A stretch of 64,000 nt of DNA, taken from a virus. The stretch is from IMG/VR virus record IMGVR_UViG_3300005340_000004, positions 7,878-71,877 of that record; one strand, given 5' to 3'. How positions within the stretch are numbered: the first letter of the stretch is position 1; every line of letters starts with the position of its first letter. Below the pieces are notes generated by a model. It was not told where the DNA came from and did not search any database. It was given only the letters and a program-made list of their open reading frames with translations. Positions 1 through 64,000 of the stretch are shown here, piece by piece. The translations under genes were made by a program, and so were the position numbers.

Positions 1-590
1 CATACCGGAGGGGCGGCCCCATCCGAAGTAAGGATGTATCCCAAGGTTCCTGCTCCAATTCGGATGTTCGATCCTGCGGAGTAGGTAATTAAGTCTCCGG
101 GGTTTGTAAGAGGAGACAATGCATCAAAAGCATCGGTTGCATTATCTTTTCCAGTTCCTCCGTCTGCAATATCCAACGGAGTCAGAAGTGCGTTGGAATA
201 ACCGGATGGTGCAATTTGTCTTGAAATTGCGATGTTTGTTCCCGGAGAGGCGTTGCCCGATGCGCCAGTGTTTTCTAACTCAAGAACAAGGTTGTCTATT
301 GAAACTACCGTAAAAACTCCGGCTGTTTGAACATACAGTGGCTGTCCAAGAGCGGGCCATGTTCCGTTCAAAACAGGAATTTCTACGCTACTCCCAATAG
401 CAGGCATAACAAATGCCACTGTGGAAAATGTAAAAGCGTTTACTCCGTTTGTGCCATCAGCCCCCGGTTCGCCTTGCTCGCCTTGGGGGCCAGGAGGCCC
501 TTGGGACGGCTCCGGCGCGAGGCATCTGTTTGCATCACAGCAGCAACCATGAAAGGCTAGGGTCTCGTTTGAGCAATTGCAGCAGGCCAT
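1..590 (-). CDS. Tail fibre / virion fibre protein, N-terminal part; runs off the left edge and is absent from the ORF track
   Basis: Manual translation from ATG at 590: MACCNCSNETLAFHGCCCDANRCLAPEPSQGPPGPQGEQGEPGADG...PLDIADGGTG...PGDLITY...GYILTSDG. Open to base 1. Short collagen stretch plus 'IADGGTG' and 'GDLI' fibre motifs. Confidence 0.75.
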   Translation of the reverse strand, partial: MACCNCSNETLAFHGCCCDANRCLAPEPSQGPPGPQGEQGEPGADGTNGVNAFTFSTVAFVMPAIGSSVEIPVLNGTWPALGQPLYVQTAGVFTVVSIDNLVLELENTGASGNASPGTNIAISRQIAPSGYSNALLTPLDIADGGTGKDNATDAFDALSPLTNPGDLITYSAGSNIRIGAGTLGYILTSDGAAPPV

Positions 591-638
591 CGGTGTCTTT
601 ATCCGATAGCCTGCCAGAGTTTAACTTGCAATCAGAAA

Positions 639-2018
639 CTACGCAGCCGCCAAAGATTCTTTCTCTTTGCGAATCTTGGAAAGCTGCACTGGGCTGATGC
701 TGAATCTTTTTAGAGTTTCAGACCAAGCGTTATCCCCTTTCGTCAAAGTAGATTGATAGAAGGCCCAAACTTCCTCTGGATCAATCTGCTTCTTTTCTTC
801 CACGGAAACCTTCTTAACCTTTCCTTTGGTTTTCTTGGAAACTTTCTTTGCGGCTTTGCGATCAATCCTTGCTTGGAGGCGAGCGTAAATACGCATCTCT
901 TCTTCGCTTAGATCGTCGGTGTCGTGCTCTGGATCATTCAGGGGTGAGGATTGCATTTTGTTGTTATCTAGGATTGCTCCAGCCCATTTCACAGGAGTTT
1001 TTGCATTCGGCCCAACAGACAAATCTTCCAAAGAAACTACACGCTCCGAAACCACGGTTCCAGATACAGCTGTTCCATCCGGCATCTCTACATTACGACG
1101 AGGTTCCGCACGGTGACCATGCAGCCACTCCACAATCTCAACAAGGCTTTCATCCTTGCAGCCGTGAATCATTGCTGGGCCTGTATAAGCCTTACGGTGG
1201 ATTTGGAAGGTTGAGCTTCCGGTGTTGTCTGCGTCAGTGTCTGCTACGACCGTTACAAACTCTCCGTCTTGCGCCACTCGGTAGTTTTCGGTGTGCCAAC
1301 CATGGCCGATTAGATCGGTGGAAGTAAGTCGGGTGTAGCCGTGTTCGTTGCGCTGGCAGATTTCATTCTGCAAGGCTACGTCAACCGGGTCTTCGCCTTC
1401 TGCGGCCTGCTGGAGCCAATTGATGTGCTGCTGCATGGCTCGGTCATACATGCCAACTAGAACCATGTGTTCACCATCGATAAACTTTGCTCCAAGCTGG
1501 AGGGGTTTTCCATCGTCGATTGGTTGGCCATCTTTGTCACGACTAACTTCTCCCCGCTCCAAAACTTCCTGACGAAGCGTAGGAACGACTTTGCCCAAGA
1601 AGGGCTTCTGAGCCATGGTGTATTGAGCTTGGAGGCGATCAAGGCAACCGGCATGGAGAGGAATGCAATCCGGCTCCCACCAGAAGAATGAACCATTGGG
1701 TTGACGGTAGTCTCCGCGATATCCTGTCGGTCCTTCGCTTGGAAGTGGGTTGCGGAGATGCGCTGCTGCTGAAGCGAACATCTTGTTCGGTCCTTTGGGC
1801 CATCCTTCCGCAATTTCGTGCGGGATGGAAAATCGCTCGACTTGCGAGAAGGCCTTCCGACCAGCGTTAAATACGCGCTCGATTAGAGAGGCTGGAGTGT
1901 TGTGTGGATAGACGAGGAAAAGCGTGTGGTTCTGGACTTGTTCCAGTTTGCTCCACAGGTCGAGCATGGAGGCGGCTTTTTCGGCGTCTTTTGAGAAGAA
2001 TGGGATTGTTACGATCAT
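639..2018 (-). CDS. Putative GT-A-like glycosyltransferase with basic/charged C-terminal extension
   Basis: 459 aa. FFWWEPDCIPL (DxD-like) followed by LDRLQAQY...KPFLG; late AMIHGCKD motif. Confidence 0.4.
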   Translation of the reverse strand: MIVTIPFFSKDAEKAASMLDLWSKLEQVQNHTLFLVYPHNTPASLIERVFNAGRKAFSQVERFSIPHEIAEGWPKGPNKMFASAAAHLRNPLPSEGPTGYRGDYRQPNGSFFWWEPDCIPLHAGCLDRLQAQYTMAQKPFLGKVVPTLRQEVLERGEVSRDKDGQPIDDGKPLQLGAKFIDGEHMVLVGMYDRAMQQHINWLQQAAEGEDPVDVALQNEICQRNEHGYTRLTSTDLIGHGWHTENYRVAQDGEFVTVVADTDADNTGSSTFQIHRKAYTGPAMIHGCKDESLVEIVEWLHGHRAEPRRNVEMPDGTAVSGTVVSERVVSLEDLSVGPNAKTPVKWAGAILDNNKMQSSPLNDPEHDTDDLSEEEMRIYARLQARIDRKAAKKVSKKTKGKVKKVSVEEKKQIDPEEVWAFYQSTLTKGDNAWSETLKRFSISPVQLSKIRKEKESLAAA

Positions 2019-2020
2019 GG

Positions 2021-2374
2021 TTAAATTTCCTGTAGGGTTTCTGCGATTTTGTAACGAGGCGGCCAGTTATTGTTAACTTCTGGGGGCTTGGAGGTGGCGT
2101 CAGCTAGAGCCATTTTCCCTTTTGAATTTTTGTAAACAGGAGAGTCCACAAACCCCATGTGCCCCACTACATCAACCCCTTCTTCTGGGCAGTTTTCTTG
2201 CGGCAAGATTTCTCCACAATTTCGGCAGGCCAGAATAGTTACAATCTCTTTCGAGAAAAATTCATCCCTATTGGCAATCACTGGATATTTCCCTTGAGCA
2301 TCTACAACGGGAGGAGTGACAGAAGACTTGCTAATCTCTGCCCATCGCCATTCATGTTGGCATTCTTTAAACAT
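2021..2374 (-). CDS. Hypothetical protein (CxH...CxxC)
   Basis: 117-aa ORF tightly packed in the minus-strand operon. Confidence 0.55.
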   Translation of the reverse strand: MFKECQHEWRWAEISKSSVTPPVVDAQGKYPVIANRDEFFSKEIVTILACRNCGEILPQENCPEEGVDVVGHMGFVDSPVYKNSKGKMALADATSKPPEVNNNWPPRYKIAETLQEI

Positions 2375-2377
2375 AAT

Positions 2378-2689
2378 TTAGTTTTCGATTACAGTGTGAA
2401 CTTGTGAGATGTGCATGAGTAGAACTTCCTCGCCGTCTTCTTCCAATTTCTTGGCGGCATCAGGAACATTGCTGAACGAGATTTTATCTCCCACCTTGAA
2501 AGGCCATGCTTCTGGATTTTCTTTGGTGAGGATTTTCTTTCCTTTCTCCGTCAGAAAGTAGGTTCCTAGCCGCTTGACCGTTCCGAAGGCTTCGCTGGTT
2601 AGGTAGTATTCCGGCACCTCCAAAACACTTGAGATGTTTGATGGAAGTGGCGTTACGAGGATTTTTTCTCCGACTGGCTGGATTTTCAT
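2378..2689 (-). CDS. groES: GroES/Cpn10-like co-chaperonin
   Basis: MKIQPVGEKILVTP...GTVKRLG...KVGDKI...DGEEVLLMHISQV follows the Cpn10 pattern. Confidence 0.85.
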   Translation of the reverse strand: MKIQPVGEKILVTPLPSNISSVLEVPEYYLTSEAFGTVKRLGTYFLTEKGKKILTKENPEAWPFKVGDKISFSNVPDAAKKLEEDGEEVLLMHISQVHTVIEN

Positions 2690-2994
2690 GGATATGGAAC
2701 TCCCTTCCCTTTTTGTTCAGGGAATCTATTTTCAAATTTTTCTACAAACTCAGCAGGAACTACTGTTTGCGGGGCATTCGCTGCGTCTACGTATTCCAAA
2801 TCGGATTCTTTCAAATCTGATGTTCCTTGGGGTTGTCCCGAATAAAAATCAACCCTTCCATTCAAAGTTTGGATAATTTCCTGCAATATTCCGCGATCTT
2901 CCGATTCAGAAACGGTCTGTCCGTTTACTTTTTCTTTAACTCGCCACTCCCCGCACAATGCAGGATAAATCTTTTCTCCGGTTGACTGGATCAT
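2686..2994 (-). CDS. Hypothetical protein
   Basis: 102-aa ORF overlapping the groES start by 4 bp. Confidence 0.55.
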   Translation of the reverse strand: MIQSTGEKIYPALCGEWRVKEKVNGQTVSESEDRGILQEIIQTLNGRVDFYSGQPQGTSDLKESDLEYVDAANAPQTVVPAEFVEKFENRFPEQKGKGVPYP

Positions 2995-3275
2995 GGTTTA
3001 ACTTTTAGAATCTGGACCGATTGTAGAAACAACTGAGGCGTGAACGCTTTCAATGTTCTTATCTGGGTATTCCTGCTTGGCTTTGGAAATTGCTTCAACA
3101 ATGCTAGATGCTCTCACATCTACATATTCGTCAGGATTTACCAAAAAGGTGTTTTTCCCTAAATGGTTAACTTCCGACGTTCTGATCGAACTTTTCTCCA
3201 AAAGGCCTACTCTATACACACCATTGATCTTATAAGTCATATTTTTGTTTTAAATCTTTTATTGGACCGGTTGGA

Positions 3276-3443
3276 TTATTTTGAAATCTCCACAGAGATA
3301 ACATTGCAGTAAAATGCTAAAGTCTCTGCGTTAGTTGATCCGTAAAATGTAATTTTACTTCCCTGCGCCGTAAACCATACAGCCTCAACCTCTGCGGTAA
3401 TTAGGTCGTTTTGGTGTCCGTATGTAACTTTGAACTTTTTCAT
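3276..3443 (-). CDS. Small hypothetical protein (55 aa, not in track)
   Basis: Manual translation MKKFKVTYGHQNDLITAEVEAVWF...VEISK*; fills the operon gap. Confidence 0.5.
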   Translation of the reverse strand: MKKFKVTYGHQNDLITAEVEAVWFTAQGSKITFYGSTNAETLAFYCNVISVEISK

Positions 3444-3448
3444 ATTTT

Positions 3449-3790
3449 TCATGCGTCCCCCATTTTAACTTCCGTCCCGCAGAGATAACCATACTCTGCT
3501 GCACGGATTACCACTTCGAGGACTGTTGAGCCGTCAGGAGGGTTAAGTAGGTCTTCTTTGGATAGCTGCCGTCCGTTGGGGAACTCGATCAAATCCTCGC
3601 CAACATCTTCGGTAATTCGTTCGTATGTCATTTTATTGTTATCAATAATTCTGGCTGCTTCCGTGTAGCTATACCTAGAACCATCCTCTTTTCGGTTTTC
3701 TTTGCGAAACTTATGGATGGCTTCTGCTTTCTTTAGGCTGTGCTCGACCAGATGCTTTTTGTAAGCAGTTTTGATCTGACGCTCGCTCAT
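3449..3790 (-). CDS. Hypothetical protein
   Basis: 113-aa ORF coupled to its neighbours. Confidence 0.55.
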   Translation of the reverse strand: MSERQIKTAYKKHLVEHSLKKAEAIHKFRKENRKEDGSRYSYTEAARIIDNNKMTYERITEDVGEDLIEFPNGRQLSKEDLLNPPDGSTVLEVVIRAAEYGYLCGTEVKMGDA

Positions 3791-3975
3791 CCCACCCGCT
3801 TAATCCGCAATGGATTTTTGACGAACTCAACCGTTACCTTGTTCTCTACGAAGGACGCGGAACCTCCATCCATATAGATGTTGTCGGCTTCAATGCTTTC
3901 CGTAACTTCTTCTCCTTTGGAGTTGACGTAGGTAACGACATAGTATGGTTCTTGTGGCGTATCTGACATATCTTG

Positions 3976-5940
3976 TTATTTCTTGTGGGTTGCGTGTAGC
4001 CACCGATAAAGCTCTCCTCCTTTGTGGCCTTTCGGCTCATTAGGGGTTCTGAACTGTGGTGCGGTGTGCAGAGTTTTTATCTCAAGAGGCTTAGGCTTGT
4101 CAATGCTATTTACAGGAAAGATGTCTGCCCAAGGGTTTCGTTGAGTCTTATTTATTCCTGGGACTGCTCCGAATCTTTCTCGGAGGAGAAAAAGTCCAAT
4201 GAAGAGGGTATCTCCCAAATCTGGTGACTGCCCCTTGTGGCGGTCACGGTAGTCATCCTTTGTTTCGACGGACTTCTTGCCTCCCTTGTCTTCATAGAAT
4301 CGCTCTGAAAGTTCCTTTGCCACATCCTGTCTTAGCCCTGCGAGTTGACGCTTTAGGAGAAATTTTCTGCCGATAATCCACAGCTCAGAAACCTTCCGGT
4401 CAAAGTAGTCCGAGCATTTCTTGGGCTTTCCTTCTTTATCCAGTTCATCCATCAACAGCTTTTCAGTGGGCTTGCCGTTGAAATCTACGAGTAGAATTTC
4501 CCGGCTCCAGAGGGCATGAAAAAGCGATCCAATGGCGTCGTGGCTGGTTGCATCCACGGCCACGTTAAAAGGGGGAATGCCGAGCTTGTCGGCCAAATCC
4601 CGCACCTTCTTGACCATGGACATGTGGTAGCTTTCCTCGTCGGTCGAGCCTTCAATCTTTAGGTCATATTGTTCCTGCAAATAGAGGAATGGGTAGTCTC
4701 GGTCTTTTTCATCAACCTTTCCTTGTCCCCATTTAATATGATCGACGACGAATCTGTCCCCGCCCCCTTTGGCTGGGTCAACTGATAGAATACTGATTGG
4801 AGGGAATAACCAGCTTACGCCCATCTCCATTGCGCCATATTGGAACAAATCGCCTTGGGGATAGATGGTGTTAACATCCACATCAGAAGGAGGCCAGAAG
4901 CCCCGGCACTGACGCCAGAAGTCAGGGTCTTTAACGCCCTTCCCTTCAAGTTCCGCTTTAACGCGATCCGTTCTTTTGAGATAGAGGTAACGATCTAAAA
5001 CCTCGGGATTGTATTCGCTAAAATCAGGGGTTCCGTCTGCCGTCCAAGAGATGTCTTCTCGGTCGTCAAAGTTAGGAGAGTCGTAGCCGTCAAGGTGCAG
5101 ACAAACTCCTTTAATTCCTTCGATTTCAATGGGCCATTCCTTGCTTTCAACGCCAATACTACCCCATCCTCCAACCGGAGTGCAAAACTGGCCGTGAGGG
5201 TCGAGGCGATTTGCAGCGTTCCCGGTGCATTTCATCTCAAACTTTGGATTGTTCGCCAAGTTGGTTGCTGCCCTGAACACAGAGTCCGAACAGTCCTGGG
5301 CCTCATCCCACAGGATAATCACCTTTCCTTCTGCGGACTTGATGCCTTGAAGTTTTTCGAGCGCGTTGTCTCGGTCTTTGTCGCCCGCCGCGATGAGGTA
5401 GATAGAATTTCCTTTTGCGCTATTCGCAGAATCGGAAAGAGTAATATACATCTCTCGGTCGGAAATTTTGAATCCTGTCAGTCCTCTCAGTCGGACCTCT
5501 CGATACCTCTTGTTGAACTCAAGCCAGATACGGCCTTTTGCAGCTTCCTTTGTCGTGGTCAGAACTGCGATAATGGAGTTCTCAGGATCGGAGATGTAGG
5601 TAGCCAGCCCATACAGCACCATGATTGTGCTTTTGAGAGAGGAAGCTGAACCTGTGAATCCCGTCATGCGGGTTTCGCAGATTTTCTTCGCCTGCCATTC
5701 TGACCACCTATTCCATTCGTAGGATGGCCAAAAATTTTCGCAGATGTTTTTGAAATGAAGATATTTTCCTAGACCCCCATCTTCCTCTTTCAGCCCAAGC
5801 TTGAAAGCCTCTAGCTCAATCGCGATCTTGGCAGCAGAAGCGTCTAGTGAGATGTCTACACTCGGCCATTCGTGCTGATACCGAACCCAGATTTTTGTTC
5901 CGTCTGGATGGGTTCTTTTACTGAGAGGGTAGCTGGACAT
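3976..5940 (-). CDS. terL: Terminase large subunit
   Basis: Walker A-like GSASSLKST, Walker B IILWDEAQ, coupling motif TGN, RNase H-like nuclease SVDPAKGGGD...AVDAT...SPDLGD. Confidence 0.9.
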   Translation of the reverse strand: MSSYPLSKRTHPDGTKIWVRYQHEWPSVDISLDASAAKIAIELEAFKLGLKEEDGGLGKYLHFKNICENFWPSYEWNRWSEWQAKKICETRMTGFTGSASSLKSTIMVLYGLATYISDPENSIIAVLTTTKEAAKGRIWLEFNKRYREVRLRGLTGFKISDREMYITLSDSANSAKGNSIYLIAAGDKDRDNALEKLQGIKSAEGKVIILWDEAQDCSDSVFRAATNLANNPKFEMKCTGNAANRLDPHGQFCTPVGGWGSIGVESKEWPIEIEGIKGVCLHLDGYDSPNFDDREDISWTADGTPDFSEYNPEVLDRYLYLKRTDRVKAELEGKGVKDPDFWRQCRGFWPPSDVDVNTIYPQGDLFQYGAMEMGVSWLFPPISILSVDPAKGGGDRFVVDHIKWGQGKVDEKDRDYPFLYLQEQYDLKIEGSTDEESYHMSMVKKVRDLADKLGIPPFNVAVDATSHDAIGSLFHALWSREILLVDFNGKPTEKLLMDELDKEGKPKKCSDYFDRKVSELWIIGRKFLLKRQLAGLRQDVAKELSERFYEDKGGKKSVETKDDYRDRHKGQSPDLGDTLFIGLFLLRERFGAVPGINKTQRNPWADIFPVNSIDKPKPLEIKTLHTAPQFRTPNEPKGHKGGELYRWLHATHKK

Positions 5941-6304
5941 TAAGCGGCAGTTGGCTCTACTTTTGGAGGATCATAGTCGGCATTTTTCTTCAGGCTCATT
6001 ACATTTTCATAGAGGTAAAACATGTAATATTTACAAAAATGACTTGCGATGTCTGCTTCAGAATCCTCTAGGGACCACAGCCAACATTGCATCTGAGTTC
6101 TAATCTTAGCTATAACAACAACCCTCCAAAAATCCGTAATCACAAACTTTATTCCATAGTTGGAATATAAACCTTCTCCGCATTGATAAATAGCAATAAT
6201 CAATCTCCAATAAAAAACCAAGGGATTGGATTCGTGGTCTATCATTCTTGCGAACAACATATCCCAATAGCTTTTAGAATACGGCCATTCTCTAAATTCC
6301 TCGC

Positions 6305-6523
6305 TCATTTCTTGTTATCAATAAAACTCTTCAGAGGCCGTCCTCGTTTCCCTTTTCGTTTAGGTTGGAAGTTTCTGCGCCGCCGCTGATACTCATTCTT
6401 CTTTTCCCTGCACCACTCACAAAGATTGGTTGGTCCTTTGTTCTCCACTCCACAGTTTCCGCAGAGTCCCTTTAGGACGCGTAGGATGAAATGAAGGCGC
6501 TGTCGAGAAACTGGCTTCACCAA
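6305..6523 (-). CDS. Small basic Zn-finger protein
   Basis: CGNCG...CEWC followed by an Arg/Lys-rich tail. Confidence 0.5.
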   Translation of the reverse strand: MVKPVSRQRLHFILRVLKGLCGNCGVENKGPTNLCEWCREKKNEYQRRRRNFQPKRKGKRGRPLKSFIDNKK

Positions 6524-7115
6524 ACTTAAATACCTACGCGCTCAGACAAAATTGAGATTCGCGCCGATGCGTATCCAATTTTCTTACGAAGTTCGCGGAC
6601 TTGCTCGCCAAGAGGAGAAAGCAGTTCCTCGGGCGAGGAGGGGGTCTTACACTCTTCTGCGTATTCAGGATGCAATACAGGATTGATTTTGTGCCCCAAA
6701 ACCTCAATCATTTTGAAAACAGTTTCAATGGCATCATCCGATACTCGCAATTCATTGTAAATAGGTCCGCAGAGTTCTTCGCAGGCTGTGTTTTGGCCTG
6801 CCGCCAAATCCATTAGCGCGTTTCGTTTCATGTTTGTATTAGTTGCTGTATTCATGGTTTTTTAGTGTAACGTCGTAAATCAGGATGGTGTCGCCTTGTT
6901 TGATCTTCAGGTAGATTTGAGCGGGCTTGTTCGGCTGAATGGTGAAAATGATCTGCTCATCATCCTTGCAGACTTTTTTGAAAATTGGTTCCTCGCTGCG
7001 GGCAATTCCGATGGCTGAACCGATAATGAACAAGACGATCAAAACCAAGACGATGGTGTAGTTTCTGGTTTTGGTGTTCATTCTTCTGTGTTAAACTACT
7101 TCCAACTTTTCGTCA

Positions 7116-7430
7116 ATGCTATTTACATCATGGCTCGATCTGGCTGTCTGTGGACTTGCTGTGTTCAGGTTGACGGTCCTGATTGTGGATGATGAAGGGC
7201 CTTGGTCGGTCTTTAAGAATCTGAGATTATGGACGAGTCGCATGGCTCGCAAACATACTTGGTTCCGTAAGTCGGCCTATCATCGCGGGATTAGGTGCCA
7301 CAAATGCGTTTGTGTCTACTCCTCAGCTTTTGTGCTGCTCATCCATCATAACCCCGTAGGAGTCATTTTGGTTGCATTGCTGGCCCTCTCTGGATTGTCC
7401 ATTCTGTTGAATCGGATTCCCGAGGCTTGA
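7116..7430 (+). CDS. Small membrane protein, DUF1360-like
   Basis: LAVFRLTVLIVDDEGPW...CHKCVCVY plus hydrophobic segments. Confidence 0.55.
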   Translation: MLFTSWLDLAVCGLAVFRLTVLIVDDEGPWSVFKNLRLWTSRMARKHTWFRKSAYHRGIRCHKCVCVYSSAFVLLIHHNPVGVILVALLALSGLSILLNRIPEA

Positions 7431-7578
7431 TTTATCGAAAACAATAATCCTGGCGGTCTGCCTACAATACTGACAGACATAAGCCCCTGCGATTACTTGG
7501 ATCGCTGCCCGACAGCATGAAGATGCTTTCGTTTCTCCCTTATAGACTTATCGGGGATTTTTCTCAAGGAGAATCGCC

Positions 7579-7607
7579 TTGACGTAAATCCAACTCGTGT
7601 TCATGTT
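7579..7607 (+). promoter_or_regulatory. Putative sigma70-type promoter for the tRNA transcript
   Basis: TTGACG-N17-CATGTT upstream of the tRNAs. Confidence 0.4.
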
Positions 7608-7694
7608 GTCAGGGGTTCCAGGGACTTGCAACGGCGGGTTCGCTCCAGCGGCCTAGTCGTGCTTGGAAAGCAAAACTAGGCCGCATCCATTTTT

Positions 7695-7769
7695 GCATCA
7701 GTAACTCAGTGGTAGAGTCTCAGTTTTCCAAACTGGTGGCCGAGAGTTCGATCCTCTCCTGATGCTCCA
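7695..7769 (+). tRNA. trnG: tRNA-Gly (anticodon TCC), CCA encoded
   Basis: Acceptor GCATCAG/CTGATGC, D arm ACTC/GAGT, anticodon arm TCAGT-TTTCCAA-ACTGG, T arm GAGAG-TTCGATC-CTCTC, then T-CCA. Confidence 0.95.
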
Positions 7770-7773
7770 TTTT

Positions 7774-7847
7774 GATTGCGTAGCTCAATCGGATAGAGCA
7801 TCGCCCTTCTAAGGCGGCGGCTGAAAGTTCAAATCTTTCCGCAATCG
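7774..7847 (+). tRNA. trnR: tRNA-Arg (anticodon TCT)
   Basis: Acceptor GATTGCG/CGCAATC, D arm GCTC/GAGC, anticodon arm TCGCC-CTTCTAA-GGCGG, T arm GAAAG-TTCAAAT-CTTTC. Confidence 0.93.
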
Positions 7848-7862
7848 GTTCCAAAAATCTTG

Positions 7863-7890
7863 TTGACCAATTTATTGTTTTCGATAAATT
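7863..7890 (+). promoter_or_regulatory. Putative late promoter (TTGACC-N16-TAAATT) with the 16-bp motif in its spacer
   Basis: TTGACCAATTTATTGTTTTCGATAAA is identical over 26 bp to 45410-45435 (minus strand) upstream of the capsid gene. Confidence 0.65.
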
Positions 7891-7894
7891 CATT

Positions 7895-8630
7895 CTTGTT
7901 CGACGGTTGCCCCCGTAAGAGCGAGAATTTCATCGCATGATGATCCGATCCGTAGGGGGCAACCTCGGGTCGGATTTTTCTTTTTGTATGAAGCGAAAGC
8001 AGTTCCCGAAAAGAGTCCTTCCTTGTTGGACCGCGAGAGGATAACTGCGTTAACGAATCCGCTTCGGAACACAGCCGCCTAAACCTAGTGATTCTGCTCG
8101 GCAGTAGAGCTAGCGCGACAAACAACCGATACCTCAAAGCCCGTGAAAAGGGCCGATCCGAAAGGGAGGACAATTCCCTGAGTTACTGCGGGAGCGCGCG
8201 GCTTCATAGGATCGGTAAGAACCGTTGGAAACTGACTCCTCGTCCTATACCCATGGTCCCTGAAATAACTGGAGCGGCGATAGGTTCTGAAGATTACAAA
8301 CTAGGTGGATACCTCGTCGTTAGCGAAAGGAATTTAAGAAACTCCCTCTGCAAACCAGTAACGCGGCAGGTTCCAATAAAGCCCTTCCTTTTTCTTTTAA
8401 GAAAACTTGGATAGGGTCTTTTGTTTCTACGTTGCCTGAGCCTGCCCCATGGGAGGCGAATTCAGAGGGAAGTTTACAACTAGGACGCGCGACTGCCTAC
8501 CAGAAGAGCAATAGCGATCAACAAGACCGATACCGCCAAGAGTTGAGGCCAAACGTAGGAGGTTGCTGCAAAGATTAGAGCAATGAGAGCGAGGATGAAA
8601 ACTGGTGTAAGCATACCAGTTTTACGATTC
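7895..8630 (+). ncRNA. Candidate large structured non-coding RNA
   Basis: No convincing ORF, many nested helices (see findings), GNRA-type loop, follows tRNAs and its own promoter, ends in a hairpin at 8598-8623. Confidence 0.6.
8598..8623. terminator. Hairpin, probable bidirectional terminator
   Basis: AAAACTGGT-N8-ACCAGTTTT between convergent units. Confidence 0.5.
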
Positions 8631-8651
8631 TCCCTTTATAAGCGGTTGCCT

Positions 8652-9458
8652 TTAGTGACCGAAAATCTCTACTGAGTAACGACGAGGTCGCCATTCCGCT
8701 ACTAGATCAATGATTCTCAAGTTCGATTCAAAAGCCTCCCGCAACTCTTTGATGGTGTCTCGAAATAGCTGGGTGGACTTGTTGGATATTTTGGCCTCTT
8801 TTCGTTTGTAGGCAGTTTCAATCCACTTCAAAGCAATTTGTGAATCACCCACCAGCCAGAGCTTATAATCGCCGTGTATCGTATTTTGTGCGTGTTTCAA
8901 TGCACAGATGGCTGTCTTTATTTCCGCCACGTTGGCGGACATCCTGGACTCAAAGTTTTCCCGGATAATTTCACCCTCAACTCCGTTATCTACTCTATAC
9001 GATCCATAGCCATTGCCGAATGGAGGGGTGTTGCTGGATGTTCCTCCGTCCCAGAATATTTTGATGTAATCTGCCGGGATTTCTTTGGGTATAAAGTCAG
9101 TGTGTTTGTTGGATGATGTAAATGCAGGGCCTTTTGTCTTTTTCTCTGTTGCATCAACCTTGTTCATCAGATCAGAAATCCGGTTCTTGAGTTTCTGATT
9201 CTCAGTGTTCAGGGCATCGTTTTTCTGGCCACTTTGCTTTATTTTCTCTTTAAGAATTTCAACGGCCTGCCTTGGGACAACGTCACAGTATTGCTCAAGC
9301 CTTAACTCAAGTAAGAATTTCTGGCGCTGAAGCTTGGCAACATATTCCCTCAAGGCCAATTCCTTCTGGTTTTTACCCAGTCCGTCAATAGTCAATAGGA
9401 TTTCCCGACATCTCTCGGGAGTCAGATCACTCCCAGTCATCAAGGGCGGCATCTTCAA
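8652..9458 (-). CDS. RNase HI-fold protein with N-terminal coiled coil
   Basis: KIFWDGG...NxxxGxGYGSY...SANVAEIK...LVGDSQIAL...EWRPR; D/E/D residues match RNase HI. Confidence 0.75.
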   Translation of the reverse strand: MKMPPLMTGSDLTPERCREILLTIDGLGKNQKELALREYVAKLQRQKFLLELRLEQYCDVVPRQAVEILKEKIKQSGQKNDALNTENQKLKNRISDLMNKVDATEKKTKGPAFTSSNKHTDFIPKEIPADYIKIFWDGGTSSNTPPFGNGYGSYRVDNGVEGEIIRENFESRMSANVAEIKTAICALKHAQNTIHGDYKLWLVGDSQIALKWIETAYKRKEAKISNKSTQLFRDTIKELREAFESNLRIIDLVAEWRPRRYSVEIFGH

Positions 9459-12274
9459 TCTTTCTAATCTGTAGCATCAGAACTCCAATGGCTGATGCGG
9501 TGGGTAGATCGAACTCGTCGATAAACCTCTGCACAAGGCCGTGCAATTCCGATTCAAACGCGGCTATTTGTTCTCTATCGGTCATACTTTACTGATGATG
9601 CCTCATATAAACCGAAATAGCCTCTAACTCATCGGCAGTAAATGGGCCATCAAGAGTTGCGTGTTCAGCTTTGTGTGTAACCGCTAGATACCACCCATAA
9701 TCTAAAAGTCCATCTGGCTTTTGATTTCTAGCCAATGCATCCTTTAGAATTTCTGTTGCCTGTTCGTAATTCATACTTATTGATTTCGATAGCTCTCCCA
9801 TGCCATGATGAGTTCGGAAATTTGTAACTCGCGGAGATCGCGGATTGGAGCCCAAATTTCTTCTTCCATAGGCATTCTAAATCCATACGAATCGGCACAC
9901 GCAACCGACCTCACATTTGAGACAAATTTCTCCACCGCATTTTCCATCAGCTGAAAATAAATACGACAACCAATATCTTTGAATTTTTCTCCGATGTTTT
10001 CAAATGGCTCAATACTGACGATCTTGGATAAATCGACATACTGACCCCAGCCTGTTTTGTAGATCGGGTTCATTTCACAATCGGAGCATCAGCATGAGGC
10101 AACAGGAAGTCGGGAGTTGGCCCCGGCCTTACTTGTGCCACCATGGGCGGGTTAACTACAATCAACTGCTGTGGGGCGTATTTGTTCATATATAGAGCTG
10201 AGAAGAGGATGGCAGTGGCGAATAGGATGGTTAGGTAGATTATATCTTTCATGGTTTTAGCATTTCTTGGATTTTGGCAATCCGATCACAGAGTGATTGG
10301 TAGGATTTTTGATAACCGCATCTCGGTTCATCTTCTTTCCACTTCCATTCTCCTTTGAGGTCGTAAAGGTCTTCCAGAATTTCTTGGAGCAGTTCAGTAT
10401 CAATAGTCATACATTCAAATAGATGATTACTGCGATGGCCGCCATTAACAGCAAGGTTACAGTAGTGATGGTGAAGAACCTGTTCAGCGATTCAGCTTCC
10501 CTGGCTTGATCGCATTGTGAGCAGTTACAGCCTTTCTTTGGTGTTCTCATTGCAAAGATTTTCCGGGTAATTCTCCCGTAACATCCATTAACACTTCCTC
10601 GATTCGCTTTACGGCAATATCGCACCGATGCTCCGGCTTTAAATCATATTCGATCCACCATAGATGAGTTAGGACGCCTACGCATTTTCCTATTTTGGAC
10701 TTTTCATAATCCACATACTGTTTTGCGATAACAGTTTTAATAAGTTCTCCATCTTCCCAATTTCCGATTTTTACAATCGAAGAAGGTATTCCGCAGCACT
10801 CAATCGGAAGTGTTTTTGGCTCTTCCCTATCCAATGATGGAGTAGTCATAAACTCTGGAATTTTTTCATTCTGATTCATATTCTTGTTAACAATAATTCT
10901 ATTTTCGCTGCACAACTCACGCACACATCAACCACTCTCTTCTTATACGTCATGGTGACATGATTGCAGAAGGTTAGAGGTAGTTTGCAGCGCTCGCAGA
11001 TGTCTTTTGCTTTGGTTGGTCTGGCTAGATTCTCCCTGACTTCTTGTTTTATTTCTTCTGGGGAAGATCGGCTCATGTTTCGATGATTTCTGCAACATAG
11101 TCTCGGATGAGGGCGGCTTCGCGCCAGCGTCCAGATAAGACATTTCGTTCAGGAACATCGGCAAACATGGCCGGAATAGCGTGATAATCAGTTTGGTTTT
11201 GGATGACTCGCTGCTCGATATTTTCGGTAATTATTTGCAGCTTCTTCTTGGTCTCTTGAAGTTCGACAGCCAAATAGTAGATCAATCCATCTCCGGTGCA
11301 GTCACGCCATTCCTCGCCATAACGGAGGGCGCGCAGGGTCTGTTGTGGGCCAAACTGCACGGTGTATTTTCCTTCACCACAAGTCACATCAATATCTAGG
11401 TTTTTCATATCTCCACCACCTATACACACCGTCAATACTTTTTACAAGAACCTTCTTTTCAAGCGAGAGAGATTTTGGTAGCATCAGTGTTGATATGAAC
11501 ACAATATTTATGTGGAGTTTGGTAGCTTTGAATGTATGAATGTCGATTGATGGATCGAATCCCATTTCATGGGGGATAACTGTAGTAGTTTTTGGGCTTG
11601 CCCTCAGGGTTACAATTAAAGACGCGATTCGGGATTCTCGTTAACAATATGAACATCTGGAATAAATTAAAGGAATGGTGGCTTAATACTCAGGAGGAGA
11701 AAAAACTTTACGGCAAATACATGGCGCTCCACATGTTGAGCGAGGAGGATTTGGCTGTGATGGCCCACAAGATTCTTACTGAGCGATGCTGCTCAGAGGT
11801 TCCTGAAGATCGGTTGGTCCTGATGGCTGCGGCGATGCGTTATGTCATTATTGTTAACAATAAAACGGCATGAAGATGAAATGCTCCACGCCGCAATGCC
11901 GAAATAAGGCTATCTTGCAGACTCTTGGAAAACATCCCATCTGCCGGAAATGCGGCGATGAGAAAAATCGGAAGGCAAGGATTCGATCCGCCAAAAGAAG
12001 AGATGAAGGTCACTACTCGCCTTCAATTATGGCCAGGTGGAGTCCATCCAAACAATCCCGCATGTTCAATGAACGCTGACCCCAACGAAATACTGGCTTT
12101 TGCCATCAGGATTGAAGACGCCATGAACTGCATGAATAGGATGCTCGATGGAGCTGAACCTACTAAGGGAGACTACAAGAGAGCTACAGCTATCATGTTG
12201 GCTAGAGCACACGCCAAAAATCTCGACCATGTTGTGAAGAGACTACGGGAGATTGTATCGGATCATCATTTGGA

Positions 12275-12487
12275 ATGAGTGAGGAATCAATTTTGTTGAG
12301 CAGGGGATTAAAGAACTGTCCTTTTTGCGGACAAGGCAACGACAATCCTTTTGGCCCTGGCATCTGTTCGGAAAAGAATTTGCCATGGAGATTTTGGGTA
12401 GAATGTGGATGCGGTGCTCGCGGAGCGGTTTACGGTTCTGAAAAATCCGCCTACTTGAATTGGAATAAAAGGGCTTCAAATGAGTGA
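12275..12487 (+). CDS. Lar-like restriction alleviation Zn-finger protein
   Basis: LKNCPFCG...VECGCGARG...WNKRA. Confidence 0.7.
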   Translation: MSEESILLSRGLKNCPFCGQGNDNPFGPGICSEKNLPWRFWVECGCGARGAVYGSEKSAYLNWNKRASNE

Positions 12488-13038
12488 AGGAATAAATTGG
12501 GGTGGCAAACTTGTGATTCCCGAGCCTCTAGGGCGCTGGTTGTGGATTAAGCCTAAGAAGGTTCGGAACAAGGGCGGAGGCATGAAGAAGAGGCGAGGAC
12601 GCCGATACAAAGGCTATAACTCGCACCGGGAGATTCCGGCCTATCACGTTGCAACTTTTGAATTGGGAGAAAAGTTTGTTCGTTCCGAACTTGGATTTGT
12701 TTTCCGATATTCTAGGGACAGAATCGAGAATCCTGCTCCATGGAAGACGATGCCAAGATGCTATGATTATCCGCCAAGCAAGCATTACTCCAGACTGTGA
12801 ATAAAAAGGCCACCAAAAAGCTCGTTAAGAGATTTCAAGAACTCGCCATGAAGGAAGCGTTCGGCGAAACCTCGACCGCTGAGCATCAGAAGCTGGAGAT
12901 GATACAAGCCCTACTCAGACCCAAGAGAAGCAGAGAAGAGATTGTGAGAGAGGCCGAATCAAGCTTTGAAACCAGAAGACTTTTCAAGCTGTTCGGCAAG
13001 ATCAAGCGAGAAGCAGAAGAAGAGTTGAGATTGTTTAA

Positions 13039-13722
13039 GTGTGTATGAAATTCGCAATTCAGAGTGGTTATTGGGATAGAGGAGTTGAGGCTCTGTGCCG
13101 CAATTTTCCTTATCGCATCGCCAAATTCCCCGCCATCGAACCAGATGAGATTCCGCTTGGGTCTGTGGAGTGGGTTGAGATTTTATTGGGAAGGCACGTA
13201 AAGCCCGACTATCATCCTACTTTCTTGTCTCATCTCTTGTTGCGTAAAACTAGGATGCAGGACGAATGGCCCTTAGGTCATCCTTGTTTCATAAAGCCTG
13301 CCTACAGGCACAAGGAATGGAAGGCCAAGATTTATTCAGGTCGCGGATACAAGGGCAAAAAGAAAGGTCCGTATCTCATCAGTGAAATTGTCCGATTCAG
13401 AAATGAATACCGCTACTACGTAGCCAACGGTAAAATCTTATCGGGCTGGTGGTATTGGGGAGACAGTCAAGACGACCAGCAGAGACACGAAGGAAGCGAA
13501 ATCCCAGAAGCTCCAATCCTCGACACTCAGTTCCCAGAAACTTTCTGCGGAGCGGTAGACATGGGAGAGTTATGGGAAACCGGACAACTGGCTCTAATCG
13601 AAAGCAATGCTCCATTCTCTTGTGGGTGGTATGGTGAGCAAGATCAATCCATGGATTATTGTCTATTCCTACAGGCAGGATGGAAGTGGTTGAAGGAAGG
13701 TAGAGACTGTTTATCTGATTGA
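13039..13722 (+). CDS. ATP-grasp domain protein (DUF4343/R2K-like)
   Basis: PLGSVEW...FIKP...K...ISEIVRFRNEYRYYV...AVDMG...LIESNAPFSCGWYG. Confidence 0.75.
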   Translation: MCMKFAIQSGYWDRGVEALCRNFPYRIAKFPAIEPDEIPLGSVEWVEILLGRHVKPDYHPTFLSHLLLRKTRMQDEWPLGHPCFIKPAYRHKEWKAKIYSGRGYKGKKKGPYLISEIVRFRNEYRYYVANGKILSGWWYWGDSQDDQQRHEGSEIPEAPILDTQFPETFCGAVDMGELWETGQLALIESNAPFSCGWYGEQDQSMDYCLFLQAGWKWLKEGRDCLSD

Positions 13723-13941
13723 TGATTTTGAGAAAAAGTGGTTGGCGGATGAGGGTCTATTTCTAATACGTAACCAATAACTTCTCCCCCTCCGACCGCC
13801 ATACCCCCGCCACCCTCTCACTCTTTTTCCTCAACAATTTCCTCCCCACTTTATTCGATCCAGGATGCCCCTAGATTCGTTCTGTTCTCTGTCTCCCTAC
13901 ATTCTAGGCTACCTATCTAGTCGATTTCTACCAGCTAGTTG

Positions 13942-13970
13942 TTGCGGTTAATGGGTTGTAAGCGTATACA
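13942..13970 (+). promoter_or_regulatory. Putative early promoter
   Basis: TTGCGG-N17-TATACA, with TTGTAAGCGTAT shared with the promoter at 15296. Confidence 0.55.
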
Positions 13971-14603
13971 AGGGGAGATATATGAACGCTCAAACACTTC
14001 CTCACATTCCTTACAATGGCCTTATCGCTCGCGTCTGCATGCAATGCACTTGCCCCGATTCTGGAAAGGTAGGCACCTTTCTCTATTCAGGGGAAACGTG
14101 GAGAAATAAAGGGTCGCGCGTTACTCCGGTCTTTGCGGACCTTGTTGCCCTCGTCCAGCATTGCGACATGGGAGGCTGGCAGATCATCAAAGACGACTCG
14201 CATCCTCTAGGCACTTACACCTTTCGCGCATAACACTAGATAACAATAAAACCATGAGAACACACACCATACATACACAAGCAACTGTTAAGACTGTGAA
14301 GGCAAGCCATACGCCGGGGCCTTGGCTGCAATGGGGGCCGGAAAATCAAGCCATTGTTTTTTCAGATACGAAAGGGCCTGTTGTTGTGGCTGTAACCGAC
14401 ACAGACAAGGCAATCGGTTACTTGGCTCGTCAATCGAACGCCAAGCTCATTGCTGCCGCGCCTGAGATGCTGGAGGCTTTGCAAGGAGCCTTGAGAAATC
14501 TAATCATGTTTCATGGCAGCGACTGCAAATGCAAGGAGTGCCATAATGTGAAATCAGCTATCTCCAAAGCTACCGCATAACCTCACCACCAAATCAACCA
14601 AAG

Positions 14604-14635
14604 AAAGGGTCAGCTCTAACCGGCTGGCCTTTTTT
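14604..14635 (+). terminator. Rho-independent terminator
   Basis: GGTCAGC...GCTGGCC stem followed by a T run. Confidence 0.55.
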
Positions 14636-14650
14636 CTTGTTAACAATAAT

Positions 14651-14902
14651 TCAAGTGGTCGAATCTGACTCTTTAGGCGGCTCGGATGGTAGAGCTTTGC
14701 GTTTCCCGCTCTTCCTGGGCTTGTTTGCTTTTAGGTGGCATCGGTGGATGTAGGCGGCTACGGAAGATAGATCGTGGGGATCGTAGAAGCGTCTATAGCG
14801 GTCGTCTGATACCGCATGGAGAGTCTTACCAACTGCCTTGGCAATGTCGATTGAACCGTAGCGATACGGTCTTTTTGGTCTGTTTTTGGAGAAATGAGCC
14901 AT
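14651..14902 (-). CDS. Small basic protein, possible HTH regulator
   Basis: YGSIDIAKAVGKTLHAV resembles an HTH; lone minus-strand gene among early genes. Confidence 0.4.
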   Translation of the reverse strand: MAHFSKNRPKRPYRYGSIDIAKAVGKTLHAVSDDRYRRFYDPHDLSSVAAYIHRCHLKANKPRKSGKRKALPSEPPKESDSTT

Positions 14903-15295
14903 TTTGAGGGACTATTGCGATGTTATCCCAGCAATATGTTCGCGTTTCTTGGGTTGTTCAAGCCTATTTGTGTGGTAGAAAAGAGTCAACCCCTTGCGCT
15001 TTGAATCGCTTAAACCTACAATCTCGCGTGCTTACAGTCTCATCATATCTGCTTCACTCTTTTTCCTTACTCTGTAGTTACAGAGATAGTCACAAAAAGA
15101 GTCTGTAATGCTTGTTTTCAATAAACTCATCCCTTGTTCTCTTTGCTTCTCTTCTTATGTAGATGAGTCATAACCTTTGGGGAACTCCGTAGGGGCGTGC
15201 GCCATCCTAGTCCATCGCTTGCCGTGAAAGGTCACACGCTCACCGTGCTCGTGCTACGCAACTAGTCGATTTTCACCTTTTATCACAAATACTTG

Positions 15296-15324
15296 TTGCG
15301 ATCGTTGCATTGTAAGCGTATAGG
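15296..15324 (+). promoter_or_regulatory. Putative early promoter
   Basis: TTGCGA-N17-TATAGG; near-duplicate of the 13942 promoter. Confidence 0.55.
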
Positions 15325-15336
15325 TTCTGTAGATAT

Positions 15337-15684
15337 ATGAAAACCACACTGACCACCTCAGACATCGCACACGCACTCAAGAACGATTATAATGCCAATT
15401 GGAGCTGGGCCGGGGCACGTGCTCTCGCCGAGTATTTGGAGGAATACGAAGAATCCGCCGGCGAGGAAATGGAACTGGACGTTGTCGCGATCCGTTGCGA
15501 CTTCTCCGAATACTCCTCCCTTCAGGACTGGGCTATCGAGTATTTCGGCGGTGAAGAACAAGCTAAAGGAAATCTAAACACTGAAGATGCGCTATATGAG
15601 TGTGACGATGAAATCTGCGACTACATCCGCGATCACGGCCAGTTGATTGAGTTCAATGGCGGCATTATCGTTTCCTCATTCTAA
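15337..15684 (+). CDS. Highly acidic early phage protein
   Basis: ALAEYLEEYEE...ELDVVAIRCDFSEY; very Asp/Glu-rich. Confidence 0.7.
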   Translation: MKTTLTTSDIAHALKNDYNANWSWAGARALAEYLEEYEESAGEEMELDVVAIRCDFSEYSSLQDWAIEYFGGEEQAKGNLNTEDALYECDDEICDYIRDHGQLIEFNGGIIVSSF

Positions 15685-15686
15685 AA

Positions 15687-15736
15687 GAACGAAACGCCTT
15701 CGGGCGTCGTGGCGTATGTCGTCACCTGATGAGTTC
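15687..15736 (+). ncRNA. Type II hammerhead ribozyme
   Basis: GAAC|GAAA|CGCC-UUCG-GGCG|UC^|GUGGCG-UAUGU-CGUCAC|CUGAUGA|GUUC. Complete core and three stems; GUC cleavage predicted after 15708. Confidence 0.92.
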
Positions 15737-15753
15737 CAAACCTAAATAAATAT

Positions 15754-16107
15754 ATGAAATACTTAAATTCCGTACTTCCTTCCTACATTGAGTGTGCCTT
15801 GTGGTCGTCTATGGACGATAGCGGCGAACCTCTCGATTCTGGCGAATACACCTTATCCGATAAGGCGCGCGAGCAAATGCGGGAAGATTGCCAAAACTTT
15901 ATCGCCTACTGCGAGGAAGAGGGGATTGATTCCGATGCGTGGAGTGATGAGCAATTCGGTCACGATTTCTGGCTGACGCGCAACGGACACGGCACCGGAT
16001 TTTGGGATCGGGGACTTCCGAATGGAGACAAATTGACTGCTGCCGCAAAAACCTTTGGCTCATGCGATCTTTACGTAGGCGATGATAACTTGGTTTACGT
16101 TTCCTAA
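15754..16107 (+). CDS. Acidic early phage protein
   Basis: YIECALWSS...GHDFWLTRNGHGTGFWDRG...DLYVGDD, a motif set I recognise from phage early regions. Confidence 0.7.
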   Translation: MKYLNSVLPSYIECALWSSMDDSGEPLDSGEYTLSDKAREQMREDCQNFIAYCEEEGIDSDAWSDEQFGHDFWLTRNGHGTGFWDRGLPNGDKLTAAAKTFGSCDLYVGDDNLVYVS

Positions 16108-18518
16108 TCCCATGATCACCACACCACGCAAACCACTTACCCGCATCTCTCGGGCTCCCGATGCTCCTCATGGGGTTAATTCAAAGCTTGTTGTTACTCT
16201 CTGTCCTTCTTCTGGCACCCTTAAGATTAGGGAACATGGGAGACGAGAGCCTTCTTCTGTTACTGTGTCCCTGGCGCAGATTTATCAGATGGCGATGAGG
16301 CGTAAATACCTTGGGGTGTAGCATTCGCAGCCGCCCTGACATTCGCCATTTCACACCCTTCAACCCGCACACCTACATTCACCCTATTGTTAACAAGTAT
16401 ATGAAAGACACTGACAACTACGGAAAGCCAAAATCGGATTACCTTGCCAAAATTCAGAGTTGGGATGACGACACCCTTTTCAATGAAACGAAAGATAAAA
16501 TCTGGCTTTCGGCTTACGCCCAAAACAACCCGCGAAGCGATTACCACTGGCAGGATGACGCAATATATGACGAATGGAACAAGCGGAACAAGCTTGGAGA
16601 ATATTCCAAAGCTTACAAACAGGTAGTAGCTGCAAACACATGGCCGCACACAAAATAGCCTCCTTCCTCTTGGGTAATAAACTCCGTGGAGAGAAGTTGT
16701 GGATACTGACGCAAACAAACCCGACTGAAAGGAACAAGGCCGAGATTATGGAGTTACAACAAAAGATTTCCGCCTCATACCTTGAGGTATTTGGGGAAAT
16801 TGCACCTTGGGAGGATTCAGAATAAATTTATGAAAACAGAACTGATAATGAAGCATTGGCAGCGTGGCGGAACTGGAATCACAAACTTTCGGCCCAGTAG
16901 TCGCTGGATTTACGAGCAAGCGATTGCAGAATATGTAAATTCGGGCGGAAAATCTGAATTGGTTATCTGCACCAGTCCAATCGGAGATACCAATATTCCT
17001 ACCGATTTTTCACTGCACTCCTTGGATAGCTCCGATCTTTCGGGGTTCTGGGAAATTTTTAAGGAAATTAAGGGATGAAACGCAACTGTAAAGCCTCTTG
17101 GTTCTCCCTGACTCCGTTTCGGCGAATCCCTGGGTATCTAAAAACCTCAATCCTCATTCTCTTTATTCTCATTGTCTGTATCTTTTTACAGGTGATGGGG
17201 ATGAGGAATTAAATATATGAAACATCACGAACTTATCTATTGCGACAATCAAAAAGAATACGATTCCATTCAGTCTCAGATTAAAGCGCGGTGGACGGAT
17301 GCCGTTTTTGAAGACGGCTCAGACTATATTCACGAATACCGATTTTCTGTTGATCTTGATTGCGAGGAGTCAGATTTCGTCATGCTTGCGCTTTCTGGAA
17401 AATGGGCATTGGCCTGTTTCGGGATTCAAATGATGCGAATGGGAGGCAGTAAAGAGCAGGAAAAGTTACTTGGCTACCTAAAGCAGTTTGAGTCACAGAA
17501 AACAAAATCAACCCTTGCATTGTAAGCGTATTTTATTGATAACAAGAAAACAAATATATGAAACTACAACGAGATTGGAACCCTGTTAGAAGCGGGAAAT
17601 ATTACTGCTCACCAGCTTGCGGTTGCGGATGCACGTATCAAGCGTTTAAACAAGCAAATGCGAGCGCAAAGAAGATGATCTCAGCAATGAAGAATCCCGA
17701 TAAATGGCAAGCTGAAGTATGGGAGAATTGCGGATGGCACTATTCAATCAAGTGCGGACTTCTGGCTGTTACTTCAGGACATCTCAAAACTCAATTCTCG
17801 GCCCATTACGACCATCAACATTGGTGTGATGCCAAAACTCCACAGAAAGCAGCCGACAAGGTTCTTAAATCTGTGAAGGATGAAATCAAGCGGCTGCAAG
17901 CAATCACAACTTTCTTCCCTTAACCAATATATGAAAACTAGAACTAAAGGAGAGTGGAAGGCAATCAGTATGGATTCAGAGGGATACAACCACAACGATG
18001 CAGTGCGGGTTGTTTCGGAAAATGGAACTCCTATCGCGGAATGTTCATATGCTTGCTGCATGTTGACGCCAGAAAACGCCAAATTCATCGCCATGGCGGG
18101 AACGGTAGCTCACAAGCTCGATTCTCTCGGATATGATGGAGAGAAAGCAATTGAGATGCTGCCGGAGATTTTGAAACAACTTCGATTTCTAAAGGGAGAA
18201 GTTGAGTATTCCAATAGAGAAGCAATCCAAAGCACGGAATTTCTTATTGATTCCATTAAACCATGAACACCATAACAACCTCCTCTGGAGTCACAGTTGA
18301 GATCATTGATATGTCTCCACTCAAGAAAGAAGGCTTCATCTCCATGTTTGGGGATTCTAAAACGCCCTACAAGGCCGACGCAACCCACGGACAGGCCAAC
18401 GTAGCCTTGGGAGAGTTTGTTACGCCTGACGAGGCTTTAAACGCTGTTACGGCCTATGGTGCGACTGTCTGCCATTGGTTCATTCGCGGTAAACAAGTGA
18501 AGTAAACATTAAAACAAT

Positions 18519-19091
18519 ATGATAAATCCAAATGACATTAAAGTAGGGGCGCAGTTCCGAACCCGTAATGGTAAAGTTGCCGAAATCGAAGCTGAAAAAA
18601 CTCACTCTGATTGGCCATGGAAAGGAAATGTCGAAGGAGGCTCTTCTTCTTGGTCGAGAGATGGGCGAGAATCTTTTGATACTAGACAAGATTCGGATTA
18701 CGACCTCATCGAACTCGTTCAACCACAACAAAACATGAACAAAACATACTACTGCAAAGTTACGAATCCCAATCTTGGGAAATTTATTATTGAGTTTGCC
18801 CGAAAAAATAAACTTTTCCCTCACAGCTACATTTTCGGGAATCCAAACCAGACTGGTTTCCAGTTTCCAAATTACGATGGGCACTTTGACTGGTCTAGCA
18901 CCCCTGAAGGAAAAACTGAAGTCAGTATCGACGAGTTCTTGGCCCTCCTCGAAAAACCAAATACCATATCCATCAAACTCAACGATCAATACATGGCTGA
19001 AGTTTCGAAAGATATGGTTAAGGTAGGTTGCCAAACATTCCCCTTCAGTAAGATCGAGGAAATTGTAGAGGCGCACGCTAAACTTTCTTAA
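18519..19091 (+). CDS. Hypothetical early protein
   Basis: 190 aa; RTRNG...W...G...DYDLIE phage motif. Confidence 0.55.
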   Translation: MINPNDIKVGAQFRTRNGKVAEIEAEKTHSDWPWKGNVEGGSSSWSRDGRESFDTRQDSDYDLIELVQPQQNMNKTYYCKVTNPNLGKFIIEFARKNKLFPHSYIFGNPNQTGFQFPNYDGHFDWSSTPEGKTEVSIDEFLALLEKPNTISIKLNDQYMAEVSKDMVKVGCQTFPFSKIEEIVEAHAKLS

Positions 19092-19486
19092 TCCATGACT
19101 CAAGATGACAAAATTAAGGCGTTGTTGAATCTCCTCGACGACGTAATCAAGAAGGATGAGGAGCGAGCACCGGGAGAGTGGCGAGCCAAGGTGCGGGCTC
19201 AGTTTCCAGATCAAGAAGTTTCGATTAAGCCATACCTCCTTATTAGAAGCGTTGTGGCATCCGAAAATTACGATTCTTGGACTGACGCCTCCTTCATCGC
19301 CAGCGCGTCAGTCTCGCACGGCAAGAATGCGAGGGCGTTGAAGAGCACGGTGGAATTTTTGATTAAATGGCGAGACGCATATCGTAAAACTGGACCAGGA
19401 ATAGACTTCCCGGGGAAATTTCCCCAAGACAAACAACTTGATTCAATCCTCTCCCTCTACCCCGACGAAATCCTCAAACGCTACCT

Positions 19487-19825
19487 ATGACCACCAAAAG
19501 ACTAGCCAATCGTATCGAGTTTGCCTCCCGTGCTGCTGCTCATGGACGTAAAGGAGGGTCTGTGTCTTCAGATCGTAAGAAAGAAGCTACTTCTCTTTCT
19601 TTGGTTAAAGCCAGGTATTCTAGGATGAAGAAGATGGCGGAAGAGGGCAGGCTGTTTAAGTGCGTGGTCCTTAGGGATGGCGAGTATTGTTCCTATTGGG
19701 AAACTCTTTTCGTGGGAGGAAAGGGAGCTTCGCAGAAATTCGCCCGTGATTCTGGCTTGTCGCCTGCAACTGTGGTTCAGGCCGATGCTGAGGATTTGGA
19801 GAAATTCGCTCCCAAGGCAGGCTGA
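19487..19825 (+). CDS. Small basic protein with GRKGG motif
   Basis: AAAHGRKGGSVSSDRKK; last gene of the rightward block. Confidence 0.5.
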   Translation: MTTKRLANRIEFASRAAAHGRKGGSVSSDRKKEATSLSLVKARYSRMKKMAEEGRLFKCVVLRDGEYCSYWETLFVGGKGASQKFARDSGLSPATVVQADAEDLEKFAPKAG

Positions 19826-21360
19826 GTCCTGCGAGAAAGGTCACGCGGTTCGTGCTCTCGGGCCACGCCGATTATTGTTAACAAGAAAGGCTGGACTTTG
19901 GTCAAATTTGATACAATATCACAATCTGTTTTGTGATTGTAGTTACCCCGCGAGGGCAGAAACTACACAGCAGAACCAGACCGGGATTCGAACCCGGAGG
20001 CCTTCATGGCCAGCACCTAATAGCGATTCCTGCGCGGCAACGCGGAAGACTATAAGAGAAGAGGCAAGGGATTATCCGGGGATTTTCTTCCTCGCCCGTC
20101 TCTCCGCAATCTTAATCCTCTGCTTCTCTTTCTCCTTCTCCCACCTAAAGGCACTCATCAAAGTATACCTATCCCCGGCTAGTTGTAAGAGTTGTTTGCG
20201 GCTATGGTCCCGCAAAACAGCAAAGGCTTTTAACCATACCGTTCGGCTGGGTTCCTCAAGGTCACATTTGTCGATGCAGGATTGGAAGAAGGATTTACGC
20301 CACTCGTCGGACATTTTTGTATGTTTCCAGGTCCATTGAGCATTGCCGGTAGCTCGGAGAATTGTAATAGGGTTTGTTGGTCCGCGTTTCATGTTCAGCG
20401 CGAAGCTTGAAGTGAAACGAGGCAATTTCTAGCCGCTTCTGCTGCATGCGGCTCGTCAAAACTTCCGTTCACAGGCTCGCCTTCTTTCCATGATGCGATT
20501 TCGTTTAGCGTATTGATCGCCCCCGCAAGTTGAGCCTGAGTCGCGGCGAGTTCTAATCGAAGGGCATCGTTTTCGCACACGAGCTGACTGTGGCTTTTGT
20601 CGTGCCGCTCTCTAAACTGCGCGGCCTGATCCAGAATTGCGAGCCGTCGCTCTAGCCCTCTTGCAAATTCAGCAGGCACATATCGCCGAATGTTCTCGTA
20701 AATTTGAGTTGGAATTGCTGCATCGGTTAGCGGCGTCGGAATATCTGCCTCAGGTGCGGGCGACGGGGTGTTGCAATTGCAAACGGTGACCCCGCCGCAT
20801 CCGCAGATAATAGGAATCTCAAAAACTCTTGGCTTCATAACTTAATTATTTTTGGATGCTTGGAGTTGTTTTAACACCGATTTCGCCGCACGGCATTCAG
20901 TCGCCATTTTCTGAATTCTGTTTTTCAAAGTTAGAATTTTTCGTTCCAAAAAAGTTTCTGCGCGCGTAATTGCGAATTGCTGTTCGTTTTCCACACCGCC
21001 GCGTTCGTTAGTTAATTTCATTTCCCATCGTCCTCGGGTTTGGTGGTGAGTGCTTCCACAAGTTCGCGAACAGAGCCTTGAGCTAACAGTGATTCAAAAG
21101 TTCCGCCTTCTTTACCAACGGACACGATGCGATCAATTACGGTTTGGGCTGCCTCGCGGAGTTTTTTCCGCTCCTCCAAGATGGCGAGAAGCAGGTCCGT
21201 TTGGACGCCAAGATAGCTTCCTTCGGCTTTCTTTATAGCGCGTTCCAGCTCTTTCAGTTTGTCGGGGTGGGTCATTGTCCGCTAAAAAGGTTTATTGCTG
21301 CGCCGATTCCAGCGAATATAAGGCCCGCATATATTAATACTGTTCCGAAGCTGTCAGGGT

Positions 21361-21930
21361 TCATTTCCGCATTCTTTCTATTGCTTCGTTGGAGAGGGTG
21401 ATTCTTTTGCCGTTCTCGTAGGCGCGTTTTCTTTTCCGTTCGCTATCTCTTCGGCATATTTTGCACCGCCTCCAAATTCGACCAGCCGTTCCAATTTCTT
21501 CATATTCAGGAAGAAATGGATGCCCGTTCTTGCAGTGAGTTTTTCTAACCTCAGAATGGCGGCCCTTTAGCACGCAATCGGTAGAGTTGTCTTTCTGGCT
21601 GCCCAAAAATATATGAGCAGGATTGCAGCAGCTTGGATTGTCGCAATGATGTAGCGCGTTTTGACCTACTGGGATTTTGCCAACATATAGCTGATATGTT
21701 AAGCGATGGACTGAGGACAACTTATCGCGGAAAGAAATTTGTCCATATCCCATACGCTTGTATCCCTTCCATTCCACGCAGCCATTACTCTTAAATTCCA
21801 ACTTACTCAAAATGCGCTCTTTCAGCTTGAGTAATTGATTTGGGTCTTCATCCCACTTTTCTAGCGTCGGAATTTTCGCTTCCGCAATCGCCTCAGCCAA
21901 GATTAAGTCGGCGGTTTCGGTCGGGGTCAT
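21361..21930 (-). CDS. HNH homing endonuclease
   Basis: GCVEWKG...YGQI...VHRLTY...ALHHCDNPSCCNPAHIFLGSQKDN...KTHCKNGH. Confidence 0.9.
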   Translation of the reverse strand: MTPTETADLILAEAIAEAKIPTLEKWDEDPNQLLKLKERILSKLEFKSNGCVEWKGYKRMGYGQISFRDKLSSVHRLTYQLYVGKIPVGQNALHHCDNPSCCNPAHIFLGSQKDNSTDCVLKGRHSEVRKTHCKNGHPFLPEYEEIGTAGRIWRRCKICRRDSERKRKRAYENGKRITLSNEAIERMRK

Positions 21931-23818
21931 GGCTCGTCGGGGAATTGGTTGAGGATGGATTCGAGGCGACTTGCTGCCGAGATCTGTCTCTGAATTTGGG
22001 CCGGGTTTAGGAAATCAACATATGCATTGGCGTCACGTTCCAGTCCCTCAATCGCCAACAGCAACGCCTTAGCCAGCGGAGCGTCAAGGTTACAGGCGGT
22101 GGCGATTCGGACAGCCAAGGGATTAAGCTTGTGAGACTCTGCTTGCTTGAAATCGGCAACGCGCCCGCTGGCTCCGTCATATAGCCGAGTGGTTTCGTAG
22201 TCGAAATAACTCGCCGACAGCCTGCCGACATTCGCCTTCTCACCCTGCTCAACCACAAGCCTGAGCGCGGCTTTAACTTTATCTAGCTTTTCAGTCTTCA
22301 TATTTTCAAACGTGCCGAGGGGCGGTTATTTGGTAAGAAGGTCGCGCAGCATTTCCTCGGCTTGGCTGGTGATGGTATTTCGAAGGTGAAGAGGCCAAGT
22401 AGTCGGGCGCTCTTTAAGGATTTCCGGGTAGTAACAACGGAGATTGCTAATGATGTTTCGCCCAAGTTGTGCGCAAGCCTCTTTCTGTTCGTCACTCAAC
22501 TTTATAGGCACCGGCTCGTCAGGGACGCCGCAAGCCGCGTCTATCATCATTTCAATTGGAGAGCGCGCTTTCACCGCGCCTCCCCATTGCCGAGGGTTTC
22601 TAGGATGGCGTCGGCTTGCTCTTCAAAAGATCGCCCTAGAGCAGTGCACCCAAGCAAAAAGGCATCCGTGCTCTTCCTTTGTAGTGTGATCACCTCGATC
22701 AGCTTAACCGCCGTCTCTGGACTCCATTCGGCGAGATAAGTAGCGATTGCCTCCGTCGTTTTTACTTCGCCGCTGATTACGGGATTCCCGCCGAATCCTA
22801 CCTTGTCGAGTAGCCATGGAGCCTCTTCGCTGGGATCGTAGTCCCAAGGCTTGCCGTCCCATTCCCATTCACCGGGATTTTCTTCCTTCGCAGCCTTTGC
22901 CGCATCAAGCAGGCGGGTGAGGTTTGAGTTCATTTCGATTCCTCCTTGGCGCGCTTGTGGGCGAAGTAGACCCACATGAATGGAGATGCCATAAGCGCGA
23001 TTGCTATAAGTCCCACTATAAGAACGAATAGGATCGCAAGAGGGCCAAACAGCATCATTGCCAGAACCTTTTCATCAGGCTGCTTCAAGATTACAGCAAC
23101 AACAGCGATTATCGCCGCAATGACGGCGTAGGTCAGAAACAAGTTAATCCCCACGTAGCACTCTTCGTAAAAATCCCGCGCAAGCCAACAGACATCGGAC
23201 CACATTATTTTAATCGTTTTCATCCTATTTCAAATGAGGTTGATGCCTAGCGTTTGGCAGAGAGCGAGGCAGTAGGCCATTGGAGAGGCGAAGTAGAATT
23301 TGACATATGACTCTTGGCTTTCGGCCTCGATCTCGTTGCACATGTGGTGCTCGAACATTCCATAATCCTCGTCCGTGATTAGCTTCCGGCACGCATCGAC
23401 GATTGCGTTTAGGTCGTTGCAGTAATCGGGAACAGTGTCGCTAAAAAATACCTTGGCCGGGTCTTTCGGCGCATCCACTAGAACGAATCCACCGACTTCC
23501 GAAAGGTCTTTGAAGCTAAGGCGAGTCCATCCGGAATCGAATAGCCACCACTTAGCTCCTAGATGGAGGGCAATGGCAATTCGCACAGCCTCTTGTTTGT
23601 TTTTGGCGGGGGCGGTCATTTCGACTCCTTTTCTGATTTGGCCTCAGTCTCTTTCAAACTCGCCACAGTGAGGCAAATAAAGTCGAATCCAGTCTTGATA
23701 AAGAGAAGGATTGCGAGCCACGTAATCCCGCCATTCCAAGCGAGCAGCCCTGCTATTAGCGATAGAAGGCAAATCTTCTCCTCTTCGGTTGAAGAGGTAA
23801 CAAGTTCTGATAGTGGTC

Positions 23819-24649
23819 TCACCCCTCACCCCCATTTCCAGCCGTTGCGATTGTGGGGAGAGTCGGGGTCCACGCGAGCGCATTAGTAATCCGGTCGGCG
23901 TAGTCAATGTTTGCATTTAGGAAGTCTGGATACATATCGCCTTGGAACTTTGAGACTTGAACGATAACAAAATCCGCAACGTCATTCTTGGGACACAGAA
24001 CTAGGAATGGAACGCCCTCCTGTTCAGGAGCGCTCTCAATCGGCTGCCATTTAGACTCTGGCGGCTCTGTGGCGGTGAGGGCGGCGGCTATTAACTTTCC
24101 GACGGTTCTTGTTGCGTCGTGAAGCGGTCGGACATACTCCAACGCCTCCCGCATCCTGTCTCGCTGCTCCTTGAGGGCGGTGTTTTCGCGTTCGAGAGCG
24201 CTTGCCTTGTCCATCCACTCATTCCGATTTTGGACGGCGGCGGAGTGTGAGTCACAGGCGCTCGCAACGTCTACCCTAAGCTTTTCAATATACGTCTGTG
24301 CGTTTTTGTAAGCCTCTTCGTGATACGCCGCGTTTGTTATAAGCGAATCCCGTTCATTCTGCATCAGCCCAAGCTCCAACAGAGCCTGTCCGCGCATCTC
24401 ATCTGCGGCTGCGAAATGCCGCGCGCCCGTTTCAATCTCGTTGTTGTGCTGGTCGATAATGGCTTGGCACTTGTCCGGCGTTAGTTCCTGACACGCCAGA
24501 ACCATTGAGGGTCCGTGCGGCGTCTCGTGCCAAACGACGTCATTCGACGGGCGGGGCGGCGTGTTGATGATAAAGCAGGCATCATTTTTTGCGCCCGCAT
24601 ACCATTTCTGCGGCTCGGCTTTTTTTAATTCGACGGGTGTATCACTCAT
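23819..24649 (-). CDS. Mosaic hypothetical protein (coiled coil plus WQPIESAP domain)
   Basis: 276 aa with a DUF551-like start of the C-terminal domain. Confidence 0.5.
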   Translation of the reverse strand: MSDTPVELKKAEPQKWYAGAKNDACFIINTPPRPSNDVVWHETPHGPSMVLACQELTPDKCQAIIDQHNNEIETGARHFAAADEMRGQALLELGLMQNERDSLITNAAYHEEAYKNAQTYIEKLRVDVASACDSHSAAVQNRNEWMDKASALERENTALKEQRDRMREALEYVRPLHDATRTVGKLIAAALTATEPPESKWQPIESAPEQEGVPFLVLCPKNDVADFVIVQVSKFQGDMYPDFLNANIDYADRITNALAWTPTLPTIATAGNGGEG

Positions 24650-24723
24650 TATCTCTCCTTCGGTTGTTATATATCTACTCCTTGTTTACCACATTCTTCA
24701 TGGTTGTCCAGAGGTTTTTCTTG

Positions 24724-25224
24724 TTAACAATAAATTTCCATTTCCGCCAATGGGTTTTCTTTGTCGTAGTCCCTGGTGGATTTTGAAACCCATATCAGAG
24801 TATCGTCTTTTACGACTCCGGCTTTCTCAAGAACGTGAAAGATCGCATCAATGATGGCTGGTTGGTCCCTGCGTCTTTTGTCTCCCGATACATAGAACAG
24901 ATTCATATTGCACGGAGCGGAGATAGGTTCCCAGTCTTGGGGCAGTTGTCCTTTTATTTCCGCCACCTTCTCATCCCGCCACTTCGCCCATTCCTTTTTC
25001 GGGAAATGGAGGCCGGACCTTGTCACAACCATGTTGTTTTTACCCCCACGAATCTGTCCGATCATTAACAGATTGATCTTCCTATTCCCCTTGGGCTTTT
25101 CTTGGCCCGTAACAGCCTCTATCAGAGCTTTTCCTGCCGGACCTTGGGCTTTTAGCGTCTCCTCTACTTTAAGTTCTTTGTTGGCCCTTAAAGCGGAGTT
25201 TAGCTGTTCTTGTGTCCAACTCAT
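24724..25224 (-). CDS. rusA: RusA-family Holliday junction resolvase
   Basis: GKNN...RRDQPAIIDAIFHVLEKAGVVKDDTLI...ENP. Confidence 0.7.
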   Translation of the reverse strand: MSWTQEQLNSALRANKELKVEETLKAQGPAGKALIEAVTGQEKPKGNRKINLLMIGQIRGGKNNMVVTRSGLHFPKKEWAKWRDEKVAEIKGQLPQDWEPISAPCNMNLFYVSGDKRRRDQPAIIDAIFHVLEKAGVVKDDTLIWVSKSTRDYDKENPLAEMEIYC

Positions 25225-25634
25225 TTTGGAGGGTGCGGTAAAGGCATCCAGTGAGTTGGCTCGGTGTCATGGAAAGCTCCATAAACCCCAGCATCTTCGG
25301 AAAAACTTCGCCAACAGGGATCGTAGACAGAGCTTTCATCATCATCCCAATATGCGGTTACAATTCTATTATCTAGTTCATCTCCTATGCAACCTCCGTA
25401 AATCAAAATCCATGTTCCGTCTTTAGGGGCCGTTTCGATTGGTTTCCACGAAATTTCGGCCATCAGTCTTTTGGCGTAGATAACTTGGTCCAACCCCTCC
25501 TCGTAAAGATGCTGCAACCATTCTTGGGGAGATAAAGGATTTTCGGCAACTGTTGTCCCGTATTTTTCCATGCCTTTTTTCTGGCGATCTGCAATGTCTC
25601 GACAGACTTCAGCCTCGGTTCCTTTTGGATTCAC
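25221..25634 (-). CDS. MazG-like helical domain fused to DUF551-like domain
   Basis: RQKKGMEKYGTT...WLQHLYEEGLDQVIY, then WKPIETAPKDG...PTHWMPLP. Confidence 0.55.
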   Translation of the reverse strand: MNPKGTEAEVCRDIADRQKKGMEKYGTTVAENPLSPQEWLQHLYEEGLDQVIYAKRLMAEISWKPIETAPKDGTWILIYGGCIGDELDNRIVTAYWDDDESSVYDPCWRSFSEDAGVYGAFHDTEPTHWMPLPHPPK

Positions 25635-26103
25635 GGCTCAACTACCTCCCCGCACCAGCGACATTGAAAGGTATCACAGCGACATCCGGCTACAGGCTTC
25701 CACTCATGGGCGCATTCTTCTTTTTCTTCAGTCATTTCGAGAAAAGGGTTTTGCGTTTGAGGAGTTTGATGTTTTTCACTTTGTCGAAAGAACCACCCTT
25801 TTCGGGTGGTCTAGCCCATTTTCCTTTCCATTTACAGGTGTATTCAATGGCTCGAATGCCTCCGTCTTTGTCGACTCTTTCCACCTTCACAAGGTAGAAA
25901 TATTGCCCATTAAAAGCATTGAGAGTCACCACGTCACCGTATTTCAAATCAGTTGTTTTCATATATCTATGTTGTGTTTATCTCATTTTTGGATTGGTGT
26001 CCATTGTTTTGTTTATCTATTTTTATGGCGTCTCTTTGCCATTTTCTCCAGAGTAGATGGTGTAAAATCGGGATGCGATTTCCCATAGCTCGGAGGAGTT
26101 TTC

Positions 26104-27855
26104 TTATTGGTTGGGGATTTCTCGGAGGCATAATCCGGTGTCGATTGACATTCCTACAGTTTTTCCGGCTACGCCCCTTGTGTTTTTAAGGACGCGCACT
26201 TTCATGGTTTCTCGACTGTCTTTCCAGACTCCTAGAACCAGGCCGCAAGAGTTTTCGATTGATCCTGACTCCTTGGCATCTTCCAAGTTTGGCTCATAGA
26301 CCTGTTGTTTTTCAGTTGGCTTTTCTTTTCGTTTCGGCGGTCGTCCGACTTGAGAAAGGATGATTCCGATTGCTCCCCATTTTTTAGCCAACACTTTGGC
26401 CTCTTCGGCGGCGTCTGAGATTCGTTCGTATCTTGATCCTGAACCTCGGATCAGTTGGATGTAGTCGATTAAGAAGACCTCTGGAGTTTTGCCAATTTTT
26501 GCGCTGCTTCGTTCTATCTGCTCATCCACATACTTCATGGAGATGTTGGATTTCATGCAGATGTAGAGATTGTTTAATCTGTTCGTCTGCTGCCACTGGA
26601 CGTTGCTTTTGAGTAGCTTTTCCCTGATGGTGTCTCCACTCGTGCGGGTTGCCATGGCGATACTTCTCTCAACCATCAGTTCTTCCGCCAGCTCGATTTC
26701 AAAGATGAGAGACGCCAGTTCCGGGTTGGACATCAGGATATTTTGGGCGGTTGCTGTTTTCAAATTCCCGGTTCCTCCCATGATTGCCAAAAGATCGCCC
26801 CGAACTAGAGGGCGGACGTTTAGGGATGGCAACCATTTGGTTAAATCAAGCTGAATGTCCGAGTTGTTGGCGGCGTTTTGCTTGTAGCGCCTGACCAGCT
26901 CATCCATAGAGTAAATTTCACAATCCACTCCTCGGTGAAGGAAGTTGGATTTTGAGACTACTCTTTGAAGGTCTGCCGCTGGTTCTTGAGAGGCGTTTAT
27001 GTAATCCGTTACATCTTTGATTGGATTTTCATTGAATGTTTTGGGAAGTTCGGCCCATTTTGTCCAAGCCACCCGGCCTTCAAGGGCTTTTAAGACCATT
27101 TTCCCATGCTCTAGTCCCGGCTCATCATTGTCGGGAATGATGATGATTTTCTTGTTTTCAAGAATCTGCGTGTAGGACGGGAGCCATTTTTTGGCTCCTC
27201 CTGGGTTGCAGGTTGCGACGATGTCCAACTTTCTCAGGGTTTCGACATCCTTTTCTCCCTCCACGATTACAACCGTATCGGATGACATGACTTCCGGGAG
27301 ATTGTAAAGCAGCCTCTCAACTCCCTCCATTTTCCAGTCGAATGAACCGTCTGAATTTACTTTACGCTGTCGGAAGGTTTTTGGCTCGTATCGGACGACT
27401 TGATAGCTGAGTTTCCCAGTAGGGTCGAAATAGTCGTAGGTTGCGACTTCTCTCCTTGTCACTTCTTGCGGCCCTGATGTGGCTACAGAGCGTTTTGTTT
27501 GTGTTTTGGTATTCGGAGTGCGGTCCATTGGTTTTTCGCCTGTAATGAGGCTCACAGCTTCACTCCTCGAAACATTCCACAGTTTTTCCGCAAGAATGAT
27601 AACATCCCCTCCTCCGCATCCTCCAAAGCAATGCCAGATTTGTTTCTTGAGATTAACTTGAAAACTGGGTGATCGGTCTTCGTGCAGAGGGCAACAGTAG
27701 GAAATTTCATCGCCTTTGCGAGATTTTGGCTGATAGCCCTGATTTTCAAGAAATTCATCAAGCGGGTAGTCAAACTTGATTTTTTCGAAGTCGATTTCAG
27801 ATGAAGGAGGCATAAGTGGAGGGAGATTCTGATTGAGAGGGCCGCGTGTCGCCAT
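26104..27855 (-). CDS. Primase-helicase (CHC2 Zn finger + TOPRIM + DnaB-like helicase)
   Basis: CPLHEDRSPSF...WHCFGGC; VEGEKD...PDNDEPG; GGTGNLKT, LIDYIQL, LSQV, ESGSIE. Confidence 0.9.
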   Translation of the reverse strand: MATRGPLNQNLPPLMPPSSEIDFEKIKFDYPLDEFLENQGYQPKSRKGDEISYCCPLHEDRSPSFQVNLKKQIWHCFGGCGGGDVIILAEKLWNVSRSEAVSLITGEKPMDRTPNTKTQTKRSVATSGPQEVTRREVATYDYFDPTGKLSYQVVRYEPKTFRQRKVNSDGSFDWKMEGVERLLYNLPEVMSSDTVVIVEGEKDVETLRKLDIVATCNPGGAKKWLPSYTQILENKKIIIIPDNDEPGLEHGKMVLKALEGRVAWTKWAELPKTFNENPIKDVTDYINASQEPAADLQRVVSKSNFLHRGVDCEIYSMDELVRRYKQNAANNSDIQLDLTKWLPSLNVRPLVRGDLLAIMGGTGNLKTATAQNILMSNPELASLIFEIELAEELMVERSIAMATRTSGDTIREKLLKSNVQWQQTNRLNNLYICMKSNISMKYVDEQIERSSAKIGKTPEVFLIDYIQLIRGSGSRYERISDAAEEAKVLAKKWGAIGIILSQVGRPPKRKEKPTEKQQVYEPNLEDAKESGSIENSCGLVLGVWKDSRETMKVRVLKNTRGVAGKTVGMSIDTGLCLREIPNQ

Positions 27856-28558
27856 TTAGGAAAATTCCCCGCCAGCCTTGGGCGATTGTGGTTTGAATTG
27901 CTTGGATGGAGGCGTCCAGCCCGTGTTCAGCCATGCGGTCCCACTGTTTTTGGATTGAGTGAGGGCGGAGCGCGCCATGCCCTGATTTACGACGGTGGTC
28001 CTGATACTCCTCCCAAGCTGCGCGGAATCGCTCAGTGTCCAACAGGGATGGTAAAGTTGGTTCGGTTATGCTTTTAACCCCTTGTTGGGATTTTTCCGCC
28101 TTAACCCCTTTTTGTTCTAAAGCATTTATATTACCAGTATCTAAGCATTTGGGTGCATTTTCACCACCCATGGCGTTTTCGCAGGGGTGGTCCACCCCCT
28201 CGTTTTCCGCAGGGGTGGAAACGACCTTAACGAAATACTTTACCTTCACATACCATCCCGTAATTTCACTCTCGTTGTTTCGACTACAAACATCCTCAAT
28301 TAGTCCAATTTCTCGGAGCTGGGATTTTCGCATCTGAACCTTCCTTTCGCCCCATCCCAGTCCTTTAGAAATGTAAGAAACTGTGCATTTTATCTGGGAA
28401 GTTTCCTGCCACCTCGCCGTATAGGATAAGAAAAGATAAAGAGCCAAAAGGTCGGAGCAATTTTCCTGTTTAAGCAGGCGGTCGATAGTTACTTTTGTAA
28501 CCCCAACACTGCCATAATTGGGATCGGATTCCGCTACGCGGGTTTCGTATCTTCCCAT
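27797..28558 (-). CDS. Phage replication initiator-like protein
   Basis: N-terminal wHTH (LALYLFL...ISKGLGWGERKV...LREIGLI) and C-terminal AWEEYQDHR...TIAQGWRGIF; directly upstream of primase-helicase. Confidence 0.7.
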   Translation of the reverse strand: MGRYETRVAESDPNYGSVGVTKVTIDRLLKQENCSDLLALYLFLSYTARWQETSQIKCTVSYISKGLGWGERKVQMRKSQLREIGLIEDVCSRNNESEITGWYVKVKYFVKVVSTPAENEGVDHPCENAMGGENAPKCLDTGNINALEQKGVKAEKSQQGVKSITEPTLPSLLDTERFRAAWEEYQDHRRKSGHGALRPHSIQKQWDRMAEHGLDASIQAIQTTIAQGWRGIFLNGDTRPSQSESPSTYASFI

Positions 28559-28741
28559 GATATTTACACTCCAAACATAAAAAATTTAGCTGCTCTAGTG
28601 TGGAGCCGGGACCGGAAATTTGGCACTCCTGCCTATTCCCAGCCCCACACGGGAGCAGCTTAATTAAAAGTTTGAGACTGTAGGGATTCCGGCCCCTATC
28701 AAACAGCGCGAGCAATCTGACGCACTCACTCTATCTTTCTC

Positions 28742-29281
28742 TCAGATGGAGTCAAGATTCTTGTTTTCAATAATCTTCCTGTCGGCCATGCAGATGGTGT
28801 CTGCGTGAGCTGCCCCATGAGCCACTGGCAAAATCTCAATAATCTCATATCCCCTTTTCTTTCCCATTCCGTTACTGTTCCATCCAAAAGTCAGGACAAG
28901 TCCGCTTTCTTGAACAAGAGGATGAAAAGCGTCTTTAATGTTGGTCCAAAAAGAAGATTGAGTGTCGTGCATGGTGCATTCCCGTCCAATCGACTTGTAG
29001 CACTCAGAAACTTGTCGGGGCGAGTATGGTGGGTCAAGTATCAAAAGATCGCAGAAAACCCCGCCAGACACCAAGAATCGCCCATATTCTACAGCATCCA
29101 TATGGCAGGTTGCCTCGGTGTCAGGATTCAGGTCGTTGGTAAAAGTGGCCCATGTTTTGTTTCTGGCAAAAGGGTCGATACTCACGGTTGAGTCTTTCAA
29201 ATACCTCTGCACAAATTCTCCAATCGGCTTAATGGAGAATGTGCAAGAATTTGGCATTGCCCACGCTCGTGACATTTTCAC
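28742..29281 (-). CDS. Putative DNA amino-methyltransferase
   Basis: SIDPFARN and LILDPPYSPRQ motifs. Confidence 0.7.
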   Translation of the reverse strand: MKMSRAWAMPNSCTFSIKPIGEFVQRYLKDSTVSIDPFARNKTWATFTNDLNPDTEATCHMDAVEYGRFLVSGGVFCDLLILDPPYSPRQVSECYKSIGRECTMHDTQSSFWTNIKDAFHPLVQESGLVLTFGWNSNGMGKKRGYEIIEILPVAHGAAHADTICMADRKIIENKNLDSI

Positions 29282-31282
29282 GACAAAACCCTCTCCATAA
29301 TCTCATTCACGATTCTTTCACGATCTTCGTTGGCAACCATCGGCCCCATAAAAGCACGCTGAACGCCGATTTCGGAATCTTTGAAAGTTACTCGCAAGAC
29401 ATTGGTTTCCTCGTCCAGATGAGAGATGACGTATCTTCGATTTCCCAGGAAGAGAGCATCTATCTCTCCAGCTACGTTTCCATCGTCGTCGATTGCTTCA
29501 AAGTTTCCGTGTAGCTGCTGATAATTATTGGCCTCTACGAAGTCGCAGAGGGAGTTTATGAGGTCTTCTCGGAGCATTTTATTCAGACCATTCGTAAATT
29601 TCGCAGAAAGGAGCAGAAAGAATCCGGTCGGGCTTTTTGTCCAAATAACAGTTGGTGGTCTTTTCTTCGTGGCGATACCCGTATTGAGAAACATGGGCCG
29701 CGCGAAGTTCGTTTCTGGCCTCATCTTCTGATCTAGCCAGAACGTAAGCGATGGAGGAGCCGTAAGAAACCTGATAAGGTTGATTCCAGATATATAATTT
29801 TATCTCGTCCATATTCATTTATTGTTATCAAGAATGAGCTGAATCTCAGCCTCTATCTCCAAAGCCTGTTCTCGGGCCAAAGAAAACAGAGCCATCCAAT
29901 CGCTCGACCACCCTTCCCTTGCTGTATCTCGGTCGGCACAGGCTCGGAACATTGCCATTTCACTTACCATACGAGCATGTTTGGCACGTAGGAATTTCAG
30001 TTTGTCTTGTGTGTTTATGTTCATCTTTCACTTTTCTACAAAAAAGTTATGGACTTCGCAAGGAGAATCTGTTTATCTCGTTTGTAGATATGAAACACAC
30101 GAAATTACCCGACGGCCTTCCACCTCTTCCCCCTGTCCCTGAAGGATACGACAAAATTGAACTCAAGGGATGGGGATGGAGTAGCAATAAAAAGAAAGTT
30201 CCGTATTCGATTGCCTCAAAAGAGAATGAAGAATGGATGAATTTCATTCCTGATGTTGCAACGGGAATCCAGAGATTTTACTACATCGTTGCCGTCAAAT
30301 CCCCCAAGAAGAAGGTTATTGTTAACAAGAAGGGCTGGATTTCATTTAAGGATCAAATTCCGAAAAAGTCCGACTATCCTATCGCTAGTTTTTGCAAAGG
30401 CCAGCGGATAATTGTTTGGGATACCGAAGATCATCCTGAGTTCGGAATGGACGAATATTGGATTAGTTTGACATTTCCTGAGCCGCCTAAAATTAACGAA
30501 TCGGCGTTTGAAACTTGGTGGAAATCTACTGGCTTCAAACATGGTAAAAAGGAAGCTCTTGCTGCGTGGGATGCAAAGAAGTGAATAGCGATTTCGGAAG
30601 GTTGGCCGGGATCGCTTTAGTTATTCTCTGCCTAACCATAGGAATGGGCAGTTGTGCATTCCTATGCAATTCTCGCATGGAGCTACGAACATATTCCGAT
30701 CCCGATAAGCGAACGCAGGCAGAGAAATCGTCTCGTCAAATTCAAGCCGAGTATCAGCAGTCTCAAACTAAATGAACCAGAAATTTACAGCCTGCCTAGT
30801 AAGCAACAACGGCAAATTGGAGCTGCATGTATCCAGTCAAGCCGGACTCAACATCCTTGGAACTCGCCATGAACGAGCAGAATCTGGAGAGCGGTTTCCG
30901 CAGGTAGTTCGGGATTTCCACCAAGAAGAGAATGCCGAAAACATTGAGATTGCTGTAGCTGCCCTTGAGGCCACGCAAGCATTTTTTAACCGTGTGCAGA
31001 ATAAACCTCAGAAGAAATCTAAGAAATGACATATACAGCATGGACATTGGATAAAGAAGAGATGGAGCGATTTGCTAGTGGGGCGATGTGTTCAACAATT
31101 GCCCATCTCATTAAAGATGAAATTATTACTCCTGAGCAGGCGTCCAAATGGGTTGATTCACATACAATGACAGTTCTTACAAAGAACAGCGTTATGGATA
31201 ATATCGCAAGACTTCTAGGGTTAGTAGAAAAAGGAAAAGGATCATCTCTACAATTTCGAGTTGTAGAACTCGATTTGCCAAA

Positions 31283-31870
31283 ATGAACATCCCCGTAAAT
31301 ATCTTCCGAGCAGTGGCCTCAGCCATGAGCAAAGACCTTACTCGATACGTCCTAAACGGGATTGAGGTGGTCCCTAAAAAAGATGGGGTAGTTCTTTGTG
31401 CTACAGATGGATACATTTTGATTTTTGCCTTGATTGAAGGTGAGCATAATTTCAAAGACCCATTCATCATTCCGGCTCATTTGGTTAAATATATCAGGTT
31501 AAATACGGCCTTGGCCATTTACGATGCAGGGACATCAGTTTGTCTCGATACAGGGAAAACTGAGTTTAAGAGCGTAAAAGTGGATGGAAACTTCCCTGCA
31601 TGGAGGTTGATGATGAAACCGAAATCAGAGTTGGTTCCATCCATGCCTACAGGACTCGGCTGGCAGGTCATGGAAACGATCATAAAGGCTCAGGTTGCGC
31701 TTGGAGTCCCTAAGGGCCATCGCGGTATCCATCAAGTGTTTGGAGAGCAAGGAAGCCCTGCTGGTGTGCGTTACATGCAGCTTGGGGATAACATCGTTAC
31801 CTGCTTTATGCCGACACGGAAGGCTGCTGAAGATGCAGGATCGTTCAACTGGCCTGAATGGGTCGGGTAA
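31283..31870 (+). CDS. DNA polymerase III beta-clamp-like protein (partial fold)
   Basis: RYVLNGI...ATDGYIL...VDGNFPAWR...FMP. Confidence 0.7.
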   Translation: MNIPVNIFRAVASAMSKDLTRYVLNGIEVVPKKDGVVLCATDGYILIFALIEGEHNFKDPFIIPAHLVKYIRLNTALAIYDAGTSVCLDTGKTEFKSVKVDGNFPAWRLMMKPKSELVPSMPTGLGWQVMETIIKAQVALGVPKGHRGIHQVFGEQGSPAGVRYMQLGDNIVTCFMPTRKAAEDAGSFNWPEWVG

Positions 31871-32902
31871 TTTTTATTGAAAACAAGAATATGACTTGGA
31901 AAGAATTAAAAAGGGCGGTTGAGGCCAAGAAGGTTAAGGATGATGATGTGATCGCTCTTGCCATCCACTCGTCCGAAAACCCAATGCAATGGCTGTCTGT
32001 AAACAAAACTCCTGATGTGGATGTTTCTAACATGCCTAAGATTAAGTGCATTTCACTTCACCCTAAGAAATAAATATGAGCGTAAAAGAACTAATTAAAT
32101 TTCTTAAAACCCAACCGCAGGATTTGCAGGTAGCCTATACTTGTTGCAGCGAACAATGTTTGCTAAATGTGCAAGACATTGAAGTGGCAGAGTTTTGCCT
32201 TCCTAGAAATGATGGATGGATTCAAAACGCTCGTCCAGATATGCCAAAACAATCCTATCTTCTTTTTCCCGGAAATTAACATGAAAACACTTTTAGAAGC
32301 ACTATCTCCGATCAAATTCCCACAGCTTATTCGCGAGGACATCCCTATTGAAAAGGAAGTCTATCGAAAAGCATTCAAAGCCATTGGGATTGTCGAAAGT
32401 TGGCACGATACATCAAACGGCGAAATCTACATATGGGACGACAAAGAATCCCGACTCTGGTTCTTTGGCCAAAAGGAAGCATTCGTTTCTTACTTCACCT
32501 TTGAATACGGGAAGCCGTTCATGTTCATCAAAGAAAGTCTGCTCGTCACTCGTAAAGGCAACTCCTTTGACTGGAATGTGCTGGCAAAACACCTGATGAT
32601 GAGCCTTCAGTATCCCATTCCGGCTTCGGGGGAACTTTTACCTGCTGATGGTCCTTATCCAGCTATCTTGGGAGAGTTGAGTAAAAAGAAACTGTTGCCA
32701 AAAGGATCGGAGAAATTTGCCCGACATCTGTGGGACCAACGAGTAATGGAAAAGCTCGGGTTTCGACAACCCACACTGTCCCGATACGATGTCCTATTAG
32801 TTTTGGTCGAGGCAACCAGCAACTATAACTTCAGCACGATTTCAAAATTGCACCCAATTCTCTGGAGCATGGTCGCAGTTCCAGGATTACTTACTCAGAC
32901 AA

Positions 32903-33322
32903 ATGAAGAAAAGTTGGATCAAAAGAAAGACGGGATTCAAGAAGTCCAATCCGACTTTATTGAAAACGATAAAGCCGGTTACAACTCAGGGCCCCTCGAC
33001 CCGCCCATCTGGCCTCCAAGCAACATTTACCACGAAAGTCCGCAAGAAGCTGCGCCCGCAATCAGCCAAGAGAAGCAAGGAGAATGAACTTTACCTTAAA
33101 AATCGAGCGCGATACCTCGTCGCCGTGCCATTTTGCGAGTGTTGCCGAGCTAGAGGCTTGGAACCGCAGCCAGCAACGCAAATCCATCACCGAGCCGGAA
33201 GAATGGGCAAGTGGCTCTTGGACGAATCCTACTGGTGCGCCATCTGCTCAGCCTGTCACGACTGGGCGCACACCAATGGAAAAGAAGCTGAATCCCTCGG
33301 CATAATCATACGAATCCGATGA
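32903..33322 (+). CDS. Small HNH-like nuclease
   Basis: CECC...QIHHRAGR...CSACHDWAH. Confidence 0.7.
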   Translation: MKKSWIKRKTGFKKSNPTLLKTIKPVTTQGPSTRPSGLQATFTTKVRKKLRPQSAKRSKENELYLKNRARYLVAVPFCECCRARGLEPQPATQIHHRAGRMGKWLLDESYWCAICSACHDWAHTNGKEAESLGIIIRIR

Positions 33323-34317
33323 AGTTATGAAAAGCATACCCACAATGGAAATTGTCCGAAATATCTACCTAGAGCACGCCGAAGATGGTCACATTATCGT
33401 CGGTCCAGATGCTGATGGATTGAATCTCCCAGAAATTCTTTGGAAGGAGCCAGACGGAAAAATTGTGGCTCAAATGACCTTCAGTCCTATCGTTGCAAAT
33501 TTGGTTGCCAAGGCACTTCTGGATGTTTCAAACGAACTCGCCGAAAAAGCATGAATGAAATTATATCAACTTTGGTTGAACTATGGCGATTTGACATCTG
33601 GGTATTCAGCCAATGGTGGGTCTATGCACCGTGTTTCATCCCTGCCACATTCTACCTGATGTTCTTCTTTCTGAAATGGATGGTGATTACTGCGCCTGCA
33701 TGGCTCCCAATCGCCGTCATTATTGCAATCTGGAGAGCCAAATGATTGACAAAACCACACTTAGAGAAATGAAAACATTTTTCGAGTCCCGTCTTTACAT
33801 GGACCGAAAACAAAACAAGGACTGGTGCGGTTCAGCCGTAGCCACAGAAGACGCCCGTCAGCTAGAAAGATTCTTGGAACTCATCAAAAAGATCGAGAAT
33901 CTTACAGAGTAGATTGATCTTTCTCGAAAAAAGATTGTTGACTTCTTCGCAAGAAATAGAGATAAACATAATCAGATATATGAAATACAAAGCAATTGTT
34001 AATTTAATCGCCTTGGTAGTGATTACTGCATGGTTATTTTCACTTGTGCATCAACAGATTCCAATTCGGAGCACTCCCGAAGAGGTTGGTTGGTGGACTG
34101 CCATTTCCTTTTGGACTTTCTTCATTGTTACTTTTTACATGGGCTGGGATTTCGGTCGCGAATTTCCAAAGAAGAAATAGCATGAAAAAGATACCAGCTA
34201 TCGAAACATTCGGGAATACATGTTCCTCGCCCCTATTCTGGATTGCCCTGAGTCAAAAGCGCCGTGAAGTGAAGAAGGGTCTTATTGCTCGTTTGTGGGC
34301 CAAGGTGAGGGGGTAAT

Positions 34318-35115
34318 ATGGGACATTTCTATAAACGCGACGGCTCTCCCATGTTTGAGGTTCCTAAGAAAAAGGGGGACGGGATGCGCTCGACCACCAT
34401 CAAAGACTGTCGGGAGCTTGGTCTTTATCCCTCAGTCACTACGATCTTTCAGGGAGTTCTTGTTAAGCCCGAACTGGACAAATGGAAGCAGAAGCAGGTT
34501 CTGTTGGCTGCGCTTACCTTGCCTAGAGTTCCGGGAGAAACCGAGGATGAATATTGCGAACGCATCATTCGGGATGCTTTTCAACAAGTGGGAGACGCCG
34601 CTGATTTGGGTTCGGCGGTCCATCAAGCTATTGAGGATCATTTCCAGGGATTCCGATTTCAACCCTCACTTCGCCCTTACGTCGATCTGGTTGAGCAATG
34701 GGCCAAGGATAATGAGGTAGAGTTCTTGAGGCATGAGGTTCGTCTGGTAAATCCGGTTATCGGATACGCTGGAACCACCGATGCGATTGCTTTGGTCAAG
34801 GGTCAGTATACGATCATCGACTTCAAAACCCGCAAGACTCGTCCTGAATACAAGATTGAGCCTTGGTCCACAGAACCCATGCAAATCGCTGCTTATGCCA
34901 ACTGTGAGATTTTGGGACTGACTGACGAGCCTTTGAAAGTCGCGCAAGGATGTAATGTTTACCTGTCTACGACCGAACCCGGCAGAATTGGTGATGCTTG
35001 GTATGACATCGAAAAGCTCGATAAGGAGTTCGATTGCTTCACCCACATCTGCAAGGTCTACCAGCATCTCAATCGGTGGACTCCACCAGTTATTGAAAAC
35101 AATAATGAAATTTGA
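34318..35115 (+). CDS. PD-(D/E)XK exonuclease (recombination)
   Basis: PSVTTI...GSAVHQAIE...YAGTTD...IIDFKT...QIAAY. Confidence 0.85.
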   Translation: MGHFYKRDGSPMFEVPKKKGDGMRSTTIKDCRELGLYPSVTTIFQGVLVKPELDKWKQKQVLLAALTLPRVPGETEDEYCERIIRDAFQQVGDAADLGSAVHQAIEDHFQGFRFQPSLRPYVDLVEQWAKDNEVEFLRHEVRLVNPVIGYAGTTDAIALVKGQYTIIDFKTRKTRPEYKIEPWSTEPMQIAAYANCEILGLTDEPLKVAQGCNVYLSTTEPGRIGDAWYDIEKLDKEFDCFTHICKVYQHLNRWTPPVIENNNEI

Positions 35116-35307
35116 TTCTCCAGAAACAGAACAGGCATGGTTAAAAGATACGGCTGAACACTACCAAGCCAAAGCCCAAGAAATCATGCAGAAAGAACAA
35201 TTTAAGCGTGCAGACTTGGATAAATACCAATCATACTCAGCACTCTCAGACGCAGCCAAAGAACTTGCGGAACTTCTCCGCGAAGAACAGAATAAACATA
35301 AATAAAT

Positions 35308-35730
35308 ATGTATCACCATAAAGAAACCACCAAGAAATCTTTCCTTGGAAAGACTCTGAACAACATCGCCAGAATTGATGAATCCACGGTTAAAATCTCT
35401 TTTGGAGACGGAGAGGAATGTATTTTGGATGTGGAAGGCGACTGCTGTTCACATTCCATCTTTTACGAAATTGATTTTCCTGAGCCTGCAAAGGGAGGGG
35501 TAATTACTGATCTAGATGAGTCTGGATACGGCGATTCAAAATCCACCTCAACCGTCGATAGTGAAGAAGTTGCTACTGAAAAAGTAAAAGCTCTTTTTCC
35601 TGATTTTTATATCGAGTGCCTGAGCATTTGGAATGTAGTTTTCTCTACATCCAAGGGAGATGTCATTGTTCGTCACATCAATTCCAGTAATGGATATTAC
35701 GACGGAATGACCGGATACAAATTCAATTAA
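35308..35730 (+). CDS. Hypothetical phage protein
   Basis: GDCCS...SSNGYY motif. Confidence 0.55.
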   Translation: MYHHKETTKKSFLGKTLNNIARIDESTVKISFGDGEECILDVEGDCCSHSIFYEIDFPEPAKGGVITDLDESGYGDSKSTSTVDSEEVATEKVKALFPDFYIECLSIWNVVFSTSKGDVIVRHINSSNGYYDGMTGYKFN

Positions 35731-35748
35731 CTTAAACCATAAAACAAT

Positions 35749-36465
35749 ATGAGCAGATCAGCACCTAGCGACCGCATCCAAAACCCGGCAACCAAATTTT
35801 TCTCCTGGGACGCAGGAGAAGGAATTGTGCAGTTCTACGATAAAGAAAAGAAAGAGAACGTCAAAGTTGAGGGTGAATTTGCCTTCATCCTTCTCGACGA
35901 ACTCGCCACAATCAAAGGCTGGCATGAAGCCTCCTCAACGGGCATTTACTCGAACGAAGTCAAAGACACCCGCCAGGAAGTCCTGATCGTTCGTAACTTC
36001 AACAAGGAAACTCTGGCCGAAGGGGTCTACAAGACCATCAAGGATCGTGTGGTGGCCGCAGGAGGTAAATACTGCGCTTCTCTCTACATCGCCTACAAGG
36101 ACGGTAAAGAGTTGAAGATTGCCAATCTCTCCCTAAAAGGGGCAGGATTTGGGCCTTGGCTTGAGTTCGCCAAGAACAACCGCGCCGACATCTACAAGAA
36201 GGCTGTCTTTATTTCGGGAACGACCGAAGGGAAAAAGGGTCGCGTCACCTTCCAAATGCCTGTCTTCTCCCTCAAAGAGATTGCGGAGGAAACCAATGAC
36301 CAAGCTACCGAACTGGATCAGCAGCTTCAGACTTACTTGAAGAGCTATCTGGCTCAGCCTAAGGCCCGACAGGTTGATGAGTTCAATCAGTCGCATGATT
36401 ATGGAGATGAAGAAGCGCCTCAGCGTGAGCCTGAAGACGAAGACCCAGATTCGATTCCCTTTTAA
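35749..36465 (+). CDS. Putative single-stranded DNA-binding/annealing protein
   Basis: Acidic tail ending DEDPDSIPF; downstream of the exonuclease. Confidence 0.65.
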   Translation: MSRSAPSDRIQNPATKFFSWDAGEGIVQFYDKEKKENVKVEGEFAFILLDELATIKGWHEASSTGIYSNEVKDTRQEVLIVRNFNKETLAEGVYKTIKDRVVAAGGKYCASLYIAYKDGKELKIANLSLKGAGFGPWLEFAKNNRADIYKKAVFISGTTEGKKGRVTFQMPVFSLKEIAEETNDQATELDQQLQTYLKSYLAQPKARQVDEFNQSHDYGDEEAPQREPEDEDPDSIPF

Positions 36466-37051
36466 TCCTAATAACTAAACTAAAACACCCGATGCTGTGC
36501 CGGGAAATGCACAGCAAAATCTATATATGAAAATTGATACATCAACCACAGCATGGAAAATAGCTGACGATATCGTTAGCTACATCGCGCAAACGCCATC
36601 GTCCGAGCTTTCGGACGCCAATATTGCAGGACTTACCCCGGCAATTAAGCGGATTGTTCTTTCTGGAATTTCCTCAATGCCGGACGCATATGAAGAATTA
36701 CAGGCAGCGCGAGAAGCCGGAAAGACGATTCAATTCAAGCCAGACCATTTCATGCCATGGGAAGACATCTTGCCACATCAAAGCCTTTCGGCTCGCGATC
36801 CATCGGCATACCGCATCAAGCCCCAATTTCAGCTTCCAGAAAAACGGCCTTACTCAAAAGAATCGTGGAATTTTGAATGGGTAAAACCTGTAAATGGCAA
36901 TCGCGATGTTCGCGTTCTGGCAATTGATGAAACCCAAATTTACTCCCATTTTGGCGCGAACACTTTTGAAGAATTGATGCGTGGATATGTAGGCTCTAAC
37001 GACCGAGTCACATGGACCGAGCTGTATCGCTAACTTATTGAAAACAAGAAT

Positions 37052-38080
37052 ATGAAAAACACAGACCAAGAAATCCGCTTCCTCGCAACCGAGGCCCAGA
37101 AGATTCAGGGCGACATCACCATTAACTCCATCATTAGCCATTGTAAGGTTGGGTATAACAAAGCGAAGTTAGTATTCGACTACCTGCAAGAAAAGGGTGT
37201 TGAGGTGGTGATTGAGCCGGAGGTTATTGACGAATCAGTGACTGCTCCTATTGCTGAGGCTATTCCCGTGGCGGAAACTGTTGTGGTAGTTGATGAAGTG
37301 GTTGCCGAAAAAGATCACTCGCAAGAATTGGCGATTATCGAGGCCGGAAGTCAGCCATTGAACCTTGGCGCAGCTCTTGGGCAGCTCCTGCAAAAGTTCT
37401 CCATGGGAGAAAAACTTACGCAGTGTGTCCCAATTGAAGGGACGACCGACCTTGATATTGGTCGAGGCATTCAAGTTCTGACCGGAGTCAAGAACTGGAC
37501 CGAGCTTGGGTTGGGCGATCTTATCAACGAGCTTGAATCTCGGGGCCATGAAAATGTTATCCCCGCCATCATCTCAAACCTTGGTCTGGAGGAATCCTAC
37601 TCAACCCTTTCGGCTTACGCCCGCACCGCTAAGGTTGTTTCAAATGAACTCCGCGAACTTCCTGGACTTCGCTACTCTCATTTGAATGAGGTGGCCTGCT
37701 CCAAGTTCTCCGATGATCCAGAGAAGCAATCTCAGGCGGTAAAGGAAGTGCTCATTGCTGCGTCAGAAAAGGGCTTAAACGTGGCCCAGACACGGGAAGC
37801 AGTATTGAATCGAAAAGGAAAGTCAACGAAGCCTACGCCTAAATCTACTCCATCAACCACACCTAAGCACGGTCGATACATCGTTGTGTCCAAGGTAGAG
37901 TGTGAGCATTCCTACAGCACGGATAATCTTCCTGACCCGGATGATAACCACATCGTAATCGACACGCTGGATTCTGTCATCTCCTGCCATGCTTGCTCGG
38001 GACTGCCAACGTGGATTCCCCTCCCTTTGGAAAAGCTGGCAGCTACGGTTGCTGAAGTTGAAGTGGAGGTTGTGCGATGA
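37052..38080 (+). CDS. Putative DNA-binding protein: FtsK-gamma-like N-terminus plus LmbU-like HTH region
   Basis: INSIISHCKVGYNKAKLVFDYLQEKGV; LGDLI...YSTLSAYARTA...LRYSHLNEVA. Confidence 0.5.
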   Translation: MKNTDQEIRFLATEAQKIQGDITINSIISHCKVGYNKAKLVFDYLQEKGVEVVIEPEVIDESVTAPIAEAIPVAETVVVVDEVVAEKDHSQELAIIEAGSQPLNLGAALGQLLQKFSMGEKLTQCVPIEGTTDLDIGRGIQVLTGVKNWTELGLGDLINELESRGHENVIPAIISNLGLEESYSTLSAYARTAKVVSNELRELPGLRYSHLNEVACSKFSDDPEKQSQAVKEVLIAASEKGLNVAQTREAVLNRKGKSTKPTPKSTPSTTPKHGRYIVVSKVECEHSYSTDNLPDPDDNHIVIDTLDSVISCHACSGLPTWIPLPLEKLAATVAEVEVEVVR

Positions 38081-38378
38081 ACAGGGAAATCGAAGGGGTA
38101 ACAGTTGGAATGTTTGTCGGAATCATTCTTTTCGCTATATTCTGGGGAATATGCATCCGTCCAATTCATAACGACATATGGGAACGTAACGCTGTTAAAA
38201 ACGGGAAGGCGGAATACGTTCTTAACCCCAACAATGGGACAACTACATGGAGATGGAAGCCGTAGTCCTAAAACAAATTAGTTGATTTTATTTTGCGCCT
38301 ACACTAAAGGGTTCCTTAGCAGGGGAACAAATCTGCTTAAAGAATCCGATAGTGTAGCGCGCAAAATTATCTGACGAG

Positions 38379-38413
38379 AAAAGACCGGGAGATTAAGTTT
38401 TCCCGGTCTTTTT
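38379..38413. terminator. Bidirectional terminator
   Basis: AAAAGACCGGGA-N10-TCCCGGTCTTTT between convergent operons. Confidence 0.8.
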
Positions 38414-38978
38414 ATGCCCACGACCAACTCGCATCCACAAGGAATGGAGGGGCGAGGTTGAATAGCTTTTGTGCCCCCGGAGCCAAGTCTATCACAGCTC
38501 CGTTCTCTGTGTTTTTGATCCACGGCATACGATCCCCGACAATACATTCTTTTGTCTGTCCATTGATCGTTACCAAAACTTTCTTCCCAGATGCAGCCTG
38601 AGCACTACCGAATTTCTGAATCATGTAATCGGGCTGCACAGCTACATAGGGAATGTTGATATTGGTTGTATCTATTCCTGTGTAACCAATTCCGTTGTCA
38701 CCAAAACCAAAGCAGTAATTATCGCTGAATCCCTTTGCCTTACAATGATTGAAGGCTCTTACATCTGCCGGATCGGCAAAGCTGCTCGCCTTACCCTGAA
38801 TCGCCCCAGAGCCGCCATTCTCTGAGCTGTTCTGGGGATTCGATTTTGGGGGCCATTGCTCGTTATTCCCCGCCGAAGCAAGTTGATCGTAAGCCTTGCG
38901 GGTATCTGACCCAAAGATTCCGTCGACAGTTACACCTAACAATCTTTGGACGGCCTGTCTGATTTCTTTGGCTGTCAT
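38412..38978 (-). CDS. Endolysin: peptidoglycan-binding N-terminus plus DPBB/RlpA-like domain
   Basis: VQRLLGVTVDGIFGSDT; GKASSF...VGDRMP...VIDLAPGA. Confidence 0.75.
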   Translation of the reverse strand: MTAKEIRQAVQRLLGVTVDGIFGSDTRKAYDQLASAGNNEQWPPKSNPQNSSENGGSGAIQGKASSFADPADVRAFNHCKAKGFSDNYCFGFGDNGIGYTGIDTTNINIPYVAVQPDYMIQKFGSAQAASGKKVLVTINGQTKECIVGDRMPWIKNTENGAVIDLAPGAQKLFNLAPPFLVDASWSWA

Positions 38979-39058
38979 TTATCGAAAACAATAACGTCGC
39001 GTTCGCGTGAGAAGATATTCAAAATGAAATTCGAAGCCTGCTGGTGATCTAAATAAAT

Positions 39059-39733
39059 ATGGTTGATAAAATCCTTTTACGGTTTTTAATGTATTCCATG
39101 GAAATCATTGGAGATAAATATAACAGATGGACCGTAATTGCAAAAGCAGAGAATAGAATTTTACACAATAAAAACAGAGCTTATTGGGTTTGTAAGTGTG
39201 AATGCGGAATCATTATGGAGGTTGAACAATCTGCGATTAGAGGGGGGATGAGCAAGTCTTGCGGATGCCTGAAAAGAGATAGAACGCGCCAAAGAAATTT
39301 TAAGCACGGAATGGCCCATACATCAAAGTCATATTCTATATGGGCAGGCATGATTCAAAGATGCCTTAATCCAAAATGCTCTCAATACAAGGATTATGGA
39401 GGCAGAGGAATTTCGGTTTGTGAAAGATGGACGGACTTTGAAAATTTTCATAAAGACATGGGAGAAAAGCCAACAGATAAAAGTTTAGATAGAATCGACA
39501 ATAATGGCAATTACGATCCAGAAAACTGTCGATGGGCAAACAGATTTGAGCAAAGCCAAAACGCAAGGTCTAATATAATTCTTCATCTCAATGGAGTTAA
39601 AAAATGCGCCGCTGAGTGGGGTAGAATTCTTGGAATTCCAGAAAATACTATTTACGCAAGGCATCGAAAAGGGCTTCTTGATTGTGAATGCCTACAGGTT
39701 GGAAGGCGTCCTCGAACGAGGCGTTCCATTTAA
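39059..39733 (+). mobile_element. Free-standing HNH homing endonuclease inserted antisense in the lysis operon
   Basis: WVCKCECG...SKSCGC...YGGRGISVCERW...SLDRIDNNGNYDPENCRWA; flanked by TAAATA direct repeats. Confidence 0.85.
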
Positions 39734-39860
39734 ATAGTTTCTTTACAGAATAAAGAGCATCCTCATGCGAAACTTTCACTCCGATCACTGTTTCTGTTTG
39801 GGTTGAGACAAGAAACGGACTGCATCCAGTCACCATTAAACAAAGCGCAATAATTCTCAT
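39648..39860 (-). CDS. Putative lipoprotein (spanin-like), probably interrupted by the HNH gene
   Basis: MRIIALCLMVTG-C lipobox-like; lies between the holin-like gene and the endolysin. Confidence 0.45.
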   Translation of the reverse strand: MRIIALCLMVTGCSPFLVSTQTETVIGVKVSHEDALYSVKKLFKWNASFEDAFQPVGIHNQEALFDALRK

Positions 39861-40117
39861 TTCTGAGGCTTGGTTGGAATGGGATCGGACTTCTCATTGA
39901 TAATCTTTGTCTCGTTCGGTTGAGAAGATGTGGCGGTGGTCTTAACTAGCATCGCCGATATGGCCCCAACGAGGCCGCCAGCAAGAGTGTTTAACTCAGG
40001 AGGGATAGGGATGGCGAAATAGGATAACAGACAGATGGTGGCTACTGCCATGATCGCTAGAATGGCAATCGTGGAAGTTACAACGAAAATCACTTTATGG
40101 TTTGAATCTGGCATCAT
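39857..40117 (-). CDS. Holin-like membrane protein
   Basis: 86 aa, two hydrophobic helices, upstream of the endolysin. Confidence 0.55.
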   Translation of the reverse strand: MMPDSNHKVIFVVTSTIAILAIMAVATICLLSYFAIPIPPELNTLAGGLVGAISAMLVKTTATSSQPNETKIINEKSDPIPTKPQK

Positions 40118-40491
40118 TCTTCTTTCGCATCGCCTCTTCGGCGCATGGCAGTTGAAGTTTGGATGCCGCCAATAGCTATCAAGATTTGCGTCATCTGTTT
40201 ACTGTATTCATCAAATTTTGCGTTCAAAGGTAGAAGGTGATTATTCATTTCCTGCCTCAAGTCATGCCGCGTCATTTGAATCTCAGATTGCATCTTGGCC
40301 TCGATTTTTAGGGAGGCTATGTCGATCATGCTTTGAACAGATTCCTTGCTAGGGGCAGTTTCGATCTTGTCCGATAGCCTTTTTAGGAGGGCAGAGATAA
40401 TTCTGATTGATACAGCCCCGATGATACCTGCTGCGGTTACACCCACTGCAAGACTGACTAGTGCTGTTTGAAGGTCCACGTAAATGTCCAC
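40114..40491 (-). CDS. Membrane-anchored coiled-coil protein (lysis-associated?)
   Basis: N-terminal hydrophobic helix followed by heptad-rich region. Confidence 0.45.
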   Translation of the reverse strand: MDIYVDLQTALVSLAVGVTAAGIIGAVSIRIISALLKRLSDKIETAPSKESVQSMIDIASLKIEAKMQSEIQMTRHDLRQEMNNHLLPLNAKFDEYSKQMTQILIAIGGIQTSTAMRRRGDAKEE

Positions 40492-40549
40492 CTTTCTACT
40501 TCGCTCCGCATTGGGAACATGGGGGTGTTCTTTGTTTTAAAAATTATCA

Positions 40550-41038
40550 TCATTGTCCCTTCTGACTGATGTTTGGATAATACTGAATATCAGAAGGAAA
40601 CTTTTGTTTGAATGACTTTTCAAAGATGAGGGAAATTATCCTCCACTGGTTAGCGTCTTGGAGATTTCTTACTTGGTCGCTGGCTCGAAATTGAGTTTCC
40701 ACTTCGGTCAGTGCCGCTTCAAACTTTTGATCCCGGACTTCTGCCGAAGCTATCCTATCTGTATTCGCACCAATGGAGCTATGGATTAAATCTCGATCTT
40801 TCTCAGAGGATGCAGCTTTTTCAGAAATTGGATTAACTACCATGCTGACATATGCAGCTCCGGCCCCTAAAACCGCCATCAAACACGCGACAATTACACC
40901 GAAATTACCCAGAGTAAATTTCCCACCAGAAGCAATCTGGTCGAGTTTGGCATCCATTTTCTCCACTACGGAAGTAACGTGGAACATTTGTCCCTCGACT
41001 CGACTAACCCTTGCTTCTAACGAGTCGTCTGTGCTCAT
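40550..41038 (-). CDS. Coiled-coil protein with one transmembrane segment
   Basis: LEARVSRVEG... then FGVIVACLMAVLGAGAAYV. Confidence 0.45.
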   Translation of the reverse strand: MSTDDSLEARVSRVEGQMFHVTSVVEKMDAKLDQIASGGKFTLGNFGVIVACLMAVLGAGAAYVSMVVNPISEKAASSEKDRDLIHSSIGANTDRIASAEVRDQKFEAALTEVETQFRASDQVRNLQDANQWRIISLIFEKSFKQKFPSDIQYYPNISQKGQ

Positions 41039-42349
41039 TTATACCCCAAGCTTGATGATCTTCATTACAAAGGAATAAGACTGTCCAATTGCCAAAAGGG
41101 GAGCCTGAAGCATTACTTCAACTGTGGTTGAAGATGCTACATAGGCATTGGTGGCAATAGTATAGCCATCAGTCAACGATGAGCTTGGAACAAGAATGAT
41201 GGGAGTTCCGGTGGTTAATCCTAGCCCCGAAGAAACGGTTACCGTGACTTTTCTCCATCCCGCAGAAATAGCGATTACTGCTGTTTGGGATACAGTGAGA
41301 GTTCCGACTAGCGTATTAACACCTGCTGTTTGTAACGGATGGACATGATCTGCTCGGGCGGCAGTTGTTCCAACGCCAACAGAAACTGTTCCTAGTGCAG
41401 CAGGATTTGTCGTTGCGAGAGGTGTGTTTGTTGCACCTGTAGCGATACCAGAGAGCTTTGTAAAATCCGCAGAAGACATTGAACCTGCTGACGAACCCGA
41501 AGCGGAAGAAATGCCAATTGTTGCACTAGTAGAGGTTCCGCCATTAGTGATGGGAGCGGTAACTGCAATTACTCCAGACGGTCCTTGGGCACCAGTTGCC
41601 CCGGTCGAACCTGCCGCTCCAGTATTCCCTGTATCCCCTTTTACTCCTTGGATGCCCTGGGAGCCTTGCGGGCCGATTGACCCGGTATCGCCTTTATCTC
41701 CCTTGGGGCCAGTCGCACCTACCGAACCTTGGGGGCCAGTGGGACCAGCATCTCCCGCAGGGCCTTGAATCCCCTGAGGACCTACAGGGCCAGTATTTCC
41801 AATTGGTCCGGTTGCCCCAGTCGGTCCAGCGATTCCGGTTGAGCCTTGAGCGCCTGTATCACCTTTGGGGCCTTGAGAACCAATATCTCCCTTAGGACCA
41901 ACTGCTCCATCATCACCTTTGATGCCTTGGACTCCTTGATCGCCTTTTGGTCCGACCGGACCAGCGATTCCCTGAATGCCCTGAGGCCCCTGTGAGCCGG
42001 TTTCTCCGACATTACCCTGTGGTCCAGATGCGCCAACAACTCCTTGGATGCCTTGTGGGCCAACTGGACCTTGCTGGCCAATCAAAGACTCAAGCCACTC
42101 TTGGGGAGTTCCTGAAAAACCTTGCTCTACAGCTACTTCATACGCACTCTTCCCGTCCGGTCCCATCGGCCCGGCTTCTGGCATCATCGTATCAATAGTG
42201 ACGTTGGTATCTACCCATGCCTCATTTCTCTTTTGGTAGATTTTACCTGTAGAGTTGTCGATTCCCAAGTCCCCATCAATTCCTTGATCGTTGGGCGGAA
42301 CTCCTGTGAACCCCATCAGGTTAAATAGACTGATAACGTCGAAGGCCAT
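41039..42349 (-). CDS. Collagen-like fibre protein
   Basis: Long uninterrupted Gly-X-Y run; GKSAYEVAV...F.GT..EWLESL and AARADHVHP fibre motifs. Confidence 0.85.
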   Translation of the reverse strand: MAFDVISLFNLMGFTGVPPNDQGIDGDLGIDNSTGKIYQKRNEAWVDTNVTIDTMMPEAGPMGPDGKSAYEVAVEQGFSGTPQEWLESLIGQQGPVGPQGIQGVVGASGPQGNVGETGSQGPQGIQGIAGPVGPKGDQGVQGIKGDDGAVGPKGDIGSQGPKGDTGAQGSTGIAGPTGATGPIGNTGPVGPQGIQGPAGDAGPTGPQGSVGATGPKGDKGDTGSIGPQGSQGIQGVKGDTGNTGAAGSTGATGAQGPSGVIAVTAPITNGGTSTSATIGISSASGSSAGSMSSADFTKLSGIATGATNTPLATTNPAALGTVSVGVGTTAARADHVHPLQTAGVNTLVGTLTVSQTAVIAISAGWRKVTVTVSSGLGLTTGTPIILVPSSSLTDGYTIATNAYVASSTTVEVMLQAPLLAIGQSYSFVMKIIKLGV

Positions 42350-42667
42350 TTATTGAACATCCCACTGTTGGGAATGCCTCTGAAAGTCTCGGGATTTCTC
42401 GTTAACAAGAATGTCGAGATATTGGAATCCGGTATTGCCGATGTAGATCAACTCACCATCAGCAGCTTGGATGCGAAATCCTCCCGGACTCTTATTGGTG
42501 ATTGAATACACCTTGCCTTCTTGGAAAGAGGAAGATGGAGGCATACTGATAACAACACCAGCAGTATGAACCAGGATTGAGCGATCTGTTTCGTCTACAA
42601 CATAATCGTTATAAACATCTACGATCCTCGTTCTGATAAACGTGGGTAGATAATTAGCGTCGGACAT
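42350..42667 (-). CDS. Small virion/fibre-associated protein
   Basis: Beta-rich (DRSILV...ISMP...GKVYSITN); in the structural operon. Confidence 0.45.
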   Translation of the reverse strand: MSDANYLPTFIRTRIVDVYNDYVVDETDRSILVHTAGVVISMPPSSSFQEGKVYSITNKSPGGFRIQAADGELIYIGNTGFQYLDILVNEKSRDFQRHSQQWDVQ

Positions 42668-42668
42668 C

Positions 42669-43022
42669 TCATGCAGAAGTTACGGTGATGTAGAGCGTTC
42701 CAGCACTACGGGTATAATTGATTGTATCCAGAACTCGTCCATTCTGAGCGATGTAACTTTCGGTATAAGAAGCAGGGAAGAGAACGCCTTGAACAGTTCC
42801 TGAGAAGGATGCGTCGGACACCATCGTTACTCGGCTGTATCCAGCAGGCACAGAGCCGTTTGCAGTAGCGGCAGATCGAACGATGGTTTGAGGGGCAATA
42901 CCTCCCGAAACTGTATTGGATGCAATGAGGCCAGAAGCCACCCCTTGCCCAAGAGCAATGAGATAAAGAAGTTTCTGCTGTGTATCGAGAGCGTCAGGGA
43001 CTTTGTATGCGTATTCAGCCAT
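42669..43022 (-). CDS. Small structural protein
   Basis: Ser/Thr/Gly/Ala-rich; in the structural operon. Confidence 0.45.
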   Translation of the reverse strand: MAEYAYKVPDALDTQQKLLYLIALGQGVASGLIASNTVSGGIAPQTIVRSAATANGSVPAGYSRVTMVSDASFSGTVQGVLFPASYTESYIAQNGRVLDTINYTRSAGTLYITVTSA

Positions 43023-43024
43023 AA

Positions 43025-43699
43025 TTAGGGAGCGGTTGCGATGAGGCCGTAAGCCGAAAGTGCATCAATCAGGGATTGTAAAACCGGATCAATTGCGGTT
43101 CCAGTTACCGTTTGTTTGCTGGCGGGAGAGCCGTCAAAAAAGGATACAGAGGAAGCCGCTTGACCCAAATTGATAGAACTGCCTCGAATGGTTGTTTGAT
43201 TGTTAGAATCGCCAAAATTGGTGTCACCAGACATGGTTCCAAAACTGGTGCTCATCGTTAAATCCAACCCGCTTCCATCAGTTCCGTTATTTGGCCCAGC
43301 AGAAGAAAGATCGTATCCCGTAAGTCCAGACGTTGCCCCGTTACCAAAGTTGATACTTACATCGTCATTTCCAACGGTAGACCCCGTCACCACAAACATG
43401 GGACTGGACAGGTCCAAAGCGGGATCGCCAGCGGAATCATTCAGCACGACTCCATCCTTAATCGAGGGATTTGGATATGTGCCTGATAGGTCCCCGCCAG
43501 CAGGTCCAGATGGAGAACCTCCTCCCGAACTAGACACCGTGCCCATAAGGACATACCCAGACGCTCCTACAGGAGCATCTTTTGGCCTACTCCAGACACT
43601 TCCAGTAGTAACATTTATTACCGCTTGTCCACCTGAAGTAATGACCCGATTCTCGGGGTCTTCGGAAAAACATTGAAATTGAACTGGTGAAGTTTGCAT
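43025..43699 (-). CDS. Head decoration / fibre-like protein
   Basis: SGPAGGDLSGTYPNP motif and C-terminal VSFF.GSP...LIDALSAYGLI. Confidence 0.55.
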   Translation of the reverse strand: MQTSPVQFQCFSEDPENRVITSGGQAVINVTTGSVWSRPKDAPVGASGYVLMGTVSSSGGGSPSGPAGGDLSGTYPNPSIKDGVVLNDSAGDPALDLSSPMFVVTGSTVGNDDVSINFGNGATSGLTGYDLSSAGPNNGTDGSGLDLTMSTSFGTMSGDTNFGDSNNQTTIRGSSINLGQAASSVSFFDGSPASKQTVTGTAIDPVLQSLIDALSAYGLIATAP

Positions 43700-43994
43700 A
43701 TTTATTCCCCGTCTTTGTCGTAATCGCTATCTGCGGAATCGCCGTCGTTGTCCTTGTCGTAATCAAGGGGGATTCCCTCGATTTCGGTTACGCAAAGTTT
43801 GTTTTCGTTATCCTTGTCAGCCTTGACTCGGATGGTCACAAGCTGTCCGTATTTGGCGGATTGATCGTCGTCGAAAACAAACGATTCAGGTTTGTCGATA
43901 CGGTTTTTCTGAGGCTTGGGTTCCTCAATGACCGCAATGTAATCAGCTTGTCCAGCAGGCATAACTTTTATTGTTAACTAGAATTAAACTCACT

Positions 43995-44023
43995 ACTGGC
44001 CCGACTATTTCTAGTGGGCCAGT
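43995..44023 (-). terminator. Hairpin after the major capsid gene
   Basis: ACTGGCCC(G)ACTA-TTTC-TAGTGGGCCAGT. Confidence 0.55.
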
Positions 44024-44037
44024 TTGTGAATCTAATC

Positions 44038-45264
44038 CTACGTGGAGCAGGTGATCGAGTCGTTACCGAAACCGCAGCGACGATAGCGGAAGACGTATGC
44101 GAGTTCAGGACGAGGAGCAACGTCACCCAGCTCGAAACGAGCGAATGGGAAGACCTGATCTCCGAAGGCATTGGTCGCACTAACCGAGCCATCAGCACAC
44201 ACAATCGAAGGTGTGTTGATGAACTTCCACGTTCCCATGTAGTTCTGAGGCTCGTATTTGATACGGTTGTTACCCCATGAGAGCTTGGGAAGGTTCGGAA
44301 CGGACAGCTTATAGGCCATGGTATTGAAGATATAGGCATCTTCGTAGGTGGCGTTAAGGTAGTCCGGCGAAACCTCGACATCGTTACCAATCGTGGTAGG
44401 AGTGGAAGAGCCATCCCCGAAAGGACGAACTTCGATCCACGTTCCGCTCACGAAGTTCCAACGCTTCGGATACATGATCGTCTCAAAGATGAAATCGCGG
44501 TAAGTCTCAACCTGCTGACCCATGGGGTTGAGGAGCATGACCGGATCACCGAAACGAATATCCTCACGGATGGACTGATCCTGACGAATCAGGTTTTCGC
44601 GAGCTTCCCAAGAGAGGAAGACGGTGTAGATGTTGTTACCACCCACCTGAGCAGGAGCCTGACCCTGAGCCTTATACTGAAGGTTCACCCACGCCTGCTT
44701 GAAGCGGTTGTAGGTAAGCGTTCCCGTAGCTGCAACCGCAGGGAATGTGAGGCCAGAGCTAACCGGGTCAGCCGCAGCCGTGCCGTTGCGAACCACAACC
44801 TTGTTACCGGCGTTGTTCGTATAGCGGGTCTGAATCTGGTCCATCATAATGAAACCAGTGGCGTCCGATAGGCCATCCACAAAGGCATCCACGATGTAAG
44901 GGGCGTTGGCCGAATACATGAGGTCCTGCAAGCAGAGAGGAGGCGCATTGAGGTCACCAATCTGCATGTCGATAGCCTTGGCCTGAGTGCCGGGCCATTC
45001 GACCTGAGTGAGAGGAGGGTTACAAGAGCGATTCGCAGCGGAGAGGTCAGAGACGCTGGACATAACCAGAGTCGGAGGACGGACACGCTGAACGATGGAG
45101 TAACGCTGGTTCAGGCCCATTGCGGTATCGAGGTCCACCTTTTCGGTGTATTCGTTCCACATGTGATCGTGACCCGTGCGTTTGTCGAAAATCATCTTTC
45201 CGATGACATCCGAGTTCTTCAAGAGACTCGGGACAATGTTACAATTTGCTGATACTTCGGCCAT
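44038..45264 (-). CDS. Major capsid protein (likely start ATG 45264, MAEVSANC, 408 aa)
   Basis: Size, position after portal and scaffold, and its own promoter and terminator. No diagnostic motif recognised. Confidence 0.7.
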   Translation of the reverse strand: MAEVSANCNIVPSLLKNSDVIGKMIFDKRTGHDHMWNEYTEKVDLDTAMGLNQRYSIVQRVRPPTLVMSSVSDLSAANRSCNPPLTQVEWPGTQAKAIDMQIGDLNAPPLCLQDLMYSANAPYIVDAFVDGLSDATGFIMMDQIQTRYTNNAGNKVVVRNGTAAADPVSSGLTFPAVAATGTLTYNRFKQAWVNLQYKAQGQAPAQVGGNNIYTVFLSWEARENLIRQDQSIREDIRFGDPVMLLNPMGQQVETYRDFIFETIMYPKRWNFVSGTWIEVRPFGDGSSTPTTIGNDVEVSPDYLNATYEDAYIFNTMAYKLSVPNLPKLSWGNNRIKYEPQNYMGTWKFINTPSIVCADGSVSATNAFGDQVFPFARFELGDVAPRPELAYVFRYRRCGFGNDSITCST

Positions 45265-45409
45265 AATAGTGAGAGCGGTTAGCGTCCTTTGACGCGGGTG
45301 TAGTGATTCATTTATGCAGACCTTCTGCACTTCTTTGAACCTCTGCCACTCTCATTTGTTATCCGGTGAGCTTCCGGCCTATGGTCGAGATTTAAACTGT
45401 TGAGTCTCT

Positions 45410-45435
45410 TTTATCGAAAACAATAAATTGGTCAA
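45410..45435 (-). promoter_or_regulatory. Putative late promoter for the capsid gene
   Basis: TTGACCAATTTATTGTTTTCGATAAA on the minus strand; identical to 7863-7888. Confidence 0.65.
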
Positions 45436-45449
45436 GGGAAATAATAAAT

Positions 45450-45479
45450 CCCCTGTAAAGTATTTCTACTCTACAGGGG
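45450..45479 (-). terminator. Terminator between the methyltransferase gene and the capsid promoter
   Basis: CCCCTGTA...TACAGGGG stem with a T-rich tail on the minus strand. Confidence 0.6.
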
Positions 45480-45497
45480 TTGGGCGACTAGCCGTTC

Positions 45498-46019
45498 TTA
45501 GTATCGTTTTAAAAAAACGACCCAGTGAGAGTTCATTCTTTTTCCGGAGCGATGCCCGAATAGAGGTTTGTATGGAAGAGCCAGCGGAAGGATTCCTTTT
45601 AAGGAAAATTGAACCTCACACCACTTAAAAATAAAAGTTCCTTCAGGTTTGAGGACTCGAAAGCATTCCGAAAACCCAAACTTTAACATTTCTTGCCATT
45701 CACCGCTCAGATAGCCATATCTTTTGGTCATCCTGCCATCTGGACCTCCCCTTTTAATATGAGGAGGGTCCATAACAACAAGTGAAAAACTCTCATTCGG
45801 AAAGGGGAGTTTTGTAAAATCAGCTATTACATCAGGATTGATTACTTCGGTGTAGTCCCCGGAAGGATACTCCATTTCAATAGTTTCTTTACGGCGATCC
45901 ACAAATAGGGTAAGTGGGTTATTTTTGTTAAACCACATTCCTTTAGGTCCACAACAAACATCCAAGACCGGGGGAAACTTTATTTCATCTCCATCAGTCG
46001 GATAAATATTCTCGGACAT
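45498..46019 (-). CDS. Class I SAM-dependent (putative DNA) methyltransferase
   Basis: VLDVCCG...ADFTKLPF...VVMDPPH...ECFRVLKPEGTFIFKW. Confidence 0.8.
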   Translation of the reverse strand: MSENIYPTDGDEIKFPPVLDVCCGPKGMWFNKNNPLTLFVDRRKETIEMEYPSGDYTEVINPDVIADFTKLPFPNESFSLVVMDPPHIKRGGPDGRMTKRYGYLSGEWQEMLKFGFSECFRVLKPEGTFIFKWCEVQFSLKGILPLALPYKPLFGHRSGKRMNSHWVVFLKRY

Positions 46020-46022
46020 AAC

Positions 46023-47378
46023 CTACTGAGCAGACCGCTCCATCTGAAATAGCTTGTTGGCATCGAGCTTACCTTCAAACACTTCCGGTTCGCTATCCTT
46101 GTTTTTGTCACCAGAGGAAGAGACGCCTGCCCCGGGTATGGCTTTAACCATCTGTTTCTGAGCTTTCTCCAGTTCACCACACTTTTTCTCAGCCTCAGCA
46201 AGCTTGTTCTCAAGTGCGGAGATTTGCTTGCCCATGATCTGCACAACAATGGGGTAGTTCTTTACTCCCGCCATCACCGCAGCCTGAGCTTCTACCGGGG
46301 CTTTATGCCAGTCGAAACCTTCCAACTTGGCTCCCATTTGACCTCGTGCCCCCTCGATCATTTCCTTTACTTCAGGGTCTTCGATGTGGCTAAAGAGCTG
46401 TTTGGCGAGAGCCTCATCCTTTTTGGCGAGCAGTCCAGTCAGTTCCTTTTTATACTCCTGCTCCCATCCCTGTTGTTGCTGTTCAAGTTCGCGCTGTTTT
46501 AGAGCGATGATCTTGTCTGCATTCTCCCGAAGTTCCTTGTTCTGGATGATTACCTGACGATACTTTGGAATGGTGATCGCCAATTCCTGATAGTCCCCCG
46601 GCTCCAAAGTTTCCTTCAGCTTCCGCATTTCTTCGCGGTAAGTAACAGGGTCTAGCCTGGCCAGAGTATCAAAGACATTCTTGTTGAGTTGTCCATTGGT
46701 AGCTTTGGTGAGATCAATGATGACTGGCTGGATTTCTTCCTCAAAAGGCTTTTGGACCTTATTCAGATAATCGGGGCTTTTCTCGACTCGGTAAACCGCA
46801 GCGTCCTTACGGAAATTTGTTAGCTCTTGTTCCTGAGCTTTGAACTTCTCTTCAAGAGCTTCATAACGAGTTTGGAACTCAGGATCGACACGGACTTCTG
46901 GCTTGCGGGACTGAAGCTCCTCAACTTGGCGCTGGTATTCCGCTAGTTGATTCTTAGTCTGTTTCAGTTCCTTTTCTTTCTGACGCAGTCCGATAAAAGC
47001 CTTCTTTTGCTTGGTTTGAGAACCTGCGACCTCTTCCCATGCCTTATCGTCGTCTTCCTCTTCAACTTCAGGTTTCTTCTCAGCTTTCTTGTCTGGGATT
47101 TCGATGTCGCCGAGAGGAGAGTCGATCTTAATGGGATCGGATTTTTCGACCTTCTGAGGCTCCTCAACCTCTTCCTGAACTTCTTCAACAATCTCTTTTA
47201 CGGGCTCCTTCTCAGGGATTACTTCTTTTACCTCTTTCTCCTCCCTCTCATCATTCTCTGTCATGGTGAACAAAGCTGCTCCATCGAGCTTCTGGGATTG
47301 TTCAGGAGGAATGGAAGAAGTAAGAGGTTTGTAGGCCACTCGCTCCAAGGATGTTTGATCTGCTGTTTCTAGGCTCAT
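46023..47378 (-). CDS. Putative scaffolding protein
   Basis: Glu/Lys-rich coiled coil between the portal and capsid genes. Confidence 0.65.
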   Translation of the reverse strand: MSLETADQTSLERVAYKPLTSSIPPEQSQKLDGAALFTMTENDEREEKEVKEVIPEKEPVKEIVEEVQEEVEEPQKVEKSDPIKIDSPLGDIEIPDKKAEKKPEVEEEDDDKAWEEVAGSQTKQKKAFIGLRQKEKELKQTKNQLAEYQRQVEELQSRKPEVRVDPEFQTRYEALEEKFKAQEQELTNFRKDAAVYRVEKSPDYLNKVQKPFEEEIQPVIIDLTKATNGQLNKNVFDTLARLDPVTYREEMRKLKETLEPGDYQELAITIPKYRQVIIQNKELRENADKIIALKQRELEQQQQGWEQEYKKELTGLLAKKDEALAKQLFSHIEDPEVKEMIEGARGQMGAKLEGFDWHKAPVEAQAAVMAGVKNYPIVVQIMGKQISALENKLAEAEKKCGELEKAQKQMVKAIPGAGVSSSGDKNKDSEPEVFEGKLDANKLFQMERSAQ

Positions 47379-47737
47379 TTTTTAGGTTTCTTTTCGGGAA
47401 TGGGTGGCATGGATCGTCTTACTCGCTCTTCAATCTCTGGAGTGTAAGGCAGGCCAGTTGGAGTTTTTGGCAGTTCGCCTTTAACATTATTGTTTTCAAG
47501 AGTCTTGGCCGGTCGTAGCAAATCCAGATTCTTAATCATCTGCTGCTGACCAAGGCGAAACACCCCGCGCATTGCTTCAACTTCGAGCACAGAGGCTTCT
47601 TTATTAAGTGCGGGCTCAGATGCCAGCATAGCATCAATTAGAACGTCCTTGAGATATTGAAAGACCGGAGAGCGATACATCGTCTCATATTCTTCTTGGA
47701 GAGCTTTATTCTCCTTCCACTGAGATAGGGTGAACAT
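47375..47737 (-). CDS. Hypothetical head-region protein
   Basis: 120 aa between portal and scaffold. Confidence 0.55.
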   Translation of the reverse strand: MFTLSQWKENKALQEEYETMYRSPVFQYLKDVLIDAMLASEPALNKEASVLEVEAMRGVFRLGQQQMIKNLDLLRPAKTLENNNVKGELPKTPTGLPYTPEIEERVRRSMPPIPEKKPKK

Positions 47738-47875
47738 CTATTTCTTGCGTTTCATTTTCATAGCCATCTTCTTGGGTAGAGCCCCAGAGCTTACGAAGCT
47801 GTCCCAGATGGCATGGGTTGCAGCTTTTGTGAAATTAGGTTTAGGCTTGGTCTTGGTAGAGGCTTTGCGAGGCAT
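47738..47875 (-). CDS. Small basic peptide (45 aa, not in track)
   Basis: MPRKASTKTKPKPNF...KMKRKK*; stop abuts the next ATG. Confidence 0.5.
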   Translation of the reverse strand: MPRKASTKTKPKPNFTKAATHAIWDSFVSSGALPKKMAMKMKRKK

Positions 47876-47919
47876 CTAAAACGAGCCTTATCAGTTAGCC
47901 ACTAATTCGTCAATGCTTT

Positions 47920-50280
47920 TTAGGATTGGTTAAGTTTTTGAGCCGTCTCTAAGTCGGTAACCGCAAGAGATTGCTGGGTTTTCCTAGCCTTGTCAGCCAA
48001 CTGTTGCTCCGTAAGAGCTTTTTGGGATGATACAGAAGTTAAGGTCTTGGTGGCGTCCTGCTTAACCTTGTGCTCGGTTTTAACCTGACCCATCTCAATC
48101 TCGGCCTCAGTTTTTTGTTGGGCTCGTTCAATTTCAGCCTTGGTCTTCAAATCCTTGCGCTGTTGCTCAAGCTGTTCCGCAGTAAGTTTCTGCTCTTCCT
48201 GAGCTTGCTTATCTGCCATAGCCTGTTGTTCGGCTTGGTAGTTCTGCGTAAACTTATCAGCCATAGCGGTGATCTGAGCGATGGCGTTCTGGAACTGCTG
48301 AATCTCCTTTTTCTTGGTTGGATTCTTTTGCAGGTTCGCAAAGGTCTTTTGGATGTGAGGGATGCTGGCTTGCAGGCGTTTGATCGCATCCTCGGGCTGG
48401 ATAGCCTGCTTATCGAGGGCCGCAAAGATACCAGCCGCAAAAGGAACGTGTTCGGATAGGTGAACTGCCGCATCCTCCTCAGCCATGATTTCAGGCTCCA
48501 CTCCATCAATAAAGAGTGAGGATTCAAGTTCTGCGTCCTTCTTGTCCCTAGGAACGCGAGGTTGAGCCGGAACGAGTAGATCGGCGTAGTCTGGACCGAG
48601 GTTAGTAACAACTTGTTTACGCAGAACCAGATTTTGAGCGACGGGATCAAGCAGCGGGAAGATTTGCATGATCGCGCCAATCTTTGCCTGTTGTTCGGCT
48701 GGGCTACCCATACCGATAGAACGAACTGCCCGGACACAACAGATGGAGTAAAACACCTTCTCCGGCATTCCTCGATCCAAGCAGTAACGCATAAACTTCC
48801 ACCGCTGTTCACCTCCTGGCATGTGCCGTGGATAGTCGCGTTTAATCAAGGCTCTCACCGTCATTTGATGCAAACGATCAAGAGCTTGGTAGAAGAGGAC
48901 TTTGGCTGAGGTAGTAAGGATGGCTTGTTGACTAGCTTCAATCTGAGCCTCGGTTGCACTCTTACGATCAGGGCGACCTCCCGGCATCAACTGTTGTGAA
49001 GCAGTGTAAGTTCCGGTGTTGATACTCTCCACATTGGAAAGCATGTTGAGCATCTGCAAAGCGTTCTGACCGATGTTCTGGGTGAATTGCTCAACTGGAT
49101 TTACGCCTTGGGGAATAATAGTGTCGGCTCCCCATACAATCTGATTGGCGTCTTGTAGACCATCAGCAGAGCCGGGCTGCCACAAGTAAGACATCGAGCG
49201 GAGAGTAGAGTCACCAAGCCTCGACATGAGAATATTGAACATGTTCTCCAAAGCGAAGATTTTGTATCCTAGTCCGCGAATCGAATAGAGATCACCATTA
49301 CCGATTCCGTAAGTAAAAAGTGTCATTACGTCCGAGGGAGATTCCCAGCGATTCTCTTTCTTGAACAAGAAATCATCATCGTTGTTCGGAGAGGTAATTA
49401 GATGGGATACTTTCCCAGAAAACTCTTTGACCCAGATATGCCTCAGTTCAACTTGAGGGTCTTTGCCTTTGGTCATCCATAGACCATTATCCTTGGCGTC
49501 CCGCTGAACCTGTTCCCAGTTCCAAGTATCTGTTCCTTGTCCGATTAGAACAGTTGCGGACTCGATAGCTTTCTTGGTTGCTTTGACGTTCCAGCCAATA
49601 TCCGAAGCAATCTTCTCATCGGAAATCCAATCGAAAACATCGGGAGGATAAAGGAATTGTCTCTGACCGGCACATTGGAAATCATCAACCGAACACCCAT
49701 CCCGACGAGAGATTTGAAAATCTCCTAGCCGGGAGACTTGCCAACGCCAATCCCATTCATTATCTCGAAAAGCGATGCCTACACCTTGGCGGATAAAGCA
49801 CTTTTCCAGCATCAACATCCGGGGCTTGAAGTCAGGCCACTCGAAACGATTGAGGCGAGTGTAACCCCGACAGAAGATTTGTGCCCATTCCTCTCGTTGG
49901 GCCGGTGTTCCTAACTCGGTATCAACTTCGCACTGAATAAGATTTTCGTCGCTATCAGCCAGATCGTGATAGGCAGCAAGAGCCATTTCCTCTTTTGCAA
50001 AAGCCCGCTGGAAATTGATGTTGAAGTTATTGCCCTGACCACTCTCGCGAAGAGAGGCTTGGTTCATGGGAGCGGCCCCGTCAGTTAGGTCGTCAACTGC
50101 CGCGCGGTCAATTTGAGCCCAATAATCCCCTCTAAATTTGTCAACGAACCATTCGTTAGCTGATTCAGCATCCTTGAAACGACTTTTTGGGACAACTCCC
50201 TCGTCTGAGATGTTTGCAATTGGAGAATTGTTAGTTCCTCCATTATCCCCACCTTGGGTCTCCGATTGGCTTGAAGTCAT
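47920..50280 (-). CDS. Portal protein
   Basis: 786 aa, helical, KSATEAQIE motif, Gln-rich coiled-coil C-terminal barrel; heads the head operon. Confidence 0.75.
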   Translation of the reverse strand: MTSSQSETQGGDNGGTNNSPIANISDEGVVPKSRFKDAESANEWFVDKFRGDYWAQIDRAAVDDLTDGAAPMNQASLRESGQGNNFNINFQRAFAKEEMALAAYHDLADSDENLIQCEVDTELGTPAQREEWAQIFCRGYTRLNRFEWPDFKPRMLMLEKCFIRQGVGIAFRDNEWDWRWQVSRLGDFQISRRDGCSVDDFQCAGQRQFLYPPDVFDWISDEKIASDIGWNVKATKKAIESATVLIGQGTDTWNWEQVQRDAKDNGLWMTKGKDPQVELRHIWVKEFSGKVSHLITSPNNDDDFLFKKENRWESPSDVMTLFTYGIGNGDLYSIRGLGYKIFALENMFNILMSRLGDSTLRSMSYLWQPGSADGLQDANQIVWGADTIIPQGVNPVEQFTQNIGQNALQMLNMLSNVESINTGTYTASQQLMPGGRPDRKSATEAQIEASQQAILTTSAKVLFYQALDRLHQMTVRALIKRDYPRHMPGGEQRWKFMRYCLDRGMPEKVFYSICCVRAVRSIGMGSPAEQQAKIGAIMQIFPLLDPVAQNLVLRKQVVTNLGPDYADLLVPAQPRVPRDKKDAELESSLFIDGVEPEIMAEEDAAVHLSEHVPFAAGIFAALDKQAIQPEDAIKRLQASIPHIQKTFANLQKNPTKKKEIQQFQNAIAQITAMADKFTQNYQAEQQAMADKQAQEEQKLTAEQLEQQRKDLKTKAEIERAQQKTEAEIEMGQVKTEHKVKQDATKTLTSVSSQKALTEQQLADKARKTQQSLAVTDLETAQKLNQS

Positions 50281-50364
50281 TGTGCGATAGAACTAAACAA
50301 TTATTTGGTTAAGTCAATGATTTACGTTGACGGCCCAATATAGATTTAAGAAAGTAACAGTGTC

Positions 50365-51186
50365 TTGCGGGTAGGTTTGAACTACCCGCAAGACTGCCAA
50401 ACCCATAACTTTACTATGAGAAAGACACCTCTCTTTAAAGAGACAAATCGCTATTACCGCAAGACTGAAATTGGAGATGTTCACGGATTGTGGACGATCA
50501 CAGGGGATCAAATACCCGGAAACAAGAAGTTAAATATAAAGCGTAAAATTCCGGCGAGATGCAGGTGCGGAGTAGAGCGAAATGTAATTCTTAAAACTCT
50601 TTTAAATGGAACCATCCATTCATGTGGATGCACACGACCAAAAGCCATTGTGGATGTAAATGGAAAGGTTTTTGGAAGGTGGACCGTTATAAAGGAATCC
50701 GAGCTTTCGTGGCACAGAAAGCACCGATGGGAATGCCGATGCGTTTGCGGAAATATCCGACATATAACTTTGCACGGATTGCGAACAGGAAAACATGCTT
50801 CCTGCGGGTGCCTCAGGAATGAAATGCTGGTTAAAAGATCATCTCTTCCTTATGGGGAGTCACAAAGAAATCATCAATTTTCTCAGTATCAATACGCTGC
50901 AAACAAAAGGGATTTGGAATGGGGATTAGACCGCCCTTTGTTTGATTTTCTGATTACTCATAATTGCTTCTACTGCGGGATAGAGCCACTTCAATCCGCC
51001 AGATACAGAAAGAAGGAAGGAATTAAATTTAACGGAATTGATCGTAAAGACCCCATGCAGGGATACATTAAGGACAACGTAGTAACTTGCTGCAAAACAT
51101 GCAACTTCGCCAAACAGCTTATGTCTGTTGAAGAATTTAAAGAATGGATAAAGCGCGTGGCAACCCATCTGCGGTTGCTGGAGTAA
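50365..51186 (+). mobile_element. Free-standing HNH homing endonuclease, antisense to the late operon (likely start ATG 50416)
   Basis: Two C-x-C-G...SCGC repeats, CFYCG, NGIDRKD..GY..DNVVTCCKTCNFAK. Confidence 0.85.
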
Positions 51187-51858
51187 CTACTTCTGCACCA
51201 CTAAAATCGTGTGACCCTCGTGCCAATGCTCAATAACTGAAGGAGATAGCCATTCTTTGAGGTAGGATTCTGACCACAAATTTTGATGCTCGGGATGAAA
51301 GTCGCAGTCACGCATGTTCTCCACCGTAGGAAGCATCAGGATCAATCTTCCGCCCTCTTTAACTAGATTGAGAGCCTTCTTGATAAACCATTCAGGATTA
51401 TCCAAGTGCTCGATAAGGTCCATGGCTACAATCGTTCCAAAGACTCCTTCGTTTTCATCTTCGTGCTCCCAGTTGATGTCTTCAAAGAATCCCGTGGTTA
51501 CGTCGCATCCTGCATAGTCCAGAATTGGTTGTGAATATCTTTCGTCTGGCTCGATGCCCTCAGCTTCAAATCCTGCTTCTCTGGCGGCTTTTAGAAATGA
51601 TCCGGGAGCGCAGGCGACTTCAAGAATTGGACCGACTTTACAGTATTTAAGGACGGCCTGAACTTTTGACTCTCCCTTTTCATTCAGGATATTTTCGCAG
51701 TTGTATCGCTGTTCTTCCAAAGTCGAATGTTCTTTCCCGTCCCAATATCCCTCAAGATAGCCCTCTTTTGGAAAAGGGATGCGGTTGTGATACGAACCGC
51801 ACTCTAGGCAGGTGTCAAAGTTTTCGTGCTCGCTTGGAATCCAAAAGTGCTGGTGCAT
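51187..51858 (-). CDS. Class I SAM methyltransferase, glycan/O-antigen type
   Basis: ILEVACAPGSFL...GIEP...MDLIEHLDNP...EGGRLIL...EHQNLWS. Confidence 0.8.
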   Translation of the reverse strand: MHQHFWIPSEHENFDTCLECGSYHNRIPFPKEGYLEGYWDGKEHSTLEEQRYNCENILNEKGESKVQAVLKYCKVGPILEVACAPGSFLKAAREAGFEAEGIEPDERYSQPILDYAGCDVTTGFFEDINWEHEDENEGVFGTIVAMDLIEHLDNPEWFIKKALNLVKEGGRLILMLPTVENMRDCDFHPEHQNLWSESYLKEWLSPSVIEHWHEGHTILVVQK

Positions 51859-52601
51859 TACAAAGCCCTCCGTTCAATTTCATCTCGGTAAGGCATGTTT
51901 TTTCCTGACCCATTGAAGTGAAAAACCATGGGTGAGTTTCCAGTTTCTTTCACCACGATCTTTTCTCCGCTGAAATCCAACTCATCTTCATAAACTTCAT
52001 GGAGAGCTACGCAGATTTTGGTTTCGGTATCTAGGGTGATAGCCAAATCTCCAAAGAGAAGCCTACGCATCCACCAGTCTTGATCGTTGTCCTCAACTCT
52101 TACACCTTGTTCATTAGCGTAGTCGTCTTTAATTAACTCTGGGTCACACTCTTTAAAAGCGGTTTTGATTCCGGCCAACTCAGCCACTCCAAACCCACTG
52201 TTCAAGTATTTAAAGGAGCTTTTGCAGGGAGGATGTTCTAAGGCTAGTGACGCATCGCTAAAGCAACTCTTTTCACTGTTCCAAAGAATTGAAGGGCATC
52301 TTGGTGTTGTTGCCTGAATAGCCAGAAATTCTTCGATGATGTTAAATGGGCTGTCCATAAACACAACATCGAACGAATCGGTGAGAATCAGGTATTCCGC
52401 GTTTACCAGTCCTGATTCAATAGCTCGCTTCAAGGTTTTAACTTTTGAACCCAATCCTCCCCATGAATCCTGACCAAGAATAACTGGTTCAAATCCGTAT
52501 TTACGAACCGAAGCAAACATCTTTTCTGGCCGGTAGTAGGTTTCGTGTGGAGCGGGAACTTTTCCCATCCATGTGACTACCTGAATGTTTCGCTCGATCA
52601 T
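51858..52601 (-). CDS. PLOD-type (procollagen galactosyl/glucosyltransferase-like) GT domain protein
   Basis: LTDSFDV, ILWNSEKSCF, FKYLNSG, DNDQ, LDTETKI and FHFNG in the order of the PLOD GT domain. Confidence 0.75.
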   Translation of the reverse strand: MIERNIQVVTWMGKVPAPHETYYRPEKMFASVRKYGFEPVILGQDSWGGLGSKVKTLKRAIESGLVNAEYLILTDSFDVVFMDSPFNIIEEFLAIQATTPRCPSILWNSEKSCFSDASLALEHPPCKSSFKYLNSGFGVAELAGIKTAFKECDPELIKDDYANEQGVRVEDNDQDWWMRRLLFGDLAITLDTETKICVALHEVYEDELDFSGEKIVVKETGNSPMVFHFNGSGKNMPYRDEIERRAL

Positions 52602-53548
52602 AAATACTTCCTCAAAATTGGTAGCAGGTAATTGTTGATGTAGGGAGTTGTCTCGTAGTTACGCATGTTCTCAACAGCCGATAGATAGATGTTGTGCAGG
52701 AAGTCACATTTGGTTGCGTCAAGTAAGTCTCGATACTCGTTTCCTGGGGTTAGGTGGAAGCAGTTGACTAGATTCCTCCACGGATAGCTCCAGATTTTAT
52801 TCTGACTGTGGATTGCTGGGATGGTGTTTATCATCTCGGTTGATCTGAAGCAGACAGTTCCAGCCCCGCTCAAGGATACCCCTATCTTGGCGCGAGATTG
52901 CCACAGGACGAGTTCATTGATGTGGCGGCGGTGTGAGTGGGGGATGTGGACGGACAACCATTTCTTGACCGGCTCATGCAGCTTTGCTTCGGCGTAATCC
53001 AAGTTACCAATAACTTCGTGAGCGTTCTTGCACCAGCCTTTGTAAATATCTCCGTGGAGATTGGGGCGGGCGCAGTTTGAGAAGCCCCAGAAGTTCGATA
53101 CTTCAAACGGTCGAGAATCGAAACTTTCCTTTCCTTCAATCGCCCATGGCTGTAAATAACACGGCCACTCCAAGGGATAGACATTCTCTTGTTCTGCGTC
53201 TGTGAAAAGCTCGCGGATAAATTGACATACTGGAGGATTGTCCCGAACGAACTCGGAAAACTTTACCCACTCCTGATTCCCGCTGATCGGATGAAAGTCT
53301 CTTCCCCATAGGTGAGTTGTGAATGCAGGCCACTCCCCATAAAACTCAGTTGTGCAGGCAACTACATACTTCTTTCCTTTGAGTTGATAGAGAGCTTCGT
53401 TGAACTTGAAGTCGCTAAAATAAGAGATTCCTACGATCACCAAATCCTCGTCGGTCACTACAAAGTTAGGAACATGCTTCCATAATCTTTCCAGTAAAAT
53501 ACCATCATGCCTTTGCTGGGCATCTGCCGGAACAAATCGAAGCCTCAC
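52598..53548 (-). CDS. GT-B glycosyltransferase, exostosin/GT47-like C-terminus
   Basis: SRAKIGVSLSGAGTVCFRSTEM...IP. Confidence 0.55.
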   Translation of the reverse strand: MRLRFVPADAQQRHDGILLERLWKHVPNFVVTDEDLVIVGISYFSDFKFNEALYQLKGKKYVVACTTEFYGEWPAFTTHLWGRDFHPISGNQEWVKFSEFVRDNPPVCQFIRELFTDAEQENVYPLEWPCYLQPWAIEGKESFDSRPFEVSNFWGFSNCARPNLHGDIYKGWCKNAHEVIGNLDYAEAKLHEPVKKWLSVHIPHSHRRHINELVLWQSRAKIGVSLSGAGTVCFRSTEMINTIPAIHSQNKIWSYPWRNLVNCFHLTPGNEYRDLLDATKCDFLHNIYLSAVENMRNYETTPYINNYLLPILRKYL

Positions 53549-54186
53549 CGCACAATCCTTTCCTTATACTCATTCAGAAGGAGAACTCGTTTCTCGGTCG
53601 TCATTCCTGGTAGATGAAGCGCGAAGTGACCCTCCTGCCAATTTCCCGGAGTAGATTCCGACCCGCTATACTCAGCCCAGAGAAAGCTATTACAGCGATC
53701 TTGCGGCATCACCTTAAAAGACTCTCTGATGGGATCGTCGGAGTTTCGATAAACGCTATCTAGGTAATCCTGAAAACAAAAGATTCCGCCATCAGGATAA
53801 AGCATCTTCCATCCATGGCCCAAAAGCCCAAACGATAACATTGAATCGCTCATCATTAGGAATCCATCATTTATCATCATCCTTCCGTTGTAGTCGGCCT
53901 CAGAGGTGATAACGCATTTATTGTTTTCAATAAATGATTCCAACTTGACTCCAAAATGGGTCGGCATCCAATCCGCGTCCACATGCACCGCCCAATCAGA
54001 ATTTTTCAATGCGTCTTGCAGGCTGTTGACGCGCTCCCAAATACTGTCTCGCTCTGGGTTTACGACCACTTTTGGATGAAACTCGTAACCGTGTAAATCG
54101 CAGTATTTCTGGATGATCGGCCAAGTAATGTCAGAGACTTTTTGATAATCTCCTTCAGTTACTTCGCTAGTAACAATAATTTTCAC
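53545..54186 (-). CDS. GT34 (GMA12/MNN10-like) glycosyltransferase
   Basis: KYCDLHGYEF...WERV...DWAVHVDAD...INDGFLMM...WQEGHFALHLPG. Confidence 0.75.
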   Translation of the reverse strand: MKIIVTSEVTEGDYQKVSDITWPIIQKYCDLHGYEFHPKVVVNPERDSIWERVNSLQDALKNSDWAVHVDADWMPTHFGVKLESFIENNKCVITSEADYNGRMMINDGFLMMSDSMLSFGLLGHGWKMLYPDGGIFCFQDYLDSVYRNSDDPIRESFKVMPQDRCNSFLWAEYSGSESTPGNWQEGHFALHLPGMTTEKRVLLLNEYKERIVR

Positions 54187-54695
54187 AACTTTTTCACAAC
54201 CAAGTAGAAGCTGTATGGCGGAACATCAGGATTCTCGAAAAGAATTTCCCATGGTCCGGTTTTGTCAATCACATTGGCCTTGAGCGCTTCCAATGAGAAG
54301 TCAACTTCCTTATGTGCGTCGTTCGTTCCTTGTCCAGTGGCAGCACAATGAGCAAGGAATTTTTGCTGGTTAGGATTGTTAAAAATGCACAGTCCCCCAA
54401 CCTTCAAAACCCGATGCCATTCTCGGACAATCGTTTCAAGTTCCGGCCAAACGAAATCTTCGGCAACGTGGTGTTGGATGATGTAATCCAAGACATTATC
54501 GCAGAACCCCGACAAATCGCCGCAATGCCCCCTTAGAGTCTGCTGCACGGTCCCGACAGAGGTATATGGCTGTGGAAGATCGAGAGTGATTAGCGAGTCG
54601 TCAGGGACGGTCTTTTCTCCACCAGCCCCGATTTCCAATCCTAGGCCTTTACAATATTTGGCAAGAACTGGTCTTGCTTGAGCGCACTCAGACAT
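54183..54695 (-). CDS. Class I SAM methyltransferase
   Basis: GLEIGAGG...LDYIIQHHVAED...EWHRVLKVGG. Confidence 0.8.
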   Translation of the reverse strand: MSECAQARPVLAKYCKGLGLEIGAGGEKTVPDDSLITLDLPQPYTSVGTVQQTLRGHCGDLSGFCDNVLDYIIQHHVAEDFVWPELETIVREWHRVLKVGGLCIFNNPNQQKFLAHCAATGQGTNDAHKEVDFSLEALKANVIDKTGPWEILFENPDVPPYSFYLVVKKL

Positions 54696-55719
54696 TTTTA
54701 CCCTCCTGAACTTTTTGGATTACTTCTCTGGCTTTCTCAATCTGAGCATACCAAGAATTTTCAAATGATGCCCCGCCGTAGTTGGGGTATTTGGCGAGGA
54801 GTTGGTTGGCGAGGTCTTGCTTCTTACTGAGTTCCAATCCTTGTGCGGCCTCAGCCTCATTCGTTTCTCTGAGGACGTATTTATGGTTCAGAGACTTGCG
54901 CTCAATGCCATCTTTGCCACGGAGATACCAGTAACCTCCCGGAGGCGAGATCGTGAAGTCCACCTCTCTTTCAAGGCTTCGTGATGGGATGTTTAGAGGT
55001 CTGTATCCCTTGACCTTAAAATCCTGAACGCCCCCATCCAGACAGTAAAAAGAATCTGGTCGGCGATATACGCAATCCATCGACCAAACCGAAGTCTCTA
55101 CCAGATATTGCTTTCCCATTGCGATAGCAATATTCAGGAGGGATGATTGGTTCCCAAGGAATGCTCGGGAAGCGGAGATGATCTGGGCGCATTGGAGTAG
55201 ATCGGTTGTGGGTTGATGCCTCAACTTGATCCCCGTCTCATTCTCCAATTGAATCTTCTCTTCTAGCAGACCAAGGAATACTAAATCTTTTTCGTAGTGA
55301 GCCAAGATTGGAGCCCAATTCATCAGATGCGACCTGTGTCTTGTTGATCTATTGATAACAATACAGCCTTCAAACTCTGGGTTTGGGTCAATCTTTAGCC
55401 ATGGTTCCTCACTAATCTCTACGTTCACCCAGTCCGCGTGAAGGCGTGCTAGCGAATGCCCGTATGGAATACCTCCGTCTCGGAAGGTCGCCATGTCATG
55501 CGTGATTACCTGTCCGTTGTGAGGTTCAAATTCCTCGATGTATTCGCTCGCATCCATCAGGGGTTTGATGGCGTCGAATCTTCCTGGGGCAAGGATGGGT
55601 TTGCACAGAGGGTTATTGGTCACATACAGCGACATTTTACCCAAAGCTCTTGCTGTTGGGATAATACACAAAAGATCGCCCAGATCACCGAAGCTTCTAC
55701 CAGTGAACGACTTACTCAT
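54688..55719 (-). CDS. GT9 (heptosyltransferase-like) glycosyltransferase
   Basis: GDLGDLL...DLLQCAQIISASRAFLGNQSSLLNIAIAMGK. Confidence 0.75.
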   Translation of the reverse strand: MSKSFTGRSFGDLGDLLCIIPTARALGKMSLYVTNNPLCKPILAPGRFDAIKPLMDASEYIEEFEPHNGQVITHDMATFRDGGIPYGHSLARLHADWVNVEISEEPWLKIDPNPEFEGCIVINRSTRHRSHLMNWAPILAHYEKDLVFLGLLEEKIQLENETGIKLRHQPTTDLLQCAQIISASRAFLGNQSSLLNIAIAMGKQYLVETSVWSMDCVYRRPDSFYCLDGGVQDFKVKGYRPLNIPSRSLEREVDFTISPPGGYWYLRGKDGIERKSLNHKYVLRETNEAEAAQGLELSKKQDLANQLLAKYPNYGGASFENSWYAQIEKAREVIQKVQEGKNV

Positions 55720-56111
55720 TCCTCAATCACCTCATCTACAATTTCTCTCACCTGATCTGGCGTCAGTTTGCGTGGAGGCTCTTTCCCTCGACCAAGGATG
55801 GCTACGTGAATCTGGTTTCTGGCCTCCTGCTTTCCTCCCAGCAGTTCAAGTGTGGCTCCCATTGCTTTCAGCTTGTCCGTGCTTTCATAGAGGTATTTCA
55901 TTCCATCCACCGTGTAAGGTTCGCCCTTCATGGTGTATTCGGTGATTTTTACCTCGCCTTTCGCTACTTTGGCTACCCAGTTCGTAATGTCAGCCAGCAC
56001 GTTCAATCCCACCAGCTTCGATTGTTCGACTGCTAGGCGCTGCTGGTCTTTGATTTCAGCTAGTGCTCTTTGGGCGTATTCTGGGTCTGGGACTAGTTCA
56101 CTCATTTCCAA
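55716..56111 (-). CDS. Possible terminase small subunit
   Basis: VAKVAKGEV...TDKLKAMGATLELLG resembles a TerS oligomerisation region. Confidence 0.3.
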   Translation of the reverse strand: MEMSELVPDPEYAQRALAEIKDQQRLAVEQSKLVGLNVLADITNWVAKVAKGEVKITEYTMKGEPYTVDGMKYLYESTDKLKAMGATLELLGGKQEARNQIHVAILGRGKEPPRKLTPDQVREIVDEVIEE

Positions 56112-56508
56112 CTTTCAATATCAGATAATGCTTGTCTCGCACAGAGTAAATAACCTGCAATCCACCAAGTTTTTCGTTGTCCCAAGCGCAGTGAGCATTA
56201 TCACGGAAAGGCAAATCAATTTCGCCTTCATACATAGGATGTCGGGAAAATGGATATTCTGGATTGTCTGTTCCTACGTTAGTTCTTCCCAGCGGGAACC
56301 TTTTATTATTTTGCTTATCCAGCCAAATGGACTTGTAGCTTTTAGGGCGCTTGGATGCTCCGCGCTTGTCAAAGGTCCCTCTGCAATCGCACTCACTGAG
56401 CGGCAGAACAAGTTCATAATCCACTTGATAGCCCTCGTAAGATTTTACAGCTTCAAAATGAAGATAGGCCTTGTTAAATGGCAATGTTTCAATCTCTTCG
56501 TATTTCAT
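56098..56508 (-). CDS. Hypothetical protein
   Basis: 136-aa ORF in the minus-strand operon. Confidence 0.5.
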   Translation of the reverse strand: MKYEEIETLPFNKAYLHFEAVKSYEGYQVDYELVLPLSECDCRGTFDKRGASKRPKSYKSIWLDKQNNKRFPLGRTNVGTDNPEYPFSRHPMYEGEIDLPFRDNAHCAWDNEKLGGLQVIYSVRDKHYLILKVGNE

Positions 56509-56532
56509 ATCTACGAACCAGATAAACAGAGC

Positions 56533-57153
56533 CTACTTCTCTAGTCCAGACAATTCCTCTTTTACCCAACAAATCTGGGCGTATGGCATGTCGAGACTGT
56601 GACTTTTGGCGATGGTCCCAACCTCAAGATTAACGAGAACTTTAAGCACACAGCCGCACGCTCCGCAGACTCGTAGTTGATCGTCGTAAGGAGTGCTTCT
56701 ATCACCCCGTATTTTCGATACAAGGCCCGCTACGCCACTGCATCCTACGCATCCAGCCACATCTATATTCTTTGGGCATTTGGCGCAAATCTCGGCCCTG
56801 TCGTTTGCCTTCTCTTGTGGAACGAATTTAAACCCCTTCTTTGCCCAATCCACCATGGTTGATGCCCAGCTTACCACATCTCCCAGATTCCAACTGTTCT
56901 TGATCTGGGTTCCGTTGTCTTCTTCTACTCCTGTGAAGTCTGGGTAGAGTTCTAATACTTTGCGGCAGGCTCCGTCTTGGAGTTCTCGGTCGAAGTTTAC
57001 GCCGATTGGGATGTCGTTGGCAATCCTATGGGACTTAATAATTTCTCCGAGTTTACGGAGATTGAGTGCCGAAAATTCTGTTCCGGTTTCTTGCTGTTTA
57101 TATCTGTAAACCCCGCCCGGTGGAGTAGAATTTGGGTCAATGAATCGGAGCAT
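56533..57153 (-). CDS. Cys-rich putative metal-binding protein
   Basis: CAKCP...CVGC...CGACGC...CW. Confidence 0.6.
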   Translation of the reverse strand: MLRFIDPNSTPPGGVYRYKQQETGTEFSALNLRKLGEIIKSHRIANDIPIGVNFDRELQDGACRKVLELYPDFTGVEEDNGTQIKNSWNLGDVVSWASTMVDWAKKGFKFVPQEKANDRAEICAKCPKNIDVAGCVGCSGVAGLVSKIRGDRSTPYDDQLRVCGACGCVLKVLVNLEVGTIAKSHSLDMPYAQICWVKEELSGLEK

Positions 57154-57182
57154 TTATTGTTAACAAGAAAAGAATGAAGCGC

Positions 57183-57319
57183 GTGCTAACCGTTACACTA
57201 TCTACCAGCCATCCTCGGATTTATGGTCATTGACGGGATTCGAACCCTATCCTCGCTTGTGTCGAGCTTTACCGTTAAGCTACTCCTGAGTTAACAACAG
57301 GCAAGGATTCGAACCTTGC
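57183..57319 (-). pseudogene. Cluster of tRNA-like fragments (two T arms, two D arms, one CCA end)
   Basis: GCAAGG-TTCGAAT-CCTTGC; TAGCTTAACGGTAAAGC; GGG-TTCGAAT-CCC...TGACCA; TAGTGTAACGGTTAGCAC. No intact acceptor stem. Confidence 0.55.
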
Positions 57320-57338
57320 AACTCCGACTGCACTTACC

Positions 57339-60300
57339 CTACTCCAATTCAGAGCCCAAAGACAAGCCATTACTACGGGCAATCTCATCTCTGACTTGTT
57401 GAGGTAAAGTTCTCTTTCTTTCCCTGAGCTGTCCCAAAAGATACTGAGAAGGGGTGTATGGCGAGTAGATTCCTTTAAGGAGTTTACTCGCATCTTTCTG
57501 AGTAACATTCCGAGAGAGTAGGCTAGCCTTGATTTCGGAATCTGGCACACCTCTGCGTTGTGCAGCCCTGATGGCTCGATACATCTGTTTCCAAAGTTCA
57601 AATCTAGCTGTATTGCTGTTTGTGTAACTGTCGATAACTTCCTGTGGCTCCACCGTTCCACGACGCAAGGCGACATCTCGGAAGATGCGTTCAGAATTTG
57701 CATCTGCTTCCCTGAAGTCCGACGCCTTGTATCCTAGAGCTTGAGCGTAATCGAGTGTTTGCTGTTTGACGCCAGTGAGTTCAGCCGCAATTTCCTGAGT
57801 TGGAGAAAGCTGGTCACCAAAACTTGTGGTCTTGCCTTGAAAAGCCGGAATGATCTTCTTCCTGAGTCGATTCAAAGTTCCTGGTTCCAGAGCTTCGGCG
57901 ATATGCCCCATGATCTTGGATGCCTTGTCGGGATCAGAGGGATTGTAGACCTCTCGACCTCCTGCTGTTTGATTGCGTGCAACGTCGATCAGTTTGGCCG
58001 CAAGGATGCCTTCATTTGCAAAAGGTTGAATGGCCTCGGCAAACATTTCTCCTGCGATCTGATCGGCTCCTTCTCCTGAGTTCAGTCCAGCGACAATCGG
58101 GATAGTTAGGTCCGCAATACCGCTGTAAGGATTGGCGTAAGACAAGTTAACGAACGATAAGTCTCCGGGCTTCTTTCCGGTAAATAGAAGCTGAGAGTTA
58201 CGATCCCATGGAGCCATAAACTGTCTCGCATCATCAGCCTCCTCTGGAGAGATTCCAAGAATTGCTCGGGATGCTGCGGACAATCCATATCCGCCCGCCA
58301 TTACAGCAAGAATACCAGCCGCTCTACGCGCTCCTGATGCTCTTTGCGCTGCGTTATCACTCTGCAAATCTTCCGCTGCGTATTTGAGGTTGTGCGCGAA
58401 AGTTCGGTAGGACTCGTAGGCAAAAGTAACGAACGGCCCGAAGAAGGGTTGCTTGCGGAACTGCCTTACCCACTCAGGAACCATTGAGTAAGTTGGGTAG
58501 GTATTTCGGATTCTCTGAGATGCTTCAAGTTCGGCCCGTTCTTGTGTCCACTCTGGATGAATGGCCTTCTGCGTAGCCAGTTCGTTCTCAAACCCCACGA
58601 TTTTTCCGATGTCATCTGAGAGTTGATAAGACTTCTCTGCCGCACCAATTGTGTATTTGCGGAGGTTTTGTAGAGCGATGGAAGTTTGGTCGAACTGATC
58701 CAAGTTGGGATCGGTAAGTCCGGCGTCTTTGAGGACATCTCGAAGTTCACTTGCTGCCGTGGATTGATCGACTACACCAAGTCTTAGGTATCGTTTGTAT
58801 ACCTCCTGTGACTTCTTTCCAGTTCCAGCAAGGTCGGCAAAAATAGACGTTCCGGCCTGAGTGATAGGCTTTGGATTCCAGTGACCATTGAGCAACCAAA
58901 AGTAGGGTTGACCCATAGTGTTACGAACTTGGGTCATTACCGATCCTACGGTTTTGCTGGTCTTGGCAAGAGCGTTTGCTTGAAGCCAAGTTCTCCAAAG
59001 TCCTTTAGCTTGTGGATCAGCTTTGTTGAACTCGGCGAAAGCAGCAGCGATTTGAGGGGTTGTCCTCAATCCGTTCATCGGAGCCATCGTCCGGGATTCT
59101 GGCGCGGCAATCAATGCATCAAATCCCGGAGGCTGAGTTCCGTCTTCAAACAGGAATTTCCCTAAACCTTCTTTACGGACGTCGCGCAAAAACTTTTCGT
59201 TCGCAATGACGCTTGCCATCTTGGTAACTGAACGAGCGTAGTTTATGACTGGATTTTTGTATTCGCCTAGAAGGTTACGAAGTTCTTCAGGGATGTCTTT
59301 ACGACGAATGAAAGAGGAAAGGTCTTTGCTTCCAAGCTTTGCTCCCTTTTTAACCAAAACTCCCGTTCCCTCGTCCTGCCAATCCTGAAGCATGGCATCA
59401 ACATCTCGGCGCGCATCAGTTACGGAGTAAGTTGGATCGAATTTCTGATTCTCTTTCAGAATGAAATTGAGAGCTTTGTTATAGACCTCAGGCTCGATTT
59501 TCTCCCGCCATTTTGGGTCGTCAAACATCCGGTAGGAGCGAGTCAGATACACACCCATGTTATCTCCGACAACGGCCTTGAGTTCTTCGGGAACAAGCCC
59601 CTCGTCGATCATCTTCTGGGACAAAGCATCCACATGGTCACGCATGGCCTGTAATGGGCCTCTAACAGCTTCTGGCAGCGTATCCATATCAACACGCCCA
59701 AGAAGAGCATCGTTCATTCTAGCGACAAATTCCTTGGGGATGCGAGACATGCCCTTGAAAAACTCTTCGCCTTTACTGATCTTAAACTCTTCCTTCAGAG
59801 AGTTGTATAAATCTCGGGTTGCATAAGCAATTTCGCGAGATTGTTCCTTGATCGCTCCGGTTCTCTGAGTGGCTTTGTGAAAAACCTCTGTTGGCAAGTC
59901 TCCTTCTGCCACAAAAAGCCTGCGAAGATTATCCGAAAACCAGCGAGTAAATTTGTTGTCTGGAGTCAGTCCAAGAATGTAGGGAGAGTTGCGAAGCTTT
60001 GCGAGTCCGCGACTTTGAAGCGAGCGAACGACATTCGGCTTCATCCCAAGTCTCTCGGCAATCTCTGAATTGGATAGTCCTTCCTGCATCGCAAGCAGGA
60101 CATTTCTTTCTCCTTCGGGAAAGTCTTTCAGTAGTGTATTGATTCTTTCGCGTGCTTCAGCAACCTCAATTCCTTGAGAAACATCGGCTGTTTCTGGTGC
60201 AGCAATCGTATCAGCAATGGTTGACTCTTCGCCAATAGGAGCTTCAAGGCTTGTCTCGCGTTGATTCTTGGGGATTTCCTGCCTCAAAAAATCATTCGCA

Positions 60301-62744
60301 GCATTTCTGCCAATCGTATTTACCCAAGTACTGAACGCTCCTTTTTCTGGATTGAATGATTGCTCGGCAGCTTTAGCTTTCACTAAAGCGTTCTGAACAA
60401 CATCAGGAATGTTATCTTCGGGGATATTTTTAGCGCGAGCAATAGACTCCAGACGAACTCTGGTTTTGTCACTTGCAAGATTTTCGTCAAAACTTGCGGA
60501 TTTCTTGTTTTCAATAACCGGTTCCGCCGCACGCTCCATGGCAGAAGTAATCTTGTCTCCATCCTTAGGATTTTGGAGAGATCCTTCGATAAACTCATTG
60601 CCAATCAGGAATCCGCTTTCACGGTTGGTTGGTTTGACGAGATTCGTATTTCCCTCGGCTACGAGATTTCCAAGTCCGAGTGCATGGATACGGTCGTTCG
60701 GAGAGATGAAAACTTCCCCTGATGTTTTATCTCTGAACGCAATAAGGGGCTTGGGGCCGTAGTTGGTCCCATCCCACTTTCCGATAACAGGGGTCGAACC
60801 CGTTTCGGCGGTTATGCTGTTTTCTCTTCCTGATTCATTTACTTCTTGGGTCGGGAGTCCTTGTCGCGGGGCGTTCCCTTGTTCTTCGACCACGACTTCG
60901 CGCGGACTTCCTTCATTTTGCTCGGCCACGTTGGACCTTCCACTTTGGCTGTATTCTTGGGCATTTTGTGTTGTTGGTTGTGCCGCTTCCGCGACGGTTT
61001 CTTGTGAAATTAAAAGGTCGATTGGGACAACGCCATTTTTAGTTAGGATAAAGTTATCCGGCTTGGCGTCCCCCACCAATAGTCCGTCGGATTCGCGCGT
61101 CCACTTATGAGTTCCGGGTGCGGCCTCAAAACCCTCTTCCTGCATAAACGCCTCAATCTGTTTGAGGGTAGGATTTGCGTTCTTCGTATCGACGGGACGA
61201 ATGTTCTTCTGAGAGATAACCAAATCCGCAGATGTTTTGTCATCATCCAATTCATCGGCGCGACGAGCAACGCCTTCAATGGAAATATCCGTTCCGAAAA
61301 TCTCATTCGTAAGACGTATACGATCCAAATACTCGGGAAGAGTTGCTTTCTCTAGTCCGATTCGGCCCTCCGCATCCTTTTTTGGAACAAGGCCAAATTG
61401 GTTGCGTTGCAAGACCTTTACATACCTATCTTTGTCGGGAGAAAAGTAAACGTCGTGCTCGGTCGTCTTTGTTCTGCGATCCTCTAAGGAGGAAATTTGC
61501 TCCTCGCTAATTTTCGGCAGTTCAGCTTCTAGGCTCCCCAGTTGTTGTTCTGGACTCTGCGCTTGAAGGTTTCCTCCACTTGCTCCTTGCTCTGCTGACT
61601 CAACTGGTCTTTGGATAATTTCGATTGCATCCAATACTGATCGTTGAGCTTGTGCCTGAGCTTCAGGGCTTGGGACATCGGCAGTAATTTCGGGAAGTTC
61701 ATTGGCTACTTCTTGGGCTTGCGCTTCGGGCGCGGCTTCGGTTTGCGTTTCGAGGACAAGATCACTTTCTGATTGGATAGGAGCGGGTTCATTGATTATT
61801 TCCTCGGTAAATCCCGCCAAGTCAGGTGTGACGGCAGGTTCGCTAACGACCTCAGCTCCCTGTTCCGAAAGTGGCGTAGCTGGTTGTTGAGTGGATTGTT
61901 CTTCGGGCGCAAGAACTCCTTCAGGGATATTTGTTTCCGTTTCATTTATTGTTTTCGATAAATCTTTTTGAGCTAGAACCGATGCTGTAGCAGGAAGGTC
62001 GGAATTAAGTGCAGCAATTACCCTTGGTGATGCAGCATGAGCTACACCAAGTCCACCAAGGGCAAGATTTCCTGTCAGTCCAACCAAAGCCTCTGCCTTT
62101 TGCCCTGCTGTCTCAGATCGGTTCAGACTTTCGACTTGTTCAGGAACTCCCGATAGCATCTGTGCGCCAAAACCGCCTGCTGCCGCTCTTTGGATATTGG
62201 GAAGAGTTGCTTCGCCTAAAGCTGCTGCACCGGCCCTTGTGATGGCATTCTCCGGCCCAAGGCCAATCGGGATCATGGCCGCGTTGATGGGATTTGTCAG
62301 AGAATTGGCTACGGCGACCGCTCCTCGTCCTGCGCCCCTGAGAACTGAAGGGATGCCTGTTTCTCCGGGAATTTGCTCTAGTCCAAGATCGCGAATAACA
62401 TCTTCAGTTGGAGCGAGAGGAACGCCAAGGATTCCGCCTTCTCTCGCTACTCGGTCACCTAAAGGAGCAACTTCGTATCGAGTGGAGCCGTCAGACTGAG
62501 TTACCGGAATGGCGTTGTCATCTACCGCTGTCTGAGTAGGAATCCTAAACTCATCGGAGAATAGAGTAGCAGGAGCGGTAAAGACGTTGGAAACTTTGGC
62601 AGCAACATTACCAACCTGATCCATTAAAGACGGACCACCTTCAATCTTTGGGCGATCCTTGGGATCAGGAACAGAATCCAGCCATGAATCGAATTGGCTT
62701 TTCGGTTCTGGAACTTCCGCAAGATACTCTTCAAGAGTAGGCAT
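57339..62744 (-). CDS. Large polyvalent internal virion/ejection protein with kinase-like and ECF sigma domains (likely start ATG 62744, MPTLEEY)
   Basis: About 1800 aa. Kinase-like region ~61010-61470, sigma2+sigma4 ~59990-60460, long helical C-terminus typical of ejection proteins. Confidence 0.75.
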   Translation of the reverse strand: MPTLEEYLAEVPEPKSQFDSWLDSVPDPKDRPKIEGGPSLMDQVGNVAAKVSNVFTAPATLFSDEFRIPTQTAVDDNAIPVTQSDGSTRYEVAPLGDRVAREGGILGVPLAPTEDVIRDLGLEQIPGETGIPSVLRGAGRGAVAVANSLTNPINAAMIPIGLGPENAITRAGAAALGEATLPNIQRAAAGGFGAQMLSGVPEQVESLNRSETAGQKAEALVGLTGNLALGGLGVAHAASPRVIAALNSDLPATASVLAQKDLSKTINETETNIPEGVLAPEEQSTQQPATPLSEQGAEVVSEPAVTPDLAGFTEEIINEPAPIQSESDLVLETQTEAAPEAQAQEVANELPEITADVPSPEAQAQAQRSVLDAIEIIQRPVESAEQGASGGNLQAQSPEQQLGSLEAELPKISEEQISSLEDRRTKTTEHDVYFSPDKDRYVKVLQRNQFGLVPKKDAEGRIGLEKATLPEYLDRIRLTNEIFGTDISIEGVARRADELDDDKTSADLVISQKNIRPVDTKNANPTLKQIEAFMQEEGFEAAPGTHKWTRESDGLLVGDAKPDNFILTKNGVVPIDLLISQETVAEAAQPTTQNAQEYSQSGRSNVAEQNEGSPREVVVEEQGNAPRQGLPTQEVNESGRENSITAETGSTPVIGKWDGTNYGPKPLIAFRDKTSGEVFISPNDRIHALGLGNLVAEGNTNLVKPTNRESGFLIGNEFIEGSLQNPKDGDKITSAMERAAEPVIENKKSASFDENLASDKTRVRLESIARAKNIPEDNIPDVVQNALVKAKAAEQSFNPEKGAFSTWVNTIGRNAANDFLRQEIPKNQRETSLEAPIGEESTIADTIAAPETADVSQGIEVAEARERINTLLKDFPEGERNVLLAMQEGLSNSEIAERLGMKPNVVRSLQSRGLAKLRNSPYILGLTPDNKFTRWFSDNLRRLFVAEGDLPTEVFHKATQRTGAIKEQSREIAYATRDLYNSLKEEFKISKGEEFFKGMSRIPKEFVARMNDALLGRVDMDTLPEAVRGPLQAMRDHVDALSQKMIDEGLVPEELKAVVGDNMGVYLTRSYRMFDDPKWREKIEPEVYNKALNFILKENQKFDPTYSVTDARRDVDAMLQDWQDEGTGVLVKKGAKLGSKDLSSFIRRKDIPEELRNLLGEYKNPVINYARSVTKMASVIANEKFLRDVRKEGLGKFLFEDGTQPPGFDALIAAPESRTMAPMNGLRTTPQIAAAFAEFNKADPQAKGLWRTWLQANALAKTSKTVGSVMTQVRNTMGQPYFWLLNGHWNPKPITQAGTSIFADLAGTGKKSQEVYKRYLRLGVVDQSTAASELRDVLKDAGLTDPNLDQFDQTSIALQNLRKYTIGAAEKSYQLSDDIGKIVGFENELATQKAIHPEWTQERAELEASQRIRNTYPTYSMVPEWVRQFRKQPFFGPFVTFAYESYRTFAHNLKYAAEDLQSDNAAQRASGARRAAGILAVMAGGYGLSAASRAILGISPEEADDARQFMAPWDRNSQLLFTGKKPGDLSFVNLSYANPYSGIADLTIPIVAGLNSGEGADQIAGEMFAEAIQPFANEGILAAKLIDVARNQTAGGREVYNPSDPDKASKIMGHIAEALEPGTLNRLRKKIIPAFQGKTTSFGDQLSPTQEIAAELTGVKQQTLDYAQALGYKASDFREADANSERIFRDVALRRGTVEPQEVIDSYTNSNTARFELWKQMYRAIRAAQRRGVPDSEIKASLLSRNVTQKDASKLLKGIYSPYTPSQYLLGQLRERKRTLPQQVRDEIARSNGLSLGSELE

Positions 62745-62771
62745 TCTCGAAAACAATAAAAGTTTTCCGTC

Positions 62772-63677
62772 CTATTCCAAGTCGAATCCGTTTTTCTTCA
62801 GAAATTCACGAACTGCGGCAGGGTCTTTTGACCCAACTTGCTCAACTGCCCATTGCACCGCTTCTTTGGAAAGGGCTTTTGGTTGTGATGCCGTTGGGTT
62901 CGTATAGAAGGACGCCGGAATAGGAGAGTTGCGCCGGGCAGCGGGTGCATTAGGAAGGCCCATGACAAAATCTTCCGTCATCAGGTTGTCAGGGATGGTC
63001 AAAGCCTCACTCTGAATCACATCCATTGGAATCTGGAATTGATCCCGCATGGCGCGGCCTTGGTTTCGGACCTGCTGATAATCCTCAAATTTCTGACGAT
63101 CCAACATCGTAGCTGGGATGTCCGCTCCAAAACTGAGTGCTCCGTATGGGTCTGGTCCAAATTGGTCAACTCTCTGCTGTTGTTCCTCCAGAGAAAGTCC
63201 CTGAACTGGTATTCCGGTATTTGGTTCGATTAGCGCAGTAGGAATGATGCTGGCGTTCTCAATATCAGCTAGTTTTCCCGGACGGTATTTTACTCCCCCA
63301 AGAATTGTTCGTTCCGTGGTCGTGGGAACCATTGTTTCCACGCCAGCAGAATCGGCCAATTTATCAAACCTCTGGCCTTGAACGATACGGTCGGGAATGC
63401 GTTCAGGAATTTCCCAGACTGAGGCTAGATTATTTCCCGCTCCTAGAGCCTGTTGGATTTGCTTGTTTGGGTCGGATTGAGGAAAGGAATAATTCGTGGT
63501 TCCTGTGGGAGTTCTAAATGATCCTCCAGTTGGAATAGCTCCGTCTGGTAGAACGACAGGAACCGAAGGGGTAACTGAAGCCTTCTCGCGCACACGCCTC
63601 TGAATCTCCTGTTTTTGCTGATAGCTTAAACCAGGATCAGAAAGTGCTCGGGCTAAAATGCTGTTGTAGTCCGGCAT
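62772..63677 (-). CDS. Putative internal virion protein
   Basis: Pro/Gln-rich 301 aa directly upstream of the large protein. Confidence 0.5.
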   Translation of the reverse strand: MPDYNSILARALSDPGLSYQQKQEIQRRVREKASVTPSVPVVLPDGAIPTGGSFRTPTGTTNYSFPQSDPNKQIQQALGAGNNLASVWEIPERIPDRIVQGQRFDKLADSAGVETMVPTTTERTILGGVKYRPGKLADIENASIIPTALIEPNTGIPVQGLSLEEQQQRVDQFGPDPYGALSFGADIPATMLDRQKFEDYQQVRNQGRAMRDQFQIPMDVIQSEALTIPDNLMTEDFVMGLPNAPAARRNSPIPASFYTNPTASQPKALSKEAVQWAVEQVGSKDPAAVREFLKKNGFDLE

Positions 63678-63679
63678 CT

Positions 63680-64000
63680 TTAGTTTAAAGGAAGCCCTAA
63701 ATCATCGTAACTAGGTGCAGCAGGAGCCGGAGCTAGTTGTGTTGGAATTTCAGACATCTGCGTTCCATAAGGAGAAAGAGGAGGTGCTTCATCAGGCAAA
63801 ATAACCGGCTCGGTTGCAGTAGGTGCATCTATCTCGTCGAGATAGGTTTGGAACGATCCTCCTCCTGTTGTAACCGCTCCACCATAGGGATTTGCTAGTC
63901 GCTGCGCCTGCTGAATCTTGTAAGGAAGCAACATCTCCTGAATCTGATTCAGCCGTGCTCGATCCTGCATGTCAGCTTGAAATTGCTGTTGCTTCATCCA
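63680..64000 (-). CDS. Putative internal virion protein, C-terminal part (may start beyond the window)
   Basis: Gln/Pro-rich; frame open to the window edge. Confidence 0.45.
   Translation of the reverse strand, partial: WMKQQQFQADMQDRARLNQIQEMLLPYKIQQAQRLANPYGGAVTTGGGSFQTYLDEIDAPTATEPVILPDEAPPLSPYGTQMSEIPTQLAPAPAAPSYDDLGLPLN

What the first reader, a model, noticed from the sequence alone, without database searches (positions are those of the whole stretch)
59990..60460. Complete ECF-type sigma factor embedded in a ~1800-aa putative ejection protein
Seen: sigma2-like LESIARAKNIPEDNIPDVVQNALVKA...SFNPEKGAFSTWVNTIGRNAANDFLRQ, linker TSLEAPIGE, and sigma4-like LKDFPEGERNVLLAMQEGLSNSEIAERLGMKPNVVRSLQSRGLAKLR. 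Known: podovirus ejection and polyvalent proteins deliver enzymatic domains, and N4 and crAss-like phages inject RNA polymerases. Inference: this phage packages and injects a sigma factor that could redirect host RNAP before any phage gene is expressed, or tether RNAP to drive DNA entry. I do not know of a characterised example.
Basis: partly seen in the sequence, partly recalled or inferred. Interest (0 to 1): 0.88.

Follow-up and report, generated by a model that had tools for sequence, protein, structure and literature searches.

The report
Sigma factor inside phage virion protein
An uncultured 72-kb phage carries a complete bacterial-type (ECF) sigma factor as one module of a giant protein that is probably packed in the virus particle, so it may bring its own promoter-selection subunit into the cell together with its DNA; this has not been tested at the bench.

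Summary
Window 59990-60460 (minus strand) encodes a complete ECF-type sigma factor (sigma2 + linker + sigma4). It scores TIGR02937 76.9 bits against a cut-off of 42.9, and the AlphaFold model matches ECF sigmas in RNA polymerase complexes. It lies inside one 1801-aa ORF (57339-62744, minus).

The C-terminal ~860 aa is a widespread carrier module:
- It is homologous to Cellulophaga phage phi18:3 gp123, which was found in virions by MS/MS.
- 112 large metagenomic proteins share it. Their N-terminal parts carry swappable domains such as ART-PolyVal, GNAT, Zeta toxin, ParB and GGDEF.
- This makes the protein a polyvalent virion protein.

Sigma is a rare cargo, seen in 3 of 113 family members examined. 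One LPD1-type polyvalent protein also carries it. All 27 IMG/VR relatives of the domain are free-standing sigma genes. I detected no RNA polymerase and no second sigma in the genome.

Packaging, injection and polymerase binding are inferred, not shown. I found no convincing cognate promoter, only a three-copy repeat in the small-ORF region.

Six of my eight literature searches looked for a virion-delivered sigma factor, and none found one. This scan has noted similar sigma modules in giant virion proteins of other genomes.

Verdict: new variant of a known kind.

The parts
57339..62744 (-). Gene for the 1801-aa polyvalent virion-type protein (ATG at 62744; stop included)
   Evidence: Open frame. 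Start context. Identical database record P0002, 1801 aa.
61962..62549 (-). Conserved N-terminal Gly/Ala-rich domain (about residues 70-265), with one hydrophobic segment
   Evidence: Shared with P0003 (32% identity) and with cargo-less relatives P0152-P0162. Hydrophobic window at P0002 residues 217-235.
61026..61481 (-). Kinase-PolyVal-like cargo domain (residues 426-577), weak hit
   Evidence: PF18762 E 2.9e-4, 21.3 bits, below the cut-off of 27. No alignable counterpart in P0003 or in the other family members.
60249..60509 (-). Sigma2 domain (regions 2.1-2.4; about residues 750-836)
   Evidence: PF04542 at 768-826. Four helices with pLDDT above 90 in the AF2 model. Conserved D785, Q788, W811, R817, N818, D822, R825.
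60147..60248 (-). Sigma2-sigma4 linker containing TSLEAPIGE
   Evidence: Low pLDDT in the model. The S..P motif is invariant in the five fusion-type sigma domains.
59988..60146 (-). Sigma4 domain (region 4.2 helix-turn-helix; residues 871-923)
   Evidence: PF08281 30.6 bits and PF04545 24.0 bits. pLDDT above 90.
57342..59951 (-). C-terminal ~870-aa carrier module, starting with the conserved NSPYILGLTPDNK motif
   Evidence: phrog_22602 'virion structural protein' E 3.5e-44. tblastn to phi18:3 gp123 E 2e-42. 112 homologues. AF2 pLDDT 79.9, pTM 0.76. BFVD gave 133 matches at E<=0.001, many named large polyvalent protein associated.
62744..62759 (.). Copy of the genome-wide 16-bp palindrome TTMTTGWWWWCAAKAA, touching the start codon
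61946..61961 (.). Palindrome copy inside the gene, at the end of the N-terminal domain (encodes DLSKTIN)
60502..60517 (.). Palindrome copy inside the gene, at the N-terminal edge of the sigma module (encodes VIENKK)
13951..13968 (+). Candidate phage-specific promoter repeat (..TTGTAAGCGTATA), copy 1
15305..15322 (+). Candidate promoter repeat TTGCATTGTAAGCGTATA, copy 2
17515..17532 (+). Candidate promoter repeat TTGCATTGTAAGCGTATT, copy 3

Best explanation
The gene encodes a polyvalent virion protein built as conserved N-terminal domain, flexible linkers with swappable cargo, and a conserved ~860-aa C-terminal carrier module. In this phage the cargo is a weak kinase-like domain plus a complete ECF-type sigma factor. 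Most likely the protein is packed in the capsid through its carrier module and is expelled with the DNA at infection. The sigma module then reaches the cytoplasm, docks on host core RNA polymerase through sigma2 and sigma4, and directs it to phage promoters before any phage protein has been made. Shown: the domain is a genuine, complete ECF sigma. It is in frame inside the giant ORF. The fusion is conserved in two other phage-sized contigs. The carrier family has an MS-verified virion member and interchangeable effector cargo. Inferred: packaging of this protein, delivery to the cytoplasm, binding to polymerase, and promoter-specific initiation.
For: (1) The sigma is genuine. HMM scores are above the curated cut-offs. 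The AF2 model has sigma2 and sigma4 at pLDDT above 90. The top Foldseek PDB matches are ECF sigmas inside RNA polymerase initiation complexes (9m9e_F, 6jbq_F, 6jcx_F) and in anti-sigma complexes, with 18 matches at E<=0.001. Of 64 columns conserved among 110 ECF sigmas, 37 are identical in the phage domain, against a mean of 63% (SD 11%) for the ECFs themselves. That places it at the 33rd percentile. (2) The fusion is maintained. P0003 (1672 aa, on a 61-kb contig) is 69% identical over one alignment spanning sigma plus carrier, but only 32% in the N-terminal domain, and the linkers do not align. P0058 (1643 aa, on a 65.7-kb contig) has sigma (28% identity) plus carrier (25.5%) in the same order. 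(3) The carrier points to a virion protein. tblastn to phi18:3 gp123 gives E 2e-42, and that record is annotated 'based on experimental MS/MS proteomics analysis'. phrog_22602 'virion structural protein' scores E 3.5e-44. The gene lies in a long minus-strand block with tail-fibre genes. (4) The cargo is interchangeable. 112 homologues of the carrier were found. The carrier ends within 180 aa of the C-terminus in 110 of 112, and the part in front of it is 196-2274 aa long. Precomputed Pfam hits in these proteins include ART-PolyVal, GNAT, Zeta toxin, ParBc, GGDEF, RadC and LPD domains. Several of these act on cytoplasmic substrates (my knowledge), which argues that this part of the protein reaches the cytoplasm. 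The closest relatives (P0152-P0162, 50-54% identical in the carrier) lack any sigma insert, and their linker runs straight into the carrier's first motif. (5) Sigma occurs in a second carrier type. P0044 (1452 aa) has sigma r2 + r4 in the middle and a C-terminal LPD1 domain. (6) I detected no other transcription gene. There is one Sigma70_r2 match in a six-frame search of the 71,877-bp genome. No RNA polymerase or sigma family appeared among the Pfam hits to 98 other ORFs. (7) The only sigma is encoded in the late, structural block. That placement fits action in the next infection rather than in the current one (inference).
Against: There are no virion data for this phage or for any sigma-bearing homologue. 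The neighbours of the gene show no BLAST similarity to the neighbours of phi18:3 gp123. The protein itself has no LPD Pfam hit. The carrier's similarity to solved ejection proteins is weak: T7 core protein 9jyy_I Z 6.8 and PhiM1 8vb2_A Z 6.2, which are within the range the tool calls common for helical proteins. Sigma4 is followed after about 10 residues by an 870-aa domain, and no protease domain or cleavage site was identified. I therefore do not know how the module would be freed, or whether it works while tethered. No cognate promoter was found. The sigma70-type scan gave 12 sites against 17.6 expected. A dyad count gave only A/T-rich low-complexity pairs. The three-copy repeat is not ECF-like. 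The first stretch ahead of sigma2.2 is divergent: of the 7 conserved columns before residue 760, 1 is identical, 2 are similar and 4 differ. Sigma cargo is rare (3 of 113), so it may be dispensable. RNA polymerases too divergent for Pfam would have been missed.
Confidence: 0.42

Rival explanations
1. The sigma module works in the producing cell, not after injection. The giant late protein, or a processed fragment, serves as the phage's late sigma factor before or instead of being packaged, and its presence in the virion is incidental.
For: Characterised phage ECF-like sigmas (phiEco32 gp36, 7-11 gp47) act on middle or late promoters (PMC8948821 abstract; PMC4281155 passages). This phage has no other detectable sigma. 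All 27 IMG/VR relatives of the domain are free-standing genes of 203-298 aa.
Against: A late sigma encoded only within a late structural gene could not start late transcription. The closest carrier relatives do without any sigma. The cargo slot in homologues holds host-directed effector enzymes. No in-frame internal start follows the palindrome at the edge of the sigma module; this is my own reading of the frame and the flanking sequence.
Confidence: 0.17
2. The module is delivered but is not a promoter-specific initiation factor. It grips host core RNA polymerase either to sequester it (host shut-off) or to hold it at the cytoplasmic end of the ejection channel, where it would help transcription-driven genome entry.
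For: The sigma stays fused to a large carrier through only a ~10-residue connection. No cognate bipartite promoter was found. The core-binding positions of sigma2.2 are conserved.
Against: The DNA-contacting parts, region 2.4 and the region 4.2 helix-turn-helix, are as well conserved as the core-binding part. P0002 and P0003 are 64-67% identical over the sigma region. A pure decoy would not need them.
Confidence: 0.2
3. The protein is not a virion component or is not ejected into the cytoplasm, or the sigma-like module has a structural or DNA-anchoring role inside the capsid. In that case the sigma domain never meets host polymerase at entry.
For: Virion association rests on about 24% identity to one MS-verified protein. 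Fold similarity to ejectosome proteins is weak. In cyanophage A4, pre-ejectosome proteins bind the packaged DNA (PMC12002296 passages), so an HTH domain could serve such a role.
Against: Both the carrier HMM and BLAST hits are strong (E 3.5e-44 and 2e-42). The family-wide effector cargo has no use inside a capsid. The full set of core-binding positions is retained.
Confidence: 0.13

Closest known systems
Polyvalent proteins of phages and conjugative elements (Iyer, Burroughs, Anand, de Souza, Aravind 2017, PMC5512222)
   Same: A giant multi-domain phage protein with interchangeable effector domains. Homologues of the carrier bear ART-PolyVal, Zeta toxin, GNAT, ParB, RadC and LPD1/LPD5. BFVD fold matches are named 'Large polyvalent protein associated domain-containing protein'. 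There is a weak Kinase-PolyVal hit in the protein itself.
   Different: The word 'sigma' occurs 0 times in that paper's main text (supplements not seen). This protein has no LPD Pfam hit. A sigma factor would be a non-enzymatic cargo that supplies a polymerase subunit rather than modifying host proteins.
Cellulophaga phage phi18:3 gp123 (Pachyviridae), virion structural protein by MS/MS
   Same: A homologous C-terminal module (23.8% identity over query residues 818-1762, E 2e-42). It is of similar size (1935 aa) and is the last gene of a ~71-kb genome.
   Different: It has no Pfam domain at all, so no sigma. The neighbouring genes are not detectably related.
Free-standing phage ECF-like sigma factors: phiEco32 gp36, Salmonella phage 7-11 gp47
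   Same: [quoted passage not shown]
   Different: They are separate ~25-kDa middle-gene products that act on middle or late promoters. In SU10 the sigma was seen with 1 peptide among other non-structural proteins, which is not evidence of packaging.
Virion RNA polymerases (N4 gp50 and kin; crAss-like phages; phiKZ virion RNAP)
   Same: The same logic: transcription machinery travels with the DNA, so early genes can be read at once. In N4 it forms part of the ejectosome (PMC13434306, abstract in the search listing).
   Different: Those phages deliver a whole polymerase. Here only the promoter-specificity subunit would be delivered, and the host's catalytic core would be used.
T7 gp16-type tetrameric ejection proteins (T7 9jyy_I, E1004 9vvp_W, PhiM1 8vb2_A)
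   Same: Large helical internal virion proteins of podophages. They give the longest structural alignments to the carrier: 229-257 residues, Z 6.2-6.8. 8vb2_A ranks 6 of 48,161 chains.
   Different: The Z scores are below the level the tool regards as specific for helical proteins. There is no lytic transglycosylase domain here.
Phage T4 Alt (packaged ADP-ribosyltransferase)
   Same: A head-packaged protein that is injected with the DNA and retargets host RNA polymerase to phage DNA (as described in the PMC5512222 introduction passage).
   Different: It is an enzyme that modifies the polymerase, not a subunit that joins it.

Membership tests
ECF (group 4) sigma-70 family sigma factors | Sigma2 domain (regions 2.1-2.4) | tested here: met
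   PF04542 36.3 bits against 24. Four-helix domain at pLDDT above 90.
ECF (group 4) sigma-70 family sigma factors | Sigma4 domain with the region 4.2 helix-turn-helix | tested here: met
   PF08281 30.6 bits against 25.7; PF04545 24.0 against 24.1. pLDDT above 90.
ECF (group 4) sigma-70 family sigma factors | No region 1.1 and no sigma3 domain; a short linker between sigma2 and sigma4 | tested here: met
   No Sigma70_r3 or r1 hit among the 11 Pfam families listed. A ~45-residue low-confidence linker in the model.
ECF (group 4) sigma-70 family sigma factors | Whole-domain model above the curated cut-off | tested here: met
   TIGR02937 76.9 bits against 42.9. No subfamily or equivalog model reaches its cut-off; the best is TIGR02984 at 59 against 183.75.
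ECF (group 4) sigma-70 family sigma factors | Fold like solved ECF sigmas | tested here: met
   Foldseek PDB top hits are 9m9e_F, 6jbq_F, 6jcx_F, 4cxf_A and 1or7_B, E 1e-5 to 2e-4. By sequence, 1or7_A scores 4.7e-7.
ECF (group 4) sigma-70 family sigma factors | Free-standing protein of about 20-25 kDa | tested here: not met
   The domain is embedded at residues ~745-925 of an 1801-aa ORF.
ECF (group 4) sigma-70 family sigma factors | Binds core RNA polymerase and directs initiation at a cognate promoter | not testable with these tools
   The host is unknown. The promoter searches were inconclusive.
Polyvalent proteins (Iyer et al. 2017) | Very large multi-domain protein of a phage with several unrelated effector domains | tested here: met
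   1801 aa in a complete 71.9-kb virus record. Sigma plus a weak Kinase-PolyVal hit.
Polyvalent proteins (Iyer et al. 2017) | Homologues share a scaffold while their effector domains differ | tested here: met
   112 carrier homologues with ART-PolyVal, GNAT, Zeta toxin, ParBc, GGDEF, RadC or LPD cargo.
Polyvalent proteins (Iyer et al. 2017) | Presence of a 'large polyvalent protein associated domain' (LPD) | tested here: inconclusive
   No LPD Pfam hit in this protein. Many BFVD fold matches to the carrier carry that name, and some sequence homologues carry LPD1/LPD5.
Polyvalent proteins (Iyer et al. 2017) | Packaged and delivered into the recipient cell with the DNA | not testable with these tools
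   Indirect only: phi18:3 gp123 was found in virions by MS/MS, and phi24B gp47, an LPD protein, was found in virions by proteomics (bioRxiv 10.64898/2026.04.10.717836, one passage).
phrog_22602 / phi18:3 gp123-like virion structural proteins | Sequence match to the family profile | tested here: met
   E 3.5e-44, residues 1058-1746 on profile positions 1181-1867 of 1943. P0003 and P0058 also match.
T7 gp16-type ejection (core) proteins | Shared fold with solved core proteins | tested here: inconclusive
   Z 6.8 (9jyy_I, rmsd 7.4, 229 aligned), Z 6.4 (9vvp_W), Z 6.2 (8vb2_A, rmsd 6.2, 257 aligned). Foldseek gave E 0.28.
T7 gp16-type ejection (core) proteins | N-terminal lytic transglycosylase domain | tested here: not met
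   No such Pfam family among the 11 listed at E<=1.

The most novel reading that the evidence does not exclude
The phage injects a ready-made sigma factor that stays tethered to its ejection apparatus. At the cytoplasmic mouth of the channel it captures host core RNA polymerase and starts transcription at phage-specific single-element promoters of the TTGTAAGCGTAT type on the entering genome, before any phage gene is expressed, and possibly helps to pull the DNA in. Sigma would then be a recurrent, independently acquired cargo of polyvalent virion proteins. It is seen in at least two carrier types here, and other windows of this scan note similar modules. That would amount to a third strategy for immediate-early phage transcription, beside host sigma-70 promoters and injected RNA polymerases.
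Probability: 0.2. Interest if true: 0.85.

Novelty: new variant of a known kind. Interest (0 to 1): 0.64.

Why it matters
Phages are known to start early transcription in two ways. They use promoters that the host's own holoenzyme reads, or they bring a complete RNA polymerase in the virion, as N4, crAss-like and phiKZ-like phages do. A virion-delivered sigma factor would be a third, cheaper solution: about 180 residues that reprogramme the host enzyme at the moment of entry. It would also add a transcription-initiation subunit to the repertoire of polyvalent-protein cargo, which so far is described as enzymes, anti-restriction modules and DNA-binding modules. The module is small, folds confidently and can be expressed alone, so the idea is directly testable. 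Tests would include core-polymerase binding and run-off transcription on phage DNA. The same architecture in other uncultured phages offers independent test cases.

Tried and rejected
A viral-contig scan with the window's sigma region found no relative among 77 pattern matches. A metagenome-contig scan with the P0002/P0003 alignment found 1 of 186 stretches, a 1584-bp contig with a sigma-sized ORF at 32% identity. Co-occurrence of the sigma with a promoter motif therefore could not be tested.

2. A viral-contig scan with five fusion-type sigma domains returned 27 loci. All 27 are free-standing ORFs of 203-298 aa, two of them cut by a contig end. No further fusion was found in this way.

3. Promoter searches gave little.
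- Sigma-70 consensus sites were not enriched: 12 against 17.6 expected, SD 3.7.
- A count of 5-mer/4-mer dyads with 14-19 nt gaps gave only A/T-rich pairs.
- CTAGTCGATTTYYACC matched 3 times against 1.59 expected, and 21 of 100 shuffles reached 3 matches, so I rejected it as a signal.
- TTGTAAGCGTATA with up to 2 mismatches matched 5 times against 0.86 expected, and 1 of 100 shuffles reached 5. I kept it only as a candidate.

4. I considered the genome-wide palindrome as a sigma target and rejected it. It is a perfect dyad of the kind a dimeric regulator binds, about half of its 29 strict copies lie inside ORFs, and it often abuts ATG codons.

5. There is no synteny with phi18:3. BLAST of 12 neighbouring proteins against gp114-gp123 and two vB_Pun_Y3 proteins gave only one chance-level hit, E 0.004.

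6. The StenR_269 protein annotated 'putative virion-associated RNA polymerase' matches the carrier weakly (E 1e-6). It has no sequence match to any PDB chain, so I make no claim that the carrier also carries polymerases.

7. Foldseek of the carrier against PDB gave no match at E<=0.001.

8. PHROG scans of 30 neighbouring or large ORFs gave mostly nothing. Portal, terminase and capsid genes were not identified by profile.

9. Complex prediction was not used. The host is unknown, and a stand-in polymerase fragment would pass mainly by likeness to solved sigma-core structures.

10. Papers, and what I saw of each:
- PMC5512222: passages from a term search only.
- PMC7824862: passages.
- bioRxiv 10.64898/2026.04.10.717836: one passage.
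- PMC12002296: passages.
- PMC11440229: passages.
- PMC4281155: passages.
- PMC8948821: abstract and outline.
- PMC13434306, PMC11445570 and PMC10172136: search listing and the start of the abstract only.
- No supplements were seen. The supplement of PMC5512222 could list rare domains, sigma among them.

11. The statement that a virion-delivered sigma factor is not in print rests on six searches of the held library only. Two further searches concerned Cellulophaga phage proteomics and the PhiM1 ejectosome.
Full report
OBSERVATION. The window is bases 7878-71877 of a 71,877-bp IMG/VR virus record. The record is rated 100% complete and its ends repeat 30 bases, which suggests a circular assembly. 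The region 59990-60460 is meaningless on the plus strand. On the minus strand it lies inside one open frame, 57339-62756. The likely start is the ATG at 62744, 25 nt after the stop of the upstream gene. That gives 1801 aa, identical to database record P0002. Residue numbers below count from the TTG at 62756; subtract 4 for P0002 numbering.

THE SIGMA MODULE IS REAL AND COMPLETE.
- Pfam finds Sigma70_r2 (residues 768-826, 36.3 bits, cut-off 24) and Sigma70_r4_2 (871-921, 30.6 bits, cut-off 25.7). It finds no region 1 or region 3.
- NCBIfam TIGR02937 (sigma70-ECF) scores 76.9 bits against a cut-off of 42.9, E 1.3e-21. No narrower ECF subfamily model reaches its own cut-off.
- By sequence, the best solved relatives are E. 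coli sigmaE (1or7 and 6jbq, E about 5e-7) and CnrH.
- An AlphaFold2 model of residues 715-945, built on 110 ECF sigmas, has mean pLDDT 79. It shows a four-helix sigma2 and a sigma4 at pLDDT above 90, with a low-confidence linker between them.
- The best Foldseek matches in the PDB are ECF sigmas seated in RNA polymerase initiation complexes (M. tuberculosis sigmaH, E. coli sigmaE) or bound to anti-sigmas. There are 18 matches at E<=0.001.
- At 64 alignment columns that are conserved among those 110 ECF sigmas, the phage domain has the consensus residue in 37 (58%). The ECFs themselves average 63% (SD 11%), so the phage domain lies at their 33rd percentile. The matches include the region 2.2 Asp/Gln, the region 2.3-2.4 W..TI.RN...D.LR motif, and most of the 4.2 helix-turn-helix.
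- The stretch ahead of region 2.2 is the divergent part. Of the 7 conserved columns before residue 760, 1 is identical, 2 are similar and 4 differ.
- One caveat applies. The 110 comparison sequences were chosen as hits to this domain, so the comparison is somewhat favourable to it.

THE HOST PROTEIN. Reading along the protein, the parts are:
- a conserved Gly/Ala-rich N-terminal domain (~70-265) with one hydrophobic segment;
- acidic, Gln/Pro-rich linkers;
- a weak Kinase-PolyVal-like domain (426-577; 21.3 bits, below the cut-off of 27);
- a small unassigned domain (~650-735);
- the sigma module (~745-925);
- and, after only about 10 residues, a C-terminal module of ~870 aa that opens with NSPYILGLTPDNK.

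The C-terminal module matches phrog_22602 'virion structural protein' (E 3.5e-44). By tblastn it matches 11 records among 50,697 isolate phage records:
- Pseudoalteromonas phage vB_Pun_Y3 (31.8% identity, E 3e-94);
- six records of Cellulophaga phages phi18:3, phi13:2 and phi19:3 (about 24-25%, E about 1e-42);
- Pelagibacter phage HTVC027P;
- phage 023Pt_psg01;
- two weak hits, in Xanthomonas phage DES1 and Stenotrophomonas phage StenR_269.

phi18:3 gp123 (1935 aa, the last gene of a 71.4-kb genome) is annotated as a virion structural protein 'based on experimental MS/MS proteomics analysis'. It has no Pfam domain. The vB_Pun_Y3 protein has a weak ART-PolyVal hit in front of the module (28.9 bits, below the cut-off of 31.2).

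A FAMILY WITH SWAPPABLE CARGO. A search with residues 940-1801 found 112 proteins of 990-3152 aa at E<=0.001, many of them on contigs of 40-90 kb. Local BLAST places the module within 180 aa of the C-terminus in 110 of 112. It is preceded by 196-2274 aa, with a median of 843. Precomputed Pfam hits in these proteins include ART-PolyVal, GNAT acetyltransferases, Zeta toxin/AAA_33, ParBc, GGDEF, RadC, LPD1/LPD5 and other PolyVal-era families.

The AlphaFold2 model of the module (pLDDT 79.9, pTM 0.76) has 133 BFVD matches at E<=0.001. Many of the listed ones are named 'Large polyvalent protein associated domain-containing protein'. Others bear Zeta toxin, ART-PolyVal, RelA/SpoT, helicase or lytic transglycosylase labels. 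This is the architecture that Iyer et al. (2017) called polyvalent proteins.

Against solved structures, Foldseek finds nothing at E<=0.001. VIA-align gives its longest alignments to the T7-gp16-type core proteins of T7, E1004 and PhiM1: Z 6.2-6.8 with 229-257 residues aligned. 8vb2_A ranks 6 of 48,161 chains. These scores lie within what the tool calls common for helical proteins, so I treat the gp16 resemblance as a lead only.

HOW COMMON IS SIGMA CARGO? An HMM built from the ECF alignment finds a sigma domain in 3 of 113 family members: P0002, P0003 and P0058.
- P0003 (1672 aa) is 69% identical to the window's protein across one alignment spanning sigma plus carrier. It is only 32% identical in the N-terminal domain, and it has no alignable counterpart of the kinase-like region.
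- P0058 (1643 aa) keeps the order sigma then carrier at 28% and 25.5% identity.
- The closest carrier relatives (P0152-P0162, 50-54% identical) have no sigma or kinase-like insert. In an alignment, their linker runs straight into the ..SP[YF].LGI[ST]P.. motif where the window's protein has sigma4.

Sigma is therefore an insertion into the variable slot. It was either gained more than once or lost often.

In the exhaustive phmmer search (1.84 billion representatives; 3011 hits at E<=0.001), the top two hits are the protein itself and P0003. Among the best 150, two further large proteins carry sigma away from their N-terminus. P0044 (1452 aa) has sigma in the middle and a C-terminal LPD1 domain. 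P0135 (1397 aa) has sigma at its C-terminus. By contrast, all 27 IMG/VR loci found with the five fusion-type domains encode free-standing sigmas of 203-298 aa.

REST OF THE GENOME. A six-frame search finds one Sigma70_r2 match, and it is this one. Pfam hits to the other 98 ORFs of 70 aa or more include primase/DnaB helicase, a DNA polymerase III beta domain, RNase H, methyltransferases, a collagen-like fibre, a PLOD-type glycosyltransferase and ATP-grasp enzymes. They include no RNA polymerase and no sigma. PHROG profiles recognise tail-fibre proteins next to the gene's block and a primase-helicase elsewhere. Most structural genes remain unrecognised. The gene lies in a minus-strand block that, allowing for the circular join, runs through tail-fibre genes into the giant gene and on to a glycosyltransferase cluster.

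MECHANISM. I consider it most likely (0.42) that the protein is packaged through its carrier module, leaves the capsid with the DNA, and brings the sigma module to the cytoplasm. There the module would join host core polymerase and start phage transcription. The steps that are shown are the identity and completeness of the domain, its conservation within the fusion, the carrier family's virion member and the interchangeable cargo. The inferred steps are packaging of this particular protein, cytoplasmic delivery, core binding and promoter choice.

Two arguments favour action at entry. First, the equivalent part of homologues holds enzymes that use cytoplasmic substrates such as NAD+, acetyl-CoA, ATP and GTP (my knowledge of those families). 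Second, the phage's only sigma is encoded inside a late structural gene, where it could not initiate the late programme of the same cycle.

Several points count against this reading:
- There are no virion data.
- No protease domain or cleavage site was found that could free the module.
- The connection to the carrier is very short.
- Sigma cargo is rare in the family.
- No cognate promoter was found.

Sigma-70-type sites are not enriched, and a dyad count found nothing. With up to 2 mismatches there are 5 matches against 0.86 expected, and 1 of 100 shuffles reached 5. The repeat is not a bipartite ECF motif. Its single-element form recalls the promoters read by phiEco32's ECF-like sigma (passages of PMC4281155). 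That is an analogy, not evidence.

PRIOR KNOWLEDGE. The main text of the polyvalent-protein paper never mentions sigma (supplements not seen). Six searches aimed at a virion-delivered or polyvalent-borne sigma factor found no such report. The nearest item is SU10's free-standing ECF sigma, detected by one peptide alongside DNA polymerase and other non-structural proteins in a phage preparation.

Within this scan, notes on other genomes describe sigma-like modules inside giant virion proteins (8 of 18 shown). I did not test those notes. They show that the theme recurs, and one of them led me to the SU10 paper.

VERDICT. This is a new cargo type in a known kind of protein, so a new variant of a known kind. 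Interest is 0.64. It is a concrete, testable candidate for a third route to immediate-early phage transcription, but it rests on sequence and predicted structure only, in an uncultured phage of unknown host.

Noticed in passing
whole genome; within the gene at window 62744-62759, 61946-61961 and 60502-60517: A 16-bp palindrome, TTMTTGWWWWCAAKAA (perfect form TTATTGTTAACAATAA), has 29 strict copies in 71.9 kb. About half lie inside ORFs, and many are followed directly by ATG on one strand. Three copies mark the start codon, the end of the N-terminal domain and the N-terminal edge of the sigma module. Such repeats at module borders could guide recombinational cargo exchange, which is speculation.
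   Followed up: partly
window 7863-7888 (+) and 45410-45435 (-): An identical 26-bp stretch, TTGACCAATTTATTGTTTTCGATAAA, occurs twice. It looks like a sigma-70 -35 hexamer with the palindrome in the spacer. One copy is upstream of the 430-aa ORF 44038-45330 and the other is beside the tRNA/non-coding region.
   Followed up: partly
window 57232-57327 (-), just downstream of the giant gene: Two GGTTCGAATCC-like T-arm motifs lie in the 185-nt gap. Rfam gives only weak hits (YrlA 20.6 bits, tRNA 16.7 bits, both below gathering), and ARAGORN calls no tRNA here. This may be a degenerate tRNA-like element.
   Followed up: partly
window 7695-7848 (+): Two phage tRNA genes, tRNA-Gly(TCC) and tRNA-Arg(TCT), lie 3 nt apart.
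   Followed up: no
window 13895-13990 and 15249-15344 (+): Two ~75-nt intergenic segments are similar over CTAGTCGATTT..TTGTTGCG..TTGTAAGCGTATA..GATATATG. They look like a duplicated promoter-leader unit ahead of small ORFs. Each is preceded by a long non-coding tract of more than 200 nt; the tract ahead of the first is C-rich.
   Followed up: partly
window 61026-61481 (-): A Kinase-PolyVal-like domain has a D-A-K-P-D-N catalytic-loop-like motif, with a Pfam score below the cut-off. It has no alignable counterpart in the sigma-bearing homologue P0003, so kinase and sigma are not an obligate pair.
   Followed up: partly
window 41039-42349 and 51187-55719 (-): A collagen-repeat tail-fibre gene and a cluster with a PLOD-type glycosyltransferase and methyltransferases lie in the same late block. 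Pfam gives Collagen 3.3e-25 and GT_PLOD 9.6e-18.
   Followed up: no
L002 (Pseudoalteromonas phage vB_Pun_Y3), locus 1-12589: The closest isolate homologue of the carrier (1027 aa, weak ART-PolyVal hit at its N-terminus) is preceded by a second giant ORF of more than 3400 aa annotated 'DdrB-like ParB superfamily domain'. That phage therefore appears to carry two giant ORFs in tandem.
   Followed up: no
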